A stretch of DNA of 64,000 bases from Caldilineaceae bacterium (GTDB taxonomy: Bacteria; Chloroflexota; Anaerolineae; Caldilineales; Caldilineaceae). Every line of letters begins with the position of its first letter. Within the stretch, counting starts at the first letter, position 1. Of the stretch, positions 1 through 64,000 are shown in pieces. A program made the translations under genes and the position numbers. Where the stretch lies: assembly GCA_965204525.1 (NCBI GenBank), contig OZ241994.1, positions 2,791,732 to 2,855,731 of the forward strand, given 5' to 3'. Under the pieces are notes generated by a model that saw nothing but the letters and a program-made list of their open reading frames with translations, was not told the origin of the DNA and did no database searches.

Positions 1-83
1 ATATCGCTAAGGCCGACAGCAATACCGCCAAAGCCAACAGCAATACCGCTAAGGCCAACAACAATACCGCCAAGGCCAGACCT
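1..83 (+). repeat. 21-bp tandem repeat (about 4 units, aataccgccaaagccaacagc-like), in-frame, encoding a 7-aa P/T/K-rich repeat
   Basis: Units at 1-20 (partial), 21-41, 42-62 and 63-83 differ by a few substitutions. Confidence 0.8.
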
Positions 84-417
84 GGGTTGCCTCGTGACGC
101 ATGCCGCTACGCCTGCGCAATTGTGCGTATCTGGTGAAGGGCTTCAGTACTATTTCATCGGGCCGGACGGCGGGCAACCAGGGCCCTATCTGTCTTCATT
201 CAGCGACCTGGCTGAATCACATTCGATGGTTCCGGCCGTGGTTGAACTGTACCGCGGCGTGAATTCCCTGACGGACAAGCCGGTGCATATTGACTATCTG
301 CCAGGTGAAGAGGTGATTCGGGTCAGCACCTACTACCCGGATACGCCTTACAGTATAAACAAACCCTATATCTTCACCCTCGACAAAGACTCTCAGGTGA
401 CATATCAGGCTTGGTAG
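1..417 (+). CDS. Secreted Pro/Thr-repeat protein, 5'-truncated by the window edge; C-terminal ~105-aa domain paralogous to 36211..37134
   Basis: Frame 1 is open from nt 1 (ISLRPTAIPPKPTAIPLRPTTIPPRP...) into ORF 94..417. [22 protein letters not shown]...[20 protein letters not shown] aligns residue-for-residue with the C-terminus of the 36211..37134 product. Confidence 0.7.
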   Translation: MSLRPTAIPPKPTAIPLRPTTIPPRPDLGCLVTHAATPAQLCVSGEGLQYYFIGPDGGQPGPYLSSFSDLAESHSMVPAVVELYRGVNSLTDKPVHIDYLPGEEVIRVSTYYPDTPYSINKPYIFTLDKDSQVTYQAW

Positions 418-501
418 GTTCGTTTTCAGAGGCTGTTTGAGAATCAGGAGCGGGCGCCATACGGAGCGCGGCAACGTGTGAATGGAACTGCTGCGCCATC
501 C

Positions 502-2088
502 TCAACCACTTCCCTGTAAACGCAGGTTCATCCGCTCTGGTACAAACAGGCGCGGCTCCATCTGGCGCAGGTCGGGCGCCACGGCCAGCGGGAATTCGCA
601 CTGCGCGAGCACGTCCTCTTCCAGGGAGGCGCCGGGCGCGATTTCGATGACGGTCCAGCCGTCGGCATCGAGGCGCAGGACGCAGCGCTCGGTGACGGCG
701 ACCACGTTCTGGCCGGTCTGGCGGGCGCGGCGACCGCTGAAGGTGACGTGCTCGACCTCGTTGACGAACTTGCACACTCTGCCCTCACGCTCGATGTGCA
801 GGCGGCCGTCGACGACGTCGAGGCGGGCGCCGGCGGTGTATGTGCCGCTGATGACGATGTCTCTGGCGTTGGCGGTGATGTCGACGAAGCCGCCGACACC
901 GGCGGTCACGTGGGGACGGGCGGCCAGGCGGGAGACGTTGATGTTGCCCTCGCGATCGATCTGCATGAAGGAAAGGAAGCAGCGATCGAAGCCGCCGCCC
1001 TGGAAATAGCTGAACTGGTCAGGTGAGGGAATGATGGCCTGGGTGTTGGCCGCGCAACCGAACTGAAAGCCCCCCAGCGGCATGCCCCCTACCGCGCCCT
1101 GCTCGATGACCCAGGTGACGGCGCCGTCCAGCCCCTCTTCGAGAAGAACTCGCGGCACGAGCGCGGAGATGCCGAAGCCGAGATTGACCGCTTCGCCATC
1201 GCGGAGCTCGAGCGCGGCGCGACGGGCGATCACCTTTTGCAGGCCCCACTCGGCGACCTCGAATGTATCGGACGGGACGCGCACCTCGCCGCTGATGGCC
1301 GGGTCGTAGTCGGTCTGCGTGGTCTGCATGGAGTCGGGTACAACCACGACAGCATCGACGAGAACGCTGGGCACGCGCACGTTCTGGGCGAGAAGGGTGC
1401 CGGCGGCGACGCTGCGCTCGACCTGGGCGATGACGACGCCGCCGTTGTTGTGCGCGGCCAGTGCGACGTCGTAGGCGCCGAGAAAGGCGCCCTCGCGCTC
1501 GAAAGTGAGATTGCCCATTTCGTCGGCGGTCGTCGCGCGGATCAGTGCCGCGTCCGGGTGCAGGGCGCGCAGATAGAGCCACTCCTGGCCGTCAAACGCC
1601 ACCAGCTGCACAATATCTTCGCGGGTGCGCTCGTTCATGCGGCCGCCCTGGCGCCGTGGGTCGAGGTAGGTATCCATGCCCAGCTGTGTGAGGACGCCGG
1701 GCCGCCGGGCCGCAGCCTCGCGCAGCTGGTGGAAGATGAGCCCGCTGGGAATGTTGTAGGCTTCGACTTCGTTTTCGTAGATCATCCGCCAGATGGCGGG
1801 CGACTCCATCGACGACGGACCTGAGGGGAGTGAGCCGGCGATCACGCGCGCCAGCAGGCCGGGGCGGGCGATATGGTCGATGCCGTCGATGCCGTACATG
1901 TCGCCGGCGGCGATGGGGTGAATGGTGGTCAGGTTCTGCGGATGGCCTTGTTGGACAAAGCGCTCGCCCACGGCGCGCAGGAGCGCGTCGGGGCAGAGCA
2001 GACCGCTGGACGAGTTGACAGCCACCGTCGCCCCGTCGGGGATGAGGGCTGCGGCTTCGGGTAGGGTAACAAAACGGGTGCGCGGCAT
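502..2088 (-). CDS. Acyl-CoA:acetate/3-ketoacid CoA-transferase family protein (YdiF / propionate CoA-transferase type)
   Basis: 528-aa ORF with ATG at 2088. The N-terminus MPRTRFVTLPEAAALIPDGATVAV, the GVGGFVDI region and the length fit fused alpha/beta family-I CoA-transferases. Confidence 0.8.
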   Translation of the reverse strand: MPRTRFVTLPEAAALIPDGATVAVNSSSGLLCPDALLRAVGERFVQQGHPQNLTTIHPIAAGDMYGIDGIDHIARPGLLARVIAGSLPSGPSSMESPAIWRMIYENEVEAYNIPSGLIFHQLREAAARRPGVLTQLGMDTYLDPRRQGGRMNERTREDIVQLVAFDGQEWLYLRALHPDAALIRATTADEMGNLTFEREGAFLGAYDVALAAHNNGGVVIAQVERSVAAGTLLAQNVRVPSVLVDAVVVVPDSMQTTQTDYDPAISGEVRVPSDTFEVAEWGLQKVIARRAALELRDGEAVNLGFGISALVPRVLLEEGLDGAVTWVIEQGAVGGMPLGGFQFGCAANTQAIIPSPDQFSYFQGGGFDRCFLSFMQIDREGNINVSRLAARPHVTAGVGGFVDITANARDIVISGTYTAGARLDVVDGRLHIEREGRVCKFVNEVEHVTFSGRRARQTGQNVVAVTERCVLRLDADGWTVIEIAPGASLEEDVLAQCEFPLAVAPDLRQMEPRLFVPERMNLRLQGSG

Positions 2089-2269
2089 TGGTCGATTTCA
2101 CCTTTGCGGGCGGGGCCGGCGCGCGCATACGAGCGGAAGAGATGCGCGCGCCGGCGGAGTAGCGATGGATCCATTATAGCGGGACGGAAGTTTGGCGCAA
2201 GGGTTGGCGGATGCGGCCCTGTCCGAGAAGGGCGCGCTGGTGGAACAGGGTGGGAGGAGAAGAGACCGG

Positions 2270-3478
2270 TTATGCGCGCAGGCGGTGGTAGGCTTGATCG
2301 CCGACGGCGGCGGTGGCGGCGCGGCCGGTCTCGTCGGCCTGCAGGAGCGCGGCCCAGGTGTTTTCGGGCGTGACGTCGAAGGGCTCGTTGTCCATGAGCG
2401 GCGTGGCGGCACTGTGCGCCATGGCCTCCTGCAGGGCGGGGCCGTCGGCTGTGGTGTCGAGGGAGAGTTGGGCCAGGTGTGTGGGCAGGCCGACCTCGGC
2501 GCAGAAGCGGGCCACCTGTTCGCATTCATCTGTGGACTGCTCCAGGGCCAGCTGGGTGAGCAGCCCCATCGCCACCATTTCGCCGTGCAGGTAGTCTTCG
2601 CGCGCTGCGGGCAGACGGGTGAAACCCATGGCAACGGCGTGGGCCGCGGTGACGCCGCCGCTCTCGAAGCCGATGCCGCTCAAGAGGGTATTGGCCTCGA
2701 TCACGCGCTCCAGGGCGGGGTTTGTCTCGCCGCGATAGTTGGCTTCGGCGGCGGCAACGCCATCGTCGAAGACGGTCTGGGCGCAGAGTTCGGCGATGGC
2801 CTGGGCTGCGATGGTGGGGCGTCCGCCGATTACGGCGCGGCCGGCCGGATTGCGGTAACAGGTGCGGGCTTCGTAGCGGGTGGCGAGAGCGTCGCCCATG
2901 CCGGCAACCAGGTAGCGCACCGGCGCGGCGGCGATCAACTGCGAATCGACCAGTACAAACGCGGGACTGTCCGGGAAGGATTCACCGCCGTGGACGATGC
3001 CTTCGTCGGTGTAGATGACCGATAGGGCGGAGCAGGGCGCGTCGGTGGAGGCGATGGTGGGGAAGATAACCACGGGAACTTCAAGCCGGGCGGCCACGCA
3101 TTTGCCTGCGTCGAGACATTTGCCGCCCCCGACCGCGATCAGACAATCGAAGGCCGTGTCCTTAGCTTGCAGGCTGGTGGAGGCGCGCTCGATTTCTGAG
3201 TAGGAGCACTCCCCCTCGAAGATTTCGACCGTCGCCTCGATCTGCATGGCGCTGAGGCCGCCGAGCAGCTGCTCGCCGTGGCGGCGCAGTCCGCCGGCGC
3301 TGATGTAGACAGCAGGGCGTGAGCTGGGTACCAGCGCCAGGAAACGGCCGAGATGGTCGAGCAAGTCCGGCCCTTGTACATAGCGTGCCGGCGCGATCAG
3401 TCCGGTAGGAGGCGTCTCCCGGCCGGTGTCGGCGAGCGAAAAGATCGGCTTGGGGGAGAAGTCGGCGTTGCTGGTCAT
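2270..3478 (-). CDS. Glycerol dehydrogenase-like iron-containing alcohol dehydrogenase
   Basis: 402 aa. The GGGKCLDAGK nucleotide-binding motif and the YLHGEMVAMG metal-site region are typical of GldA-type Fe-ADH enzymes. Confidence 0.75.
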   Translation of the reverse strand: MTSNADFSPKPIFSLADTGRETPPTGLIAPARYVQGPDLLDHLGRFLALVPSSRPAVYISAGGLRRHGEQLLGGLSAMQIEATVEIFEGECSYSEIERASTSLQAKDTAFDCLIAVGGGKCLDAGKCVAARLEVPVVIFPTIASTDAPCSALSVIYTDEGIVHGGESFPDSPAFVLVDSQLIAAAPVRYLVAGMGDALATRYEARTCYRNPAGRAVIGGRPTIAAQAIAELCAQTVFDDGVAAAEANYRGETNPALERVIEANTLLSGIGFESGGVTAAHAVAMGFTRLPAAREDYLHGEMVAMGLLTQLALEQSTDECEQVARFCAEVGLPTHLAQLSLDTTADGPALQEAMAHSAATPLMDNEPFDVTPENTWAALLQADETGRAATAAVGDQAYHRLRA

Positions 3479-3582
3479 GGTGTAGTGATCAGTGGTCAGT
3501 GTGGATCATGGGCGGTTGCAGCAACTGTGTGTGCTACATTTTCAATGGGTTTGGCCTTAAGCGCAAGGGCGAAAGGCTGCCG

Positions 3583-4335
3583 TCAATGGGTCAGCTCGCC
3601 GAGGCGGTCGGTGATGACGTCGGCGAGGCGCAGGTCGTAGTCGAGATGGGGCGCTTCAAGGATGGTGAGGTCGGGATGGCGGCGGCGGGCTTCGGCAAGA
3701 ATGTGCGGCAGGTCCTGGCGGAGATGGCGGCCGCGGTGGAGGAAGTAGGGCAGGGCGGCGATCTTGCGGGCGCCCTGGGCGGCGAGGTTGTCGATGGCGC
3801 CGGCGATGCGGGGCATGTTGCAGTCGAGATAGGCGGTGGCGGCGAGGGGGTAGCGGGTCTTCTCTTGTAACCAGGCGGTCATTCGTCTGACCGGCTCGTT
3901 GGCGTGCGCCAAGGGTGTGCCGTGGGCCATGACCAGGAGGGCGGCCTTCGTCCCGTTGGCGTTGCTCATCTCCGGGTCGACGGCCTGCAGACGCTCGAGG
4001 GCGATGGCGGCCAGCTTTTCGTGGAAACCGAGGCAGGAGGCGACGCGGATGGTCAGTTCGGGGAACTGTGCGGCGACTTTGGCGACGTCGCCGGGCAGGT
4101 CCTGCTGGACGTAGACGCCGTCGATGAGGAAATAGGGCTGGACGGTGACCGAGGTTGCGCCGGCGCCGACACATTTGGCGACGGCTTCGCTGATGGTGGG
4201 ACGGCTGAAGTTGAGGAAGCCGGCTTCGGCGATGGGCGCCGCGCCGCGTTCGCGCAGGCGGGCGGCCAGCCGGATCATGGAGGCGCCGCTGTCACTGTGC
4301 AGGCTGCCGTGGCCGATGAGGACGATACTGTTCAT
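3583..4335 (-). CDS. cbiX: Sirohydrochlorin chelatase, CbiX/SirB type (two tandem CbiX halves)
   Basis: ATG at 4335 gives MNSIVLIGHGS...; the second half begins ALLVMAHGTP. The track ORF starts at an upstream TTG (4377). The gene lies directly downstream of cysH. Confidence 0.75.
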   Translation of the reverse strand: MNSIVLIGHGSLHSDSGASMIRLAARLRERGAAPIAEAGFLNFSRPTISEAVAKCVGAGATSVTVQPYFLIDGVYVQQDLPGDVAKVAAQFPELTIRVASCLGFHEKLAAIALERLQAVDPEMSNANGTKAALLVMAHGTPLAHANEPVRRMTAWLQEKTRYPLAATAYLDCNMPRIAGAIDNLAAQGARKIAALPYFLHRGRHLRQDLPHILAEARRRHPDLTILEAPHLDYDLRLADVITDRLGELTH

Positions 4336-4389
4336 TGGTTCGCGGTCGGCCGCAGTTGGCCGCCGGAACCCGACCAACGAGAGCCAGCT

Positions 4390-5115
4390 CTAGGTAAGAT
4401 GGAGTCCGCACTCGAGCTTGCTGAGCCCGACCCAGCGGCCGGCGCGCAGGTCGCCGCCGGGTTGGACGGCCTGGGTGCAGGGCCAGCAGCCGATGCTGGG
4501 GTAGTTACGCTCGTGCAGTTCGTTGTAGGGGACATCGTGGGTATGGATATAGGCCCAGACGTCGGCTTCGGTCCATTTGACCAGGGGAGAGACCTTTACG
4601 ACACCGTACTTGTCGTTCCAGCGCAGGACAGGGGTGCCGGCGCGGGTGGGCGACTGGTCGCGACGCAGGGCCGATACCCAGGCCGTGCTGCCCAACAGGG
4701 CCTTTTCCATCGGCACGACTTTGCGGATGCTGCAGCATTGGTCCGGGTTGCTGCGGTAGAGGTCCGGGCCGTGGGTCCGCTCCTGTTCGGCGACGCTCAT
4801 ATCGGAGGTCACGCGGCGGAAGGGGCGGTTGTAGTGCCGCTGGGCGCGTTCGATCAGGGCGAGGGTTTCGGGGAAGAAGTAGTCGGTGTCGATGTAGAAG
4901 ATGTCTACATCGGGGTTGATGCGCATGGCCATGTCGATCAGCGCCATGCCGCTGGCCCCAAAGGCTGAACCGATCGAGAAGCCTTCACCGAACTGGTCTA
5001 TCGCCCACTCCAGGATCTCTTCTGCGGAATTCTCTTCCAGGCGGCGGTTGAAATGGTTGATAGCGTCCGGTTGCCAGGTATCAAACGAGAGTGTTTCCTG
5101 CACGAAAGCAATCAC
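4390..5115 (-). CDS. cysH: Adenylyl-/phosphoadenylyl-sulfate reductase (thioredoxin-dependent, Fe-S type)
   Basis: 241 aa with a GTG start. PAPS-reductase fold (SAFGASGMALIDMA), cysteine pairs CC (DQCCSIRK) and CxxC (IGCWPCT), and the C-terminal ECGLH signature. Confidence 0.85.
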   Translation of the reverse strand: MIAFVQETLSFDTWQPDAINHFNRRLEENSAEEILEWAIDQFGEGFSIGSAFGASGMALIDMAMRINPDVDIFYIDTDYFFPETLALIERAQRHYNRPFRRVTSDMSVAEQERTHGPDLYRSNPDQCCSIRKVVPMEKALLGSTAWVSALRRDQSPTRAGTPVLRWNDKYGVVKVSPLVKWTEADVWAYIHTHDVPYNELHERNYPSIGCWPCTQAVQPGGDLRAGRWVGLSKLECGLHLT

Positions 5116-5748
5116 AGTCTGTTCCTCTATATTTAATCCTATCCACAGCCACGTTGACGTTCTGTTTGCGGTGCCTGCGCAATGGGAAAAGGTTTGCGCA
5201 TAAGGTTGGCACGCCTCGGCAATGGGGCTACGGATATGGGACTGATTCAGTTGTGAAGAAAAAAGTTAGCGGGCGCTCATCGCGGTGAGGTGCGTCTGGA
5301 ATTTGGTCGCCCTGTCCACGCAGGGTTGACGCACGTTTCTGTTGGATGAGCCTGTCAGGGAATTAACAACAACAGGAGCGACAACAGGAGGAGTTGGTAC
5401 ACAAGCAGCGAGAGGAGGAGGAGATGACAATCTTGTCGGAGTGGGACAGATGGGATTGTCTGCCGGGCGAGGCCGCCCGACTCGGTTGGTCATACGTTTG
5501 GATACGCATTTCCTTGTACTCCTTCTCAGCCTGATATGAAACGCCGGCAAAGCCTTTGAGCGGGCTATGCCTGACCGCTTCGCCCCACTGATGTGAGGTT
5601 ACGAAACAGTATACACAAGGTTGGGGGACGTGTCAATATCGAAAAAAGTTGTTGTCTGAACTGGAATTTTTGGGATGAGCGGATAGGCAGGATGGCAGCG
5701 GAGATGCGTGCCTACGCGAAGGGGAGAGGGAGCGGAAAGGATAGCCGG

Positions 5749-5949
5749 TCAGGCTGTCACGAGTTCGAGGGTAGAGAGGTTCAGGTCAGGGGAACGCTTG
5801 GACAGGTAGAGCATTTCAATGCCGACGACCTGCTCAGCCTCGTTGTAATCGAGGACGACGCCGGGCGCGACCTCTTCGGATTCGACGATAGTGGAGTCGT
5901 CAAGGCGCAGGTAGAGGGCGTCGGCTTCTTTGTCAATGTGTAGTTTCAT
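5749..5949 (-). CDS. DUF2283 family protein
   Basis: 66 aa. MKLHIDKEADALYLRL...VVGIEML is the characteristic DUF2283 pattern. Confidence 0.7.
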   Translation of the reverse strand: MKLHIDKEADALYLRLDDSTIVESEEVAPGVVLDYNEAEQVVGIEMLYLSKRSPDLNLSTLELVTA

Positions 5950-5998
5950 GGATATGCGGGTTGTCTTGGTATTGAGCGGCGGCGCGAGTGCGAGACGT

Positions 5999-6415
5999 TC
6001 AGACGCGGGCAGGATGGACGTCCTGTTGGTTGACCAAGGCTTTCAGTTCAACTGCTACGTCAAAGTCATCGATTGTGTAGCCGCTGATCGAAGCATGGGA
6101 GGGGTCGTCTCTATGTGGACTTGAGAACACGTCCGGCGAACTGACACCTCCTGCGCTGACCGCTTCCTTTGCTGCTGCAACGCCGAGTACGGCGAAGCGG
6201 CCGTTGGGCCGCAGGTTTATCTGGATAACCCGCCGAATTTCCTGTAGCGAGAGTTCCCGATCCTCCCCAAAATACTCTATCCAGTTTACTGACAGTGAAG
6301 AATCCCGCTCTCTGAGTTCAAAGGCTGCTACTTTGGGGAGGCCATCTGTACCCATAGCACTGGGCTTGCAGTAGCGGGCAACTTGATCCTGATCAGGTAG
6401 TGGAGGCCCGCTCAT
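5999..6415 (-). CDS. Hypothetical protein (138 aa), downstream partner of an ATGA-coupled pair
   Basis: ATG at 6415..6413 overlaps the TGA (6414..6412) of the upstream ORF. The product starts MSGPPLPDQDQVARYCKP. No family recognised. Confidence 0.55.
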   Translation of the reverse strand: MSGPPLPDQDQVARYCKPSAMGTDGLPKVAAFELRERDSSLSVNWIEYFGEDRELSLQEIRRVIQINLRPNGRFAVLGVAAAKEAVSAGGVSSPDVFSSPHRDDPSHASISGYTIDDFDVAVELKALVNQQDVHPARV

Positions 6416-6897
6416 GAAACAGCTAAGCGGGAAACGAACGTTTGCACGGCGGGCAGAATGCTGTTTCTGGGTAGAATCCCGCTGGTTCGCAGTCGTTCTT
6501 TGCCTTGCCCGGCTGGCCCTGAGGTTGCGGCGAATCGGACAAGGCCGGTGGGCAGAAACTTCATGGCGAGAATGCCGTCGCCGTGTCCCCAATAGCGCTC
6601 GTCGGAAGTAGCCATCTTTCCCTCACCGAAGGGAATACGCCACTCGGCCTCTATGAACCCCTCTGGACCAGCACCGATCTCCGGGACAGGAAGATGGGTC
6701 TCCCGCAAGAAGAAGTCGGCGAATGAACGAAATGATTCGATCGCGAGGTCCGGCTCATCCGGGTCCTCGTCAAGCAGCCCCCGCAGTTGGACAAGCCTGA
6801 CGGCCACTTCGTTGAGACCGTGTGATCGCAGGGCGTCTAAGATATCGTTTTCTTCTGCGGCTGCGGTGACTGGGGTTTGGGTCAGTTCAGTGGCCAT
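6412..6897 (-). CDS. Hypothetical acidic protein (161 aa), upstream partner of an ATGA-coupled pair
   Basis: Open frame with coding-like composition. Its stop overlaps the start of 5999..6415. No family recognised. Confidence 0.55.
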   Translation of the reverse strand: MATELTQTPVTAAAEENDILDALRSHGLNEVAVRLVQLRGLLDEDPDEPDLAIESFRSFADFFLRETHLPVPEIGAGPEGFIEAEWRIPFGEGKMATSDERYWGHGDGILAMKFLPTGLVRFAATSGPAGQGKERLRTSGILPRNSILPAVQTFVSRLAVS

Positions 6898-7070
6898 ATC
6901 ACTGTTTCGCGATAGTCCCGTTGGAGCAACGCTAGCTGGAAGGGATACTTGACTCTAGCCGACAGGCTCAGAGAATCGGACGAACTGCGCTGAATTCTGA
7001 TGTGACTTTCAGGCAATTGTCTCATATTCGATTGCATTTGTGAACTTTGCGGCTTAAAGGGGGAAGATAC

Positions 7071-7412
7071 TCAGGATCCGGAGGAATGCCGGGATTTCTT
7101 AACGACTGAGCTTTGGTCGACCGATTCGTGGAGAGCGGCGGATGCGAAGACAACTTGGTGGAGCGTTTCCGGGTTCCCCACGCGCTGGGCGGCATCGAGG
7201 ATTTCGATGCCGGCGAGGTGGTTGGCCGCGTCGTAGTCGAGGGCGATGCCGTCCTCAATGTGTTTCGTGGTCACGGTTGTGTCTTTGAAGCGAATGTATA
7301 GGGCATCGACTTCGCGATCGTAAGTTATTTTCATTGTTGGCGGGGCGTCAGTGTCGAACTGGAGCATGGATCCTGTATATGGGTGAATCTTAAATTCTTG
7401 CTCGGAGAGCAT
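7071..7412 (-). CDS. DUF2283 family protein (family-typical start probably ATG 7334)
   Basis: MKITYDREVDALYIRF...LAGIEILDA matches DUF2283. The longest ORF adds 26 N-terminal residues of unknown origin. Confidence 0.65.
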   Translation of the reverse strand: MLSEQEFKIHPYTGSMLQFDTDAPPTMKITYDREVDALYIRFKDTTVTTKHIEDGIALDYDAANHLAGIEILDAAQRVGNPETLHQVVFASAALHESVDQSSVVKKSRHSSGS

Positions 7413-7526
7413 TGAAGCTGGACGACACCATGAACTGACTTTTCCACTGCCAATCCACGTGCTTGGTGAATTGCTCCAATTTACACTTTAGTTCGTGGCC
7501 CAAATACTGGGGCCAAGTTCTCGACC

Positions 7527-8495
7527 TCATGCCTTCTCAGCTAAGGAGTCAAGAATGTGGTAGGCTGGCAGTTTCGTTGAGGATGTCCTGCTTAGGACAT
7601 GTTCGAGCGTCTTAGCTGAGTTAGCGACCAGGAAATGTTTTGATTGCCACACAACTAGGTCGTTCAGATCATCAGTGATTTTGCTGGTGAATTCTGAAGC
7701 ACAGAGATTGTATTCCTTGGGTGAAAGAATGCAAGAGAGTGCAGGAGACAACGGATAATAGAATATGATTTCTTTAGGATCACTGCCGTTCTCAGTACCC
7801 AAGAGATTTATTATTGGTTGATCTCCTGTAACAAATCCGATTGGACTCTTGTTGTCCATAAAAACTATTTCGAATTCCCTTCTGTCTCTATATAGAGTAC
7901 TACCAACGTTTTCTGCGGCAATATGACACACTACATTCGCGACTCGGGAAAAGTCATGATTGGGCGAAAATTGTACAGGAGCATCTCCAATGACTTCCCG
8001 AATGTGCTTGGTCCGAAAATACTGATGCGAAATAAATCTGAAAAAGGCAATTGCTTTCTCATCACAATTGAAAAAATCAGTCTGCCTTTTGCGCAATTCC
8101 GCTAGAATCGGTTTGGCGTGCAGCTCTATCTGTCCTTGTATCTTGTCTTCTGTCTCAATTGCAAGTGCTTGAACTGCCTTCTTTTCCTCAATAGTGAAGC
8201 TGTTATCATTTTGAATTAGCTCATTTGCCTGAGCAATACGCGCAAATGAACAGACGAGATTCTGATGCAGTTGCTTCATCTGTTCCGTCCCAGTACGTTC
8301 AATGAAGGATTTGAGAAAGACTAAGTCGGACGCGGTGAAATGAGTTAGCTTGTAGAAATCCCGTTCAACCATAAGATTTTTGGGATTAGTGGGAGGAAGA
8401 ATCTTGCCTTTTATTGAACAATGAACTAATCCATTCGCGTTCTGCCAAGCTCCAAGATAATACCGCCAAACATAGTGTTGATTGCGCGTGGTCAT
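7527..8495 (-). CDS. DUF4238 domain protein
   Basis: 322 aa with ATG at 8495. The N-terminal HYVWRYYLGAW resembles the DUF4238 HY(V/I)PxxYL motif. The gene is clearly AT-richer than the flanks. Confidence 0.65.
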   Translation of the reverse strand: MTTRNQHYVWRYYLGAWQNANGLVHCSIKGKILPPTNPKNLMVERDFYKLTHFTASDLVFLKSFIERTGTEQMKQLHQNLVCSFARIAQANELIQNDNSFTIEEKKAVQALAIETEDKIQGQIELHAKPILAELRKRQTDFFNCDEKAIAFFRFISHQYFRTKHIREVIGDAPVQFSPNHDFSRVANVVCHIAAENVGSTLYRDRREFEIVFMDNKSPIGFVTGDQPIINLLGTENGSDPKEIIFYYPLSPALSCILSPKEYNLCASEFTSKITDDLNDLVVWQSKHFLVANSAKTLEHVLSRTSSTKLPAYHILDSLAEKA

Positions 8496-9074
8496 CTTTT
8501 GAACACTCCTGGACTAAGATTTCATAAAGAAACTAGCATGCGACAGTAAACGAAAGTAAGAGGCTTCAAACATGCGAGGGCGCCTTCGTGCATTACATTC
8601 TACCTTTCTCAGCCCTACTCCTAGGAATCTCGTCTCAGATTCATTTTCTCCAACAACATGTTTGTCTGTGAAGAGAATCTAGAGCTAATGCACTTAATCA
8701 GGAGACCAGTTTTTTACGATCAAGCCGTCTGCGTATGCGCTGGTTTGGGCATGGTGACTAATTTTTCTGGCTTGGTCAGATGGCAACAACTCTTCAATGA
8801 ATATGGGATGGCCTTACCTGAGTTTTTTAGTTTCTGCCCCGTCCGAATTACAGACAATTCACCCCATAGCATTCCATGTTTCTTGATGTGGTTCATTCGT
8901 ACTCCTAAGGATTATTCTTGTGGATGACATAACTGGACTTTGTTCTACGTCCCTTGACGCATGGGCTACTATTGCCATAGTCAAGGATTCCTATGCGGTC
9001 TGGTCGGACGCGTAGACGGCTATGAATTCGGGTACTGCAGTCTCTTTGGCCCCCTATTCACGTCTCAATCAGAA

Positions 9075-9698
9075 TCACCCAAAACCTAAATTGAAATCTG
9101 TCGCAAAGGTAGGTTGAATAGTGACGCCTATCACGAGTTTAACATAGTTATCATAGGGCATATCAGACAGAAGGGTATCGCTCTTAACTGAGAAGGAAGT
9201 AATGTACTTATCGTCTTCAAGCAAACAGAAAAACGGCTTCTCATCGGGGTCTGGACATCCCACTTTCTGCAATTCGGAGCATGTTGGCATCCTGAGGGCG
9301 TCAATCAGCGTTTTCAACCTATTGTCGAGATCACCTTTGAAAGAACCGATTGGATCTTCCCTGAGAAAGAGGAAATCAAGCGAACACTGCAGATGGAACC
9401 TCTGACAGACTAGCGGAACGAACCGATATCCGCACCTTGAGAAGTCTTCGGCTTCGGAGATAACGTCCTTGAGCATCCTCCCTTCGCCTTCTGGTCCAAA
9501 CCCGAAATATCTCGCCAACGGGCGCACACTTATTTCTTGATAAGTACCGTACACCTTATACGTGGAAAGAAGCTCATGAGTATCCCACAGCCGTTTCAGC
9601 TGTGGATGAAATTGCTTCCGTATTGAGTGCTTGTGTTTGGCGATGCTGGTGCTTTTGCCCGACTTCAGTTGTCCTTCATATGTTAGACGAAAACGCAA
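9075..9698 (-). CDS. RusA-like (Holliday-junction-resolvase fold) protein with insertions
   Basis: 207 aa. TTG start at 9698 preceded by GAGGAG 7 nt upstream. GDLDNRLKTLIDAL ... LLEDDKYI reproduces the RusA catalytic D-x-D-N-x-x-K...DAL...DD pattern (E. coli RusA: RRDLDNLQKAAFDAL...WLDDAQV). Confidence 0.55.
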   Translation of the reverse strand: MRFRLTYEGQLKSGKSTSIAKHKHSIRKQFHPQLKRLWDTHELLSTYKVYGTYQEISVRPLARYFGFGPEGEGRMLKDVISEAEDFSRCGYRFVPLVCQRFHLQCSLDFLFLREDPIGSFKGDLDNRLKTLIDALRMPTCSELQKVGCPDPDEKPFFCLLEDDKYITSFSVKSDTLLSDMPYDNYVKLVIGVTIQPTFATDFNLGFG

Positions 9699-9769
9699 CT
9701 TCTTCTCCTCGTTTATTAAGAGCGAAACTGTCTCAATACTCTCCGGTCTGACTCTGCGATACAGTACGA

Positions 9770-12667
9770 TTAGACCACCAGCTTTGCACCCTTCGGCCGC
9801 TTCTTCCCGCCGTGCACAGACGGCTCAGCGCACCACTTGGCGGAGAGGCGGCGGACAGCCTCGTAGACATCCTCGCCGAAGCCCAGGAGATCGCAGACCA
9901 GGCGCCGATCAAGGATGGCGCGGTTGGGGTCGACGTCGGCAAGGTAGACGGGCTTGAACTCTTTTTCCCGGAACTCATCGAAAACTTTCTCAGCCCTATT
10001 CAATTGCTTGTGAGTAAGGACTCTGAAATCCAGAACGCAGAGCGAATCAAGCCCAGAAACAGTAATCCTTCCTCGGCCCGCCATTTGGCGACTAGAGTGC
10101 CACCAAAAACATATTAGTCCCAAAGTGCTATTCCCCCACACAGCGAAAGCATAGTCAAACTGTTTGTCGTTAAAACTCACATTCGGCCAAGCTGTTCCGC
10201 CAATACTCACTTGCTCGGTGAAGGCTACTGTCAGTGGTTGAGAGTTGAAGCGAAAGTCACGATTTACATGGGAACGGCTTGCCGTAGCCCATGCTTCAGA
10301 TGCCTTGTTTTCCATTCCCGGCTTTACCAATAGCTGGGAATCCGGCTGACATACTATACGCGTTTCCAGTTTAGCGGTGTGATTCCACAATGCAGGAAAG
10401 GTTGCAGTTGGACTAGCCGGCGCTTTTGTAAATGGGGCTTTGGAACCCGTGATATTCATGTCATGCCATCCACGCTTACCGACGTCTGATAGAGCCGCAA
10501 CGTTTAGTTCCACGAAGGAGGTCAAGCTAGGTAGCCACAATCTCGACTTAGTCAAGGCATAGGCGGTTTGGGCCACGGAACAATCCGACAGGCGCACTGC
10601 GCCCCAGTTGTCCTTACTTTGGGGCGTGTCAATTGCTTCGCCAGCCGTCTCCGATCCTATCATCAAGGGAGTACCGCCATACGGACCATCCTCTAAACCT
10701 CTAATACTGTTGTTATCGAGAATCCACTTTGCCAAGGAACTTGCGTGGGCGAATCCTTGTGGCCTGCGCCGAAGTGATGAAAAGCGCGCGCGGCCATCGG
10801 GCGAGTCGCTCGGCGTGACTTTGCGGGCTATGACGAGGCACTCTGCCATACCGGTGTCTGCCGAGAAGGACAGACCTTCGTTTTCCGCGGCCGATAGGCT
10901 GAGAACGATCGGTCTCACATATTCGCGAGCAATCATCTCTCGGAACTTCTGCCACGATTGTCCAGCCGCGGTGGATAGAGGAAGCACAAGAGCCAGGACA
11001 CCACCAGGCTTGAGCTTTGTGTGGGCCAACGCCGCAAACGCAGAGGCAATGCCAGCGTAGCCATGATAGCAGGTATCGTTTGTGTACTGTTTCAGACTCT
11101 TTGCCATTTCCTTTTGAGTAACTAACCCGGTACCCAACCCTTTGAAGTGCTTAATGGAATCCTCGTCTCTGTCGCTGCCTTCCCAATCTGAACCGGGCCT
11201 GGTAAAGGGAGGATTCATTATCACCAGGTCAAAGCTGTTGTCGGGTATCTCGGTGCGTATCTGGGCCGCCGTCTCTTCTCCTGCGCTGCCGGTTCGTAGG
11301 GCAGGATCACTGGTGTTGAAGAGGGTCATCACGTTGGAAGACTGGAGTAGTTCGAGCGACCCTATCATCACGCCTCCGTCTTTCTGACGGCCATAGGGCA
11401 TGGTGTAGAGGCGGGAATTGGTAAAGCCGACCGCGGGTTCGACGCCTGAGAGGGTGGAGCCAGTGATGTGGATAGCCGATGGCATGACGTCGCAACCGTA
11501 GAGAACCTCCTCCATCATCACTTTGTGCAGCTTGCTGCCGTCGCCGCCGGCGCGCTCGTGGCGGGCGGCGATCTGTTCGTACACAGCGGAAAGCAGGGCG
11601 CCGGTGCCACAGGCAAAGTCTCCGATTCGCAGCTTGCCGACGGCCTCGGCATTCGACCAATCGACGCCTTCCAACTTGGCGACGGCGATCCGGGCCAGCA
11701 GCGCGGCGGAGGCAGGGAGCGTATAAAAGGTGGCCAGGAATTTGCGGTCGGCGATGAGCCGCTGGAAGATGCGACCGGTGAGGTCGTGGGCATTTTCGAC
11801 GCCGGTTGCATTGACGGCCTGGGCGGTGTTACGCAACCGGTGCAGGATCCTGGCGGCGTCGGCGGAGTCGAAGTGCCCCAGTATATCCTTGGCGATGGCG
11901 AATATGGGCCAGTAGTTGATGTTCAGGATGGCGGTCCATGCCGCCAGTACCTCGCCCTGCGGGTTGTCTACATTGTCGCCACAGGCAAGCGCGAGGGATT
12001 TGATGCGGGCGTGCATGCCGGCAATCTGATCGTGGAATACGAGGGCGTTGGCGATGATGGCGCAGGCCATACGGCGGGTCTGGCGTACGTTGGCCATTCC
12101 AAGCAGATTGGCTATGGCCGCTGTAATGCCAGGGCGGGTCTGGTCCAGTTCGTCCAGGAGTTTGGCTGCGCCGTCGATGCCCTCTTGCAGCGTGGTGGTT
12201 GCCTTGTCGACGGCGTGCTGTGGAACTGAGACCAGGCGAACCATGTCGGCCAGGTCTTCAACTGAACCGTCGAGCCAGCCGGACTCAGGGAAACGGCTGG
12301 GGCCGCCGTTTTCAGTGAAGACGCAGTATGACAGACGGGCATCAGAGAGGACAGCGGAGAGATCCTGCGCCTCGCCTACTTCGTCCGGGTAGCGGAGGGC
12401 GATGGCGGCCTCAATGACACGTTGGTTGGCGGCGGTCTCGAGCCCAAGGCGTTCCTTTGCTTCCGCTTCGACGCTGGTGGCGGGCATGTACTCGGCCTCG
12501 ATCACAACGGGTGCGCGGCCGGCTGCTGTGATCAGGATGTCGGGCCTCAGGCCTGGGTGTCTGTAAATGGCTTGCGTGTTTTCGGAACGCACGTCACTAC
12601 GTGGCAGCACGTCCTGAAGCAGACCGCCCATTGCATTATTTACGCTCGGTTCTGTCTGGTGCGGCAT
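9770..12667 (-). CDS. Large gamma-class N6-adenine DNA methyltransferase (type IIG/IIL-like architecture, ~965 aa)
   Basis: SAM motif I DFACGTGALL precedes catalytic motif IV LVIMNPPF. The N-terminal region has a PD...IEAE nuclease-like motif, and a ~350-aa C-terminal region could be a target-recognition module. Start is uncertain: ATG 12667 (MPHQTEP) is preferred over the track start 12766. Confidence 0.8.
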   Translation of the reverse strand: MPHQTEPSVNNAMGGLLQDVLPRSDVRSENTQAIYRHPGLRPDILITAAGRAPVVIEAEYMPATSVEAEAKERLGLETAANQRVIEAAIALRYPDEVGEAQDLSAVLSDARLSYCVFTENGGPSRFPESGWLDGSVEDLADMVRLVSVPQHAVDKATTTLQEGIDGAAKLLDELDQTRPGITAAIANLLGMANVRQTRRMACAIIANALVFHDQIAGMHARIKSLALACGDNVDNPQGEVLAAWTAILNINYWPIFAIAKDILGHFDSADAARILHRLRNTAQAVNATGVENAHDLTGRIFQRLIADRKFLATFYTLPASAALLARIAVAKLEGVDWSNAEAVGKLRIGDFACGTGALLSAVYEQIAARHERAGGDGSKLHKVMMEEVLYGCDVMPSAIHITGSTLSGVEPAVGFTNSRLYTMPYGRQKDGGVMIGSLELLQSSNVMTLFNTSDPALRTGSAGEETAAQIRTEIPDNSFDLVIMNPPFTRPGSDWEGSDRDEDSIKHFKGLGTGLVTQKEMAKSLKQYTNDTCYHGYAGIASAFAALAHTKLKPGGVLALVLPLSTAAGQSWQKFREMIAREYVRPIVLSLSAAENEGLSFSADTGMAECLVIARKVTPSDSPDGRARFSSLRRRPQGFAHASSLAKWILDNNSIRGLEDGPYGGTPLMIGSETAGEAIDTPQSKDNWGAVRLSDCSVAQTAYALTKSRLWLPSLTSFVELNVAALSDVGKRGWHDMNITGSKAPFTKAPASPTATFPALWNHTAKLETRIVCQPDSQLLVKPGMENKASEAWATASRSHVNRDFRFNSQPLTVAFTEQVSIGGTAWPNVSFNDKQFDYAFAVWGNSTLGLICFWWHSSRQMAGRGRITVSGLDSLCVLDFRVLTHKQLNRAEKVFDEFREKEFKPVYLADVDPNRAILDRRLVCDLLGFGEDVYEAVRRLSAKWCAEPSVHGGKKRPKGAKLVV

Positions 12668-12851
12668 ACTGTTCCGTTTCCCTTTCAACGGTTGACCGAC
12701 GCGTGGATGGGACTTTCGGTGCGGCTGAATTCCCGTCAATCTACCACTTTGCAGAGGACGGGCCAAAACCTGCTGAATCTGCGACCGCTTTGCCTGTGGC
12801 GCCGCGCTATGCTATCGTTGACCGCAAAAATTCATGCATTGAAAGGATGGG

Positions 12852-13925
12852 ATGATGACGACGTTATTTGGACGCGAATATAGCCGGCGGGAGTTGTTGG
12901 ACAAGGTCGGGGATATGTCCCAGCTGGCAGGAGCGCGCAAGGCCGAGCTGGTGGAGGGCATCGAGCGGGGGTCGGACCTGATCGAGGTCTTCAACGCCTC
13001 GGGGCTGTGCTTTTCGGTGTTGCCGGGGCGGTCGCTGGACATTGCGTCGGCGCACTATAAGGGGATGTCGCTCTGTTTTCGCAGCAGTACGGGCGACGTC
13101 GGGCCGGCGTTCTATGAGCCGGAGGGAAACGGCTGGCTTCGGGGCTTTTTCGGCGGGCTCACTGTGAGCTGCGGGATGACGTTTACGGGGCATCCGGAGG
13201 TGGACCCGGAGGAGGAGAACGAGGAGCTGGGGCTGCACGGACGGCTGGCGTTTCTGCCGGCGAAGAATGTGGTGGCGAACGCGGGCTGGGAAGGCGAGCA
13301 GTACGTGGTGCGCATCCACGGCAAGATGCGGGAGGCGGTGGTCTTCGGCACGAACCTAGAGCTGACGCGGGAGATCTCGACGGTGCTGGGCGAGAAATCG
13401 GTCCGCATTTACGACCGCATCGAGAACTTGAGCGTGGACCCTTCGCCGCTGATGTTCGTGTATCACTGCAATCCCGGCTTCCCGGTGCTGGACAGCGGGA
13501 CGCGGCTGCTGATCAACAGCGAGAAGACGACGGAATGGCTGGAGGATAAGGAGGTGGGGCCGGACGTGTACCAGGTGGCGAAGGCGCCAAGTGATGACGA
13601 CCGCGACGATGTCTTTGTGCACAGGCCGGTCGCGGATGCGGACGGGAATGTGCATGTCGGGCTGGTCAACGATGGGTTGGGGCTGGGGCTGTATTGGAAG
13701 TTCCCGATCGCGGAGATTCCGCTGGTGAACCAGTGGCAGCATTTCCATCGCGGCACGTATGTGACAGGTGTGGAGCCGGGGAATGTGAGTATGCTGGGGC
13801 GGGCGTGGAACCGCAGGGAGGGTTATCTCAGCTACATTCAGCCGGGTGAGGTTAGGGAGTTTCATCTGGAGATCGGCGTGCTGGATGGTGCGGATGAGAT
13901 TGGCGAATTTGAACGGCGGTTTTGA
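12852..13925 (+). CDS. Aldose-1-epimerase-like protein (DUF4432 type)
   Basis: 357 aa. ELVEGIERGSDLIEVFNASGL.FSVLPGRSLDI..AHYKG ... GLHGRLAFLPA matches the galactose-mutarotase-like DUF4432 layout. Confidence 0.7.
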   Translation: MMTTLFGREYSRRELLDKVGDMSQLAGARKAELVEGIERGSDLIEVFNASGLCFSVLPGRSLDIASAHYKGMSLCFRSSTGDVGPAFYEPEGNGWLRGFFGGLTVSCGMTFTGHPEVDPEEENEELGLHGRLAFLPAKNVVANAGWEGEQYVVRIHGKMREAVVFGTNLELTREISTVLGEKSVRIYDRIENLSVDPSPLMFVYHCNPGFPVLDSGTRLLINSEKTTEWLEDKEVGPDVYQVAKAPSDDDRDDVFVHRPVADADGNVHVGLVNDGLGLGLYWKFPIAEIPLVNQWQHFHRGTYVTGVEPGNVSMLGRAWNRREGYLSYIQPGEVREFHLEIGVLDGADEIGEFERRF

Positions 13926-13962
13926 GTAGTCAGTTCTTAGCTTTTAGTGGGCGGCGACTGTC

Positions 13963-14172
13963 GTGAAGTATAAGGGATATACCGCTTGCAGTGACTATAG
14001 TGAAGACGACGGCTGCTTTGTCGGACATATTGCAGGCATCAGTGATATCGTGGGTTTTCACGGTGAGTCCGTTGCAGAACTGCGTGCCGCTTTTGAAGAG
14101 GCGGTCGATGATTACCTTGAAACCTGCAAGCAGCTGGATCGGACCCCTGAAAACCCTGTTCCGGGGTGGTGA
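13963..14172 (+). pseudogene. HicB-family antitoxin, N-terminal domain only (likely truncated relic)
   Basis: GTG start. MKYKGYTA..YSEDDGCFVGHIAGISDIVGFHGESVAELRAAFEEAVDDYLETC is a HicB N-domain. The ORF stops where a C-terminal RHH/HTH domain is expected, no hicA is nearby, and the MFS gene 3' end abuts it. Confidence 0.5.
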
Positions 14173-14198
14173 ACCGTTAGCAGACAACAGAGGCCGGA

Positions 14199-15542
14199 CT
14201 AATCCCTGCTATTCACGCTCTGCCGTTCGATGCGACCCAGGTAGAGGCAGACGGCGAGGAGGAGGAAGGCCATTACATAGTTGATTCCCAGGGCGGTCTG
14301 GAAGCTCCAGATGTCGGAGAAGAGACCGGTCCAGAGGGGCGGGAGCATGGCGCCGGCGATCATGGCGACGTTGAGGATGCCGGTGACGGCGCCGCTGTGC
14401 TGCGGGTAGAGACGCGTGCCGTAGGCGAGCGCGGTGGGGAAGAGGCCGGATAGGGTGAGGCCGGTGAGGAAGATGCCGACCACGAGCGGGGCGGCGGTTG
14501 TGCTGAAGATGACGAGCGGGTAGGTGAGGGCGAGGCCGACGGCCAGGATGAGCAGGGTGGCCGCATAGCCGAGGCGCTCGGCGTAGGCGGCGCAGAGGAA
14601 ACGGCCGGCCGTCAGGGCGATGTAGAAGACTGAGATCGTGGAGAGCGAGTAGAAGGTGGAGAGGCCGACGGACTCCTGCATGAAGAGGGCGACCCAGCCG
14701 AGCAGGCTGAAGGCGACGCCGTTGTAGATAAAGGCGATCAGAAAGAGGGAGAGGAAGCCGGCGTTGCGCAGCATGCCCAAGTTGGCAGAGAGGGCTTTGT
14801 GAAGCTCATCCCAAACTGAAGAAAGGACTGATGCCATGACCCCGCCCTTCGGGGTCTTTTTTTCTTCGGGGTCCAACCCCTGCTCCCGTTCAACTTCCCG
14901 GGTCGCAGTCGCGGCTTCGGGGGATTCAGCGCTCGGCGGGAAGACCACGCGCGTGAGAAGCAGCGCGCCGGCGCCGTAGACGAGCCAGATGAGACCGGTG
15001 GCGGCCATTGCCCAGCGCCAGGGCATGCCCTGCTCGAGGACAACGCCGAAGACAAGGGGGGAGATGGTCGCGCCGGCGGCGTAGACGCCGTGCAGGACGT
15101 TGAGGGCGCGGGCGCGGCTGTCGCGGTTGGCGTCGGCGACCATGGCGTTGATGCCGGTGGTGAGGGAGGCCTGCACGATGCTGATGAGGGCGAAGCCGGC
15201 GAGGAAGAGCAGCCAGACGCGGGCGGCGGCTGTCAGGGCCATGGAGAAGGCGAGCGCGACTGCGGCGATCCAGACCAGTTTGCTGTAGCCGAGACGGTCG
15301 GAGCTGACGCCGGCCAGGAGGTTGCCGAGGATGCCGCCGACCGCGCGGGCCGGGAAGATGAGGCCGATGGCTGTCAGGGTGAGGCCTGTGGCCATGTACT
15401 CGTCGGTGATGAACGGCATGACCGACGGGATCAGGACGGCGGCGGTGCCGATGAAGAGATAGCCGGTGAGGCCGAGCGCGGTCACCGGCAAGGCCGGCGC
15501 GACCGCGTCGGGCGCGGCGACCGCGCGGTTCAGTTTTGCCAT
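14199..15542 (-). CDS. MFS transporter
   Basis: ATG 15542 (MAKLNRAV...). Multi-TM profile and an MFS loop motif (GVSSDRLGYSK). Only a 5-nt gap separates it from the upstream permease gene. Confidence 0.8.
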   Translation of the reverse strand: MAKLNRAVAAPDAVAPALPVTALGLTGYLFIGTAAVLIPSVMPFITDEYMATGLTLTAIGLIFPARAVGGILGNLLAGVSSDRLGYSKLVWIAAVALAFSMALTAAARVWLLFLAGFALISIVQASLTTGINAMVADANRDSRARALNVLHGVYAAGATISPLVFGVVLEQGMPWRWAMAATGLIWLVYGAGALLLTRVVFPPSAESPEAATATREVEREQGLDPEEKKTPKGGVMASVLSSVWDELHKALSANLGMLRNAGFLSLFLIAFIYNGVAFSLLGWVALFMQESVGLSTFYSLSTISVFYIALTAGRFLCAAYAERLGYAATLLILAVGLALTYPLVIFSTTAAPLVVGIFLTGLTLSGLFPTALAYGTRLYPQHSGAVTGILNVAMIAGAMLPPLWTGLFSDIWSFQTALGINYVMAFLLLAVCLYLGRIERQSVNSRD

Positions 15543-15547
15543 GTGGA

Positions 15548-17047
15548 TTACTCTCCGACGCTCTCGTTGGTCAACTGCGTCTCTCGAAACCGGTGGGCGT
15601 GGGTCTCGCCTTGGCCGGTGAGGGAGACGAGATTGTCCTCGACCTGCACGAGATTGCGCGCACGCAGTTGACGCAGTGTACGCTGCATCTTGGCCGGTGT
15701 CCAGCGGAAGTGGCGGTAGAGCGTCGAGGCGGCCAGCTCGTCGCCGGCGGCGGCGCTCCCCTGGTGATGGTGAATGTGGCCGAGGACGACCTGGTGGTCG
15801 AAGCTGCGGCGCTGGTTGCGGTGCCGGATCATGGTGGAGACGAGACCGTACTTGGGCGAAAAAGTCCACGCGGCCAGGAAGAAGAAGAAGGTCATCAGCA
15901 CCATCGAAGCGGAGATGGAGGAGTCCCAGCTTTCGCTGAGACCGAGGCCGAAGAGAGCGTTGAGCCCGGCGAGGATGTCGCTGAGGTTGGCGATGCCGAG
16001 GAGGTTGCCGCGCGCCAGGTCGTAGCCGGTGTAGGCGCCGGCTGCGCCGATGAGCGAGCTGTAGACGAGCATGCGGGGCAGGCGGTCGGTGAGCAGGTAG
16101 GCGGCGGCGGGCGGGATGATGAAGAAGGCGACGACCAGGATGGAGCCGACGGCGTCGAAGGCGCCGACCGCCACGAGGCTGACCAGGACCATCAGCCCGT
16201 AGTGGAGCAGGGTGGGGCGGAAGCCGAGCGCGGCGGCCAGGGTCGGGTCGAAGGTGGAGAGTTTCAGCTCCTTGTAGAAGAGAACGATGGCGAGCAGGGT
16301 GAGAACTGTCATGACGGCCATGACGGTGATCGATTTGGGCCAGAAGACGAGGACCGGCTCCTGTGCTGTGAAGCCGGCCTGCCAGGCCTGGGCGGGGCTG
16401 TACTGGCCGCAGTTGGTGCAGATTTCGGTGAATTCGGCCCGGTCGTCGCGGGGGCTGATGCCCAGATCACGGCAGTTTGTGCACTGGCGCGTCAGTTCGG
16501 CGCGGGGGTCGTCGGGTGTGATGGTCACGGACTCGCAGCCGCTGAGACAGTGGCTGTTGGTGTTGGCCCAGGCAACGCCGATTTCGCCGACCATAACAGA
16601 GTCTTCGTCGAGATGGACGTCGCTGACGACGCGGGAGACGAGGATGACGGCGATGGCGAAGAGGAGGGGGAAGGCGAGACCGAGGGCGGCATCCTGTTTG
16701 ACGAGGCCGGAGCGGTAGATGAGTTCGGTGAGGAGGACCGTGGCCACGCCGGCGGCGGCCGCGCCGACGATGAGCCAGACGGATGAGAGGTCGGGGTGCT
16801 GGCCAAGGACGGAGCCCATGAGGATGAAGGCGACGACGATGCCGAGGAGGACGGTGTGACTGATGGCGTCGCTGGTGAGGGACATGCCGCGCAGGAGCAG
16901 AAATGTGCCCAGCAGGGCGCCGGATACGGCGATCAGGCTGCCGACGATTGTGGCGGTGTGCTGGGGGTTGCGCAGGAAAGCGTTGAGGTCTTCGCGGGCG
17001 ACGAAGTTCAGGAGTAGCTGAATGAGGATCTCTTCGAGGAAAAACAT
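15548..17047 (-). CDS. Metal ABC transporter permease (ABC-3/TroD-ZnuB type) fused to a C-terminal winged-helix domain, with a Cys-rich insertion
   Basis: The core includes LTSDAISHTVLLGIV. The insertion CLSGC...CTNC...CTNC carries an internal duplication. The C-terminus TPAKMQRTLRQLRARNLVQVEDNLVSLTGQG looks like a DtxR/MarR-type wHTH. Confidence 0.8.
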   Translation of the reverse strand: MFFLEEILIQLLLNFVAREDLNAFLRNPQHTATIVGSLIAVSGALLGTFLLLRGMSLTSDAISHTVLLGIVVAFILMGSVLGQHPDLSSVWLIVGAAAAGVATVLLTELIYRSGLVKQDAALGLAFPLLFAIAVILVSRVVSDVHLDEDSVMVGEIGVAWANTNSHCLSGCESVTITPDDPRAELTRQCTNCRDLGISPRDDRAEFTEICTNCGQYSPAQAWQAGFTAQEPVLVFWPKSITVMAVMTVLTLLAIVLFYKELKLSTFDPTLAAALGFRPTLLHYGLMVLVSLVAVGAFDAVGSILVVAFFIIPPAAAYLLTDRLPRMLVYSSLIGAAGAYTGYDLARGNLLGIANLSDILAGLNALFGLGLSESWDSSISASMVLMTFFFFLAAWTFSPKYGLVSTMIRHRNQRRSFDHQVVLGHIHHHQGSAAAGDELAASTLYRHFRWTPAKMQRTLRQLRARNLVQVEDNLVSLTGQGETHAHRFRETQLTNESVGE

Positions 17048-17074
17048 TTGACGGCAGTTTCTGGTTTTTAGTCG

Positions 17075-18493
17075 TTAGTTTTCAGTAACTTCATTGGCCG
17101 GCAGTGACTCTGATGACGGAGTTGTGGCGGCATTGCGGATTGTGTCGAGTTTGTATTCGAGTTTGGCGACGGCTGCGGGGGGCAGAGCGTCGGCGATATC
17201 CTGCTGGCGGTCTTCGGCAACGACGGGCAGGGCAAGGTCGTCGGCGTACTGGCGGTAGACGGACCAGAGCTGGTGGTTGCGGTCGTCGCGGGCCGCGGCT
17301 TCGATGCCGGCGGGCGTGAGCATCCAGGCGCCGTTGCTGCGCTGGGCGTGGCCGCGGGCTTGAAGCTGGCGCAGACCTTCTCTGGCGGTTGCGCCGCGAA
17401 CGCCGACCAGGAAAGGTTCGGGCGCGGGCAGGTCGGCGCGTCCGTGATCGAGTGCGTAGTGGTAGAGGTCCTGCAGCATGGTCTGGGCGGCAAAGAGGCG
17501 GCGGTCGCTGCGCTGGCGCAGGAGAGTCCAGACGAGGCCGCGGCCCGGGGCGAAGCCGAGGGATACGGCCACGAGCAGGAAGGCGACGACGACGATCAGG
17601 GGGCCGGTTGGGATGTCGGCGTCGACGGCGCTGATGATGGCGCCGGCGCCGCCGGCGAATGCGCCGAATACGGCGGAGAGTATGACCATCTGGCCGAGCT
17701 GGTTGGTCCACTGGCGGGCGGCGATGCCGGATGCGATCAGCATGCCGACCATGAGGATGACGCCGGCCAGCTGCAGGCCGAGCACGATGGCGACGACGAT
17801 GAGGGTGGAGAGCAGCAGGCTGAGGAGGTTGACGCGGAAGCCGTTGGCGCCGGCGAATTCGGGATCGAAAGTGATCAGTTTGAACTCTTTCCAGAATAGG
17901 GCGAGAACGATGAAGGAGACGGCGCCGACTGTCGCGATCAGGCGCACGTCGCGCTCGACGATGGCGGCGGCCTGGCCGAAGATGAAGGTGTCGAGGCCGG
18001 CCTGGCTGGCGTCGGGGCGGGCCTGGATGTAGACGAGGAGGGCGATGCCGGCGGCGAACCAGGCGGCGAGCACGATGCCCATGGCCGCGTCCTGCTTGAT
18101 GCGGGTCGTGCCGGTGACGAGGCGGATGAACCAGACGCCGAGCCAGCTGGTCACGCCGGCGCCGATGAGGAGGAGGCCGAGGTCGCGGCCGGCGAGCAGG
18201 AAAGCGATGGCGACGCCGGGCAGGGCGGCGTGGGAGAGGGCGTCGCCGAGCAGGCTCTGGCGGCGCAGGACGGCGAAGCAGCCGAGTACGCCGCTCACGA
18301 TGCCGAGCAGGGCGCCGCCGAGGGCGACGGTGCGCAGGGTGTAGTCGTACTCGACGTGGAGAACGAACTGGCTGAAGGGCACGAAGAGCGCGGCGGCCAG
18401 TGCGGTTGCGGCGATCAGGAGCCAGATGCGTTGATCGGAGCTGCGGGTCTTGGTCATGTTGTCTGTAGTTTTTAATGTAAGTTCAGATCTCAT
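17075..18493 (-). CDS. Metal ABC transporter permease (ABC-3 type) fused to a C-terminal winged-helix domain
   Basis: [20 protein letters not shown] core. C-terminus [36 protein letters not shown] 18493 overlaps the ATPase stop (ATGA). Confidence 0.8.
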
Positions 18494-19284
18494 TCCTCTT
18501 CCAGGCCGGCGATTCGCTGGCCTTCATGCAGGTAGGCGACGCGGCCGCCGTAGGTACGGCGCAGGTTGTCGGGCGTGAAGGTCTGGGCAACGGGGCCGCT
18601 GGCGACGATTTCGACGTTCAGGAGCGTCACCCAGTCGAAGTATTCGGGGGCGGTCTGCAGGTCGTGGTGAACGACGACGACCGTTTTGCCGCGCGCGCGC
18701 AGTTCGCGCAGGATCGTGATGATGGCGCGCTCGGTGACGGCGTCGACCGCGGCGAAGGGCTCGTCCATGAGATAGATGCGGGCGTCCTGGACGAGGGCGC
18801 GGGCGAGGAAGGTGCGCTGCTGCTGGCCGCCGGAGAGCTGGCTGATCTGGCGGTCGGCGAACTCCTGCATGCCGACCTGTTCGAGGGCGTGCATGGCCGA
18901 CTCGCGTTCGCTCTGTCCGGGGCGGCGGATCCAGCCGAGGCGGCCGTAAAGGCCCATGGAGACGACGTCGAGCACGGTGGTGGGGAAGTCCCAGTCGACG
19001 CTGCCGCGCTGGGGCACATAGCCGACGAGGCCGCGGACCTGCTCGTAGGGCTGGCCGTAGAACTGGACCGTGCCGGCGGCGCGGGGAATGAGCTTGAGGG
19101 CGGCTTTGATCAGGGTGCTCTTGCCGGCGCCGTTGGGGCCGACGACGGCCATGAGGACGCCCTCGGGCACGTGCAGGTCGATGTCCCAGATAGCCGGTTT
19201 GCTGTTGTAGGCCACGGTCAGATCGTCGATCTCCAGGGCCGTAGCCAAGTCGTCTTGCGGACCCTTTCCGCTGCGGACGCTCAC
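18490..19284 (-). CDS. Metal ABC transporter ATP-binding protein (ZnuC/MntB/TroB type)
   Basis: Walker [10 protein letters not shown], signature LSGGQQQR, Walker B IYLMDEPF. Confidence 0.9.
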
Positions 19285-19332
19285 GTCAGTTCACTCCTTG
19301 CAGGCGCGCGCGGGGCCCGGTGGCGCGGGCGG

Positions 19333-20514
19333 CTACTGTTCTTCAGATTCACAACTGACCGTGAGTAGCTCCTGCGGCGGCGCAGTGTCGATGGTGTCGG
19401 GCCAGTCGGGGATAAGGGCCGGCGCGCCGGCGCAGCGGTAGGACTGCAGGATGGTATAGACGTTTTCGGCGATCATGCCGATGTAGGTGCCGCCGAATGT
19501 GCCGGGCATGCCCATGGCGTCCGAATAGAGCTCGCGCACGCCGACGCGGGCGGCGCCGCCTTTGGCTTCGATTGCTGCCAGGACGGCTTCGATGGTGTCG
19601 GGCGAGATGCTGCTTTCGACGAAGAGGACCGGAATCTCCTGGTCGACGACGAACTGGGCGGTGCGCTGAATGTCGCCGACGCCGGTCTCGTCCTCGGTGC
19701 TGATGCCCTGGATGCCGGCCATCTGCCAGCCGAAGGCGGCGCCGAAGTACTGGAAGGCGTCGTGCGAGGTGACCAGGTAGCGCTGCGCTTCGGGTACGGA
19801 GCGCATGCCCTCGTCGGCCCAGGTAAAGAGCAGGCGCAGCTGTTCGTTGTAGGCGTCGGCATGGGCGGCGTAGCTGTCGGCGTTGTCGGGATCGAGCCCG
19901 GCCAGGGTCTGGGCCAGGTCTGCGACGGTGAGCTCCCAGTTGCGGGGGTCGAACCAGAAGTGGGGATCGTCGGTACCGGTCTGGGTCTGGTCGGCGCCGA
20001 AGCCGCCGATGACGAAGCCGCCGTCCTTTACGGGTTTGGAAAGGCTGTAGATCAGGGTGCCCTGTTCGCGCAGGGCTTCGAAGACGGCGTCGAACTGGCC
20101 TTCGAGGTGGAGGCCGCTGTAGATGACCATGTCGGCGGCGTTCATGGCGCGGATGTCGGACTCGGTGGGCTGGTAGAGATGGGGGTCGACGCCGGCGCCC
20201 ATGAGAGGCGTGATCTCGATACCGGCGACGCCGTCGGTCAGGATCCTGGAGAGGTCGCTGGCCTGGGTGGTGGTGGCGACGATGCGGAAGGTTCCGTCGG
20301 CGCGTACGCCTGCGGAGGAGGGGGCGTCCGGTTGGGACTCTTGTTCGCCGGCTGCCGGGGTATCGGCGGCGGCCTCGACAGTTGCGGGCTCCCCGTCACG
20401 TCCGCAGGCTGTGGCAAGCAGGGCAACGAGAAGGAGCAGAAAGACGATGGATGTCTGTCTGGCGTGTAATCGGGATGGTCCTGCTGGTGTGCATTGTGTT
20501 GATTCGTTCGGCAT
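19333..20514 (-). CDS. Metal ABC transporter substrate-binding lipoprotein (ZnuA/TroA/MntA family)
   Basis: ATG 20514 gives a signal peptide with lipobox LLATAC. The TroA-like core includes VTSHDAFQYF. The track start (20568) is probably too long. Confidence 0.85.
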   Translation of the reverse strand: MPNESTQCTPAGPSRLHARQTSIVFLLLLVALLATACGRDGEPATVEAAADTPAAGEQESQPDAPSSAGVRADGTFRIVATTTQASDLSRILTDGVAGIEITPLMGAGVDPHLYQPTESDIRAMNAADMVIYSGLHLEGQFDAVFEALREQGTLIYSLSKPVKDGGFVIGGFGADQTQTGTDDPHFWFDPRNWELTVADLAQTLAGLDPDNADSYAAHADAYNEQLRLLFTWADEGMRSVPEAQRYLVTSHDAFQYFGAAFGWQMAGIQGISTEDETGVGDIQRTAQFVVDQEIPVLFVESSISPDTIEAVLAAIEAKGGAARVGVRELYSDAMGMPGTFGGTYIGMIAENVYTILQSYRCAGAPALIPDWPDTIDTAPPQELLTVSCESEEQ

Positions 20515-20582
20515 AGTCAGGTTCCAAAAACAGGTAGTTTCAGATAGTGGAAATAAATTTTTATCCATGACTAAATCTTTTA

Positions 20583-20601
20583 TAAGGATAGCCTAATCTT
20601 T
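20583..20601. promoter_or_regulatory. Candidate DtxR/IdeR/MntR-type operator upstream of the metal ABC operon
   Basis: TAAGGATAGCCTAATCTTT matches the IdeR/DtxR consensus TTAGGTTAGCCTAACCTAA at 14 of 19 positions and is an imperfect palindrome. It lies 69-87 nt upstream of the SBP ATG. Confidence 0.35.
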
Positions 20602-20670
20602 GATTTCTGTCAAGGGGCAGTCGCAAATTATCAGTGGCTAATTATCAATGATCAGTCGGGGCGGTCCTAC

Positions 20671-20775
20671 GAGGAATCGCGAGAGTTGCACGAGAGTCGG
20701 CGAGTGTTATGTGAGAGTTTACGAGGTTCGCAGGAGAGTGTACGAGAGTTGACGCGTTTGGGCGTGTTATGTCGC
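20671..20775. repeat. Degenerate tandem array of ten 10-11-bp units (CGAGAGT-like), helical-turn periodicity
   Basis: Unit starts at 20671, 20682, 20692, 20703, 20713, 20724, 20734, 20744, 20754 and 20764. Confidence 0.6.
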
Positions 20776-20805
20776 GTTATGTCTACAGCTGTGCTTCCGC
20801 TGTCC

Positions 20806-21171
20806 TCAAATACTGGCGACGCTGACCGTACCCTGACGCTGCGGTGTCAGTTGCGCCTCCGCTTCGTCACCTGTGGGGGAATCTGGTTCGTGTATAACGA
20901 TTTCGACATCACGTCCGAGCGCAGTCAACAGACGCAGAAGCCGTTCCACGGAGTACTCACGGAAGTTTCCGCGCAGTAGACGAGAGACGTCAGGCTGCGA
21001 GAGACCCAAAAGTGCCGCAGCGTCAACCTGCTTGAGCTTGCGCCGACGGATGATCTTTTCGATGCGGGTGACCAGTTGCGCCTTGAGCAGATGTGCTTCG
21101 GCGTCTGGAAGGCCCAGGTCCGCGAACACATTGCCGCTGCCGCGCTCAATCTTTTCTTTTTCTGGTTGCAT
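20806..21171 (-). CDS. XRE-family HTH protein of the HigA-like antitoxin type
   Basis: ERGSGNVFADLGLPDAEAHLLKAQLV...LKQVDAAALLGLSQPDVSRLLRGNFREYSVERLLRLL is the typical pattern of HigA-like antitoxins. Confidence 0.75.
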   Translation of the reverse strand: MQPEKEKIERGSGNVFADLGLPDAEAHLLKAQLVTRIEKIIRRRKLKQVDAAALLGLSQPDVSRLLRGNFREYSVERLLRLLTALGRDVEIVIHEPDSPTGDEAEAQLTPQRQGTVSVASI

Positions 21172-21394
21172 TGCACTATCTACCTTTCGTCATAGATTTC
21201 TCTGTAATGCTGCTCTGCAGCCATCAGGTCTCACCATCGCATTTACCTCAACGTATTATAGTGGTTCCCCCATATTCTTTGCAAGTAACATCCCCGGCAG
21301 TAAGTTGTCTCACGACAGACTCACCTTGGATTCTGTGACAGTGAGACGGTCTGGTCTCTCTTGATCCAGATCGCGTCGTTGCCTCACCCCCACT

Positions 21395-22786
21395 TCAGGC
21401 GCGCCTCGGACCGAACCAGACCAGGGCGGCGCCGATGAAGGGGAGGCCCAGGGCAAGAAGGTTGAAGCCGGGCCAGGTTGCCGTGGGGATGCCGCGCAGG
21501 GTGAGGGTCGAGAGGCCGAGGCAGACGAGGGCGCAGCCGAGCAGGAGGCGCCAGGCGGGAGGCGCGGGGGCGTGCTGGGCCTGGCCGATGCGCTCGAAGC
21601 GGGTGAAGAGGGCGACGAAGGGGATGAGGGCGGCGACGAGGACGGCGACCCAGAGCGGGCGGGTGAGCCACCAGGCCGCTGTGCCGGGAACAAACGACAG
21701 CCACAAATTCGCCTCCCAGCCTCCTATCAGAAATGTCAGCGCGATCACCGTTTCCAAGACCGTTACGTGCCACAGGAAGACGGTCATTATCATGCCGTTG
21801 ATCAGCACGGTCGTGGTCCAGAGGGCGCCGCGTTCGAGGAGACGCCGCGCCGGTCTTTCGAGCGCGAGCAGCAGGCCGGTCTGAGCGGCGCCCAGCGCCA
21901 GCAACGTTACTCTGGGCGGCAGGCTGTTGCTGATCTCCTCACTGCCCACCGATACCATGCTGATGGGATAGGTGTCGAGCGACACCAACGCGATCAACGC
22001 GGCCAGTCCGCCGCCGGCCCACAGGAGACAGCGGCGCGGTCCGCCGATGCGGCCGGCCTGCCAGGCGTAGCCGAGCTGGTGGACGGCGAGCCAGACGAAG
22101 AGGTAGTTGAGCCAGCCAAGGAGCCCCAAGCCCACGCCCAGGGCGAGCAGGTCCACGAGGGCAGCGGCGGCCGCCAGCGCCCAGAATGAGGCGAGGCCGT
22201 AGCGCTGCCAGGCCCGGTGGGAGAGCGGTGTGAGCAGGACCATGAGGATGTAGACGACGAGGAACCAGGCGGGCAGGAGCGCGAACTGGGAGGCGGTTTT
22301 GAGCAGAAAGGCATCGAAGTAGAACCCGGGGCGCCCAAAGCTGACTGTGCCCGTTAAAAAAGCCCCGATCAGCGTCCAGGCGGCTAAGACAGGGAGGACA
22401 GGCACGATCAGTCGTTGCAGCCGGCGGGCCAGCCAGGCGGCGTAACCCGCCTGCCGGCGCTGGGCCGACTGCCAGCCGAGACCGTTGACGTAGCCGCCGA
22501 CGAGGAAGAAGATCGGCATGACCTGGAAGAGCCAGGTGAGCCATTGGGTCCAGGGGATGGCGGAGAGCGCGTCCCCGGCGTAGATGGCGCCTTCTTGCGT
22601 GTAGATGGCGACGACGAGCCAGTGGCCGAGGATCACGAGGCAGATGGAGGCGGCGCGCAGGAGGTCGACGTAGCGGTTGCGTTCGGGCGGGGTTTGGGCG
22701 GCGAGGCGGGCGGCGCGGGTCCAGGTGGAAAGCTTCACTTTGGTAGTTCTTAGTAGGGACTTATGCTGGCCGTGACAGGTCTCCAT
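21395..22786 (-). CDS. Acyltransferase-3 family membrane protein (OafA/YrhL-like)
   Basis: NRYVDLLRAASICLVILGHW plus about 10 hydrophobic segments. Start codon uncertain. Confidence 0.7.
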   Translation of the reverse strand: METCHGQHKSLLRTTKVKLSTWTRAARLAAQTPPERNRYVDLLRAASICLVILGHWLVVAIYTQEGAIYAGDALSAIPWTQWLTWLFQVMPIFFLVGGYVNGLGWQSAQRRQAGYAAWLARRLQRLIVPVLPVLAAWTLIGAFLTGTVSFGRPGFYFDAFLLKTASQFALLPAWFLVVYILMVLLTPLSHRAWQRYGLASFWALAAAAALVDLLALGVGLGLLGWLNYLFVWLAVHQLGYAWQAGRIGGPRRCLLWAGGGLAALIALVSLDTYPISMVSVGSEEISNSLPPRVTLLALGAAQTGLLLALERPARRLLERGALWTTTVLINGMIMTVFLWHVTVLETVIALTFLIGGWEANLWLSFVPGTAAWWLTRPLWVAVLVAALIPFVALFTRFERIGQAQHAPAPPAWRLLLGCALVCLGLSTLTLRGIPTATWPGFNLLALGLPFIGAALVWFGPRRA

Positions 22787-22864
22787 TCACGATGTCACGC
22801 CAGTATAACATGATTGCATTGCCGCCGCTCTGTTGTTCTGGCTGCGGCATATAATCCCCCATCC

Positions 22865-23680
22865 CTATTTCAGGCCGTAATCGCCGTCGGGGTGGTCGGG
22901 CGTTCCCAGTCTCCAATAGCCTCTGGTTACCATCTGTTCCGGAAGCAGGCCCCTGTCTTCGATAAGGTGGCGGCGAATGCGGCGCATGGCGCCCGCCTCC
23001 AGCGCCATCCATACGTAGCCGCGGCTCGCGGGAATTTGGGCCTGTTTCACCGCCTGCTCCAGGGGCAGTCCGGCAGTGAGGCCATACGGCTCCCGGTACA
23101 GCCACCCCGGCAGGTCATCATCTATTGCGGGCAGCGGGCGGCGTTCCTGCTCGTCCGTCACCTCGAACAGGGCGGTGACTTGCCGGTCGGGCAGCGCCTG
23201 CAGGACCTGGACGGCGGCCGGGATGCCGGTGTCGTCGGCCAGCACAAGGTACCAGTCGCCGTCCTGCGGCGGGACCCAGCCGCCCCGCGGTCCGGCCACG
23301 ATGATCCGGTGCCCCGGCCTGGCGGAGCGCAGCCAGTTGGAGGCCGGGCTGTCCCCGTGCAGGAGCATCTCCACTTCGAGCTCCAGGGTTTCGGCGTTGT
23401 AGCGCAGCGGCGTGTAGGTGCGGAGGAACGGCGGCGTTACGCCTTCGGCAAACACCGGGCGGCGGCCCTCGTGGCGCAGGGGCTGCGGCGTGTCCGTTAC
23501 GCCCGGGGGAGGAAGTATCAACTTGACGTGGGAACCCGGGTCGGCCGGTTCAAATCCGGACAGCTCCGGACCGTGCAGCACCAGGTTGGCTACCCGGGGC
23601 GTCAGCCATTGCAGGCTGCGGATTGTGACCGGATAACGCGGCGGCAGGCGGTGCGGCCTGCTATGTACCAACGCACTCAT
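22865..23680 (-). CDS. Siderophore-interacting protein (SIP/ViuB-type ferric-siderophore reductase)
   Basis: Contains RTYTPLRY, HGDSPASNWL and ADDTGIPA motifs. ATG is preceded by AAGGGAG. Confidence 0.8.
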   Translation of the reverse strand: MSALVHSRPHRLPPRYPVTIRSLQWLTPRVANLVLHGPELSGFEPADPGSHVKLILPPPGVTDTPQPLRHEGRRPVFAEGVTPPFLRTYTPLRYNAETLELEVEMLLHGDSPASNWLRSARPGHRIIVAGPRGGWVPPQDGDWYLVLADDTGIPAAVQVLQALPDRQVTALFEVTDEQERRPLPAIDDDLPGWLYREPYGLTAGLPLEQAVKQAQIPASRGYVWMALEAGAMRRIRRHLIEDRGLLPEQMVTRGYWRLGTPDHPDGDYGLK

Positions 23681-23714
23681 TGGAATCTCCCTTGGCTCTT
23701 AGTGTGAACTGCGG

Positions 23715-24479
23715 TTATCCAATCGCGAAATAGGCGGCCACCGGCCTGTCCGCGTACGAGTGGACCGGTACCTCCAGGTCGAAGATCTCGGCCATCCAGG
23801 GCGCCGTGATGATCTCTCCCGGCGAGCCGTCGGCGACGATTGCCCCGTCCTTCATGGCCACAACGCGATCGGCGTGATAGCTGGCGAAATTGACGTCGTG
23901 CAGCACGATAACAATGGTTTTGTTCAGTTCCGTCGCAAACCGGCGGATCAGGCCCACCGTTTGCGACGCGTGGCGCATGTCCAGGTTGTTGAGTGGTTCG
24001 TCAAGCAGCACGTAGTCCGTATCCTGGCACAGCACCATGGCGATGAAGGCTCGCTGCCTCTGCCCCCCGGATAGCCGGTTGATCGGTCTTGCCGCAAACT
24101 CCGCCAGCTCCAGGAAGTCGATCGCCTTATCGACATGCCTTGCGTCTTCGGCGGTCAGGCGTCCCCGCGAGTAGGGGAACCGCCCGAACTCCACCAGCTC
24201 CTTCACCGTGAGCCGGACCGCCACCTGGTTTTCCTGGCGCAGAATCGACAGCTTCTTCGCAAGGACATTGCCGGCCGTGCGCGACACGTCCAGCCCGTCC
24301 ACCCGGATTTCGCCCTCGTCCATTGGCAGCAGCCTGCCGATCATCGACAGCAGCGTGGACTTGCCCGCCCCGTTCGGTCCGACCAGCGCGGTTACGCCGC
24401 CGCCCGGAATCGTGAGCGACACGCCGTCCACCACCGTGTTCGGCCCATAGCGCTTGGTGACGCCGGACAGCTCGATCAA
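23715..24479 (-). CDS. Iron-siderophore ABC transporter ATP-binding protein
   Basis: Walker [18 protein letters not shown], Walker B LLDEP. No ATG lies near the conserved N-terminus. A TTG at 24479 overlaps the upstream stop (TTGA), so the start is provisional. Confidence 0.8.
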   Translation of the reverse strand: MIELSGVTKRYGPNTVVDGVSLTIPGGGVTALVGPNGAGKSTLLSMIGRLLPMDEGEIRVDGLDVSRTAGNVLAKKLSILRQENQVAVRLTVKELVEFGRFPYSRGRLTAEDARHVDKAIDFLELAEFAARPINRLSGGQRQRAFIAMVLCQDTDYVLLDEPLNNLDMRHASQTVGLIRRFATELNKTIVIVLHDVNFASYHADRVVAMKDGAIVADGSPGEIITAPWMAEIFDLEVPVHSYADRPVAAYFAIG

Positions 24480-25450
24480 CGTCCTGCCTCCCGCAGCAGC
24501 AGCAGAATGAAGTAGATGCCGCCGATGAAACTGATTATCACGCTCAACCTGACCACCGACGCGAAGACCTCCTGCAGGAGAAACTGCCCGCCTATCAGCG
24601 CGATTGCGGCGATCATCCCGGCGGCCGCGGGCGTGTAGCGGTGGCGAAAGGTGCCGGTGAGCTGGTAGGCCATGTTGGACACCAGCAGACCCAGGAACGC
24701 CACCGGGCCTACAAGCGCGGTCGACACGGAAACCAGCACCGCTATCGCGGCCAGGCACTGACGGACCACTGCCCGGTGGTTCACCCCCAGGTTGATGGCG
24801 TGCTCCCGGCCTATGGCCACGGCGTCCAGCTGCGCCAGCAGCGGGCGGGTGGCAACGATTGTCGCGACCACGGCCGCCGCCGAAACCAGCAGCAGCTCCC
24901 TGTTCACCGTGCTGAAATTCGCGAAAAGCAGGTCCTGCAGCGTCATGAACTCATTGGGGTCCAGCAGCCGCATAATCAGCGCGGTCAGGCTGGTGAAAAC
25001 CGTGCCGGTGATGATGCCCGCCAGGACCAGGAGAAACAGGTCGCGGTTCTCGCCCCCGAAGAGCAGCCGGTACAGGATCGCCGCGAAGGCCAGCATGATC
25101 CCCACTTCAATGCCGAACCGCAGCCGCACGTCCAGCGACAGGAACGCCAGCGTGCCGAACAGGAAGGCGGCGCCGGTCTGAATCAGCACAAAGAGGGCGT
25201 CGAACCCCATCAGGCTGGGCGTCAGTATGCGGTTGTTGGTGATCGTGTGGAGCAGCACCGAGGCGTAGGCGACCGCGAATCCCACCAGCAGCATGCCGCC
25301 GACCTTGCGCCCCCGCAGCTCGAGAGCAAAATCCAGCGAACCCTTGAGATCGTAGGTCATGAACAGCGCCGTTACCATCGCCAGCAGTATGCCGAGCAGC
25401 ACAAGAACCGTAACCGGACGGCCGCTTTCCGGCATCCCCCGTCCGCTCAT
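24476..25450 (-). CDS. Iron-siderophore ABC permease (FecCD family)
   Basis: Polytopic protein with FecCD-type motifs (TNNRILTPSLMG). Start 25450 (MSGRG) is preferred; 25483 and 25510 are possible. Confidence 0.8.
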   Translation of the reverse strand: MSGRGMPESGRPVTVLVLLGILLAMVTALFMTYDLKGSLDFALELRGRKVGGMLLVGFAVAYASVLLHTITNNRILTPSLMGFDALFVLIQTGAAFLFGTLAFLSLDVRLRFGIEVGIMLAFAAILYRLLFGGENRDLFLLVLAGIITGTVFTSLTALIMRLLDPNEFMTLQDLLFANFSTVNRELLLVSAAAVVATIVATRPLLAQLDAVAIGREHAINLGVNHRAVVRQCLAAIAVLVSVSTALVGPVAFLGLLVSNMAYQLTGTFRHRYTPAAAGMIAAIALIGGQFLLQEVFASVVRLSVIISFIGGIYFILLLLREAGR

Positions 25451-25472
25451 GGCAAGCGCCGTGCGCCACCGC

Positions 25473-26480
25473 TCAGTCGGCATTGAAACGGCTCCTGAGG
25501 ACGAGGGCAAGGAATATGGCGCCGCCCGCGACCCCGACCACGGTCCCGACCGGGATCTCGTAGGGGAAGCGAATGGTGCGGCTCACGATGTCGCATACCA
25601 GCACGAAGAATGCGCCGCTGACCGCGGTTAGCGGCAGCACGCGCCGCAGGTTGTCGCCCATTGTCATCGTCACCAGGTTGGGCACGACCAGCCCCAGGAA
25701 GGGTATGCCCCCGACCACGACGACGACCACCGCCGAAACGGAGGCCGCCAGCGCCATCCCGCCGTAGAGCACCCTGTGGTAGTTCACCCCCAGGTTGACC
25801 GCCGCGTCGCGGCCCATCCCCGCCAGTGTGAAGCGGTTGGCGAAAAGGTAGGCCACCACGGTCATCGCCCCGACCAGGTAGAGCAGCTCGTACCGCCCGC
25901 GCAGGATGCCGGAGAAGTCGCCATTGGTCCAGGCGCTGAGCGACTGCAGCAGGTCGTAGCGCAGGGCCAGAAAGGTGGCGGCGGCCTGAACTACGCCGCC
26001 CAGCATGATTCCAATCAGAGGGACCACGATGATGTCGGCGAAACGCAGCCGCTGCACCAGCGCCATGAACAGCGCCGTTCCGGCCAGCGCGAAGATCACG
26101 GCGATGGTCATCTTGAGGAAGACGGAAGCGCCGGCAAACCAGATGGTTGCGACGACCAGTCCCAGGCTGGCTGCGTCGACGGTGCCGGCGGTGGTGGGCG
26201 CGACGAACCGGTTGCGCACCAGGCTCTGCATGATCAGACCCACCACGCCCATGGCGGAGCCGGAGAGCAGGATCGCCGCCAGCCGGGGCACCCTGCTCAC
26301 CACGAACAGCAACATCCTGGACGGTTCGGCCCGCAGGAGATCGGAGAGGCCGATCTCGCTGACCCCGATGAAAAGGGACCAGGCCGAAACCGCCGTGAGG
26401 GAGACCAGGGCCAGGCCCAGAAGGGCGGTATCCCGAAAGCGCCCTGCCGCCGGCCCCCCTCTGCGCGCCGACGTCGCCAT
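25473..26480 (-). CDS. Iron-siderophore ABC permease (FecCD family)
   Basis: FecCD-like core (VRNRFVAPTTAG). ATG 26480 lies 5 nt after the SBP stop; the track start 26597 would overlap the SBP gene. Confidence 0.8.
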   Translation of the reverse strand: MATSARRGGPAAGRFRDTALLGLALVSLTAVSAWSLFIGVSEIGLSDLLRAEPSRMLLFVVSRVPRLAAILLSGSAMGVVGLIMQSLVRNRFVAPTTAGTVDAASLGLVVATIWFAGASVFLKMTIAVIFALAGTALFMALVQRLRFADIIVVPLIGIMLGGVVQAAATFLALRYDLLQSLSAWTNGDFSGILRGRYELLYLVGAMTVVAYLFANRFTLAGMGRDAAVNLGVNYHRVLYGGMALAASVSAVVVVVVGGIPFLGLVVPNLVTMTMGDNLRRVLPLTAVSGAFFVLVCDIVSRTIRFPYEIPVGTVVGVAGGAIFLALVLRSRFNAD

Positions 26481-26485
26481 GCGCG

Positions 26486-27484
26486 CTATTGCAGACCCGC
26501 CTTGACGTCTTCGACAACCTGGAAGAAGGCGGGAAGGGCGGTCCAGGCGATGTACCAGTCGAACGAGTTGACGTAGATTACGCGTCCGTTCTGCCACGCC
26601 GGTGTCTGCGCCACCAGCTCGTTGTCCAGGATTTCGGCCGCGGCCTTGCCTTCCTCGCCGATCGCCGCAGCGCGGTCGATGACGAACAGGACGTCCGGCT
26701 GCATCTCCAGAATGTATTCGAAGGAGACGGCGTCGCCGTGCGTCGCCTCGCGTTCCAGGTTTTCGTCGGCGGCGGCGTAGCCGAAGGTGTCGTGGACGAA
26801 ACCGAAGCGGGAGCCGGGGCCGTAAGCGGTAACTTCGGCGCCGGTGGTCATCAGGATCAGCGCCTTGCCCGCGTCCGCCGTCTGGGCGCTCACCTCCTGC
26901 ACCATCGCGTCCAGCTCCGCCAGGCGTTCTTCGACCCGTTCTTCGATGCCGAAAATCTTGCCCATGTTACGGTGCTGCTCCTGGAACTTGTTGTAAAAGT
27001 CCTCCCAGACGGTCAGGTCGGCGGTGGGGGCGATCTCCTTCATGTCGGCGTAGATTCTCGAGGAGCGGCCGGCCACGATGATCAGGTCGGGCTCGAGGGC
27101 GTTGATCGCCTCGTAGTCCGGCTCCCAGACGCTGCCCAGCTCCGCAAAGTCGGGGTTGTTCAGGACGTCGGCGTACTTGCCAGGAACCGGCACGCCCAGC
27201 CCCAGCAGGCCGGCAATCCCCTCCACGCCCAGGTCGTGCAGCGAGAGCAGCGCCGCCATGTCGGCAACGACGACCGTCTCCGGGTTGACCGGCACCACGT
27301 CGGTTCCCGAATAATGCGTGATCTCCACCTCGGAGGGCGCGGCATCGGCCGCGGCGTCGGGCTGGGACATCGCCGCGCCGTCGCCGGCCGGGACCGGAAC
27401 ACAGGCGCCCGCCATCAGGAGCACGGCCGCCGCCGCCACCCGCACCATGACTGAAATTCTCGGGAAGATATTCACCTTCAACAT
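26486..27484 (-). CDS. Siderophore ABC substrate-binding lipoprotein (class-III periplasmic binding protein)
   Basis: ATG 27484 preceded by GAGGAG. Lipobox LMAGAC. The PDLIIVAGR motif is typical of FatB/CeuE/YfiY-type binders. Confidence 0.8.
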   Translation of the reverse strand: MLKVNIFPRISVMVRVAAAAVLLMAGACVPVPAGDGAAMSQPDAAADAAPSEVEITHYSGTDVVPVNPETVVVADMAALLSLHDLGVEGIAGLLGLGVPVPGKYADVLNNPDFAELGSVWEPDYEAINALEPDLIIVAGRSSRIYADMKEIAPTADLTVWEDFYNKFQEQHRNMGKIFGIEERVEERLAELDAMVQEVSAQTADAGKALILMTTGAEVTAYGPGSRFGFVHDTFGYAAADENLEREATHGDAVSFEYILEMQPDVLFVIDRAAAIGEEGKAAAEILDNELVAQTPAWQNGRVIYVNSFDWYIAWTALPAFFQVVEDVKAGLQ

Positions 27485-27886
27485 GGAACTCCTCACTTTC
27501 TGGAAAAGTATCAGTTCTGGAGATGCATCAATGCAAAACGAACGCTAAAAGTTTAGCACAGCGACAGGCTGAAATTCGCGGAATTTGGCGGCAGTTTATT
27601 GCGGTAACTCTAAACAAATCCGTTAACCAGGATTCATGACGCGGTTAACGGCGGTTACAAACCTGGAGCCCTTTACTGACGAATATGACTGGGGAGTATA
27701 GGCCGCTGCGTCGACATCCGTAGCGCGCAGAACACCTTTCTTTGTCCACGCTGGGCTGCCTGAAGGCGCGTTCCCGGATTGGGCGCGAGTGCGAGGGCGT
27801 CCACAAGGGGCGCCCCTGCGGGTTGAGATGTTGCTTCAGGCGTGGTCGGTTGTCGCGAACGGCCCGGCGGACGGGCCGCCGGCATG

Positions 27887-29500
27887 TCAGCGTTCGATCC
27901 AGGTCAGGCGCTGGACGATTTCGCGCAGGAGGGGTTGGAGGGCCTCGAACTGGTCGCTGTGGACGCTGAAGGCGAGGGCGAGGAGGGTCTCGCTGTCTGG
28001 CGACAGGAGCCAGATCTGCCAGACTTCGCTGTTGGTCCCGTGTTCGTGGTAACGGATCGATACGGCCTCTTCGCTGGCGGGTCTCAGGCCCTGCGCCAGT
28101 TCAACGGTGGCGGGTGACAGGCTGTAGGCGTGCCCGGCGGCTTCCTCGGCGTAGCTCTCCAGGCTCACGCCATTGGCCGGGAACGAGAAGAGGAGCATGA
28201 AGTTGCTGGCTTCGCTTTCGGGCGGGGCGGACTGGAGGCCAAGGCCGATTACGGCGTCGTCGCGGCGGTAGCTCATATCGGACACCGTCTGGGCCAGGCC
28301 GGGCGCGTCGACACTGCTGCTGCCGAGCCTGCTGGCTGCGGCGAAGAGCGCCAGGTCGGCCTGGGTGGGGCGGGCCGGGTCGAAGTAGCGCCAGCCGGGG
28401 GGATAAGAGAGCGACAAGCCGCGTTCGCTGTCGTTAGCGGTCAGCCAGCCTGATTCATCGGCCTGGGGCGCGGTCTCCGTACCGGCGGAGGCGGTGACGT
28501 AGGCGCGATGCAGCCAGCCGAGCTGGCCGTTGTACTCGATCTGCCACCAGTCGCCGGCGGCATTGCTGCTGATGACGGCGAACTGCTCATTGACGCTCGC
28601 CTTGCCGACGATCTCATGGTCGGTGCCGGGGCCTGCGCGTACATTCATGTTGAAGTTGAGCGTCACGGTCGGGCCGGAGCGGGGCTGGTGGGCAGGATCT
28701 GCCGCCCACTGGATCCTGCGCACGATCTCGAGGTGCAGCAGCTCCCACCATTCGGAAGAGTCGCCCCAGGAGTCGAAGGCAACCGTCAGAAAGGTCCCGT
28801 TATCGGGCGAAAGAAGGACAACCATCCAGCCGTCGACCACCGCGTCGGGGACGGTGACGGCCCGCTCCCCGTAGGCCTGCGCGGCGTCGATGCCGTAGCG
28901 GATGGTCGCCGTCTGCTCGCCCCAGGGGCGCAGACCAGGACCGACTTCGCCCCGCGCCAGCGAGGCAAAGCCGGAGGCTTCCAGCTGTTCGGTCAGATGT
29001 TGCGCGTACGTATCCAGGGTCCGGCCTTCGCTGGGGACGGCGAGCAGATGAAAGCCGTTGGTGCCGACGGGCTGGGCGTCCGGGTCGAAGGGGAAACCGG
29101 TACCGGCGAAGAGGCGCTCCTGGCCGGTGGGGGTGAGCAGATCGAGGTAGCTCTGTCTCTCTGCAAGGAAAGCGTCGGCCATTTCGTTGTCGCCGAGCTG
29201 CGGGCGCAGCGCGAGGAGCGCCTCAAGTGAGGAGGCGAAGAGCCACCTGTGTGGATGGAAGATCCGGAGGCCGTGGCTCTCGACCTCGACCGCAGGCCAG
29301 CCGTAGAACGGTCCCCCGGTGTTGGAGGGCGTGTCACCGACCGGGAACACGAGCGGGTTGTGGATCGATAGCAGGGGCGCTGCGCGCGCGGCCGCGCTGA
29401 CCGGCCTGTCGGATTCCGGGATGATGGCGTTGCAGGCGGTGAGCAGCAGGGCGGCCACTGTGACGATCGCCCGGAAAGAGGAGCGACAGTTGGCGGTCAT
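27887..29500 (-). CDS. Lipoprotein with a central bacterial SH3 domain flanked by two copies of an unassigned domain
   Basis: ATG 29500 preceded by AAGGAGAAACC. Lipobox LLLTAC. SH3b-like NMNVRAGPGTDHEIVGK...WWQIEYNGQLGWLHRAYV. Confidence 0.65.
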   Translation of the reverse strand: MTANCRSSFRAIVTVAALLLTACNAIIPESDRPVSAAARAAPLLSIHNPLVFPVGDTPSNTGGPFYGWPAVEVESHGLRIFHPHRWLFASSLEALLALRPQLGDNEMADAFLAERQSYLDLLTPTGQERLFAGTGFPFDPDAQPVGTNGFHLLAVPSEGRTLDTYAQHLTEQLEASGFASLARGEVGPGLRPWGEQTATIRYGIDAAQAYGERAVTVPDAVVDGWMVVLLSPDNGTFLTVAFDSWGDSSEWWELLHLEIVRRIQWAADPAHQPRSGPTVTLNFNMNVRAGPGTDHEIVGKASVNEQFAVISSNAAGDWWQIEYNGQLGWLHRAYVTASAGTETAPQADESGWLTANDSERGLSLSYPPGWRYFDPARPTQADLALFAAASRLGSSSVDAPGLAQTVSDMSYRRDDAVIGLGLQSAPPESEASNFMLLFSFPANGVSLESYAEEAAGHAYSLSPATVELAQGLRPASEEAVSIRYHEHGTNSEVWQIWLLSPDSETLLALAFSVHSDQFEALQPLLREIVQRLTWIER

Positions 29501-29725
29501 GGTTTCTCCTTCGATAGCTCCGCAGCCGGCTCGAAGCGCAAAGTCCTGTCGTGCCTGAACATCCCGGCCCGGTGTCCTACCCCGAACCGCAATACTTGGT
29601 ATTGTGCAATTGTACAGGTATTTCCGCAAGGTTATTCTTTGCGAGTCTTTCACTCTACCACAATATTCACGCCCTTGGCGACGAATTCGAGGACCGGTTT
29701 TGGGGTGGGCCGCTGGAAAACTGGT

Positions 29726-30628
29726 TCAGCTTTGGCGGCCGCGCAGGCGGGGGTCGAAGATGTCTCGGAGCCAGTCGCCGAGCAGGTTGGCGCCGAGGAC
29801 GACGAGCATGATGGCGAGGGCGGGGAAGACGCTGGGATGCCAGTCGGTGGTGATGTAGTCGCGGGCGTCGGCGACCATTTTGCCCCAGGTGGGGATGAGC
29901 GTGGAGACGCCGAAGCCGAGAAAGCTGAGGGCGGACTCGGTGAGGATCATGGAGCCGAAGGACAGGGAGGCGGCGACGATGACGGGCGCGACGGCGTTGG
30001 GCAGGATATGGCGGAACATGATGCGGGCGTCGCCGGCGCCGATGGCGCGCGCCGCGTCGACGAAGTCGCGCTCGCGGATGCTGAGCACTTCGCCGCGGAT
30101 GAGGCGGGCGTAGCCGACCCAGGCGCCGATGCCCAGAAAGAGGATGATGTTGAGAAGCCCGCCGCCGATGAAGGCGACCGCGGCGATGAGCAGGACGAGG
30201 AAGGGGATCGCTGTCTGCGTGTCGGCGACGCGCATGATGATGTCGCCGGCAAGGCCGCCGCGGTAGCCGGCGATGAGGCCCATGACGATGCCGGAGGCGA
30301 TGCCGACGATGGTGGCGGAGAAGCCGATGAGAAGGGAGATGCGGGAGCCGACGAGGACGCGGCTGAAGACGTCGCGGCCGAGGTTGTCCGTGCCCATGAT
30401 GCCGGTGCCGTTTTCGAAGTCGAGCCAGGCCGGTTTGGCGAAGGGGTTGCCGAGGTCGATGGCGATGGGGTCGTGGGGGGCGAGGAGGGGCCCGAAGATG
30501 GCCATGAAGGCGAAGCCGAGGAGGAGTAAGCCGCCGACGATGCCCTGGCGGTGGGTCCAGGCCTCTCCCCATAGGCTGCGGTGCGGGTTGCGGGCGAGTA
30601 TGCTTCTCTGCTCTATGATGGTGGACAT
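29726..30628 (-). CDS. Peptide/nickel ABC transporter permease (DppC/OppC type)
   Basis: 300 aa. The N-terminal LLAPHDP motif and BPD-transporter core are typical of DppC. Confidence 0.85.
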   Translation of the reverse strand: MSTIIEQRSILARNPHRSLWGEAWTHRQGIVGGLLLLGFAFMAIFGPLLAPHDPIAIDLGNPFAKPAWLDFENGTGIMGTDNLGRDVFSRVLVGSRISLLIGFSATIVGIASGIVMGLIAGYRGGLAGDIIMRVADTQTAIPFLVLLIAAVAFIGGGLLNIILFLGIGAWVGYARLIRGEVLSIRERDFVDAARAIGAGDARIMFRHILPNAVAPVIVAASLSFGSMILTESALSFLGFGVSTLIPTWGKMVADARDYITTDWHPSVFPALAIMLVVLGANLLGDWLRDIFDPRLRGRQS

Positions 30629-30665
30629 TGTTGTTGGTGCATTGGCGGTGGGCGGGCCGGCGGCA

Positions 30666-31601
30666 TTAGCGGTGGCGGACGCGCGGATCGACCATGACGT
30701 AGACGAGGTCCATGACGAGGAATGTGACGACGGTCAGGACGGAGAAGAGAATGACGTCGAGAAAGACGACGGGATAGTCGCGGGCCATGACCGACTGGGC
30801 CATGAGGTTGCCGACGCCGGGCCAGGAGAAGACGACTTCGACGACGACGACGGTGCCGATCAGATGCGGCAGCGATGAGAGCGTGACGGTGATGACCGAC
30901 AGGCTGCCGTTGCGGAGGGCGTGGCCGAAGATGACGGCGCGCTCGGCGAGGCCCTTGGCGCGGGCGGTGCGCACGTAGTCCTGGCCCAGGGCTTCGAGCA
31001 TGCCGGAACGGGCGATGCGGGCGACGGTGGCGATGAGGCCGGTGGAGAGGGTGACGGCGGGCAGGATCAGGTGCTTCCAGGTGCCGACGCCGGATGTCGG
31101 CAGGAGCCTGAGCTGCACGGAAAAGATGAGGATGAGGACGATGGCGAGAAAAAACTGGGGCGTCACGATGCCGAGGACCGCGCCCATGGTGGCGGCGGTG
31201 TCGATTATGGTGCCGCGGCGCAGCGCGGCGATGATGCCGAGGGGCAGGCCGAGGACGATGCCGAGGACGAGGGCGGCGCCCCCGAGGCGCAGACTGTTGG
31301 GCAGGCGTTCGAAGATGACGGTGGTGGTGGGCACGCCGTAGCGGAAGGAGTGGCCGAAGTCCAGTTGCAGCGTGCGTTGCCAGAAGACGGCGTACTGGAT
31401 GATGGGGTGCTTGTCCAGCCCCATCTTGCGGCGGATCTCCTCGTACTCCTCCTTGATCTCCTCGGCAGTGCGGTTCGGATCCAGGTTGACGCCGAGGCTG
31501 GCGGGATCGCCGGACACGCGGATCAGGAAAAAGACCAGCGTTACGACCATGAATATGACAAGGAGCGCCTGCAGCAGGCGGCGAATAACAAAGGCGCGCA
31601 T
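30666..31601 (-). CDS. Peptide/nickel ABC transporter permease (DppB/OppB type)
   Basis: ATG 31601 gives MRAFVIRRLLQALLVIFMVVTLVFFLIRVSGDP, the canonical DppB N-terminus. Confidence 0.85.
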   Translation of the reverse strand: MRAFVIRRLLQALLVIFMVVTLVFFLIRVSGDPASLGVNLDPNRTAEEIKEEYEEIRRKMGLDKHPIIQYAVFWQRTLQLDFGHSFRYGVPTTTVIFERLPNSLRLGGAALVLGIVLGLPLGIIAALRRGTIIDTAATMGAVLGIVTPQFFLAIVLILIFSVQLRLLPTSGVGTWKHLILPAVTLSTGLIATVARIARSGMLEALGQDYVRTARAKGLAERAVIFGHALRNGSLSVITVTLSSLPHLIGTVVVVEVVFSWPGVGNLMAQSVMARDYPVVFLDVILFSVLTVVTFLVMDLVYVMVDPRVRHR

Positions 31602-31688
31602 AGTTAAGGCGAGGAGTGAGTGAGGGGTTCTCTCACTCCTCACTCCTCTCCACTCTCTCCTCGCTGTTCCCTCTCTCCTCGCTGTCCC

Positions 31689-33248
31689 CTATTCGGTCGG
31701 GATGAAGATCTCGAACGACTTGCTGAAGGACAGTTCCGGCAGGCCCGGGCTGAGGGCGTAGAGGGCCGGAATGGTGTAGGCGTGCAGGGCCTGGGCGTTG
31801 TCGCAGATGTAGGCGGCGATATCTTTGACCACGGCCTCGCGTTCGACCGGGTCGGCGATGGTGCGCTTGGCGGCCGTCATTTCAAGGAAACCGGGATCCG
31901 GCGCGCTGTCGCCCACAGGGCCCCACATGGAGGTTGTGTTGTCGCTCAGGTACCAGTTGAGGCCGATGTTCATGATCGGCGGCAGGGTCTGGTCGATCAG
32001 CTCCTGCAGCCAGACGGAGGACTCCGGGTACTCCATCTCGACGGTGATGCCGACCTGGGCCCACTGGGCCGCGAGGGCGTCCATGAAGGTGCGGTCGCGG
32101 AAGTAGCGGCCGGTGGTGGCGGAGCCTGTGATGGTGAAGCCGTCGGGATAGCCGGCCTCGGCGAGGAGCGCTTTGGCCTTTTCAGGATCGTAGGGATAGG
32201 TCTGGACGTCGGGGTTGTAGCCGAAGCCGCCGGGGGCGACGATCTGGCAGTCGAGCTTGGTGCCGAAGCCGCCGGCGATGGTGTTCCACATGCCGTCGAG
32301 GTCGACCGAGTAGAGCATGGCCTGGCGCACGCGCACGTCATTCAGGATTTCGTTGCGGCCGTAGATGTTGATGCCGACGTACATGCTCTGCATGCTGTCG
32401 CCGGCGTAGAGCTCGAACCCTTCGGCGGTCAGGCTTTCGATCTGGTCCGGGGGCACGTGGGCCGCGATGTGGATCTCACCGCTCTTGAGGGCGGCGACGC
32501 GCACGGCCGCTTCCGGCATGTGGCGGAAGGTCACTTTTTCGATGACGGCCGGGCCGTCGGGGTGGTCTTCCCAGCGTTCGAGGGTGATGTAGCTGTCGCG
32601 CTGCCAGGAGGAGAACTTGTAGGGGCCGGTGCCGACCGGCTCTTCGATGTAGCCGTCAAGGCCGACCGCTTCAAGGTGGTCGGGCGCGAGCGGCATGTGG
32701 TTGGCGAAGAGGTTGGCCCAGCGATCGAGCGGTTCGATCAGCGTGAACTCCATGGTGTAGTCGTCGATCACTTCGTAGGACTCGAAGTCGTTGAGCTGGC
32801 GGAAGGACCAGGTGAACTTCTGCGGGTCGGCGTCTCTGAGCAGCTCAAAGCTCTTGGCCAGGCCGGGCGCGGTCAGGATTTCGCCGTTGTGGAACTCGAT
32901 GCCTTGCTTGATGACGATACGGACGGTGACGTCGTCGACCAGCTCCATGGATTCGAGCAGGACGGGGTCGATGGCGCCGGTCTCTTCATTGAGTTCGGCC
33001 AGGGTCTCGTACAGCAGTTTGGAGAAGATGCGTGACTGCAGCGATGGGACGGTGTTGCCCACGAGTGTGACGGGCAGGGCGCCCATGCCGATGATCATCT
33101 CTTCCGGGTAGCCTTCTTCGGCCATTTCGCCGGCAGCCATGTCGCCGGACTCGGCGGCGCCGGTGTCGGCGGGGACACAGGCGGTCATGACGAACAGGGC
33201 GAGGAGCGCGGCCAGAATTGAGAGTGTGCGGATACGTCGTGCGAGCAT
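31689..33248 (-). CDS. Peptide ABC substrate-binding lipoprotein (SBP family 5)
   Basis: ATG preceded by AGGAG. Lipobox FVMTAC. Family-5 layout, 519 aa. Confidence 0.85.
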   Translation of the reverse strand: MLARRIRTLSILAALLALFVMTACVPADTGAAESGDMAAGEMAEEGYPEEMIIGMGALPVTLVGNTVPSLQSRIFSKLLYETLAELNEETGAIDPVLLESMELVDDVTVRIVIKQGIEFHNGEILTAPGLAKSFELLRDADPQKFTWSFRQLNDFESYEVIDDYTMEFTLIEPLDRWANLFANHMPLAPDHLEAVGLDGYIEEPVGTGPYKFSSWQRDSYITLERWEDHPDGPAVIEKVTFRHMPEAAVRVAALKSGEIHIAAHVPPDQIESLTAEGFELYAGDSMQSMYVGINIYGRNEILNDVRVRQAMLYSVDLDGMWNTIAGGFGTKLDCQIVAPGGFGYNPDVQTYPYDPEKAKALLAEAGYPDGFTITGSATTGRYFRDRTFMDALAAQWAQVGITVEMEYPESSVWLQELIDQTLPPIMNIGLNWYLSDNTTSMWGPVGDSAPDPGFLEMTAAKRTIADPVEREAVVKDIAAYICDNAQALHAYTIPALYALSPGLPELSFSKSFEIFIPTE

Positions 33249-33419
33249 TCTTTACTCCTGTGCGGTTGTGAAGATTGAAGGATCTGTATGGCACAGTTCA
33301 GGTGAACTGTATGACGCTGTTTTGTGGAGCCGTGGCTAGTTTACACGATAGGTGCTGATAATGCACAAATGCGGGGTGGGTGGCGGCAGGTCTTCGGCAG
33401 GGGGATTTTGAGTCAAGAA

Positions 33420-34439
33420 CTATGACTCATTTGGTAAACTGTCATCTTCCTTGAGCAGGTTCCTTTCGGCTTCGACCGCACGCAGGGCGGTCACAAGATC
33501 AGCCACTGAGACAGTCTTTGCCGGCCCGAAGACTCTTTCCTCCTGTATCTCGCTGGCGTAGTCTTCTTCGACTTCCCGAGTCAGTTCCATTACCTGTCTA
33601 AGCTGGTCTTGCAGGATCTCTGCGGCGTTTTCGGCTTCGCCGGGTTCGGCGGCAGGCAGGTCTCCCACTTTGACGCCGGCCGGCAGTTCGTCGAAGGTCT
33701 GGCCTGTCAGAGGATCAGGCGCCGGTCCCGGATCGTTTTCGAGGTCGCGCCCGGCTTCTTCCATGGCGACGCGCATCTGGGCCAGAATGCCGCGTACGGT
33801 GGGCAGTTGATCCGCGCCAAAGCCGGTGACGGCAACTACTTCTCTCAGATCGTCAAGGTCCTGTTGGGTGTAGCGGGTGAGACGCTGGTAGCCGAAGCGT
33901 CGTCTGCCGGCGTCGGTCAGGACCGGCTGGGCGGGCACGTTCTCACCCTCGGTCTGCAGGCTCTCCAGCGTTACAAGCCCCTGGCCGATCAGGAAATCTA
34001 TCCTGTACTGGTTCTGCCGGGCGGCGATGGCGTCGGCCTTGTCGAGGAGGTCCGGGTCGCCGATGCCGCCGGCGACCTGGGCGGCCGCGACCGCGTCTTC
34101 CTCGTCGCGAATCAGGTCCATTTCAGAGTCGGCAAGGCGGTAGAGATTGACCAGCACTCTTGCGGCGCGGCTGAGGGCGGAAAGCGCGGCGGGCTCGATC
34201 TCCCCTGCCTCCAGGCCGTCCATGCCTTTGTTCAGCTTTTCTATGGGACCGCGCAGGCGGTCGGGCACGCGTTTGTCGGCCCTGGCCGCGGCCGACGACG
34301 CCTGGCCGCCTTTCGAGCGCCACTCCCTTACTATGTCTGGAGGGCCGTGGGCGATGCAGTAGCCGCCGAACTTTTCCTGTCCGAGACCCTGACAGGGCTG
34401 TCCGTCCTTTCTGAGGGCTTTGCAGAGTGTCTTGGGCAT
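33420..34439 (-). CDS. Hypothetical protein with an N-terminal Cys/His knuckle (C-x7-C...C-x2-H)
   Basis: ATG 34439 preceded by GGAGGAGAC. MPKTLCKALRKDGQPCQGLGQEKFGGYCIAHG, followed by a helical, acidic remainder. No family recognised. Confidence 0.5.
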   Translation of the reverse strand: MPKTLCKALRKDGQPCQGLGQEKFGGYCIAHGPPDIVREWRSKGGQASSAAARADKRVPDRLRGPIEKLNKGMDGLEAGEIEPAALSALSRAARVLVNLYRLADSEMDLIRDEEDAVAAAQVAGGIGDPDLLDKADAIAARQNQYRIDFLIGQGLVTLESLQTEGENVPAQPVLTDAGRRRFGYQRLTRYTQQDLDDLREVVAVTGFGADQLPTVRGILAQMRVAMEEAGRDLENDPGPAPDPLTGQTFDELPAGVKVGDLPAAEPGEAENAAEILQDQLRQVMELTREVEEDYASEIQEERVFGPAKTVSVADLVTALRAVEAERNLLKEDDSLPNES

Positions 34440-35277
34440 TGTCTCCTCCATCTGTTTGGGCGGCAGGCTGATCCGGCCGTGGCGCCGAGTTTCGGGGTGG
34501 TGGCGGCATGTTGCCGCCGAATCTGTCATGCTCTGAACGAACTGCCGGTTCCGTCCCGGCCAACCGGTCTTGCAGTTGCCGTCTTCGCGCTCTGCCTGTG
34601 AATGCGGGGCTTTGTGGGCTTGACTGCGTAAATGCAGAATGTGAGCTGAGGAAAGCCTGCGAATTGACAGAGGACGAACCAGAACTATTGTGCTGCACAA
34701 TACCCTGACGGTCAAGTCTCATCAGGGAAATTACGGCAGTATTGTGCGTCAAACTTCCTGGTTTCGTGGCCTGAGCGACTTCGCCGACTTTCCGTAGGGA
34801 TTACGGAGATTGGGCGTAGGCGTATCGTATAGAAGCGGTCTCTTATGGTTGCAAAAGTCGAAATAGCCGGTCAAGCCGGGGTGCAGTTGAGGCGCCGTGT
34901 CATACCGGTTAAGACAGATGATCTCAACTTTCACGCTGTGCCATAGGCGTTCGCAGAGGACGTGGGCTTAGGGGAGTGGAGTGCGAGTGGAGGGAGGTCG
35001 TCATCAGAATGATATGGCTGCCGCTCTTGACTTGAACCCTTTTCAAACAGGATCTTGCGTTCAGCCGGCCCGGATCACCGCGGCGCCGGCAACGGCCGTA
35101 AGTACGGGGGCCGGCAGTACTGCTCCAACGGTTGCAGACGCGCGCTTGGACCAGGAACCGGACTGGCCCTGGCATCTGCGGCTATCTCCTGGATACTACG
35201 CCTGTCATGCGGGAGACAGCTCCGTAGGAAATCGAGGAGGCGAAGGGGCGCCAGGGCAGGCCAATACGCTGGTCACG

Positions 35278-36186
35278 TCACTGCTCCTCCCTCTTCCCTG
35301 GCGCTGTACAATTTTTGTTCAATTGTTCGTCGACGGCGGCGGGATCATCACTTCTGTTCTGCGTGTAGAGTTCACGGGTTATCTCGCATCTGCGATAGTC
35401 AAAACTCGACTCCGACCCTCCACTCCCCACGCTGTCGTCTTCTGACGATCCTTCCGCAGCCGCGGGCGAGATGGTCGGTGTCACCGCGAGCGCGGAGGGA
35501 GACCTCTCTTGAGAAGCTTGTCCAGGCGCAGATTCGTCGGCCGCCTTGAGCACAGACGGGTACGTCGGTGTCGCCGTGGGCGCAGACGGAGAGGTCGCTG
35601 TCGCCGTAGGCGCGGCCGGGTACGTCGGTGTCGCCGTGGGCGCGGGCGGAAAGGTCGCCGTCGCCGTGGGCGTGGCTGTTGCTGCCGGTGTCGGCGTGGC
35701 TGTGTGCGTTGGCGTGGCTGTCGCCGAGAGCTTAACGCCTTCCGCCGGACCGGGATTTTCCACCAGTTGCGATTGAGACTCCTGCCGGTCGGCGACCGCG
35801 CCAGCCGGCGGCGCGGCTACCGTCGCGTTCACTTCGTTCGACCACATACCCCACGCGCCGTTGGCGTCCACCGCGACGATGATGTAGTAGTAGGTCGTCC
35901 CAGCCGTTAGATCCTCATGGCTGTACGATGTCGCTGTCAGGTCGCCGTCATCAAGGCGTTGCCAGTCTTGGAGACCGTCCCGCCACGCCCACAGCGCGTA
36001 GCGGACGGCGCCCGGGACCGCCGTCCAGCTGAGCTCCACCCGGTTCGCCTTCGTATCGTCCGCTGTCAGCGCCGGCGCGGCCAGAACGGTCCCGGTTTGC
36101 GCATGAGTTACCGGGGACAGGATGGAGATGACTGCGGCAGTCAGGAGCAGTACAGCTGGGATCAGAATGTGCGATAGGCGTTTCAT
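35278..36186 (-). CDS. Secreted fibronectin-type-III domain protein with PT-rich repeats
   Basis: Signal peptide MKRLSHILIPAVLLLTAAV. FN3 motif VELSWTAVPGAVRYALWAW...TAGTTYYYIIVAVDANG. PTATPTYP-type repeats. Confidence 0.75.
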   Translation of the reverse strand: MKRLSHILIPAVLLLTAAVISILSPVTHAQTGTVLAAPALTADDTKANRVELSWTAVPGAVRYALWAWRDGLQDWQRLDDGDLTATSYSHEDLTAGTTYYYIIVAVDANGAWGMWSNEVNATVAAPPAGAVADRQESQSQLVENPGPAEGVKLSATATPTHTATPTPAATATPTATATFPPAPTATPTYPAAPTATATSPSAPTATPTYPSVLKAADESAPGQASQERSPSALAVTPTISPAAAEGSSEDDSVGSGGSESSFDYRRCEITRELYTQNRSDDPAAVDEQLNKNCTAPGKREEQ

Positions 36187-36210
36187 GGTTGATGATTTCC
36201 TGAGATCCCC

Positions 36211-37134
36211 CTACCAGGCCGAGTGGTTCACCTCGTAGCTTGTGTCGACGGTGAAGATGTAGGGCTTGTCCTTACTGTAAGGCGTATCCGCGTAGTAGGT
36301 GCTGACCCGGATCACCTTCTGATTGGGCAGGTAGTCGATCTGAACCGGCTTGCCTGACATGGGATTCGTCCCGCGGTACAACTCCACCACGGCCTGAACC
36401 AGCGAATGCGTCTCCGCCAACTCGTTGAATGAGGACAGATACGGCCCTGTCTGAACGCCGCCTGGCCCGATGAAATAGTACTGAAGCCCCTCGTCGGTTA
36501 CGCACAGTTGCGCTGGCGTAGCGGCATGCTTCACGATGCAGGGCGTGCTTGGCCTTGGCGCCGCTGCGGCCTTGGCATGGCCGGCGCTGGTTGCTGTCGG
36601 CATGGCCGCGCTGGTTGCCGTCGGCATGGCCGCGCTGGTTGCGTTTGGCATGGCCGTGCTGGTCGGAAGCGGCACGTTCGTCGCCACGTTCGCCGGCATG
36701 GCCGTGTACGTGGCCGTTGGCGTATTGGTCGGCGTCGGTGTACTGGTCTGCTGCGGCAAGGGCGGCCTCACGACCGGAGGCCGGGCCGTGTTCGTGGCCG
36801 TCGGCGTATTGGTTGCCGTCGGCGTATTGGTCGGCGTCGGCGTATTGGTTGCCGCCGGTGTGTGGGTAGGTGTATGAGTCGGTGTGTGGGTAGGTGTATG
36901 AGTCGGTGTGTGTGTCGGCGTGTTGGTTACTGTCGGCGTGCTGGTCGGCGGCTCCGGCGTGTGCGGGTCGCATTCTTCTCCGGCAAGCTGACGATCATGT
37001 GTGGGGGGGTCACCGTCAAGACAGGAATGCGCCATCACCGTTGTCGCGTCCTGCGCCATCCAGACCAGGCCGACGACCAGGGCAAGGGCGCCCAGGATCA
37101 TCAGCGTCAGCGAACGTCTCTTATGTTTCTGCAT
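36211..37134 (-). CDS. Secreted/anchored PT-repeat protein, paralogue of the gene at 1..417
   Basis: N-terminal TM/signal segment, (PTHT)n and (PTATSAAM)3 repeats, and a conserved C-terminal domain shared with 1..417. ATG at 37134 (TTG at 37137 in the track). Confidence 0.75.
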
Positions 37135-37244
37135 CAAGAACCGCCTCTCCCGATTTCATCAAATGTGGCTGTCTGTATCGGATCGGAACTGAAGGTAGAC
37201 AGGTGTATGGCAGCCATACAGCCGCCGGCCTGACGCTGCGATAT

Positions 37245-37392
37245 AGTATACAGCATTTTGCGTGACATATGTGTGAAAAATGGCGGTTTTTTCGCGCCGG
37301 TTTCGTGCCAGTATTGTGCCAATATGGTCATACGTGGTGGAACCGGGGACGTCCGGGCCGCAGGCAACCCGTATCGGGGCCGCTTTCAGCCG
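37245..37392 (-). repeat. Conserved 148-bp upstream element, copy 1 (5' of 36211..37134)
   Basis: Aligns with few mismatches to 40645..40792. Lies 111-258 nt upstream of the start codon. Confidence 0.8.
37306..37321 (-). promoter_or_regulatory. Sigma-54-like -24/-12 motif (TGGCACAATACTGGCA) inside the conserved element
   Basis: Minus strand reads TGGCAC-A-ATAC-TGGC-A versus the consensus TGGCACG-N4-TTGCW, with canonical GG...GC spacing. It can also be read as a TGGCAC direct repeat. Confidence 0.3.
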
Positions 37393-37403
37393 GACCGGAT
37401 CAC

Positions 37404-37441
37404 GGCGGCGCCGGTGGTGTCAGCGTGCCACCGGCGCCGCC
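37404..37441 (-). terminator. Strong GC hairpin 17 nt downstream of the 1010-aa gene stop
   Basis: GGCGGCGCCGGTGG-(10 nt)-CCACCGGCGCCGCC is a perfect 14-bp stem. No clear U-tract follows. Confidence 0.45.
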
Positions 37442-37457
37442 CTCTGTCCGGCGATCT

Positions 37458-40400
37458 CTATTCCGGCACCGTGGCCGTCGGAAAATTCTGTTGCCAGTCG
37501 CTCTTCTCGCCCGCCGCGTTCACCGCGCGGATGGTATAGTAGTACTTCCTCCCGGCCGTAAGCCCGCTGTGCCTGTACGATGTGCCGTCGGCTCCTCCCA
37601 GCGGTTCCCAGTCGGGCAGCGGGTCCCACCACACCTGCAGTTCGTAGCGCACCGCGCCCGGAACAGCCTCCCAACTGAGCTCGATTGTGCTCTCCCCGCC
37701 CGCCGCGGCCGTCAGCGCCGGCGCCGTCAGCGGGGATGCCACCGGCGTTGGCGTCGGCGTTAGTGTCGCCGTCGGCAGCGGGGATCCGGACGCCGTTGGT
37801 ACGGTCGCCGACGCAAAAGCCTGTTGCCAGTCGCTCTTCTCGCCCCCCGCGTTCACCGCGCGGATGGTATAGTAGTACTTCCTCCCGGCCGTAAGCCCGC
37901 TGTGCCTGTACGATCTGCCGTCGGTGCCTCCCAGCGGTTCCCAGGCGGGCAGCGGGTACCACCACACCATCAGTTCGTAGCGCACTGCGCCGGCCACCGC
38001 TTCCCAACGCAGTTCGACCGCGCCTGCGGCCGCCTGCGCGGTCAGCGCCGGCGCGGTCAACCCTTGCGCCTCTGGCATGGGCGTTGGCGTCGCAGTTTCC
38101 GTTGGCGTCGGTGTAGGCGTCGGCTGCAGCTCTTGCGCCTGTGCTTCCTGCGGCGACTCCAGCGTGATGCCGGCATGGACGCGCTCGCCCTTGCCGCCGG
38201 CGTTTTGGGCGCGGACCCAGACCCTGTACGTCTTGCCGCTTTCCAGGTTGCGGAAGGTTACGGACAGCTTGTTCGCCTTGGGATTCTTGGTCGTGCCCTT
38301 GCCGCCGCCCTCCGGATTCAGATGCACGATATAGCGGTTGGGCGCGCCCCCGCTCGCCGGCGGCTGCCAGCTGACGGTTACGCTGTCCGCGGTCGCGGAT
38401 AGCAGCACGCCGGCCACCGGGCCGGGAATTTCCACCACCGTTGGCGTTGCGGTTGGCGTGGCTGTCGGCGTTGGCGTTGGCCGGACAACTACAACGATCG
38501 GCCCCTCTCGCTGGCCTGGGTCTGGTGTTTCTGTCGGCGTCGGCGTAGCCGTGGCTGTCGGCGTCGGCGTTGGCGTGGCTGTCGGCGTCGGCGTCGGCGT
38601 GGCTGTCGGCGTTGGTGTCGGCGTAGCCGTGGCTGTCGGCGTCCGGGTCACTGCAGAGGGCGGCTGCTGCTGTTGCGGCTGTGCGCCCTGGGGCTGCTGC
38701 GGCCGGACCGGTTGCGGCGTTGGCGCGGACACGGAGAAGCTGACCTCTACCGACCAGGGGCCTACGCCGTCCCCGTTCCTGGCGGCGACGCGCACCTTGT
38801 AGTCACCCGCGCTGATGGCGTTGATCCAGGCCAGCCCCTGTTCTTCAACGTTCGGGAGACTCAGGTCGACGTCGGCGGGGGCGGAGTTGACGTTCAGGGC
38901 CGGGTAGCTGCCGCCGTCGGCTCTGATCTGGACCACGTAGCCGGTCGCGTCCGACACGGTATCCCAGACCACCACGGCGCCCGACCCGTTGGGGTCCGCG
39001 CCCGAGTAGGTCTGCGCCGCCTGCACCGAGGACGGCCTAGAGGACGGGGCCGAGGCGCCGTTGACGACGGTGATGGTGAAGGTTTGGGTGGCGGTGACGC
39101 CGTTGCGGTCGGTGGCGGTGTAGGTCATCTCGGTCGTGCCGGGAACGGTCGGCGTGCCGGTGAGGCGCCTGATGTGCTGCCGCCCGTTGAAGCGGAGCCC
39201 CTGGACAGCGGGCTCCAGCTCGTAGAGAATGCCGGTGCCCACCCGCGTCCCGCCGTCCGCCTCGGGCAGCGTGAGGGAGACGTTTTGGCCGACGGTGAAC
39301 TTCTGGCCGGCTATCGCCCGCAGGGCCGGCGCCGCATTCACGGCGATGGAGTTGGAGGCGACGGCGCGGGCCCCGTTCTCGTCCTCGGCCCAGTAGTCGA
39401 CGCTGTAGAAGGCCGCCTGGGAGGGCGCGTCCATGCCGGCGCCGCTGGTGAGGAGCCGGGCGGCGGCGTTGAAGGAGAAGCCTGGCGCGTCGTCGTTGAT
39501 GGTCTTTACCACGCCCCCGGTTACTTGCCGGCCGTTCACCGTCCTCTGCTCTTGCACGCGGTAGGTCAGGTGATAGGTCAGGTCGCCATGGCCGCCCGAT
39601 GCCTCGGGCAGCGTCGCCGCGATGGGTTCCGATTGGCCGATGGTGTACTCGAAGATGGTGTCTTTGAAGGCCTGACGCTGTTCCGGATCGAACGTGACCG
39701 GCGGGGCGACGGACACAGTGAAGGTGAGGACAGCCGTGCTGCCGATATCGTCTCTGGCGGTGTAGGTGACGGTGGCCGGGCTGTCGGTCTTGGCCGCGGG
39801 GGTGCCGCGGATGACCCTGTCGTAGTTCATGTAGAGCCCGTCGGGCAGTCCCGCGGCGGAGTAGTAGACGTTGTAGAAGGCGCCGGTGGCCTTGGGCAGC
39901 GCGCGGGCCAGCACCTCATCCTGGGAGAGGCCGCGTCTGGGCGCCTCGCCGCCCTCGGTGAAGGTCATGTCCGTCACGGTGGCGCTGTCGAAGGACAGCG
40001 AGGAACGCTGCAGATCGAAGGTGTAGTTCATGCCCTCCACACTGCCACCGCCGGTAAGGAGTTCAATTCCAAGGGCCACGGTGGTCTCGAGCCTGGTAGT
40101 CTCCAAGCCTACGCCCGAATCCGTCCCAAAATTCAAAGTAGTGGACTCGGTATCAGGGTTGTTGTTTAGCAACCCGGTGAGGTTCCACCCTGTAACTGCG
40201 ATGTCGGTCCAGGTGGGCGTGAAGGTGATGCTTGCCACGTCGGAGGGGACCCGGAGCGTGTACTCTCCTCTGTGGGGGTCGAACAGCGGTTTAGGCAAGA
40301 GAAGCAGAGTCTGCGTTTTGCCGTTGCGCATGACCGTGCCGGTGACGGTCAGTCCGCTCAGGTGGGCGTCGTGGCCGTGTGTCGCCCGGGCCGGCTGCGC

Positions 40401-40490
40401 GTCGCGGGCGAAGAAGACGGTCTGCGCAATCAGCGCGACGGCCAGCAGAAGGGGGGGGGAGCGGCGGAGGGCCCTGGTCAGTTTACTCAT
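37458..40490 (-). CDS. Large secreted multidomain protein: cadherin-like beta-sandwich, three putative Ig/dystroglycan-type domains, FN3 domains, PT linkers
   Basis: 1010 aa with a signal/TM segment PPLLLAVALIAQTV. Repeated LP.G......I.GTP domain motif, a long TPTPTATPTP linker and three to four FN3 modules including two near-identical C-terminal copies. Confidence 0.85.
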   Translation of the reverse strand: MSKLTRALRRSPPLLLAVALIAQTVFFARDAQPARATHGHDAHLSGLTVTGTVMRNGKTQTLLLLPKPLFDPHRGEYTLRVPSDVASITFTPTWTDIAVTGWNLTGLLNNNPDTESTTLNFGTDSGVGLETTRLETTVALGIELLTGGGSVEGMNYTFDLQRSSLSFDSATVTDMTFTEGGEAPRRGLSQDEVLARALPKATGAFYNVYYSAAGLPDGLYMNYDRVIRGTPAAKTDSPATVTYTARDDIGSTAVLTFTVSVAPPVTFDPEQRQAFKDTIFEYTIGQSEPIAATLPEASGGHGDLTYHLTYRVQEQRTVNGRQVTGGVVKTINDDAPGFSFNAAARLLTSGAGMDAPSQAAFYSVDYWAEDENGARAVASNSIAVNAAPALRAIAGQKFTVGQNVSLTLPEADGGTRVGTGILYELEPAVQGLRFNGRQHIRRLTGTPTVPGTTEMTYTATDRNGVTATQTFTITVVNGASAPSSRPSSVQAAQTYSGADPNGSGAVVVWDTVSDATGYVVQIRADGGSYPALNVNSAPADVDLSLPNVEEQGLAWINAISAGDYKVRVAARNGDGVGPWSVEVSFSVSAPTPQPVRPQQPQGAQPQQQQPPSAVTRTPTATATPTPTPTATPTPTPTATPTPTPTATATPTPTETPDPGQREGPIVVVVRPTPTPTATPTATPTVVEIPGPVAGVLLSATADSVTVSWQPPASGGAPNRYIVHLNPEGGGKGTTKNPKANKLSVTFRNLESGKTYRVWVRAQNAGGKGERVHAGITLESPQEAQAQELQPTPTPTPTETATPTPMPEAQGLTAPALTAQAAAGAVELRWEAVAGAVRYELMVWWYPLPAWEPLGGTDGRSYRHSGLTAGRKYYYTIRAVNAGGEKSDWQQAFASATVPTASGSPLPTATLTPTPTPVASPLTAPALTAAAGGESTIELSWEAVPGAVRYELQVWWDPLPDWEPLGGADGTSYRHSGLTAGRKYYYTIRAVNAAGEKSDWQQNFPTATVPE

Positions 40491-40644
40491 GTTGCTATAC
40501 CTCCAAGGTTACGGCGGCGCCCCGCGTCCGGCCTCTGACGACGCGGGTGACATGGGGCGGAGCCCAGGTGGACGACGGCTGCTGTTCGGCCAATGCGGTG
40601 CACGACTATGGCTTCGAAAGGTACCGACATTGAAGTACAGCAGT

Positions 40645-40792
40645 AGTATACAGCATTTTGCGTGACATGTGTGTGAAAAGTGGCGGTTTTTTCGCGCCAG
40701 TTTCGTGCCAGTATTGTGCCAATGTGGTCATACGTGGTAGAATCGGGACGTCCGGGCCGCAGACGTACCGTATCAGGGCCCGCTTTCAGCCG
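40645..40792 (-). repeat. Conserved 148-bp upstream element, copy 2 (5' of 37458..40490, in the divergent intergenic region with the HK-RR gene)
   Basis: Same length and orientation as 37245..37392. Lies 155-302 nt upstream of the start at 40490. Confidence 0.8.
40706..40721 (-). promoter_or_regulatory. Sigma-54-like -24/-12 motif, second copy
   Basis: Identical 16-mer TGGCACAATACTGGCA on the minus strand. Confidence 0.3.
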
Positions 40793-40847
40793 CCGCGCCT
40801 GCGTCTGAACTGTGCAGCGCAACTTCATTCCCGGCATGGAGGGAACT

Positions 40848-43268
40848 ATGAAACCCGCCGACGAACTTGTGCAGGAAATTGAAGCGCTGCGGGAGCGCCT
40901 CTCCCGCTTGAGCAGGGCCAGCCTGCTCATCAACGAAAGCCTCGACTTCGACGCCGTCCTGCAGAGCGTCCTCGACTCCGCCCGCTCTCTCACCGGCGCC
41001 AACTACGCCCTGCTCACCCTCCTCGACGACGCGCGTCGTCCGGCCGATGACTTTCTCGTCTCCGGCTTTACCTTCGATGTGGTTCAGCGTCTGTGGGATC
41101 TGCCCGATGCGTTGAAACTCTTCGATCATCTCGGCAACACTGCCAAACCGCTCCGCCTCACCGACCTGGGCCGGCGCATCAGGTCACTGGGCCTTCCCGA
41201 ACCCCGTCTGACGGGCGGGGTAGCTCTCCCTAAGTCCTTTCTGGCCGCCCCCATCCGCCACAACGGCGAACGCGTCGGCAACATCTTTCTGGGCAAGGCA
41301 GGCACCGAACAGGATTTCAGCTCCGAAGATGAGGAGACACTGGTCATGTTTGCCTCCCAGGCCGCGCTCGTCATCGCCAACGCCCGCCACTACCGCGACG
41401 AGCAGCGGGCCCGGAACGACCTCGAAACCCTGATCAACACCTCCCCGATCGCTGTCGTCGTATTCGACGCAAAGGCCGGTATCCCTGTTTCGTTAAACAG
41501 AGAGGCGGAAAGAATCGCCAACATCCTGCAGACACCCGACCACTCTCTGGAGGATCTCTTTGAGGTGGTAATCTGCCGGCGCGCCGACGGACGCGAGATC
41601 GCCCTCGACGAGTTCCCCCTGGCCCAGGTGCTCAGCATCGGCGAGACCGTACGCCTCGAAGAGATCGAACTGCAGGTTCCCGGCGGCCGCAGCGTCAAGG
41701 CGCTCCTCAACGCCACGCCGATCCACTCGCAGGAGGGCGTGGTCGAAACGTTTGTCGTGACGTTGCAGGATATGACGCCGCTCGAGGAGCTGGAGCGGCT
41801 GCGCGCCGAGTTCATGGGGATGGTGAGCCACGAGCTGCAGACGCCGCTGACCACGATCAGAGGCTCCGCTTACACCCTCCTCGACGAAGCGGCCTCCCTC
41901 GACCCGGCCGAGACGCGCCAGTTCCACCGCATCATCGTCGAGCAGGCCAACCAGATGCGCAGCCTCATACGCGACCTGCTCGATGTGACTCGCATCGAGA
42001 CAGGCACGCTTTCCGTCGCCCCGGAGCCGTCCGATACCGCCACCCTCGTGGAAGAGGCCCGCACTATGTTCATGGGCTCAGGCCGCACGAACAGAATCCA
42101 CATCGACGTTGCCCCGGACCTGCCCCAGGTCATGACCGACAGACGCCGCATCGTCCAGGTCCTCAGCAACCTGCTCTCCAATGCGGCCAGGTACTCCAAC
42201 GAGCTGTCCACCATCACCGTGCGCGCGGCGCTGCAACAGTTTCAGGTTGTCGTCTCAATCGCCGACGAGGGCAGAGGCATAGCGGCCGAGCGGCTGCCGC
42301 TCCTGTTCAGAAAGTTCTCCCGCGTCGACGGCGAGGACCGCCGGGGAGACAGCACCGGGGCGGGGCTGGGTCTCGCAATCTGCAAGGGCATCGTGGAGGC
42401 GCACGGGGGCCGCATCTGGGCCGAAAGTGACGGTCCCGGCCAGGGCGCCCGCTTCAATTTTACAGTTCCCGTTGCTGAACAGGAGAAAACGGCAGGCGCT
42501 GCCGACCCGGCGCCGCTTGCAGCCGAACCCGGCAATGAAACAGAGGAGCGGACGCGCATCCTCGTCGTTGACGACGATCCCCACGCGCTCAGATATATCC
42601 GCAACGTCCTCTCCAAGTCAGGCTATGACCCGGTAGTGACCGGAGAACCGGGGGATGTCGACCGTCTGATTGCCAAGGAGGGGCCCCATCTCGTCCTGCT
42701 GGATATGATGCTGCCGGGGTTCGACGGGATCGAGATGATGAAGAATATCCTGGCAAAAACTGCTCTGCCCGTCATCTTCCTCTCCGCCTACGGCCAGGAA
42801 AATCTCATTGCCAGGGCCTTCGAAACGGGGGCGGCCGACTACGTCGTGAAACCGTTCTCACCGACCGAACTGGCCGCGCGCATCAGGTCGGTCCTGCGCC
42901 AGCGCTCCGGAATCGGCTATCCCGGGCAGCCCGAAGACTATCTCCTGGAAGACCTGGTGATCAACTATGCCGAACGCCGCGTGGCCGTGGCCGGACAACC
43001 GGTCGTGCTGACCGCGACCGAATATGCGCTGCTCTACGAGCTCTCGACCAACGCCGGCCAGGTGTTGACCCACAGCCAGCTGATACAACGGGTCTGGGGC
43101 CGGGGACACGCAGGCGACGCCAGGCTGGTCCGTACCGTGGTCAAAAGAGTGCGCCAGAAACTGGGTGACGATGCCAACAACCCCAGGTACATCTTCACCG
43201 AACCGCGCGTCGGCTACCGTATGGAAAGGAGCGGGACAGGGGAGCAGGTGGATCAGTTCTCATCCTGA
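40848..43268 (+). CDS. Hybrid two-component protein: GAF-PAS-HisKA-HATPase_c fused to a complete OmpR-type response regulator (REC + winged-helix)
   Basis: ATG 40848 preceded by GGAGGGA. H-box MVSHELQTPL, N-box LLSNAARYS, G-box GAGLGLAICKGIV. REC: ILVVDDD...LVLLDMMLPGFDG...KPF. wHTH: LTATEYALLYEL...YIFTEPRVGYRM. No TM segments. Confidence 0.85.
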   Translation: MKPADELVQEIEALRERLSRLSRASLLINESLDFDAVLQSVLDSARSLTGANYALLTLLDDARRPADDFLVSGFTFDVVQRLWDLPDALKLFDHLGNTAKPLRLTDLGRRIRSLGLPEPRLTGGVALPKSFLAAPIRHNGERVGNIFLGKAGTEQDFSSEDEETLVMFASQAALVIANARHYRDEQRARNDLETLINTSPIAVVVFDAKAGIPVSLNREAERIANILQTPDHSLEDLFEVVICRRADGREIALDEFPLAQVLSIGETVRLEEIELQVPGGRSVKALLNATPIHSQEGVVETFVVTLQDMTPLEELERLRAEFMGMVSHELQTPLTTIRGSAYTLLDEAASLDPAETRQFHRIIVEQANQMRSLIRDLLDVTRIETGTLSVAPEPSDTATLVEEARTMFMGSGRTNRIHIDVAPDLPQVMTDRRRIVQVLSNLLSNAARYSNELSTITVRAALQQFQVVVSIADEGRGIAAERLPLLFRKFSRVDGEDRRGDSTGAGLGLAICKGIVEAHGGRIWAESDGPGQGARFNFTVPVAEQEKTAGAADPAPLAAEPGNETEERTRILVVDDDPHALRYIRNVLSKSGYDPVVTGEPGDVDRLIAKEGPHLVLLDMMLPGFDGIEMMKNILAKTALPVIFLSAYGQENLIARAFETGAADYVVKPFSPTELAARIRSVLRQRSGIGYPGQPEDYLLEDLVINYAERRVAVAGQPVVLTATEYALLYELSTNAGQVLTHSQLIQRVWGRGHAGDARLVRTVVKRVRQKLGDDANNPRYIFTEPRVGYRMERSGTGEQVDQFSS

Positions 43269-43366
43269 TGCTTTGTTCACCACTTTCTTGATGGTAAACT
43301 TCCTTTGGGTATTGGGTCTTCCGATGGATTCAGGTGCAGTTCTGAGTCGGTACAAGGAGTAATGAC

Positions 43367-44647
43367 ATGACCAAGACAGGTCGATTCCGCAGTACGCTCT
43401 CGCTCTGGCCCATCTTTCTGCTTACGCTTCTTCTGAGCGGCGCGTGCATCCCTGAGAACATGGTGGTCAGCCCGCTGGGAACGGTTGTGGTGGGCCCCGG
43501 CGAGGATATCCAGATCCGTTCGGCGGCTGTACTTTCCAGCATCGGCGGCTTGGGGACCTCTACGCAACGCGCGGTGGCCCTGGCGCTGGCCGACTACGGG
43601 CCGATCAAGGGGCACAACGTGACGATGGGCGCCGGCCTGGACTCGCTGTGCACGCCGGAGGGCGGCGCGGCGGCGGCGCAGACGATAGTGGGCGACCGGC
43701 GCGTGGTGGGCGTGATCGGCACCTCCTGCTCGGCGGCGGCGGTGAAAGCGTCGCCGATTCTGAGCGAGGCGGGGATGGTGTTGATCTCGGCGTCGAATAC
43801 GGCGCCTTCGCTGACATCGGACCTGCGGGGCAATGCAGGATCCGACTACTATGCGGGCTACTATCGGACGGTCAACAACGACCTCTACGAGGCGGAGGCG
43901 GTGGCGAAGTTCGCCCGCCACCACCTCAGTCTGCACGATATGGCGGTAATCCATGACGGCGATCCGTACACTTCCGGCCTGGCTCACGCGTTTGCGGTCG
44001 CGTTCGAACTGGGAGGCGGCGCGGTCACGATCGCGACGGTCGGCAAGGGGCAGACGGATATGATCGCTGTGCTGACCGAGGTCGCGGCGGCCGCCCCGGA
44101 CGGTCTGTTTCTACCGCTATTCCCGGACGAGGCTGGCGCGATCATCCGCCAGGTGGGGCAGGTTGCGGGTCTGGAGGACGTGGTTCTGATTGGCGGCGCT
44201 GGCCTGATGGATTTCGAGTTCCTGGCGATACCGGAATCGGAAGGGGTGTACATCGCCAGCCCGGAGCTGCAGTTCCAGAACAGCGTCAACGAGGCAACGG
44301 GTAAGAATGGAGGCGATCTCGCGGCGGCCTATCACGAGAAGTACAATAGGGCGCCGGACTCAGCCTACATAGCGCACGCGTATGACGCAACGACTATGCT
44401 GCTGCGGGCGATTGAGGAGGTTGCGGTTGTGCAGGGGGATACGCTTTATATCGACCGGGCGCGTTTGCGGGAGGCGTTGACGGGCACGGAGCAGTTCAGC
44501 GGCATCATTGGCAATATCTCGTGTGACGAGTTCGGCGACTGCGGCACGGGCCGCCTGCGCATCGTGCATCATGTCGATTCCACCGTCACAGACCTGGAGG
44601 GACTGGAGATCGTCTACTATCATCTTCACGATGAGAACGGCGATTAG
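43367..44647 (+). CDS. ABC substrate-binding lipoprotein, LivJ/LivK (branched-chain amino acid) family
   Basis: AAGGAG before the ATG. Lipobox LLSGAC. Type-I periplasmic binding fold motifs (VVGVIGTSCSAAA). Confidence 0.85.
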   Translation: MTKTGRFRSTLSLWPIFLLTLLLSGACIPENMVVSPLGTVVVGPGEDIQIRSAAVLSSIGGLGTSTQRAVALALADYGPIKGHNVTMGAGLDSLCTPEGGAAAAQTIVGDRRVVGVIGTSCSAAAVKASPILSEAGMVLISASNTAPSLTSDLRGNAGSDYYAGYYRTVNNDLYEAEAVAKFARHHLSLHDMAVIHDGDPYTSGLAHAFAVAFELGGGAVTIATVGKGQTDMIAVLTEVAAAAPDGLFLPLFPDEAGAIIRQVGQVAGLEDVVLIGGAGLMDFEFLAIPESEGVYIASPELQFQNSVNEATGKNGGDLAAAYHEKYNRAPDSAYIAHAYDATTMLLRAIEEVAVVQGDTLYIDRARLREALTGTEQFSGIIGNISCDEFGDCGTGRLRIVHHVDSTVTDLEGLEIVYYHLHDENGD

Positions 44648-44657
44648 ACACCCTCCG

Positions 44658-45938
44658 CTAGCGATTGAATTTCACAGGTGAGTATCTGAACACGACTGGC
44701 AGTTCAGCGATGTCAATGGCGGCGGGGTCGGTGTAGTGTGAGATGTGGACATGGCCTGTGCCGCAGTCGCCGAATGAGTCACAGGAGATAGGGCCGGTGA
44801 TGCCGTTGAATCTTATGAGGTCGGTAAGAGCGAAGCGGAGCATGGCGCGGTCGATGTAAAGCATACCTTCTTTATTTTCCACAGCGATATATTCAATGGC
44901 GCGCAGAAGGAGAGTGGTGGCATCGTAGGCTTGGGCAAGGTACGCCAGGTTCGTCGTTTCGTTGAACTGCTGTTGATAGGCGTTGAGCAGCTCTTCTCCA
45001 CTCCTGCCAGTTATTTCGTTGGTATTGTCGTTGAACTCAAATTCCGGTCCTGCCAGGTAGGCGTCCACAGATTCCAGCTCGGTGAACAGTAGAGACTCTA
45101 TAGTGATCAGTGTTACATCTTCGAGTCCGTCAACCTTGTCGATCTGGCGTACTATGTGGCCTGCCTCATCGGGAAAGAGGGGAAAGAAGATACCTTCAAT
45201 GTTGTCTGTAGATATGCTGGTCAGGAGGGGCAGCATATCGACTTGGCCTTTGGAAACGACACCGGTGCTCACGACTGAACCACCCAGATCCGCAAAGGCA
45301 AAAGAGAAGGCGTCAGTAATGCCCACTGTATAGGGGTCGCCGTCGTTAATGGCTGCCATCCTGCGCAGGTCCAGTTCGTTGTATACGAAATCCGCAACCG
45401 CTCGTGCCTGGTGAATATCATTGCTGGCGACGCGGTAGTAGCCTGGATGATAGTTGTTGCCGGCTTTGCCATACAGATCGGATGTCAGAGAGGGCGCAGA
45501 ATTTGCGGAGGAAATCATTACCAGGCCGGCCTCGCTGATAATCGGGGAAGCGGCTACAGCTGACAGTGAACATGTCGTCCCGATTACACCCAGAACGCGT
45601 GGATCGTTTATCGCTGTCCTGGCTGCGTCCACGCCTCCTGCCTCCGTACAGAGCGAATCGATGCCTGCGCCCAGCGTGATCTCATGTCCTTTTATCGGGC
45701 CGTAATCGGCAATCGCCATCGCCGCTGCGCGCAGTCTCGGCACACCCAGCTCACCTACGCCGGTCAGGACTTCGAGAGAACGAATGTGAATATCGTCATC
45801 TGGCTCTACAATTACGTACCCCATTTCTGACGGACTGTACACAAAGCGATGCGGCGTGCAAGCGCCAGTCAAAATGAGCACAACCAAAACGGTCAAACAA
45901 CGCAGCAACATAGCCATCCTCTGTAACAGTGTGCGCAT
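44658..45938 (-). CDS. ABC substrate-binding lipoprotein, LivJ/LivK family (paralogue of 43367..44647)
   Basis: Lipobox ILTGAC and VLGVIGTTCSLSA. Start is ambiguous (ATG 45938, ATG 45917 or GTG 45950) because the 5' end lies inside a repeated leader element. Confidence 0.8.
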   Translation of the reverse strand: MRTLLQRMAMLLRCLTVLVVLILTGACTPHRFVYSPSEMGYVIVEPDDDIHIRSLEVLTGVGELGVPRLRAAAMAIADYGPIKGHEITLGAGIDSLCTEAGGVDAARTAINDPRVLGVIGTTCSLSAVAASPIISEAGLVMISSANSAPSLTSDLYGKAGNNYHPGYYRVASNDIHQARAVADFVYNELDLRRMAAINDGDPYTVGITDAFSFAFADLGGSVVSTGVVSKGQVDMLPLLTSISTDNIEGIFFPLFPDEAGHIVRQIDKVDGLEDVTLITIESLLFTELESVDAYLAGPEFEFNDNTNEITGRSGEELLNAYQQQFNETTNLAYLAQAYDATTLLLRAIEYIAVENKEGMLYIDRAMLRFALTDLIRFNGITGPISCDSFGDCGTGHVHISHYTDPAAIDIAELPVVFRYSPVKFNR

Positions 45939-46140
45939 CTCTTCGTCCACTTTATGTCCTCCCATGACGAAAAACCGGAGCAGTAGTCTCGCCGCCGGCA
46001 GCGCCCCGAACCGTACCACCCCGCCCCGCAAAAAACAAACAGGCCCCGCCGCATCCCGCGACGGAGCCTGTGCGCCCAACACCCACATCCTACTTTCGAT
46101 TTACCATCATTCTGCCCCGCCACCGGCTGGGCAGTTCGCT
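45914..46140 (-). repeat. Repeated 5'-leader element, copy 1 (hairpin + SD + first codons)
   Basis: Aligns with 50342..50561 at high identity by eye. Homology ends one nucleotide past an ATG (45917/50345). Confidence 0.8.
46030..46070 (-). terminator. Intrinsic-terminator-like hairpin with a U-run, downstream of hicB and inside the repeated leader
   Basis: Minus strand: CAGGCTCCGTCGC-GGGAT-GCGGCGGGGCCTG, a 13-bp stem with two G:U pairs, followed by TTTGTTTTTT. Confidence 0.55.
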
Positions 46141-46153
46141 CCATTATACACCC

Positions 46154-46372
46154 TTAGCTTGTGGTCCAGGTCTTGGGGCCAAGCTCACCTTCCTGTCGGT
46201 TTTCGGATTCGATTTCCAACCACTCATCGACGATCTGACGCAATTGCAGGAATACCTGGTCTTTATCGTCCCCATGGCAGCAGGGACCTATGATTCCCGG
46301 GTAAGACCCTACATAACACTGGTCTTCCTCCGACCATTCGACGACCCCGCCATACTTTGTGTTTGCGGTCAT
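46154..46372 (-). CDS. hicB: HicB-family antitoxin
   Basis: 72 aa. MTANTKYGGVVEWSEEDQCYVGSYPGI... Start overlaps the hicA stop (ATGA). Confidence 0.75.
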   Translation of the reverse strand: MTANTKYGGVVEWSEEDQCYVGSYPGIIGPCCHGDDKDQVFLQLRQIVDEWLEIESENRQEGELGPKTWTTS

Positions 46373-46563
46373 CTTTCAGCCTCCTCAACAGCTCGTCTTA
46401 CTTCCCTTTCCTGGTACGGCCTTGCGTCATCGTTCGGCTTTCCAGAAACAGTAACTCGCCCTCCCTTTGGATGCCAGAAATTCCTGTGGCTGCCTTTTCC
46501 GCCTCTATCTGTAAATCCAGCCCTTTCCAGCTCTCTGATCAACTCTCGAATCTTGCGGGGCAT
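46369..46563 (-). CDS. hicA: HicA-family mRNA-interferase toxin
   Basis: 64 aa. MPRKIRELIRELERAGF..RGGKGSHRNFWHP is the HicA signature. Confidence 0.8.
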   Translation of the reverse strand: MPRKIRELIRELERAGFTDRGGKGSHRNFWHPKGGRVTVSGKPNDDARPYQEREVRRAVEEAER

Positions 46564-46746
46564 ATCTGTCCAGGAACAGGTTGCGGTTTAGAATCGATTG
46601 ACGAGACTCAATCCAGTAAGCCGATAGCTCCCCATCAGACTCAGCAACAAGAAAGAGCCTCATCACGATAAACAACATTGTCGTATATCGCTGTCCATAT
46701 TGCAATGTCGAAGAGACCGGCACGAATGGGCATTTGTATTGTGAAG

Positions 46747-47134
46747 TGGACCCCAATGTTTCGACCATACAATTGGGAAAACATGGAGCATTCGCGCAGA
46801 TTCGGCTGGCTCTGATCAGAGCGCGTAGTGTTGTTCAGCTTGGTGGGCGTGATCGTCGGGACTTTGACGCGCTCTCTCATAATTGTAGAAGATCCGGGCA
46901 CCTCTTACAGCAGACGCTGGTTTCAGGGCCGTATCAGGTTGGCATGAATCTCGTGCTCGCTGGACAGCTGGGCTAATCGTCTTACTCCATTCGAGCACTT
47001 CCAGTGCAACCCGGAACTTGAAGGCCGCCGTGTGCCGCCGCCGTCTCTTGACCATCGTGCTGCCCCTCCACAGGCTGGGTGACTTCCTCTTTGGATGCAC
47101 GTGAACTAGTGGTCCGGTCTTGGGGATCACTTCA
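46747..47134 (-). mobile_element. IS3-family relic: left inverted repeat plus degenerate orfA (HTH transposase) with stops and frameshifts
   Basis: MVKRRRRHTAAFKFRVALEVLEWSKTIS... resembles IS3 OrfA (xFKxxVALEALKGEKTIxEL). The terminal TGAAGTGATCCCCAAG...ACCAC..GTT resembles the IRR TGACCTGCCCCCGACG...ACCAC..GTT seen at 63702. Confidence 0.6.
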
Positions 47135-47791
47135 CTTGCCGCGCGGGAGATAGTCCTGGCCATAAGTCGAGAAATCGTGTGTCCAGAAGGCAATGGTGGA
47201 TTCGTCAGTAATGCCAGGAATCCGCGCCGCAAGTGTCAACGTTCCGTCTTCTTGGGAAAGCGACACTTTGACCTTGTCTGGCAAGAGATCGCACCTGGTG
47301 AATTCCGCGCCATTGTGTTCGGCGATAGAGCGATAGCATCTACTCAGGTCTATTTGAAACCAGGGTTTTGAGAGAATCACCCTGCCCAAAGTAACCCTTG
47401 TCAGCTCAGGATCGTAGTAGGTGGCATCTATCTGAAAGTCACGATAGTCCAGCGAAGTCTGAGCATCACCCTCGATATCGATCAGAACAGTCCACCGATA
47501 CTTTATGTCATCCCAATGTCCTATTTCCTGCCTGTTCGCCGCCTCTTCGGGAAGTTCGCGCAGGTGAAAGGTCGCGGCCAGCAGTTCGCCATCCAATGCG
47601 GAACTTACGCCGATCATGTCGACGGAGCCGGGCAAGTAGGCCGCAACTGACCCTTCCAGGCTCTGTCCTGGCGACAGGTCGGTATAACGCAACGGAAGAG
47701 TACCAATAGAATACCTCTGGTAGGGGGATGGTGGCAGAAACGGGCAACCGTTCAACAGGCAGACACATGCGGCAATCAACAATGTTTTCAT
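47132..47791 (-). CDS. Lipoprotein of unknown function
   Basis: MKTLLIAACVCLLNGC lipobox. 219 aa. The stop codon coincides with the first three bases of the IS relic end. Confidence 0.6.
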   Translation of the reverse strand: MKTLLIAACVCLLNGCPFLPPSPYQRYSIGTLPLRYTDLSPGQSLEGSVAAYLPGSVDMIGVSSALDGELLAATFHLRELPEEAANRQEIGHWDDIKYRWTVLIDIEGDAQTSLDYRDFQIDATYYDPELTRVTLGRVILSKPWFQIDLSRCYRSIAEHNGAEFTRCDLLPDKVKVSLSQEDGTLTLAARIPGITDESTIAFWTHDFSTYGQDYLPRGK

Positions 47792-47888
47792 TTATCGTTT
47801 GTACTCCTGTCACTGTGGGCCAGTTCTCAAGCGAGCGCAAGCCTTCAATCAGATCAGATGCCATCGCATTTGCCGCTATATGCCAGGT

Positions 47889-47990
47889 TGACCTGCCCCC
47901 GACGTTTGTACCACCGGTTATGTTAGTCCGACAAGCACGGGGACAGGGCCGGCAGGAATGAGGGACTCGGGCGCCGGCAGGCCGACCCTT
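47889..47990 (-). mobile_element. Solo IS3-family right-end relic (IRR plus degenerate 3' tail of orfB)
   Basis: 47889..47947 is identical over 59 bp to 63702..63760. Similarity decays over the next ~40 bp. Confidence 0.7.
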
Positions 47991-48026
47991 TCCGAGCAGA
48001 TGCTTCTCGTCTATTGGGGGAGGACA

Positions 48027-48788
48027 ATGACGCAGGGTTCCCACATTTGGGTTTTGGTCGTAGCGGTTGCGGCGTCACTTGTCGCGGTTGCCGCCTGCTT
48101 CGGGCCGCAAACTTCAGACGACTACTACGACAGGGGCGTTGCCAGGTTGGAGGACTTCAAATACAAGGGCGCCGTTGCCGACTTTGATCAGGCCATCAGC
48201 ATTCGGCCCAAATACAGCGACGCCTACATCAAACGGGCCGATGCCAAGATCGGACTTGATCAATACGAGGAGGCCATCGCCGACCTGGATCAGGCCATCC
48301 AACTGCAGCCCGATGACGGCTACGCCTACTCCAGCCGGGGCCTTGCCAAGTCCATGCTTGGTCAATACAAGGACGCGATTGCCGACTTTGATCAGGCCAT
48401 CCGACTGCGGTACCGCTACGCCTTCGATTACTATTATCGGGGCGTTGCCAAGTTCAACCTTGACCAATACGATGAGGCGATCGCCGACTTCGATCAGGCA
48501 ATACAAATACGGCCCCGCGACGCCTCCTTCTACCTCAGCCGGGGCCTTGCCAAAGCTGAACATGGTCAGAACGATGAGGCGATCGCCGACTTCGATCAGG
48601 CAATACTACTGCGGCCCCGCGACGCCTACTACTACCTCAGCCGGGGCCACGCCGAGGTGGCCCTCGGCCAATACAAGGAGGCGGTCGTCGACTTGCAGAC
48701 CGCTCTGGAACTGGCGAGCGAGACAAACGACGGTGACTTAATCCCCTACCTTGAACAAGAGATTCGGGAACTTGAACAAGTGGAGTGA
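48027..48788 (+). CDS. TPR-repeat lipoprotein
   Basis: GGAGG before ATG 48027. Lipobox VAVAAC. About six 34-aa repeats (AIADFDQAI.L.P....AY..RG.AK...). Confidence 0.8.
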   Translation: MTQGSHIWVLVVAVAASLVAVAACFGPQTSDDYYDRGVARLEDFKYKGAVADFDQAISIRPKYSDAYIKRADAKIGLDQYEEAIADLDQAIQLQPDDGYAYSSRGLAKSMLGQYKDAIADFDQAIRLRYRYAFDYYYRGVAKFNLDQYDEAIADFDQAIQIRPRDASFYLSRGLAKAEHGQNDEAIADFDQAILLRPRDAYYYLSRGHAEVALGQYKEAVVDLQTALELASETNDGDLIPYLEQEIRELEQVE

Positions 48789-49011
48789 TGGAGGAGCATC
48801 TGCGCTCTCAAACTGAACGCACCACTGGCCGGATCGTTGAGACAAGCGCTATTTTCGCCGTCGAGTGCGAATGGCCCAGAGTCGTGCGGCGACCGGTGTC
48901 GAGCAGACCCCTTTCGACCAATTCGCTGGGCGGACCTCACATTGTGAAACGATAGAGTGCCGTACTGTCAGATGAGAGGGGGTGGTATGGGGCAGTTTAC
49001 GAAGACGCCCT

Positions 49012-49815
49012 TCATGTAGGGAGTTGAGTGTTCACAGTTGAAATCGTCTTGCGCAGGCGGAAAATCAGAATCAAAGTCAAAAATGCGAGAGGCAGCCGCC
49101 ACAGTTCTTCAACTGCAAAGCGTAACCAGAGAGAGTCAATGTAAACTGTGTCCACTTGCATGTTAAGCAAGACTTGACTGACTATGTTCGGGGCATTGGC
49201 GTACACGACGTACACCAGGATCGCGAGCGGAAGGTATAGAATCCTTCGTTTCCGAACACTGGCAATGACCGCCAGCGACGTGCAGACATTGAGAACCAGC
49301 AGATTGAATACCAATTGCCACGAGAAATAAAATGTACTCCACCATGAAAAGAATCTGTTCACATGCGTCATCTTCTCGAAGAATGGGTACTGAGAAAGGT
49401 CCGGTGTGTGGTAGTAGAAGTGCTCGCCAACCATTATTATCAACGCGAAGAAACTGTAAGCTATCCCGAACAACACTCCGTCATTCCATGATGCTATTTT
49501 TGTGGGCGCGTAACGGAAGATTAGCCAGCGACTGCCTTCTCGTACCAGACCGAAAATGACCGAATGTATGATCCAAGGGGCGTAAAGCACGTCCCAAAGG
49601 AGTACAAAGAAGATTATGACCGGGAACATTGCATCATGCTCCAACAGCCGTGAAACAGTTCGATCAAAGAGTAGATGCGCCACGAAACTGATTGCGAATA
49701 AGACGAAGGCGAAGAGCAGGGGGCGCACCTGGGCCTGCGTGCGTTTCCGCCAGACGATGGCGGTGGCGATGGGCAGCCCAAACAGAATTGAAAACTTGAG
49801 TAAGAGAAAGAACAT
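49012..49815 (-). CDS. Polytopic membrane protein, family not assigned
   Basis: 267 aa with about 7 hydrophobic segments and AT-rich codon usage. A weak resemblance to intramembrane-protease-like families is not verifiable by eye. Confidence 0.5.
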   Translation of the reverse strand: MFFLLLKFSILFGLPIATAIVWRKRTQAQVRPLLFAFVLFAISFVAHLLFDRTVSRLLEHDAMFPVIIFFVLLWDVLYAPWIIHSVIFGLVREGSRWLIFRYAPTKIASWNDGVLFGIAYSFFALIIMVGEHFYYHTPDLSQYPFFEKMTHVNRFFSWWSTFYFSWQLVFNLLVLNVCTSLAVIASVRKRRILYLPLAILVYVVYANAPNIVSQVLLNMQVDTVYIDSLWLRFAVEELWRLPLAFLTLILIFRLRKTISTVNTQLPT

Positions 49816-49929
49816 TGTGGTTTATCGCCTTGAAAGTTTGTGGGGACATGGAATTCATATGAGCAACGCCAGTTCCCCAAAAAGTCCCAGCGCCCTACAA
49901 CCCAAAATTCAAAACCCCAATGTGGATTG

Positions 49930-50181
49930 TCAATCAAGAACGTACGCTATCAACGCCAATCCAAAGACGGCTCCGGTAATCCAGGCCGTGGCGAAAAGGA
50001 GGACGCTACTCAAAGATTTCCCTCTTATTTTCCAAGTTACTATTCCCAAACAAAGACATAGAAGCGCCCCCAGCGGTATGACCACAGCAGCAGTGAATCT
50101 GGTGTTCAGAGACCCATAAACCGTTGAAGGCACGAAGAAGAAGCCCGCAATGACTGCACCGGTGACAAGCCTTTCTTTCAT
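49930..50181 (-). CDS. Small membrane protein (83 aa, about 3 TM)
   Basis: ATG 50181 preceded by AAGGAG. MKERLVTGAVIAGFFFVPS... Confidence 0.4.
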   Translation of the reverse strand: MKERLVTGAVIAGFFFVPSTVYGSLNTRFTAAVVIPLGALLCLCLGIVTWKIRGKSLSSVLLFATAWITGAVFGLALIAYVLD

Positions 50182-50201
50182 GTCCGCAACTCCTTTTCCC
50201 A

Positions 50202-50345
50202 CTATCCTCCCGCCCCGACCCCGAAAGCCGTATAGGTGGCAATGACGGAAAAGACGAAACCGCCCGCCACCAATATGCCGCCGACCAAAAACGCCCAGAA
50301 CAGGAAGCCCACCTTCCATCGAATCGAATCCATGTGCGATTCCAT
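50202..50345 (-). CDS. Small membrane protein (47 aa) whose start codon is supplied by the repeated leader element
   Basis: MESHMDSIRWKVGFLFWAFLVGGILVAGGFVFSVIATYTAFGVGAGG. Upstream alternative starts (50366 ATG, or a GTG) lie within the repeat. Confidence 0.35.
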   Translation of the reverse strand: MESHMDSIRWKVGFLFWAFLVGGILVAGGFVFSVIATYTAFGVGAGG

Positions 50346-50561
50346 CCTCTGTAACAGTGTGCGCATTTCTTCGTCCACTATATGTCCTCCCATGACGAAT
50401 AACCGGAGCAGTTGTCTCGCCACCAGCATCGCCCCGAACCGTACCACCCCACCCCGCAATAATCAAACAGGCCCCGCCGTATCTCGCGACGGAGCCTGTG
50501 CGCCCAACACCGGCATCTTACTTTCGAACAGGGCGTTCATCCGCCGCGCAGCAAGTTCGCT
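50342..50561 (-). repeat. Repeated 5'-leader element, copy 2
   Basis: Homologous to 45914..46140, including the hairpin (50468..50498; stem conserved, loop substituted, weaker U-run). Confidence 0.8.
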
Positions 50562-50578
50562 TTGGCAAATTTTGTGGT

Positions 50579-50789
50579 TGGCCCCAATGACTGCACCACG
50601 AAATGGGAATAACATGGTGAATCCTTCCGGATTCGGCCGGCTTTGAACATGGCGCACAGTGTTGCTCAGCTTGGGGGGGACGAAGGTCGGGACTTTGACA
50701 CGGTCTCTAACGTTTTTGGGAGACCTGGGCCCGTCTTAAAGCAGATGACGTTTCCACCCCCGTATCAGGTTGGCATGACTCTTGTAATC
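50579..50789 (-). mobile_element. IS3-family orfA internal fragment (relic 2)
   Basis: Collinear with 46747..46958 (agtgttg.tcagcttgg...gtatcaggttggcatga). Lacks the orfA 5' part and the IR. Confidence 0.55.
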
Positions 50790-51110
50790 AAGTGAAGGGA
50801 GACGAAGGGGCATGCGTTTTCACGGGGAGCGGAGGCTTATTCATTCTGGACTAGTGCGGTGTAGACTGTGAGCAATTGGGCGCGGCACTGGGGGGTCAGA
50901 TCGTGAAAAGATGTTGCATGGTTTTTGCTGTAGTCTGGGTGGTTGTGGGGGTAGTGGGCGTGTACTTTGGCGGCGGGCTTTTGGATGTTAATTCGGTTCC
51001 CACCGCAACCAAATCCGCTGTCCGGTCAGAGGCGGAGGAGCTGGCGATTGCGGACGAGGTGGGATTGGGATTGGACTACGTGGGTCATTTGATTGGTAGT
51101 GTGGAGGGTC

Positions 51111-51320
51111 TTACATAAAATCTTCTCTGTTCAATCCAGACTGCTTGATGATGCTTCTTATTGTTCCGACAGGAATCTCTCTACTATTAGGCACAACCAC
51201 ACGAATTGGTTCATTGTCCACCCACTTTTCAAATACCATATGGCTTCCCTTGCCTCTAGGTGTTTCGACAAAACCCTTGTTTCTCCAAGATTCTACGAAT
51301 CCTCCGAGTCGGTTTAGGGG
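51111..51320 (-). pseudogene. HicA-like toxin frame without a usable start codon
   Basis: Open frame PLNRLGGFVESWRNKGFVETPRGKGSHMVFEKWVDNEPIRVVVPNSREIPVGTIRSIIKQSGLNREDFM with HicA motifs. It is bounded upstream by TAA (51321-51323) and has no ATG/GTG/TTG before the GSH motif. Confidence 0.5.
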
Positions 51321-51601
51321 TTAACCTGTTGGACATCTAACTGAACAAATCCTTCCTCGGCGAAAGTATGATACGATACTGTGGTTCTATGCTTTTCGGC
51401 TTCTTCCAGCTTGTCGAATCTGATCAAGCGTCTCCATATTTCTTCTTCTGATCCAACTTCTATCAACAACTCTATGGCTTCAATCAGGTTGTCAATAGCC
51501 TCTTCTCTTGTCTCACCCTGGCTTGCAACTTCTATTTCAGGGCATCGAGATACATGCCATTCACCTTCCTGCCATAACTCAACACTGAAGAGTCGTTTCA
51601 T
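51314..51601 (-). CDS. HicB-like (UPF0150) antitoxin
   Basis: MKRLFSVELWQEGEWHVSRCPEIEVASQGETREEAIDNLIEAIEL is the HicB/UPF0150 N-domain pattern. Confidence 0.7.
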   Translation of the reverse strand: MKRLFSVELWQEGEWHVSRCPEIEVASQGETREEAIDNLIEAIELLIEVGSEEEIWRRLIRFDKLEEAEKHRTTVSYHTFAEEGFVQLDVQQVNP

Positions 51602-51710
51602 TTTGCAACCTCAAGTCATTGAAAATCATATGTTCAAACAAGCACTGAACTTCATCTTGGCATAAAGAGTACCAAGTTTGCAGCAGATAGTCCAACCGTG
51701 AAAACAAGCC

Positions 51711-52493
51711 ATGATATGCCTTCTTAAGGTCAAAGGCTGGACTATAGTGGCCGCTATAGCATTTGTAGCGTTAGCAGGTTGCAGACAGGAAAAGACCTTC
51801 GGTGAATATTACTTGCATGGCCCAACATGGTTGAATCAGGGCGAGAATGACAAAACGATTTCAGAACTTGACCGGATCATTCGGGAACAACCCGATAACA
51901 CGGCTGCCCATATGAAACGCGCCGAAATAAAGTCCAAATTAGGTCGGTACGAAGAAGCGCTCTCTGACCTCGATCTGGCCGTCCGTCTGCAACCGGACAA
52001 CCCCGCAATCTTCCAGCGCAGGGCAGATATTCACTTGGAAATCAGTCAATTCGATGCCGCCGTTTCCAATATCGATCACGTCGTCCGTCTGCGGCCTAAC
52101 GACCCATCCGCCTACATGACGCGCGCACTATACAGATTTCAGGCCGAACAGTACCGGGCGACAATTTCCGACCTCGATAAAGTCATCGCCATGCGTCCAG
52201 ACCACCCCTCGGCTTATTATCTTCGCGGTCTGGCCTGGGCCAACTTATATCAGCCTTGGCTTGCCCTTGCCGACTATGATAAACACATTCAGATACATCC
52301 AGATAATGCCCACGCTTATGGAAGCCGGGGTGTTGCAAAGGAGCGTCTTGGCCAGCGCAAGGAGGCTCTTGTTGACTACGAAATATGTTTGCAAATGCTA
52401 GGCGACAGCCCAAGTCATAACGGGATGCGAATTGCCGTCGAAAAGAGGGTTCGGGAACTTGAAAACAGCAGAAAGGAAGAACGCAATGAGTAA
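51711..52493 (+). CDS. TPR-repeat lipoprotein (paralogue of 48027..48788)
   Basis: Lipobox ALAGC. Repeated 34-aa TPR units (A.SDLD.A.RL.PDN....RA...). Confidence 0.8.
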   Translation: MICLLKVKGWTIVAAIAFVALAGCRQEKTFGEYYLHGPTWLNQGENDKTISELDRIIREQPDNTAAHMKRAEIKSKLGRYEEALSDLDLAVRLQPDNPAIFQRRADIHLEISQFDAAVSNIDHVVRLRPNDPSAYMTRALYRFQAEQYRATISDLDKVIAMRPDHPSAYYLRGLAWANLYQPWLALADYDKHIQIHPDNAHAYGSRGVAKERLGQRKEALVDYEICLQMLGDSPSHNGMRIAVEKRVRELENSRKEERNE

Positions 52494-52824
52494 TCGCAAT
52501 GAGCCGCATATCGAACTAGGCAGAAAAACCGAAGCCGGAACTCACGCAACCGAATCTCCCGAAAAACTGTTCGGCCGCCTCGTCGCCATGGAATTGATAA
52601 CAATCTCCCTCTGCGAGGCAGTCCTGAACAATAAGGACCTCAGCCATGTCAGACGTGAATTCCTGGACCGATGGCAAAATGCTGAAGAAACTGTCAACCT
52701 TCAAACAGATAACTACCAGAAGACCAGAATAGGCGCCATTGCGAACTCAAGAAAACAATCGACCACAGAAGCATTCAGGGATTCTGTCAATGAGTTCCTC
52801 AACTACCTGGACGATATCGAGTAA
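52486..52824 (+). CDS. Hypothetical protein (112 aa), translationally coupled to the TPR gene
   Basis: ATG 52486 overlaps the TPR gene end by 8 nt (ATGAGTAA). No family recognised. Confidence 0.5.
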   Translation: MSNRNEPHIELGRKTEAGTHATESPEKLFGRLVAMELITISLCEAVLNNKDLSHVRREFLDRWQNAEETVNLQTDNYQKTRIGAIANSRKQSTTEAFRDSVNEFLNYLDDIE

Positions 52825-52946
52825 GACCCCGCCACGACACGCAGGTTGACCGCGTCCTGATTAGCAACGAAGTCATTTACTTTGGCGGGGGCGGCCTATG
52901 TATTCCTGTAGTTGGCCCCAATCTCCAGACCGCGAAATGGGAAAAA

Positions 52947-53834
52947 ATGGATAGGGAAACGGTTATTCGCAAGTTTGAGAATGTGAAATTATGGAATAGA
53001 GGCGGAGTGCGAGCACCCCATAAGCCTTTACTGGTGCTATATGCGATTGGCAAGCTGTTGCAAGGTGAGGAGCGGCTACTTCCCTATGCTGAAGTGGACA
53101 AAGAACTCGGGGATTTACTGCGGGAATTCGGTCCGAAACGGCAGAACTACCAAACGCAACAACCATTTTGGCGGCTCCAGAACGACGGGGTTTGGGAAAT
53201 TCCCGAGGCGTACTTGGTGAGTCAGACATCTAGCGGCGATGCCCGAAAAAGCGACCTGGATGTGTACGAGATTTCCGGGGGATTTCCAGAAGATATCGCT
53301 CGTCTATTGCAAGACGATCCCGAATTGGCGCTAATGATCGCCCAGGGGATGCTGGACACTCATTTTCCGTCCTCGATCCACGAAGACATTTTACAGGCTG
53401 TCGACATAGAATTGCCCTCCGCAGTGCCTGGCAACGGCAGGCGCTACTCGAACTTCCTGGCGAATGTCTTGAAGGCATATGAGTACAAGTGCGCCGTGTG
53501 CGGCTTCGATGTACGGTTGCGCCATCAGCCTGTTGCGCTGGAAGCTGCCCATATCAAGTGGCAACAGGCCGGTGGGCCGGACGTGGAAACGAACGGCCTG
53601 GCGCTGTGCGTACTTCACCAGAGGCTTTTCGACCGAGGGGCTTTTTCTTTGTCCGAGCAGTTGCAAATCATGGTATCAGATGAAGCCAACGGTTCGGCTG
53701 GCTTCCAGGAGTGGTTGATGCGCTTCCACGGTCAGCATCTCAAATTCCCGCAGAGACAGTCCTATTACCCTGACGAGAAGTACGTTTCCTGGCATGTAAA
53801 GGAGGTTTTCCAAGGAGACTATCGCGATCTGTGA
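52947..53834 (+). CDS. Phosphorothioated-DNA-binding-type HNH restriction endonuclease (SBD-HNH, ScoMcrA/SprMcrA-like)
   Basis: The N-terminal APHKPLLVLYAIGKLLQG...FGP......QQPFWRLQNDGVWE resembles the sulfur-binding domain. C-terminal HNH: CAVCGFD...LEAAHIKW...NGLALCVLHQRLFDRGAF. Confidence 0.65.
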   Translation: MDRETVIRKFENVKLWNRGGVRAPHKPLLVLYAIGKLLQGEERLLPYAEVDKELGDLLREFGPKRQNYQTQQPFWRLQNDGVWEIPEAYLVSQTSSGDARKSDLDVYEISGGFPEDIARLLQDDPELALMIAQGMLDTHFPSSIHEDILQAVDIELPSAVPGNGRRYSNFLANVLKAYEYKCAVCGFDVRLRHQPVALEAAHIKWQQAGGPDVETNGLALCVLHQRLFDRGAFSLSEQLQIMVSDEANGSAGFQEWLMRFHGQHLKFPQRQSYYPDEKYVSWHVKEVFQGDYRDL

Positions 53835-54038
53835 TCTGAGCGGGCCTTAATGCAGCCTTCCAATCAGGCTCCGTTCGCGCCGGTGTCACAGCGCGCTTTA
53901 GATTGAAGTCGGTAATCTGTGCCGAAAGGCGAAAGTGGCTCTCTTCATTCCTTACGTTGCCCAGGCACCTATCCCCACTGTTCCGTCCTAGCCTAAGGAA
54001 CAACCGAAAAGCCATATCGCATAATAGGTCCCTTTCGA

Positions 54039-54066
54039 TTGACATTGAGAGTGGGACATCTATAAT
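54039..54066 (+). promoter_or_regulatory. Consensus sigma-70 promoter for the four-gene cassette
   Basis: TTGACA (54039-54044), 16-nt spacer, TATAAT (54061-54066). GGAG lies 8 nt before the GTG start at 54112. Confidence 0.5.
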
Positions 54067-54111
54067 ATGCTCCAATCCCAATGGCATGACAAAGAGATAG
54101 GAGAAGCATAA

Positions 54112-54912
54112 GTGATCAGTTTGGAACAGGCGTTCAGCGACACTGAAAGAGCCGCGGAGTCGGCGCTCAAGGCGGCAAGAGGACTGACCACGCAGGCCAG
54201 GGCGCTCGAAAAGGCGGCCAAGACAGGAAACATTACGGCGATAAAGAGAGAACAGAAGAGGCTTACCGAGGCCCTTAACGTTCTGCAGCAGGAAGTACAC
54301 AACGCGGCATCATCCTGGTCTTTTTCGGACGAGGAGGTGGTGCGGTACCTCGACGAACGCTATACAGATGAGCTCCGGGGCGCGGCTTTAGACGTCGGTC
54401 TCAAGGTGTACGAACGTGATGGAAACGTGTTTTCCTATCCTTCGGTATTGCGCGTCCTCCCGCGTGAGAACGCAGTCAGAGTTGACAGGAAGAAGAATTC
54501 TGCCATTCGACCGACTCATTTGGCGGAAATGCTTCTCAAGAATCAGACAAAGAGCAGCGGCTATTCGTCAAATCGGTTCCTTGAGGCACTCTATTTTGTT
54601 TACTCAGGCATTTTGAGCAGAGAGGATTCCGGCCGTCTCATGAAAAGCACCGGGATCGTTGTACCTTTGATAAAGATATACGGGCTCATGACTGCCTTGC
54701 CCGGCGCTAACCGCGAGTATGACCGCAGCGACTTCGCGAGGGACATATACATGCTTGATTCCCAGGGACCCCGTCGGACGCGCAGGGGTGCTACAGTTTC
54801 CTTCCCTTCGTCAACTGGGACACGCCGAAAATCCAGCGACTTGTTTACGTTCGTAGGGCCAGAAGGCGAAAGCGTTGAGTACTACGGTCTAAGGTTCAGC
54901 GAGGACGTCTGA
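54112..54912 (+). CDS. Cassette gene A: N-terminal coiled-coil protein of unknown family (266 aa)
   Basis: GTG start with RBS. The first ~60 residues are helical heptad-like (ALKAARGLTTQARALEKAAKTGNITAIKREQKRLTEALNVLQQEV). The remainder is unassigned. Confidence 0.7.
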   Translation: MISLEQAFSDTERAAESALKAARGLTTQARALEKAAKTGNITAIKREQKRLTEALNVLQQEVHNAASSWSFSDEEVVRYLDERYTDELRGAALDVGLKVYERDGNVFSYPSVLRVLPRENAVRVDRKKNSAIRPTHLAEMLLKNQTKSSGYSSNRFLEALYFVYSGILSREDSGRLMKSTGIVVPLIKIYGLMTALPGANREYDRSDFARDIYMLDSQGPRRTRRGATVSFPSSTGTRRKSSDLFTFVGPEGESVEYYGLRFSEDV

Positions 54913-55859
54913 TGTCGAACACCATCCCGATTCAGGAATGGCTGGGCTTCATTGACAGCGAATATCTGTCAACGTTCGTAAGGGACGGCGGGGCATCGGT
55001 CAAATTCGCGGTCACGCCCGAGGAGAGGAAGCCTGAACTCTATAGCGCTCTTAAAGCGCGGTGCGAAGAGCTGGATTACGTTTTCGTGGAGTTGGACGCG
55101 GTCACCAGTCGCGTTCATATGCCCCAGGACCTCTTCTTTGCGCTGGCCAAACAGATAGACTGGCAACTTCTGGCCCAGCGGATGGTGCGACGACTGGCGG
55201 AAGAGAAGGGTTTCCGCGTTGACGGCGTAGCAGTTGTGGACGCTAACGACAATATCTACAGTTCCCTGGCGCGTGCCAACGGAAGTGAAGCGACACTCGT
55301 ACTCCAGGAGATCAGACCGGAAATAGTCAGCCGAGTCATGAGAAATCAGAAGATGGCGAGAGACTTCAAGGTTGCGATGTATCACTTTTGCACGAGCCTG
55401 GACGGCGGAGAGTCCAGGCAACCGCTGTTGGAGTGGCTTACAGGCGTTAACACGCGAATCAGCAACGTTCGCCCTTTTTCCATCCGCACCAGCATAAACC
55501 GCACCACGGCGCGACACTATATCGAGTCGGCGCTATACTGGGTGCGGCACGCGGGTCATGCCGGGACGGCACTCTTGATAGAAAACTCACGCGTGACCCT
55601 GGCAAGAAGACCCAAAGACGGATCGCGGTATTACACGCGGGCAATGACCATTGATCACTATGAGTTGCTACGTGAGTTCATTGACGACGTGGACAGGCTG
55701 GCAGCGACGTTGATGGTCGTCGTGACCAACAATGACTTCATCGACGAACAGTCGGCAAGAGGCTGGAGAATTTACTCGGCGCTGCAGACCAGGATCATGG
55801 ACGACGTTCGCGACAGAAACCTCGTCAATCCGGTTGCAGCCTTAGTCCGGTTGTTGTAA
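54912..55859 (+). CDS. Cassette gene B: degenerate (Walker-A-less) paralogue of the downstream P-loop ATPase (315 aa)
   Basis: ATG overlaps the stop of gene A (TGATG). GGASVKFAV replaces the P-loop, LLIENSRV replaces Walker B, and LMVVVTNNDF parallels the sensor strand of gene C. Confidence 0.7.
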   Translation: MSNTIPIQEWLGFIDSEYLSTFVRDGGASVKFAVTPEERKPELYSALKARCEELDYVFVELDAVTSRVHMPQDLFFALAKQIDWQLLAQRMVRRLAEEKGFRVDGVAVVDANDNIYSSLARANGSEATLVLQEIRPEIVSRVMRNQKMARDFKVAMYHFCTSLDGGESRQPLLEWLTGVNTRISNVRPFSIRTSINRTTARHYIESALYWVRHAGHAGTALLIENSRVTLARRPKDGSRYYTRAMTIDHYELLREFIDDVDRLAATLMVVVTNNDFIDEQSARGWRIYSALQTRIMDDVRDRNLVNPVAALVRLL

Positions 55860-55870
55860 GGAGGCCTGGC

Positions 55871-57154
55871 ATGTCGATAGGCGATGGCACCAGTTCAACG
55901 GTGGCTAACCGGCTGGCGCTGGAAGCTCTGCGGAGCGGTGTTCCCAATCGGGCCGCTGTGCGGCTATTGGGTTGCAATCAGCCGCACGTAGAAGAGCGCT
56001 TCACAGCCATGCTGGACGGCGCCACGGAAGGCGATAGTCCGGCCCGCAATGGCCAGGGGATGCTGATCTCGGGCGACTTCGGATCGGGCAAGTCACACCT
56101 GCTGGCGCACCTGGAGCACCTTGCGCTTGAACAGGGATTTGTCTGCAGCAAGGTGGCGATCAGCAAAGAGACACCCCTCTATGATCTCGGAAAGGTGTTT
56201 ATCTCGGCCATGGAAAGCGGGCGTTTACCCGACCGCAGCGGCCGGCTGATTGAAGAGTTAGGTCTATCTCTGAAGCCCGACTCAAGAGAATTCGCATCGT
56301 TCTTCAGATGGGCGGACCAGGCCGCGACACAGGGCGAAATCAGTCCTATTTTTCCGGCCAGCCTGCTTATCTATGAGAGATCAGGGGATCTCGAACTCAA
56401 CGGCGAAATCGAGACATTCTGGGCAGGGGACAGGATTCTCAAGGGCAGAATAACAGCTGGGCTGCGCCAGATCGATCAGCTGCAAAACTACAAGTTCAAC
56501 ATGCCTAAGGTAGCTGAGCTGCCGCCACAGCGTCTGCGATTCGCCTTAGAGTTGATCAAGGGCGCTCGGTACAGGGGGTGGGTCGTATTGCTGGATGAGA
56601 TCGAGCTGGTCGGTTCCTACTCGCTTCTTCAGAGGGGACGGTCATATGCCGAGGTGGCCCGTTGGATGGGGGAGGCGGCCGGGGAGACCTATCCGGGCCT
56701 GGTCATGGTCGGCTCGGTGACCGAGGATTTCGCTTCGGCAATCATCAGTCCTGACGGATCGAGGAAGGATCACGACTACATCAGGCCGAAGATGGAGGCT
56801 AATCAGAGATACAACGGTATCGCCGGCCGCGCCGAGACCGGTATGCATATGTTGGAACGGCAGTGCGTGCCTCTCAGAGCACCGGAAAGCGACGACGTGA
56901 CCGCTACCGTAGAGAAGCTTCGAAGCTTGTATAGCGACGCGTACGGTTGGGAGGCGCCCCCGATCGACGCGAAAGCAGGCGGAGCCGGAATATACGGACG
57001 GATGCGGTACCAGGTCCGGCGCGCCATCAACGAGTGGGACCTGTTGCGGCTCAGGCCGGACTCCAGACCTGAGACAGAGGTCCAGGAGTTTACGACTTCG
57101 TATGAGGAGAACAGAGACCTGGAGTCGCCGGCCCAGGAAGGCGATGCTGAATAG
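55871..57154 (+). CDS. Cassette gene C: BrxD/DUF2791-like P-loop ATPase (427 aa)
   Basis: AAGGAGG RBS. N-terminal LEALRSGVPN, Walker A GDFGSGKSHLL, Walker B VVLLDEIE. This layout is as recalled for DUF2791 (BREX BrxD-type) proteins. Confidence 0.75.
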   Translation: MSIGDGTSSTVANRLALEALRSGVPNRAAVRLLGCNQPHVEERFTAMLDGATEGDSPARNGQGMLISGDFGSGKSHLLAHLEHLALEQGFVCSKVAISKETPLYDLGKVFISAMESGRLPDRSGRLIEELGLSLKPDSREFASFFRWADQAATQGEISPIFPASLLIYERSGDLELNGEIETFWAGDRILKGRITAGLRQIDQLQNYKFNMPKVAELPPQRLRFALELIKGARYRGWVVLLDEIELVGSYSLLQRGRSYAEVARWMGEAAGETYPGLVMVGSVTEDFASAIISPDGSRKDHDYIRPKMEANQRYNGIAGRAETGMHMLERQCVPLRAPESDDVTATVEKLRSLYSDAYGWEAPPIDAKAGGAGIYGRMRYQVRRAINEWDLLRLRPDSRPETEVQEFTTSYEENRDLESPAQEGDAE

Positions 57155-57162
57155 GGCCGGCG

Positions 57163-59214
57163 ATGCCTATCTCCTTCGACGATCTGGCCGAACCCGACGG
57201 CGGCGACACGGTAGCCTGGCTGCGATTTGTTGCCGAAGAAGAAGGTCACGGAGTTCGGGCCGCTCTGTTTGAAACCTCCAGCCTGGGCGAACCGTTGCGT
57301 TTTTCCTTTGCTCGCGCTGACAGTAGCCCCCAGCCATCATTCCATACAGACAGCGTGAAGCGGCGTGAGGCCGCGGTGCTTTCGCTCACCCGATCGCTTT
57401 TGAGGTCGGCAGCGGGCTCGCCGACACTGCTTCTCGGCCTGGCAGACGAGATTCCCCTTTGGGTTGTTACCGAGGCCCTACGGGTGAGGCTGCCCTTCTG
57501 TCTCATCGATCTAAGAAGTAAGGGCGCCCCACAGTTCTTGTGGGCGACAGACCAACCCCAGGAAGGCACGCAAGCCCACAGTGCTCTTGACAGGATCATG
57601 CTGAGAGACGACCCCTTCGAGGCGTTCGCGCGTGCCGCGAATTGCCTGAGCAAGGCGTTCGAGTACAGACGCATTCGCGGCTTTACCACTTTCGCCGGGT
57701 TAAGTGCCGTTGTGAACCTTTGCCGACCTGAGGTCGAGAACGGAAGCGACTCCGGTCCAGCGGAGAACCTCTGGGAGTTGTTGGAAGTACAGCCCATTAG
57801 TAAACGGCACGATAAGAGGCCTCATCCCTCATCCTGGGTCTCACAGATGGAATGGCCAGGGGAGCTGATGCCGTTTCAGATCAGCGGCGTGCAGGCGTTG
57901 CTGGAGATGAACCGGCTGCTCCTGGCAGACGACATGGGGCTTGGCAAGACTGTACAGACAGTTGCGGCGGTGCGGATTCTGCGGGCGCGCGGAGAGATAG
58001 AATCGTGTCTTGTCATCGCGCCGGCCAGTGTTTTGAACCAGTGGCGCGGTGAGCTTTCAAGGTGGGCTCCTGAGCTCAGCGCAATCATTGTTCGCGGGTC
58101 GGCGCCCGACCGCAAGTGGCAGTGGCTGGCCCAGACGGACGTCAAGCTGGTCAGCTATGGCGTACTGCGCCAAGACGCTGACAGTCTCGTTGCAACGCAC
58201 CCTTCCCGGCGTATGTGGGATGTCGTCGTGGCTGACGAAGCACAGCGGATCAAGAATCATAACGACACGAGCGACGCGGTCAAGAGGTTGCGGAGGGTAC
58301 GTTCATGGGCTTTGACCGGCACGCCTATCGAGAACAGGGAAGAGGAGCTGGCTTCGATCATGGAGTTTGTCGATCATGACGGGACGAGCCCGCTCAAGCG
58401 CTATTTTCCGGGTCTGGAATTAATGACCCGCCACAAGGAAGTCCAACTGCGGCGCAAAAAGAATGAAGTACTGAATGACCTGCCGCCGAAACTGGAGACC
58501 AAACTTGCTATTGAGTTGGGCCCCAGACAGAGGGCGAGCTATACGAAGGCAGAAGAGGAAGGTGTTTTCTATCTAAAGTCCCTGGGCGCTGAAGTCAGGG
58601 TACAGCATGTGCTCGAACTGATCACGCGGTTGAAGCAGATCTGCAATTTCGACCCCGTGACCGGCGAATCCAGCAAGCTCGACGACATTAGAGAACGACT
58701 GGTGCAGTTAACCGGGCAAGGACATAAGGCGCTTGTCTTCTCCCAGTACGCGAGTGAGACGTTCGGGGTGAAGGCAGCGGCTGCGTTCCTGCGAGCGTTC
58801 AGCCCAGTCATGTTGACGGGCGATATGCCGTTGGATGAGCGGTCGGTTGCGATCGAGCGGTTCAGGCACCGTGACGAGCACAAGGCGATGGTCATCTCTC
58901 TGCGGGCGGGGGGGCTAGGTCTGAATCTGCAGGAGGCGTCGTACGTGTTCCATCTTGATCGCTGGTGGAACCCGGCCGTTGAGAGGCAGGCGGAAGATCG
59001 CGCCCACCGGATGGGGCAAACCGTTAAGGTCAACGTGATCAAGTACTCGTGCGCGGGCACTATCGAGGAGCGCATTGACCGGATTCTGGAGCGTAAACAG
59101 AGGTTGTTTGATCAGCTGATTGATGACGTGTCACTCAACCTTTCGGCGAGGTTGAGCGGAGAGGAGCTTTTCTCGTTGTTTGGGCTTGATGCGCCTAGTG
59201 TCGATGGCGCTTAA
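57163..59214 (+). CDS. Cassette gene D: SNF2-family helicase with an unassigned ~230-aa N-terminal domain (683 aa)
   Basis: Motif I DDMGLGKTVQ, motif II DEAQRIKN, motif III LTGTPIEN, Helicase_C LVFSQY...GGLGLNLQEASYVFHLDRWWNPAVERQAEDRAHRMGQ. Confidence 0.85.
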   Translation: MPISFDDLAEPDGGDTVAWLRFVAEEEGHGVRAALFETSSLGEPLRFSFARADSSPQPSFHTDSVKRREAAVLSLTRSLLRSAAGSPTLLLGLADEIPLWVVTEALRVRLPFCLIDLRSKGAPQFLWATDQPQEGTQAHSALDRIMLRDDPFEAFARAANCLSKAFEYRRIRGFTTFAGLSAVVNLCRPEVENGSDSGPAENLWELLEVQPISKRHDKRPHPSSWVSQMEWPGELMPFQISGVQALLEMNRLLLADDMGLGKTVQTVAAVRILRARGEIESCLVIAPASVLNQWRGELSRWAPELSAIIVRGSAPDRKWQWLAQTDVKLVSYGVLRQDADSLVATHPSRRMWDVVVADEAQRIKNHNDTSDAVKRLRRVRSWALTGTPIENREEELASIMEFVDHDGTSPLKRYFPGLELMTRHKEVQLRRKKNEVLNDLPPKLETKLAIELGPRQRASYTKAEEEGVFYLKSLGAEVRVQHVLELITRLKQICNFDPVTGESSKLDDIRERLVQLTGQGHKALVFSQYASETFGVKAAAAFLRAFSPVMLTGDMPLDERSVAIERFRHRDEHKAMVISLRAGGLGLNLQEASYVFHLDRWWNPAVERQAEDRAHRMGQTVKVNVIKYSCAGTIEERIDRILERKQRLFDQLIDDVSLNLSARLSGEELFSLFGLDAPSVDGA

Positions 59215-59344
59215 CTCTGTTCCCGTCGCTATCGTAAGAAGCTGCGAGACTTTGACCTTTTCCGCTTATGGCTGGCCCCAATGTCTAGACCGTGAAGTGG
59301 AAACAATTAAGTGCAGCTAGACGAATATGTGGCAAGCAGGCTGG

Positions 59345-60085
59345 CTAATTGACTCTTGCCAGGTAATTCCCCAGTTTTCTCAAGGAAGCATTGCGTCCAA
59401 GTGTTTGCTGATTCATGACGAGATGATCAGCGATTTCCGGCGCCATAGCCTCGCGATACCGTTCCCTCTTGATATTCTTTTGCCGCATGTTAGGATTCAG
59501 ACCGAGCAGAATCTGTTCCGAAAAGTCGGTCAAGTATTCTTTAGAGCCTCTGCCGCCCGCTACCGCTTCGACGATGTTTTCGGTGTCACCCGGCTGTTTA
59601 TTCCTGATCAGACGTGACAGAGAAGAGTGAGAAGAGAGCTTTTGGCGGCAGTTTTCTCTGTAGCGGCTACGTTTGCCGGCGAAGCAACAGGATATTCCGA
59701 GACAGTCGATCAGAAGCCAAGATTCGAGTTCATGCACGGCCGGGGCGAAATACACTTTTCCATCAAGACTGCTATCATTGACGATCCGCATGATCTGATT
59801 GAACAACGAATTCGGCTGTCGGCGCCGTTCGTTCTTTGACATCGGGCCATCGCTGTCGATAACGAATATCACGCAGTCGTCTTTTTTGAGGTAGTTTTGT
59901 ACCGCCTTTCTGAGCATTTCATGCGGAGGAGGGCCTCTCTTTTTCGGTTTAGGGAGCGCCCCCTTACCGGATACTTGGATCGAAAGCTCGTCAAGTTGAA
60001 GATGAATCGCCAGCTTCTCTGCCAGGCTTCTGACCGCCTTGGCATCATTGTCAGATTCCAAGGTCCAGATTCTCACGCTTGCCAT
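59345..60085 (-). CDS. Toprim-like protein of the DUF4276 type (246 aa)
   Basis: IWTLESDNDAKAV (Toprim Glu), VIFVIDSDGP (DxD), AVHELESWLL. Start overlaps the ATPase gene end by 13 nt. Confidence 0.55.
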   Translation of the reverse strand: MASVRIWTLESDNDAKAVRSLAEKLAIHLQLDELSIQVSGKGALPKPKKRGPPPHEMLRKAVQNYLKKDDCVIFVIDSDGPMSKNERRRQPNSLFNQIMRIVNDSSLDGKVYFAPAVHELESWLLIDCLGISCCFAGKRSRYRENCRQKLSSHSSLSRLIRNKQPGDTENIVEAVAGGRGSKEYLTDFSEQILLGLNPNMRQKNIKRERYREAMAPEIADHLVMNQQTLGRNASLRKLGNYLARVN

Positions 60086-61263
60086 GCCGGCTCCGCCACT
60101 TGATCTTGAAGAAGCCCGCTATCGAAGATTCCGCTACCAATACCGAAATCAGCAATCCAACCATCCAGAGCCTGCCGGTCGCGACGCACATCTTCAAGGT
60201 TTATGACTTCAGTACCTTGTCCTGGACGATTGCGCAAGAGCAATATGCAGAGCGAATCGGACGGGTTCTCGGGACTGAATGCGTCCAACAGTTGGGAACT
60301 GTGGGTAGTGATGATTACTTGAGACTGTTCGGCGATTAACTCAAGCACTTCAGCAATGTCGTGCAGGGCGCCTGGATGCAAGTTTCTTTCCGGTTCTTCG
60401 ATGGCGATCAGCGGCGGCAGTTCCGGTTGGTTCAACAAAGTATAGTAGGCGACGAGACGCAGCGTACCGTCGGATGCGCCTTGCAATGGAATTGGGTTCT
60501 TGTACCCTTCTGAAAGACATAATTGGGGTTCTCCGTCTATTATGCCGTGGTCGATACTGATGTTGGTACTTTTCTTAAGAGATCGACTGATCGTCTCAAA
60601 ACGCTCTTTGTCAGTTTCAAACCAGTACGAGAGCAGTTCCGTCAGGGTTGAACCATCATCGTCAAGCTGAGGCGAATCGCGCGTCTCCATGGGTTCACCA
60701 AGGATGAGCTGATCTATGCTCGTGACTCTTCCTCGCATGACTCTTGGCTGAAAGTCATAGAACTCCCAATCTCTGACAAACTCTGTCAGGAGACTTGTAA
60801 TGGGTTTCTCCCCATAATCGCCAGCGGACTTCAGGGCGAGCTTTTTGGACTTATAGGTGGTTTTGTTCCGGCCGTCTTCGTCCTTTACATAACCCTGCCC
60901 GTCCTGAACAGATATAACGTCAATGTTCTTAACTAAGAGTCTTTCGTAGGCAAGGCGATTCTCCGAATCTGCGCTGAGATCAAGCGCATATTCGGCAGGA
61001 ATCTCCTTCACTTCGGCCTGCAATTGAAAAGTGATGTATTTAGCTTCACCGGCCCACAGCAGCCGTTGGATCAGGTCCACCGGAGGAAGCGCCTCGGCCC
61101 GGATCATCCTGTTGAGCAGCCTCAAGGCGCTTAAGACATTGGACTTTCCACTTGCATTGGGCCCTACCAGGACCGTCAGAGGCTTAAGCGGCAGCACAAC
61201 ATCGCGCAAGCTGAGAAAGTTCCTTATGTGAACTTCCTTCAGGAATAGGTTTGTATCAAACAT
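60073..61263 (-). CDS. ABC-type (AAA_15/AAA_21, OLD/Gabija/PARIS-like) ATPase (396 aa)
   Basis: Walker A GPNASGKSN, signature-like ASDGTLR, Walker B LIAIEEPERNLHP, H-loop ITTHS. Confidence 0.8.
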   Translation of the reverse strand: MFDTNLFLKEVHIRNFLSLRDVVLPLKPLTVLVGPNASGKSNVLSALRLLNRMIRAEALPPVDLIQRLLWAGEAKYITFQLQAEVKEIPAEYALDLSADSENRLAYERLLVKNIDVISVQDGQGYVKDEDGRNKTTYKSKKLALKSAGDYGEKPITSLLTEFVRDWEFYDFQPRVMRGRVTSIDQLILGEPMETRDSPQLDDDGSTLTELLSYWFETDKERFETISRSLKKSTNISIDHGIIDGEPQLCLSEGYKNPIPLQGASDGTLRLVAYYTLLNQPELPPLIAIEEPERNLHPGALHDIAEVLELIAEQSQVIITTHSSQLLDAFSPENPSDSLCILLLRNRPGQGTEVINLEDVRRDRQALDGWIADFGIGSGIFDSGLLQDQVAEPAWQA

Positions 61264-61776
61264 TCTTGTTCACCTGGGTGTTCTCAAGTAATGGCTTTCA
61301 AGTTGAACAAGCCACTATAAAGACTCGATGGCAGCGGTATTTTCGCTTTCATCACCCGATTCAGTCTCCCTCCACCTTATGAAAGGCGCAATCCACAAAC
61401 TGGGATTGTACGATTGTAGAATTTTCAGATTGTGGTGTGCTGGTGGTGATATGGTGATGATACAGAAGTCCGGCGCGCTCGTCAAAGCCCACAAAGGGGA
61501 GCAATCCCCTTACCTTTGCTCACTGCAAGTCGTTCCCCTGCGGCGGATCGCACACACCGTGTACACATGTCACCGCCTCTGGGCCTTGCGTTTCATCCTT
61601 TGCCGCCATGCGCCTTCCCTGCCAACCCCATACCCTCGCTCTATCGACCCGAAACGCAAGCCGGCTCTGACGCGAAACTTTCCAAGGGAGCGTGCGTATT
61701 GGAGTATAACCCCAGACGTTTCAGATGAAGGCTACAAGCGAGTCGTTCTTGTTTCGGTGGTCGAGGAGGCGAAGCC

Positions 61777-63219
61777 ATGAAAACGATCGATTGTTCAGAG
61801 AAGACGTTCTTGATGCAGTCACTTGCCACTGCACACAAAGTGACAACCAGAACTTCAGAGCAACGGCCTTCGCCGCGAAAGTTTGGGATTGTGTCGATCC
61901 TTCTATTGTTCACTTCTGCGCTCTTGCTTGTCGGCTGCGACGCCCAGGGGGATCAGGATGACGGGTCTGGGGTGGTTGGCGAGCCCGTGACAATCAGATA
62001 TGTGGCGCCGGGCGCACCCCAATGGTCTGAACCTGACAGGGTGGTGATTGAGCAGTTCCATGAGCAGGCGCCGGGGATAGTAGTTGACCGTCAATCGCAG
62101 GAGCACGGCTTAAGCCATTATTTGTCGGAATCCCCGCCTCCCGAGGCAGTTCTGTGGATAGAGGGCCATGAATTGTACAACGTTGCCCAACAGAATCTGT
62201 TGTTCGATGTCTCCGATATTTGGGCGGAGAACGACCTTGCTGAAGCATATGGAAGACAGTTCAGGGAAGTCGGTCGTGTCGATGGTACTTCGCGATTCAT
62301 TCCTATCGGATTTTCTTGGGCAGGCATCTACTACAACGAAGAAATTTTTGAGCGCTATGGCTTGGTTCCGCCCACGACCTGGGAGGAATTTGGATACATT
62401 TGCGACACGCTATTGGCGAACGGAGAGACGCCTCTCTCCGTGTCCGGGCAGGACCACCAAGTCAACTATTTGTGGTTCAGTTACCTCAATATACGCTTGA
62501 ACGGACCTTCGTTTCACAGGCGCTTGATACAAGGGGAGGAGAGCTACAAAGATGAACGGTTAGCCACCGTCTGGGAAACCTGGCTCTCTCTCTTTCGACG
62601 GGGTTACTTTATTGAATCGCCGAGCCTTACTTCTGCGACAGGGAGTATGAACGCGCTGATCCGCGGGGATGCAAGTGAACCGCTCACGGAAAAGAAGGCT
62701 GTGATGGCGCTTGCTCACCATTTCATCGCGGGCGAGTTGCCTCCTGAATTTGCCTCTGAACTCGATTTCTTCCAGTTTCCACAGATGAACCCTAATTCAC
62801 CGACAGGAGAGGTCACTTCAGTTTTCGGCTACGTAATCCCGGCGGGGACGGCGTATCATACCGAAGCAAGCGCGTTTGTCGGTTACATGGCGTCAGCCGA
62901 AGCTCAGGCGATGAGAATGGCCCGAATCGTCGAGGACCCCACAAACCCGGGATGGGTTCCATTGCATCGCGACGTAGATCGGACATTGTTGCCAGAGGCT
63001 GCGCGTAAGGGGGAGGGAATTGTGCGCGGGGCCGACGAAGTGCTGCCGCCTCTCTCTTTTGCTCTGCCCGTAAGTATGCAGGCGGGTTTCGGATCGGTCT
63101 TTGACTGGATGTTCGCAAAACTGGAGACCCCCGAAACCGAAATTGACGTTACCGAAATCCAGTCCTCCTTAGAAGAGGCCAGACAGCAAGCGCTTCAGAG
63201 CGGGGAGTATCGGCAGTAG
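61777..63219 (+). CDS. Carbohydrate-type ABC substrate-binding lipoprotein (SBP family 1)
   Basis: GAGGAGG RBS. Lipobox LLLVGC. Family-1 features (PPTTWEEF). No permease or ATPase genes are adjacent. Confidence 0.7.
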   Translation: MKTIDCSEKTFLMQSLATAHKVTTRTSEQRPSPRKFGIVSILLLFTSALLLVGCDAQGDQDDGSGVVGEPVTIRYVAPGAPQWSEPDRVVIEQFHEQAPGIVVDRQSQEHGLSHYLSESPPPEAVLWIEGHELYNVAQQNLLFDVSDIWAENDLAEAYGRQFREVGRVDGTSRFIPIGFSWAGIYYNEEIFERYGLVPPTTWEEFGYICDTLLANGETPLSVSGQDHQVNYLWFSYLNIRLNGPSFHRRLIQGEESYKDERLATVWETWLSLFRRGYFIESPSLTSATGSMNALIRGDASEPLTEKKAVMALAHHFIAGELPPEFASELDFFQFPQMNPNSPTGEVTSVFGYVIPAGTAYHTEASAFVGYMASAEAQAMRMARIVEDPTNPGWVPLHRDVDRTLLPEAARKGEGIVRGADEVLPPLSFALPVSMQAGFGSVFDWMFAKLETPETEIDVTEIQSSLEEARQQALQSGEYRQ

Positions 63220-63701
63220 CACAGTGACCCCTTATCTCGCCGCCATCGCGATCTGGCAGTGAATCCGCGACAACCCTTGATCCGCCGAACCAACATCCAC
63301 CACTTGACTGACACTCCCACCAAGCATTAAAGGGCCGCCACATCCCGTGACGGCCCCGTGGAAACCATACCAGTCCTGCTCCTCAACCAGCCCCCACCTA
63401 TCTCTCCTCAAACCCCGCCGTATCCCTCTCCTTCAAGTTCACACCTTGCAGTTGACATCTAATGTGCGTTCAAATTGAAAACCCGCTTTCTTGTGAATTC
63501 CGAATTGCGTAGAGGTAGGCAAGACAGGCTCGATACTCATAGCGTAACCCGCGCGAGAAGTCCTGGTATCAAACGGGATTTACATTAATCGTCAGGGGCT
63601 TACCGACCGGAACGACGCTTGGCAATCTCTTGGGCCGTAAGTTCGTAGTGGCCGCGTGTGGGTTTCCAGACCCTGTTTTCATCAATCAATGCCTGCAGAA
63701 A

Positions 63702-64000
63702 TGACCTGCCCCCGACGTTTGTACCACCGGTTATGTTAGTCCGACAAGCACGGGGACAGGTTCGGCAGGCAAGAGGGGGCCTCAGATACCGGCGGCCGGT
63801 AGCCCAGAGAGCTGTGCGGTCTGACCCGGTTGTAAGTCCGCCTGTACCGCTCCGTCAGCACACGCACTTCCAGCAACGTATAGATGACCTCCCTGTCCAG
63901 CAGTTTGGGCCTTCTGCAATGCGACGGCAACACACCTACAGCGACGCCATCGCCCCACCAGCCACTGACCACTGCCGTTACGGCAGCTCGACAAAGTGGA
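63702..64000 (-). mobile_element. IS3-family element, right end (IRR + 3' end of the orfB integrase-core gene), continuing beyond the window
   Basis: The terminus begins TGACCTGCCCCCGACG. The translated tail ...VIYTLLEVRVLTERYRRTYNRVRPHSSLGYRPP is the conserved C-terminus of IS3 rve-type transposases. Upstream frames look disrupted. Confidence 0.7.

Follow-up and report, generated by a model that had tools for sequence, protein, structure and literature searches.

A conserved four-gene cassette with a BrxD-like ATPase pair and an SNF2 motor: a plausible new anti-phage or DNA-surveillance module

Layout of the A-D operon

We analysed a DNA stretch of 64,000 nt from a Caldilineaceae bacterium (contig OZ241994.1), hereafter the window. 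It carries a tightly packed operon of four genes, A to D, on the + strand (54112-59214). Gene A (54112..54912) begins with a GTG start codon and encodes 266 aa. It is followed by gene B (54912..55859; 315 aa), gene C (55871..57154; 427 aa) and gene D (57163..59214; 683 aa), whose product consists of two modules, an EndoV/PIWI-like N-terminal domain and an SNF2 ATPase. A and B overlap by 1 nt (TGATG), and spacers of 11 nt and 8 nt separate B from C and C from D, respectively. The preliminary description had placed the four genes on one strand behind one promoter, and all reading frames and junctions were found exactly where it had located them.

A sigma-70-type promoter (TTGACA-16 nt-TATAAT; 54039..54066, + strand) is predicted from the sequence only. 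It matches the consensus at 12 of 12 positions and is the sole perfect consensus site within 53700-59500, a region in which 7 promoter-like sites were observed and 2.2 expected. A putative Shine-Dalgarno sequence (GGAG, 54100..54103, + strand) lies 8 nt 5′ of the GTG codon of gene A. Co-transcription of A to D as a single operon is supported by this layout.

Of 79 informative related loci, which come from many phyla, 66 keep the gene order A-B-C-D, so that the arrangement is far beyond chance. Median gaps across related loci are -1 nt (A-B), 7 nt (B-C) and 34 nt (C-D). The four genes had been regarded as co-translated partners. They co-occur across genomes, but D is missing from 11 of the 79 loci (~14%), and thus A-B-C represents the conserved core.

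Predicted properties of the four proteins

The product of gene A, which always occupies the first position of the cassette, comprises an acidic N-terminal helical hairpin (residues 4-66), two short helices and a basic alpha/beta region (residues 96-266, pI 9.8). Foldseek searches of PDB and BFVD with its AF2 model (pLDDT 87, pTM 0.75) returned nothing significant. Pfam, NCBIfam, PADLOC and TerB models matched neither this protein nor 110 family members, and the PADLOC SngA model did not match gene A. The family comprises 458 clusters at 90% identity and 810 at 50%, and conservation is confined to structural residues and to R133, R210 and D211. Model and alignment together predict a conserved, non-catalytic adaptor or DNA binder of novel fold, which possibly dimerises via the helical hairpin.

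Neither A nor B had been assigned to a family before. This holds for A, but gene B matches Pfam PF10923 (BrxC_BrxD; 1.9e-11, 44 bits, gathering cut-off 22.2), over profile positions 147-331 only, as well as the BrxD model of PADLOC (2e-9). A TerB-type SngA, which would have marked the operon as a known system, was not found: A is not a TerB protein, and TerB is missing from the window as a whole. In place of a P-loop, B carries the motif DGGASVKFAVTPxE. Its Walker B motif is degenerate (LLIEN; family consensus LLDN) and lies in a region that hhalign aligns to gene C; the motif loss holds across 79 sequences. As proposed earlier, B is an inactive P-loop paralogue, predicted here to be a degenerate BrxD-like (ORC/Cdc6-type) AAA+ protein and a non-catalytic partner of C.

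Gene C matches PF10923 (1.2e-16, 61 bits) and the PADLOC models for BrxD (1e-13) and SngB (4e-5). Walker A (GDFGSGKS at residue 68, with K74) and Walker B (VVLLDE at residue 238) are intact and kept in 78 sequences, and the C-terminal tail is acidic. Judged by these motifs, C is an intact BrxD-like ORC/Cdc6-type AAA+ ATPase, which confirms its assignment to DUF2791/BrxD. Locus L086 encodes a B-C fusion of 811 aa (B at 3-316, C at 338-756) and carries a second fusion. Some lineages thus join B and C in a single polypeptide, which makes an asymmetric B-C hetero-oligomer very probable.

The N-terminal domain of D (residues 1-168; 57163..57666, + strand) had been left unassigned. According to AF2 (core pLDDT about 90) and Foldseek, it has an RNase H-like fold of the Endonuclease V/PIWI type. 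Matches include EndoV (4xpu, E=3.9e-4; also 3ga2, 3goc and 6ozp), Argonaute PIWI domains (1yvu, 5vm9), the SPARDA/SPARTA short pAgos, Prp8 and the MutS connector, with probabilities up to 1.0 and modest TM-scores of about 0.3, partly due to disordered tails of the query. An acidic residue is absent from strand beta1 (residues 16-24) in all 52+18 homologues, and without the canonical first catalytic Asp, expected in this strand, the domain of ~165 residues is predicted to be inactive. At its very N-terminal end it carries a conserved MPIPFxD motif that may serve as a docking peptide. In L088-L091 the domain is encoded separately, by a gene of 180-194 aa.

D also contains an SNF2 ATPase core of the dsDNA-translocase type (residues 233-683; 57859..59211, + strand), with matches to SNF2-rel_dom (2.6e-43) and Helicase_C (2.1e-19) of Pfam. 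It contains motifs I (GLGKT at 259), II (DEAQ at 358), III (TGTP at 385) and VI (QxxxRxxRxGQ, present as QAEDRAHRMGQ at 609). The nearest solved structures are SSO1653 (1Z63, 2.6e-62), then ISWI/SMARCA5, and the best PADLOC matches are ZorD (255 bits) and DpdE (216 bits). D had been called a bona fide SNF2 helicase, and its sequence is that of a genuine SNF2 ATPase with an SSO1653/ISWI-like dsDNA-translocase core. Also in agreement with the preliminary description, no active nuclease or methylase is recognisable inside the operon. We recognised no effector of any kind there (nuclease, toxin, NADase or membrane protein).

Distribution and genomic neighbourhood

The cassette was detected in 233 of 185,579 scanned species-representative genomes. 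All are MAGs of uncultured bacteria that span at least 7 phyla or classes, and many of the hosts are apparently sponge symbionts. Twelve of 73 cassettes have their closest relative in another class or phylum, with identities up to 81-84%. All four proteins show 50-65% identity between phyla, which is unusually high for immune genes. Two identical IS insertions disrupt one copy, and of another only a remnant is left. The cassette is conserved and horizontally exchanged between phyla. Sequenced plasmids and phages contain neither gene A nor gene C. The chromosomal position is stable within clades, and no neighbour conserved across phyla was found.

In the window the cassette resides in a lower-GC, IS-scarred island, flanked by a phosphorothioate (PT)-dependent HNH gene and a HEC-01-like ABC-ATPase pair. 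The former encodes a ScoMcrA-like SBD-HNH restriction endonuclease (52947..53834, + strand; NF045808, 344 bits, cut-off 180) and is a neighbour, not part of the core, as it adjoins the cassette only in L001 and L006-L017, one Caldilineaceae clade. Two copies of a 40-nt IS-end-like direct repeat on the + strand bracket the PT-HNH gene together with A-D, one abutting the PT-HNH start codon (52907..52946), the other 53 nt past the D stop codon (59267..59306). The repeat likewise follows D directly in L007 and L008, and the downstream flank differs among close Caldilineaceae relatives.

Among 142 de-duplicated immediate neighbours at least ~12 are defence-like (~10%, a raw share) and 3 are transposases. 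polA is the gene directly upstream, in the same orientation, in L002-L004, L022 and L023, and in four Dehalococcoidia species the cassette sits right behind polA. Further housekeeping contexts are xseB, comEA, comEC, a nif cluster, purA, glyA, gltA (citrate synthase) and pyk (pyruvate kinase). The earlier guilt-by-association argument gains some support from the defence-like neighbours, but the PT-HNH gene is limited to one clade and many loci lie among housekeeping genes, leaving a moderate defence-island signal.

Relation to named systems and candidate function

No named-system model of PADLOC v2 or NCBIfam r20 accommodates the cassette, in line with the earlier view that it is undescribed. 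Matches are to generic BrxD, SngB and SNF2 models far under the curated cut-offs, and no paper describing the cassette was found in the searchable literature. Tests for membership in BREX, Shango, Zorya, DISARM and Hma failed for each. As noted before, PglZ, PglX, BrxC and TerB are missing from the window; PglZ, PglX, BrxC and PglW are missing from every inspected locus context as well.

BrxD belongs to the ORC/Cdc6 clade and has been suggested to act as loader or activator of its helicase (PMC12839542). To date, BrxD-family ATPases are known only from defence systems; BREX types 2 and 6 and Shango each combine one with a helicase (PMC12839542; PMC12278908). Like BrxD and BrxHI of BREX types 2 and 6, the cassette has a standalone PF10923 ATPase gene beside an SF2 motor, the two being presumed partners, and the BrxD models of Pfam, PADLOC and NCBIfam detect both B and C. 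Unlike BREX, it lacks BrxC, PglX, PglZ, PglW, BrxA, BrxB and a methylation module, has a duplicated live/dead ATPase pair and the extra novel protein A, and uses an SNF2 motor, whereas BrxHI is Ski2/Lhr-like. Shango resembles the cassette as a small operon of a non-enzymatic accessory protein, a DUF2791/BrxD-family ATPase and an SF2 helicase without an obvious nuclease, and its SngB model matches B and C weakly. In contrast to SngA, A contains no TerB, TerB-N or TerB-C domain and its fold is unmatched; moreover, the cassette is a four-gene set in which one gene encodes a pseudo-ATPase, D bears the EndoV/PIWI-like domain and its SNF2 motor is unlike SngC. Because SngC and BrxHI cluster with DruE and DpdJ in an SF2 clade apart from SNF2 (PMC12278908), the proposed likeness to BREX and Shango applies to the ATPase but not to the helicase.

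Several defence systems, including Zorya (ZorD), DISARM (DrmD), Hma and ietH, depend on the ATPase activity of their SNF2 protein. ZorD, DrmD, DpdE, HmaA and ietH share with D the generic SNF2 core alone, and D scores far under the cut-offs of the NCBIfam models for ZorD, DrmD and DpdE. Unlike D, ZorD and HmaA each contain an active nuclease domain and have ZorABC or a methylase plus ATPase as partners, and all five systems lack a BrxD-like pair, protein A and an EndoV/PIWI-like N-domain. The latter has its fold class in common with Endonuclease V, short pAgos (SPARTA/SPARDA), the RNase H-like domain of Prp8 and the MutS connector, but differs from them in lacking a MID domain, an APAZ partner and sequence similarity. 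Short pAgos likewise have no canonical catalytic acidic residue in beta1, and this analogy suggests a role of the D domain as a nucleic-acid-binding sensor. Its fusion to, or encoding beside, an SNF2 motor was not found described. Like B-C, ORC, the clamp loader delta/delta' and DnaC-type loaders combine a live ATPase with a paralogue devoid of nucleotide-binding motifs, and hetero-oligomeric AAA+ loaders are functionally linked to a DNA motor as in the cassette. This is an analogy only, as a sequence relationship is undetectable beyond the AAA+ fold and the cassette motor is a dsDNA translocase, not a ring helicase or clamp.

Cross-phylum transfer, IS-broken copies and ~10% defence-like neighbours make a defence role plausible, and A-D is plausibly a new anti-phage or DNA-surveillance module matching no named system. 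The best explanation, to which we give about an even chance, is that the four genes form an accessory unit, self-contained and horizontally mobile, and most likely an anti-phage or anti-mobile-element system that couples a BrxD-type AAA+ ATPase to an SF2 motor. A, possibly as a dimer via its hairpin, and the B-C pair would then act on DNA as an ATP-gated loader or sensor complex, by analogy with ORC/Cdc6, clamp loaders with dead subunits and the proposed BrxD-BrxHI role. Upon recognition of an invader-associated DNA feature, the A/B/C complex would recruit or activate D, whose apparently inactive EndoV/PIWI-like domain might grip nicks, flaps, lesions or duplex ends. The SNF2 motor would move along dsDNA and strip or stall the replication or transcription machinery of the invader, or alternatively expose its DNA to nucleases from elsewhere, e.g. 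the adjacent PT-dependent HNH in Caldilineaceae. Lack of an effector, housekeeping contexts, high conservation, dispensability of D (~14%) and absence from plasmids and phages were counted against the defence reading.

A role in genome maintenance is possible, though rather unlikely: the AAA+ complex of A, B and C and the SNF2 motor would act on host DNA, e.g. where forks stall, where replication and transcription collide or where the EndoV-like domain recognises lesions, as an accessory repair pathway common to bacteria of one habitat. The polA-adjacent and other housekeeping loci, the conserved sequences, the missing effector and the EndoV-like, historically lesion-recognising fold would fit such a pathway, and housekeeping roles are known for some bacterial SNF2 proteins, RapA for instance. 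It is at odds with the extremely patchy distribution (233/185,579), the cross-phylum transfers, the IS-inactivated and remnant copies and the variable, defence-rich islands in the window and several other loci; furthermore, no housekeeping ATPase is known in the PF10923 family (PMC12839542; PMC12278908).

A divergent subtype of a named system, either a Shango variant or a detached BrxD + BrxH pair of BREX type 2/6, is very improbable, and membership in Shango or BREX is largely refuted. The BrxD and weaker SngB matches of B and C and the Shango logic of extra protein, DUF2791 ATPase and SF2 helicase point in this direction, but the ATPases reach only 51 (C) and 33 bits with the NCBIfam BrxD equivalog (cut-off 350), TerB-type domains are missing from A and 110 of its relatives, the helicase belongs to another SF2 clade (PMC12278908), and the Pgl and BrxC proteins are absent from the window and all inspected contexts. 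The dead/live ATPase pair and the EndoV/PIWI-like domain also have no counterpart in these systems. We further consider it improbable that the cassette serves an integrated element in replication initiation or helicase loading, or that it spreads for itself by way of addiction or anti-defence. ORC/Cdc6-like AAA+ proteins are classical initiators and helicase loaders, and horizontal transfer and the IS-end remnants flanking the block in the window would agree with this origin. However, no recurrent integrase, relaxase, replication origin or other backbone adjoins the cassette, sequenced plasmids and phages are devoid of it, SNF2 enzymes are not replicative helicases, and its clade-wise stable chromosomal positions are unlike those of an autonomous element.

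Organization of the operon and its pair of BrxD-like proteins

Four open reading frames, termed genes A to D, are located on the forward strand of the window: A (54112-54912, 266 aa, GTG start), B (54912-55859, 315 aa), C (55871-57154, 427 aa) and D (57163-59214, 683 aa). These positions exactly reproduce those of the preliminary description, and all motifs quoted there for C and D were found on reading the sequence. A and B share a single base, while spacers of 11 and 8 nt separate B from C and C from D, respectively. A predicted promoter on the same strand (TTGACA-16-TATAAT, 54039-54066) matches the consensus at 12 of 12 positions. It is the only such match within 53700-59500, where seven promoter-like sites were counted against 2.2 expected. 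The sequence GGAG, a Shine-Dalgarno motif, is positioned 8 nt 5′ of the GTG codon of A, and no convincing terminator was found within A-D. As described earlier, one perfect promoter thus precedes four tightly joined genes.

The proteins were compared with PADLOC v2, NCBIfam release 20 and Pfam. C matches PF10923 (BrxC_BrxD, formerly DUF2791) with 61.1 bits (gathering threshold 22.2 bits) and has intact Walker A (GDFGSGKS, with Lys74) and Walker B (VVLLDE) motifs, in agreement with its previous assignment to the BrxD/DUF2791 ATPases. B also exceeds the threshold (44.0 bits), covering profile positions 147-331 only. The earlier statement that A and B match no family therefore holds for A, which has no Pfam, NCBIfam or PADLOC match, but not for B. 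PF10923 is likewise annotated on the B and C homologues of five loci in other genomes (L001, L002, L005, L088 and L090).

In 79 B homologues, DGGASVKFAVTPxE occupies the place of the P-loop and LLDN that of Walker B (LLIEN in B of the window). Profile-profile comparison aligns the LLDN stretch to the Walker B region of C. Because B retains the PF10923 match, has lost P-loop and Walker B throughout its family and aligns to C in this way, it is predicted to be a degenerate, non-catalytic paralogue of C, as had been proposed. Neither protein is BrxD proper, since the NCBIfam BrxD equivalog NF033438 (cut-off 350 bits) scored 51 bits for C and 32.6 bits for B. In PADLOC both match the BrxD model and the model of the Shango ATPase SngB weakly, the SngB matches (C 4.3e-5, 20.8 bits; B 1e-3, 16.2 bits) being below the BrxD matches. 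Searches of B and C against PDB sequences gave nothing useful.

On a Nitrospinota contig (L086) B and C are fused into a single 811-aa protein (L086:5171-7606; B part 3-316, C part 338-756), and a second fusion of >865 aa (L086:12863-14734) is located within 8 kb. By the Rosetta-stone principle, these fusions indicate that B and C act together as a pair. The same contig has two B-C fusions yet a single A gene and no SNF2 gene, and a histidine kinase/response regulator pair directly follows the first fusion.

The SNF2 protein D and the novel protein A

D had been called a bona fide SNF2 protein, which is borne out by its matches to PF00176 (SNF2-rel_dom, 2.6e-43, 148.6 bits) and PF00271 (Helicase_C, 2.1e-19) and by intact motifs I, II, III and VI (GLGKT, DEAQ, TGTP and QAEDRAHRMGQ; family form QxxxRxxRxGQ). 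The nearest solved structure is the SWI2/SNF2 core of Sulfolobus SSO1653 (1Z63, 2.6e-62), followed by ISWI-type remodellers. In keeping with what is established for this family, D is taken to be of the dsDNA translocase type and not a strand-separating helicase. PADLOC matches of D are to generic SNF2 proteins (ZorD, DpdE, DrmD), with 255 bits for ZorD versus 97 bits for BrxHI. D ends at the SNF2 core with no nuclease domain following the helicase and, as previously noted, none of the four genes is recognisable as coding for a nuclease.

The N-terminal domain of D, formerly left unassigned, was modelled by AF2 with homologues of the standalone domain as alignment. Its core (residues 16-165, pLDDT ~90) has the topology β-β-β-α-β-α-β-β-α-α. 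Foldseek retrieved Endonuclease V (EndoV) of four species (best E 3.9e-4) and many Argonaute PIWI domains, including those of the short pAgos of SPARDA and SPARTA, and furthermore the RNase H-like domain of Prp8 and the connector of MutS. On this model, the domain is assigned to an EndoV/PIWI-type RNase H-like fold, whose core order is β-β-β-α-β-α-β. Enzymes of this group carry the catalytic acidic residues DED[D/H], the first Asp being located in strand β1. Strand β1 of the D domain (residues 16-24) contains no acidic residue in 52+18 homologues, and E43, E96 and E153 are the only conserved acidic positions in this set. Since β1 lacks an acidic residue in all 70 homologues, we infer a non-catalytic, nucleic-acid-binding module, although a non-canonical site is conceivable. 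If correct, this would be the first link of an inactive EndoV/PIWI-like module to an SNF2 remodeller. The extreme N-terminus of D (MPIPFxD) is conserved and modelled with low confidence, which suggests a docking peptide. A search with the N-terminal domain alone returned only matches of query length, i.e. fragments, and missed full-length D orthologues, so that a lack of matches in this search does not imply absence.

The model of A (pLDDT 87, pTM 0.75) opens with an acidic hairpin of helices (residues 4-66); two short helices lead on to a basic α/β body (pI 9.8). Foldseek gave no significant neighbour among PDB and BFVD (viral) structures, and searches against PDB sequences yielded nothing useful, the profile matches being generic helical bundles. 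A and 110 relatives showed no Pfam, NCBIfam, PADLOC or TerB match (TerB-type Pfam models at E<=0.05). A PD-(D/E)XK nuclease (D...(D/E)xK motif on an α-β-β-β-α-β core) was considered for A, prompted by a weak Foldseek match to MutH (E 0.7) and the pattern E101/D103...D125-x-K127. It was rejected, as divergent members do not conserve E101, D103, D125 and K127. Apart from structural residues, only R133, R210 and D211 are conserved there. A cryptic TerB protein related to SngA of Shango was rejected as well, with none of 110 members matching TerB, TerB-N or TerB-C and no PADLOC SngA match. From model and sequence, A may best be described as an adaptor or DNA binder of novel fold, probably non-enzymatic. 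Family A amounts to 458 clusters at 90% and 810 at 50% identity; its members are nearly all standalone proteins of ~260 aa annotated as hypothetical. With 810 clusters at 50% identity, the family merits a name and a Pfam entry, whether or not it acts in defence.

Distribution, variants and genomic neighbourhood

Scanning a single genome for each species revealed 233 cassette loci, all in MAGs, belonging to Caldilineaceae, Dehalococcoidia, Alpha- and Gammaproteobacteria, Acidobacteriota, Binatia, Thermodesulfobacteriota and Gemmatimonadota. Nitrospinota are found among the more distant family A members. At the locus L006 the proteins are 91-97% identical to those of the window. Many bin names (SB06xx, APA, RHO, Aplysina-type 'bin36') and the UUID-style isolates presumably stem from sponge-holobiont projects.

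A-D co-occur in other genomes, the order A-B-C-D being kept in 66 of 79 informative loci. Eleven loci, mostly of Vicinamibacterales, have A-B-C only and two are degraded. Median gaps are -1 nt (A-B), 7 nt (B-C) and 34 nt (C-D). In two divergent clades the N-terminal domain of D is a separate gene of 180-194 aa between C and an SNF2 protein of ~600 aa. The B-C fusion, the split D and the loci without D show that A-B-C is the conserved core, while N-terminal domain and SNF2 form a frequent, separable output module. No replacement helicase was found in the D-less loci; the large ORFs upstream code for unrelated proteins (penicillin amidase, radical SAM, ankyrin). These natural variants, together with the dead/live ATPase pair, make the control of SF2 motors by ATPases testable.

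Much about the cassette points to an accessory, mobile module. Among 73 cassettes, 12 have as nearest relative one from a different class or phylum, with up to 81-84% identity over A+B+C, and no neighbour recurs across phyla. The cassette also marks gene exchange among symbionts of unrelated phyla. In the window its island has 52-58% GC compared with ~62-65% in the backbone and is scarred by IS-end-like repeats. Locus L057 carries two identical DDE_Tnp_1_4 transposase genes (L057:12517-13842 and 14896-16221), one splitting C at residue 201 and the other lying between C and D, a clear pseudogenisation. L034 is a remnant consisting of A and the 3′ two-thirds of D.

A 40-nt direct repeat occurs in four copies of the same orientation (46742-46781, 50573-50612, 52907-52946 and 59267-59306, forward strand), two of which bracket A-D together with the gene for a phosphorothioate-dependent SBD-HNH endonuclease (PT-HNH, 52947-53834, forward strand). 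Its core, GGCCCCAAT-N6-ACC-NN-GAANTGG, gave three exact-pattern matches against 0 expected, and copies are also present at two related loci (L007:7072-7098 and L008:15160-15186). Similarity between the copies at 46742 and 50573 extends over ~217 nt, and one of them adjoins an IS3-like OrfA fragment (46816-47232, minus strand). They are probably what is left of IS ends or MITE-like elements, and might mark a cassette boundary. Other dispersed direct repeats are 45914-46099 versus 50342-50527 (186 nt, 92% identity) and 47889-47964 versus 63702-63777 (76 nt, 95%), the latter copy adjoining an IS3-type integrase-core fragment (63736-63972, minus strand).

The preliminary description had argued for defence from the neighbours of the operon, which holds in part. 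The PT-HNH of the window is a bona fide PT-dependent HNH endonuclease (NF045808, 344 bits versus a cut-off of 180), and a convergent pair downstream of D (59345-61263, minus strand) is a candidate HEC-01-type defence pair. It consists of an AAA_21 ABC-type ATPase (PADLOC HEC-01A 155 bits; NCBIfam MADS3 87 versus 420) and a DUF4276-like protein (HEC-01B 24 bits; Pfam 23 versus 30). Outside the window this pair recurs only at L007 and L008; the downstream flank thus differs among close Caldilineaceae relatives, which likewise favours an accessory module. Nevertheless, linkage of the PT-HNH to the cassette is limited to one clade, and many of the immediate neighbours (142 de-duplicated proteins) are housekeeping genes. 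Defence-like immediate neighbours number only ~12-16 of the 142, in addition to three transposases, as raw counts. polA is located directly upstream of the cassette in four Dehalococcoidia species, and a nif cluster lies beside another locus. No neighbour conserved across phyla, i.e. a possible missing effector, was found.

A second, diverged or fragmentary PT-HNH copy with 54-72% identity to the window protein is present in several Caldilineaceae loci a few kb downstream of the cassette, at L006:17329-18210, L014:17685-18567, L009:16691-17038, L013:19540-19827 and L017:16363-16827. The island of the window also harbours a predicted toxin-antitoxin pair of HicA-like (64 aa) and HicB-like (72 aa) type and a further HicB/UPF0150-like ORF (46154-46563 and 51314-51601, minus strand), by sequence typical island cargo. 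Two secreted-looking TPR-repeat proteins are encoded at 47958-48788 and 51711-52493 (forward strand), the first with a 102-nt unit repeated four times in tandem (repeat family D1). Repeat proteins of this eukaryotic-like kind are frequent among symbionts of sponges. Within a second low-GC patch (6000-12800, 46-56% versus ~65% GC) lie an ORF of 998 aa for an Eco57I-type (type IIG-like) methylase/restriction protein (9770-12766, minus strand) and a gene for a DUF4238 protein (7527-8495, minus strand), and the patch is probably a separate defence islet unrelated to the cassette.

Relation to known systems and possible function

The resemblance to BREX and Shango that had been pointed out before is confined to a BrxD-family ORC/Cdc6-type AAA+ ATPase combined with an SF2 motor, which the cassette has in common with both systems. 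PADLOC v2 recovers no complete named system, just weak BrxD/SngB and generic SNF2 matches. The BREX core proteins PglZ, BrxC/PglY, PglX and BrxP are absent from the operon, its neighbours and the large ORFs of the 64-kb window, and likewise from six independent homologous contexts; for this reason membership in BREX fails. Furthermore, the helicase of the BREX type 2/6 accessory pair is BrxHI (Ski2/Lhr-like SF2), whereas D is an SNF2 protein. Shango membership fails because A, unlike SngA with its TerB-type domains, has no TerB, TerB-N or TerB-C domain, as had been noted from its sequence, and because SngC belongs to an SF2 clade with BrxHI, DruE and DpdJ (PMC12278908), different from that of D. 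The SngC model is not among the best 25 of the 43 PADLOC matches of D. The NCBIfam equivalogs ZorD (136 versus a cut-off of 1500), DrmD (72 versus 950) and DpdE (62 versus 500) are far from being reached by D. No partners of Zorya type I (ZorABC), DISARM (DrmA/DrmB), Dpd (Dpd cluster) or Hma (HmaB methylase) are present at the operon, and HmaA has a nuclease domain, whereas none follows the helicase of D. That the operon belongs to an already named system is therefore considered highly improbable. Searchable papers yielded no description of an SNF2 protein combined with an A-like protein and a BrxD-like pair of one dead and one live member. The cassette is thus unnamed, widespread and architecturally distinctive, and built from known kinds of parts.

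BrxD has been proposed to load or activate a helicase (PMC12839542). By analogy of parts, A and B-C of the present cassette would constitute an ATP-gated sensor or loader on DNA, and this complex would recruit or activate D. The dead EndoV/PIWI-like domain might hold D at a DNA feature during translocation by the SNF2 motor, which would evict or stall replication or transcription complexes of the invader, or pass the DNA to nucleases encoded elsewhere. For such a loader-motor mechanism against invader DNA we consider the chances about even. In the main rival reading the cassette would work on host DNA as an accessory pathway of genome maintenance, for which the housekeeping contexts of many loci, the high conservation of the cassette and the origin of the EndoV fold in lesion recognition speak. 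Mobility and the defence genes in the window stand on the other side, and we regard this rival as rather unlikely. Should the cassette act in repair, uncultured lineages would possess a new accessory pathway of DNA maintenance. That it is selfish or serves the replication of an element is rated very unlikely; A and C had no match in sequenced plasmids and phages.

A-D are put forward, from their sequences, as a candidate defence operon. The most comprehensive version of this proposal is an unnamed, widespread immune system without a dedicated nuclease, in which A and B-C would sense invader DNA and deploy D anchored by its dead EndoV/PIWI-like domain, leading to motor-driven eviction or stalling of phage replication or transcription machinery or to handover to unlinked nucleases, and which would have been exchanged repeatedly among distant symbionts of the same (sponge) hosts. 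This full version is offered tentatively, as possible though doubtful. If true, it would be a candidate for nuclease-free, remodeller-based interference. A role in defence would add a new architecture to the small group of systems with BrxD-family AAA+ ATPases (BREX type 2/6 accessory pair, Shango), for none of which, to our knowledge, the mechanism is understood.

Horn et al. 2016 (PMC5099237) treated PF10923 as a Pgl/BREX gene and counted it in sponge metagenomes but not in seawater. As each A-D-type cassette has two PF10923 genes without the BREX core, such cassettes may have contributed part of this sponge-specific 'Pgl/BREX' signal.
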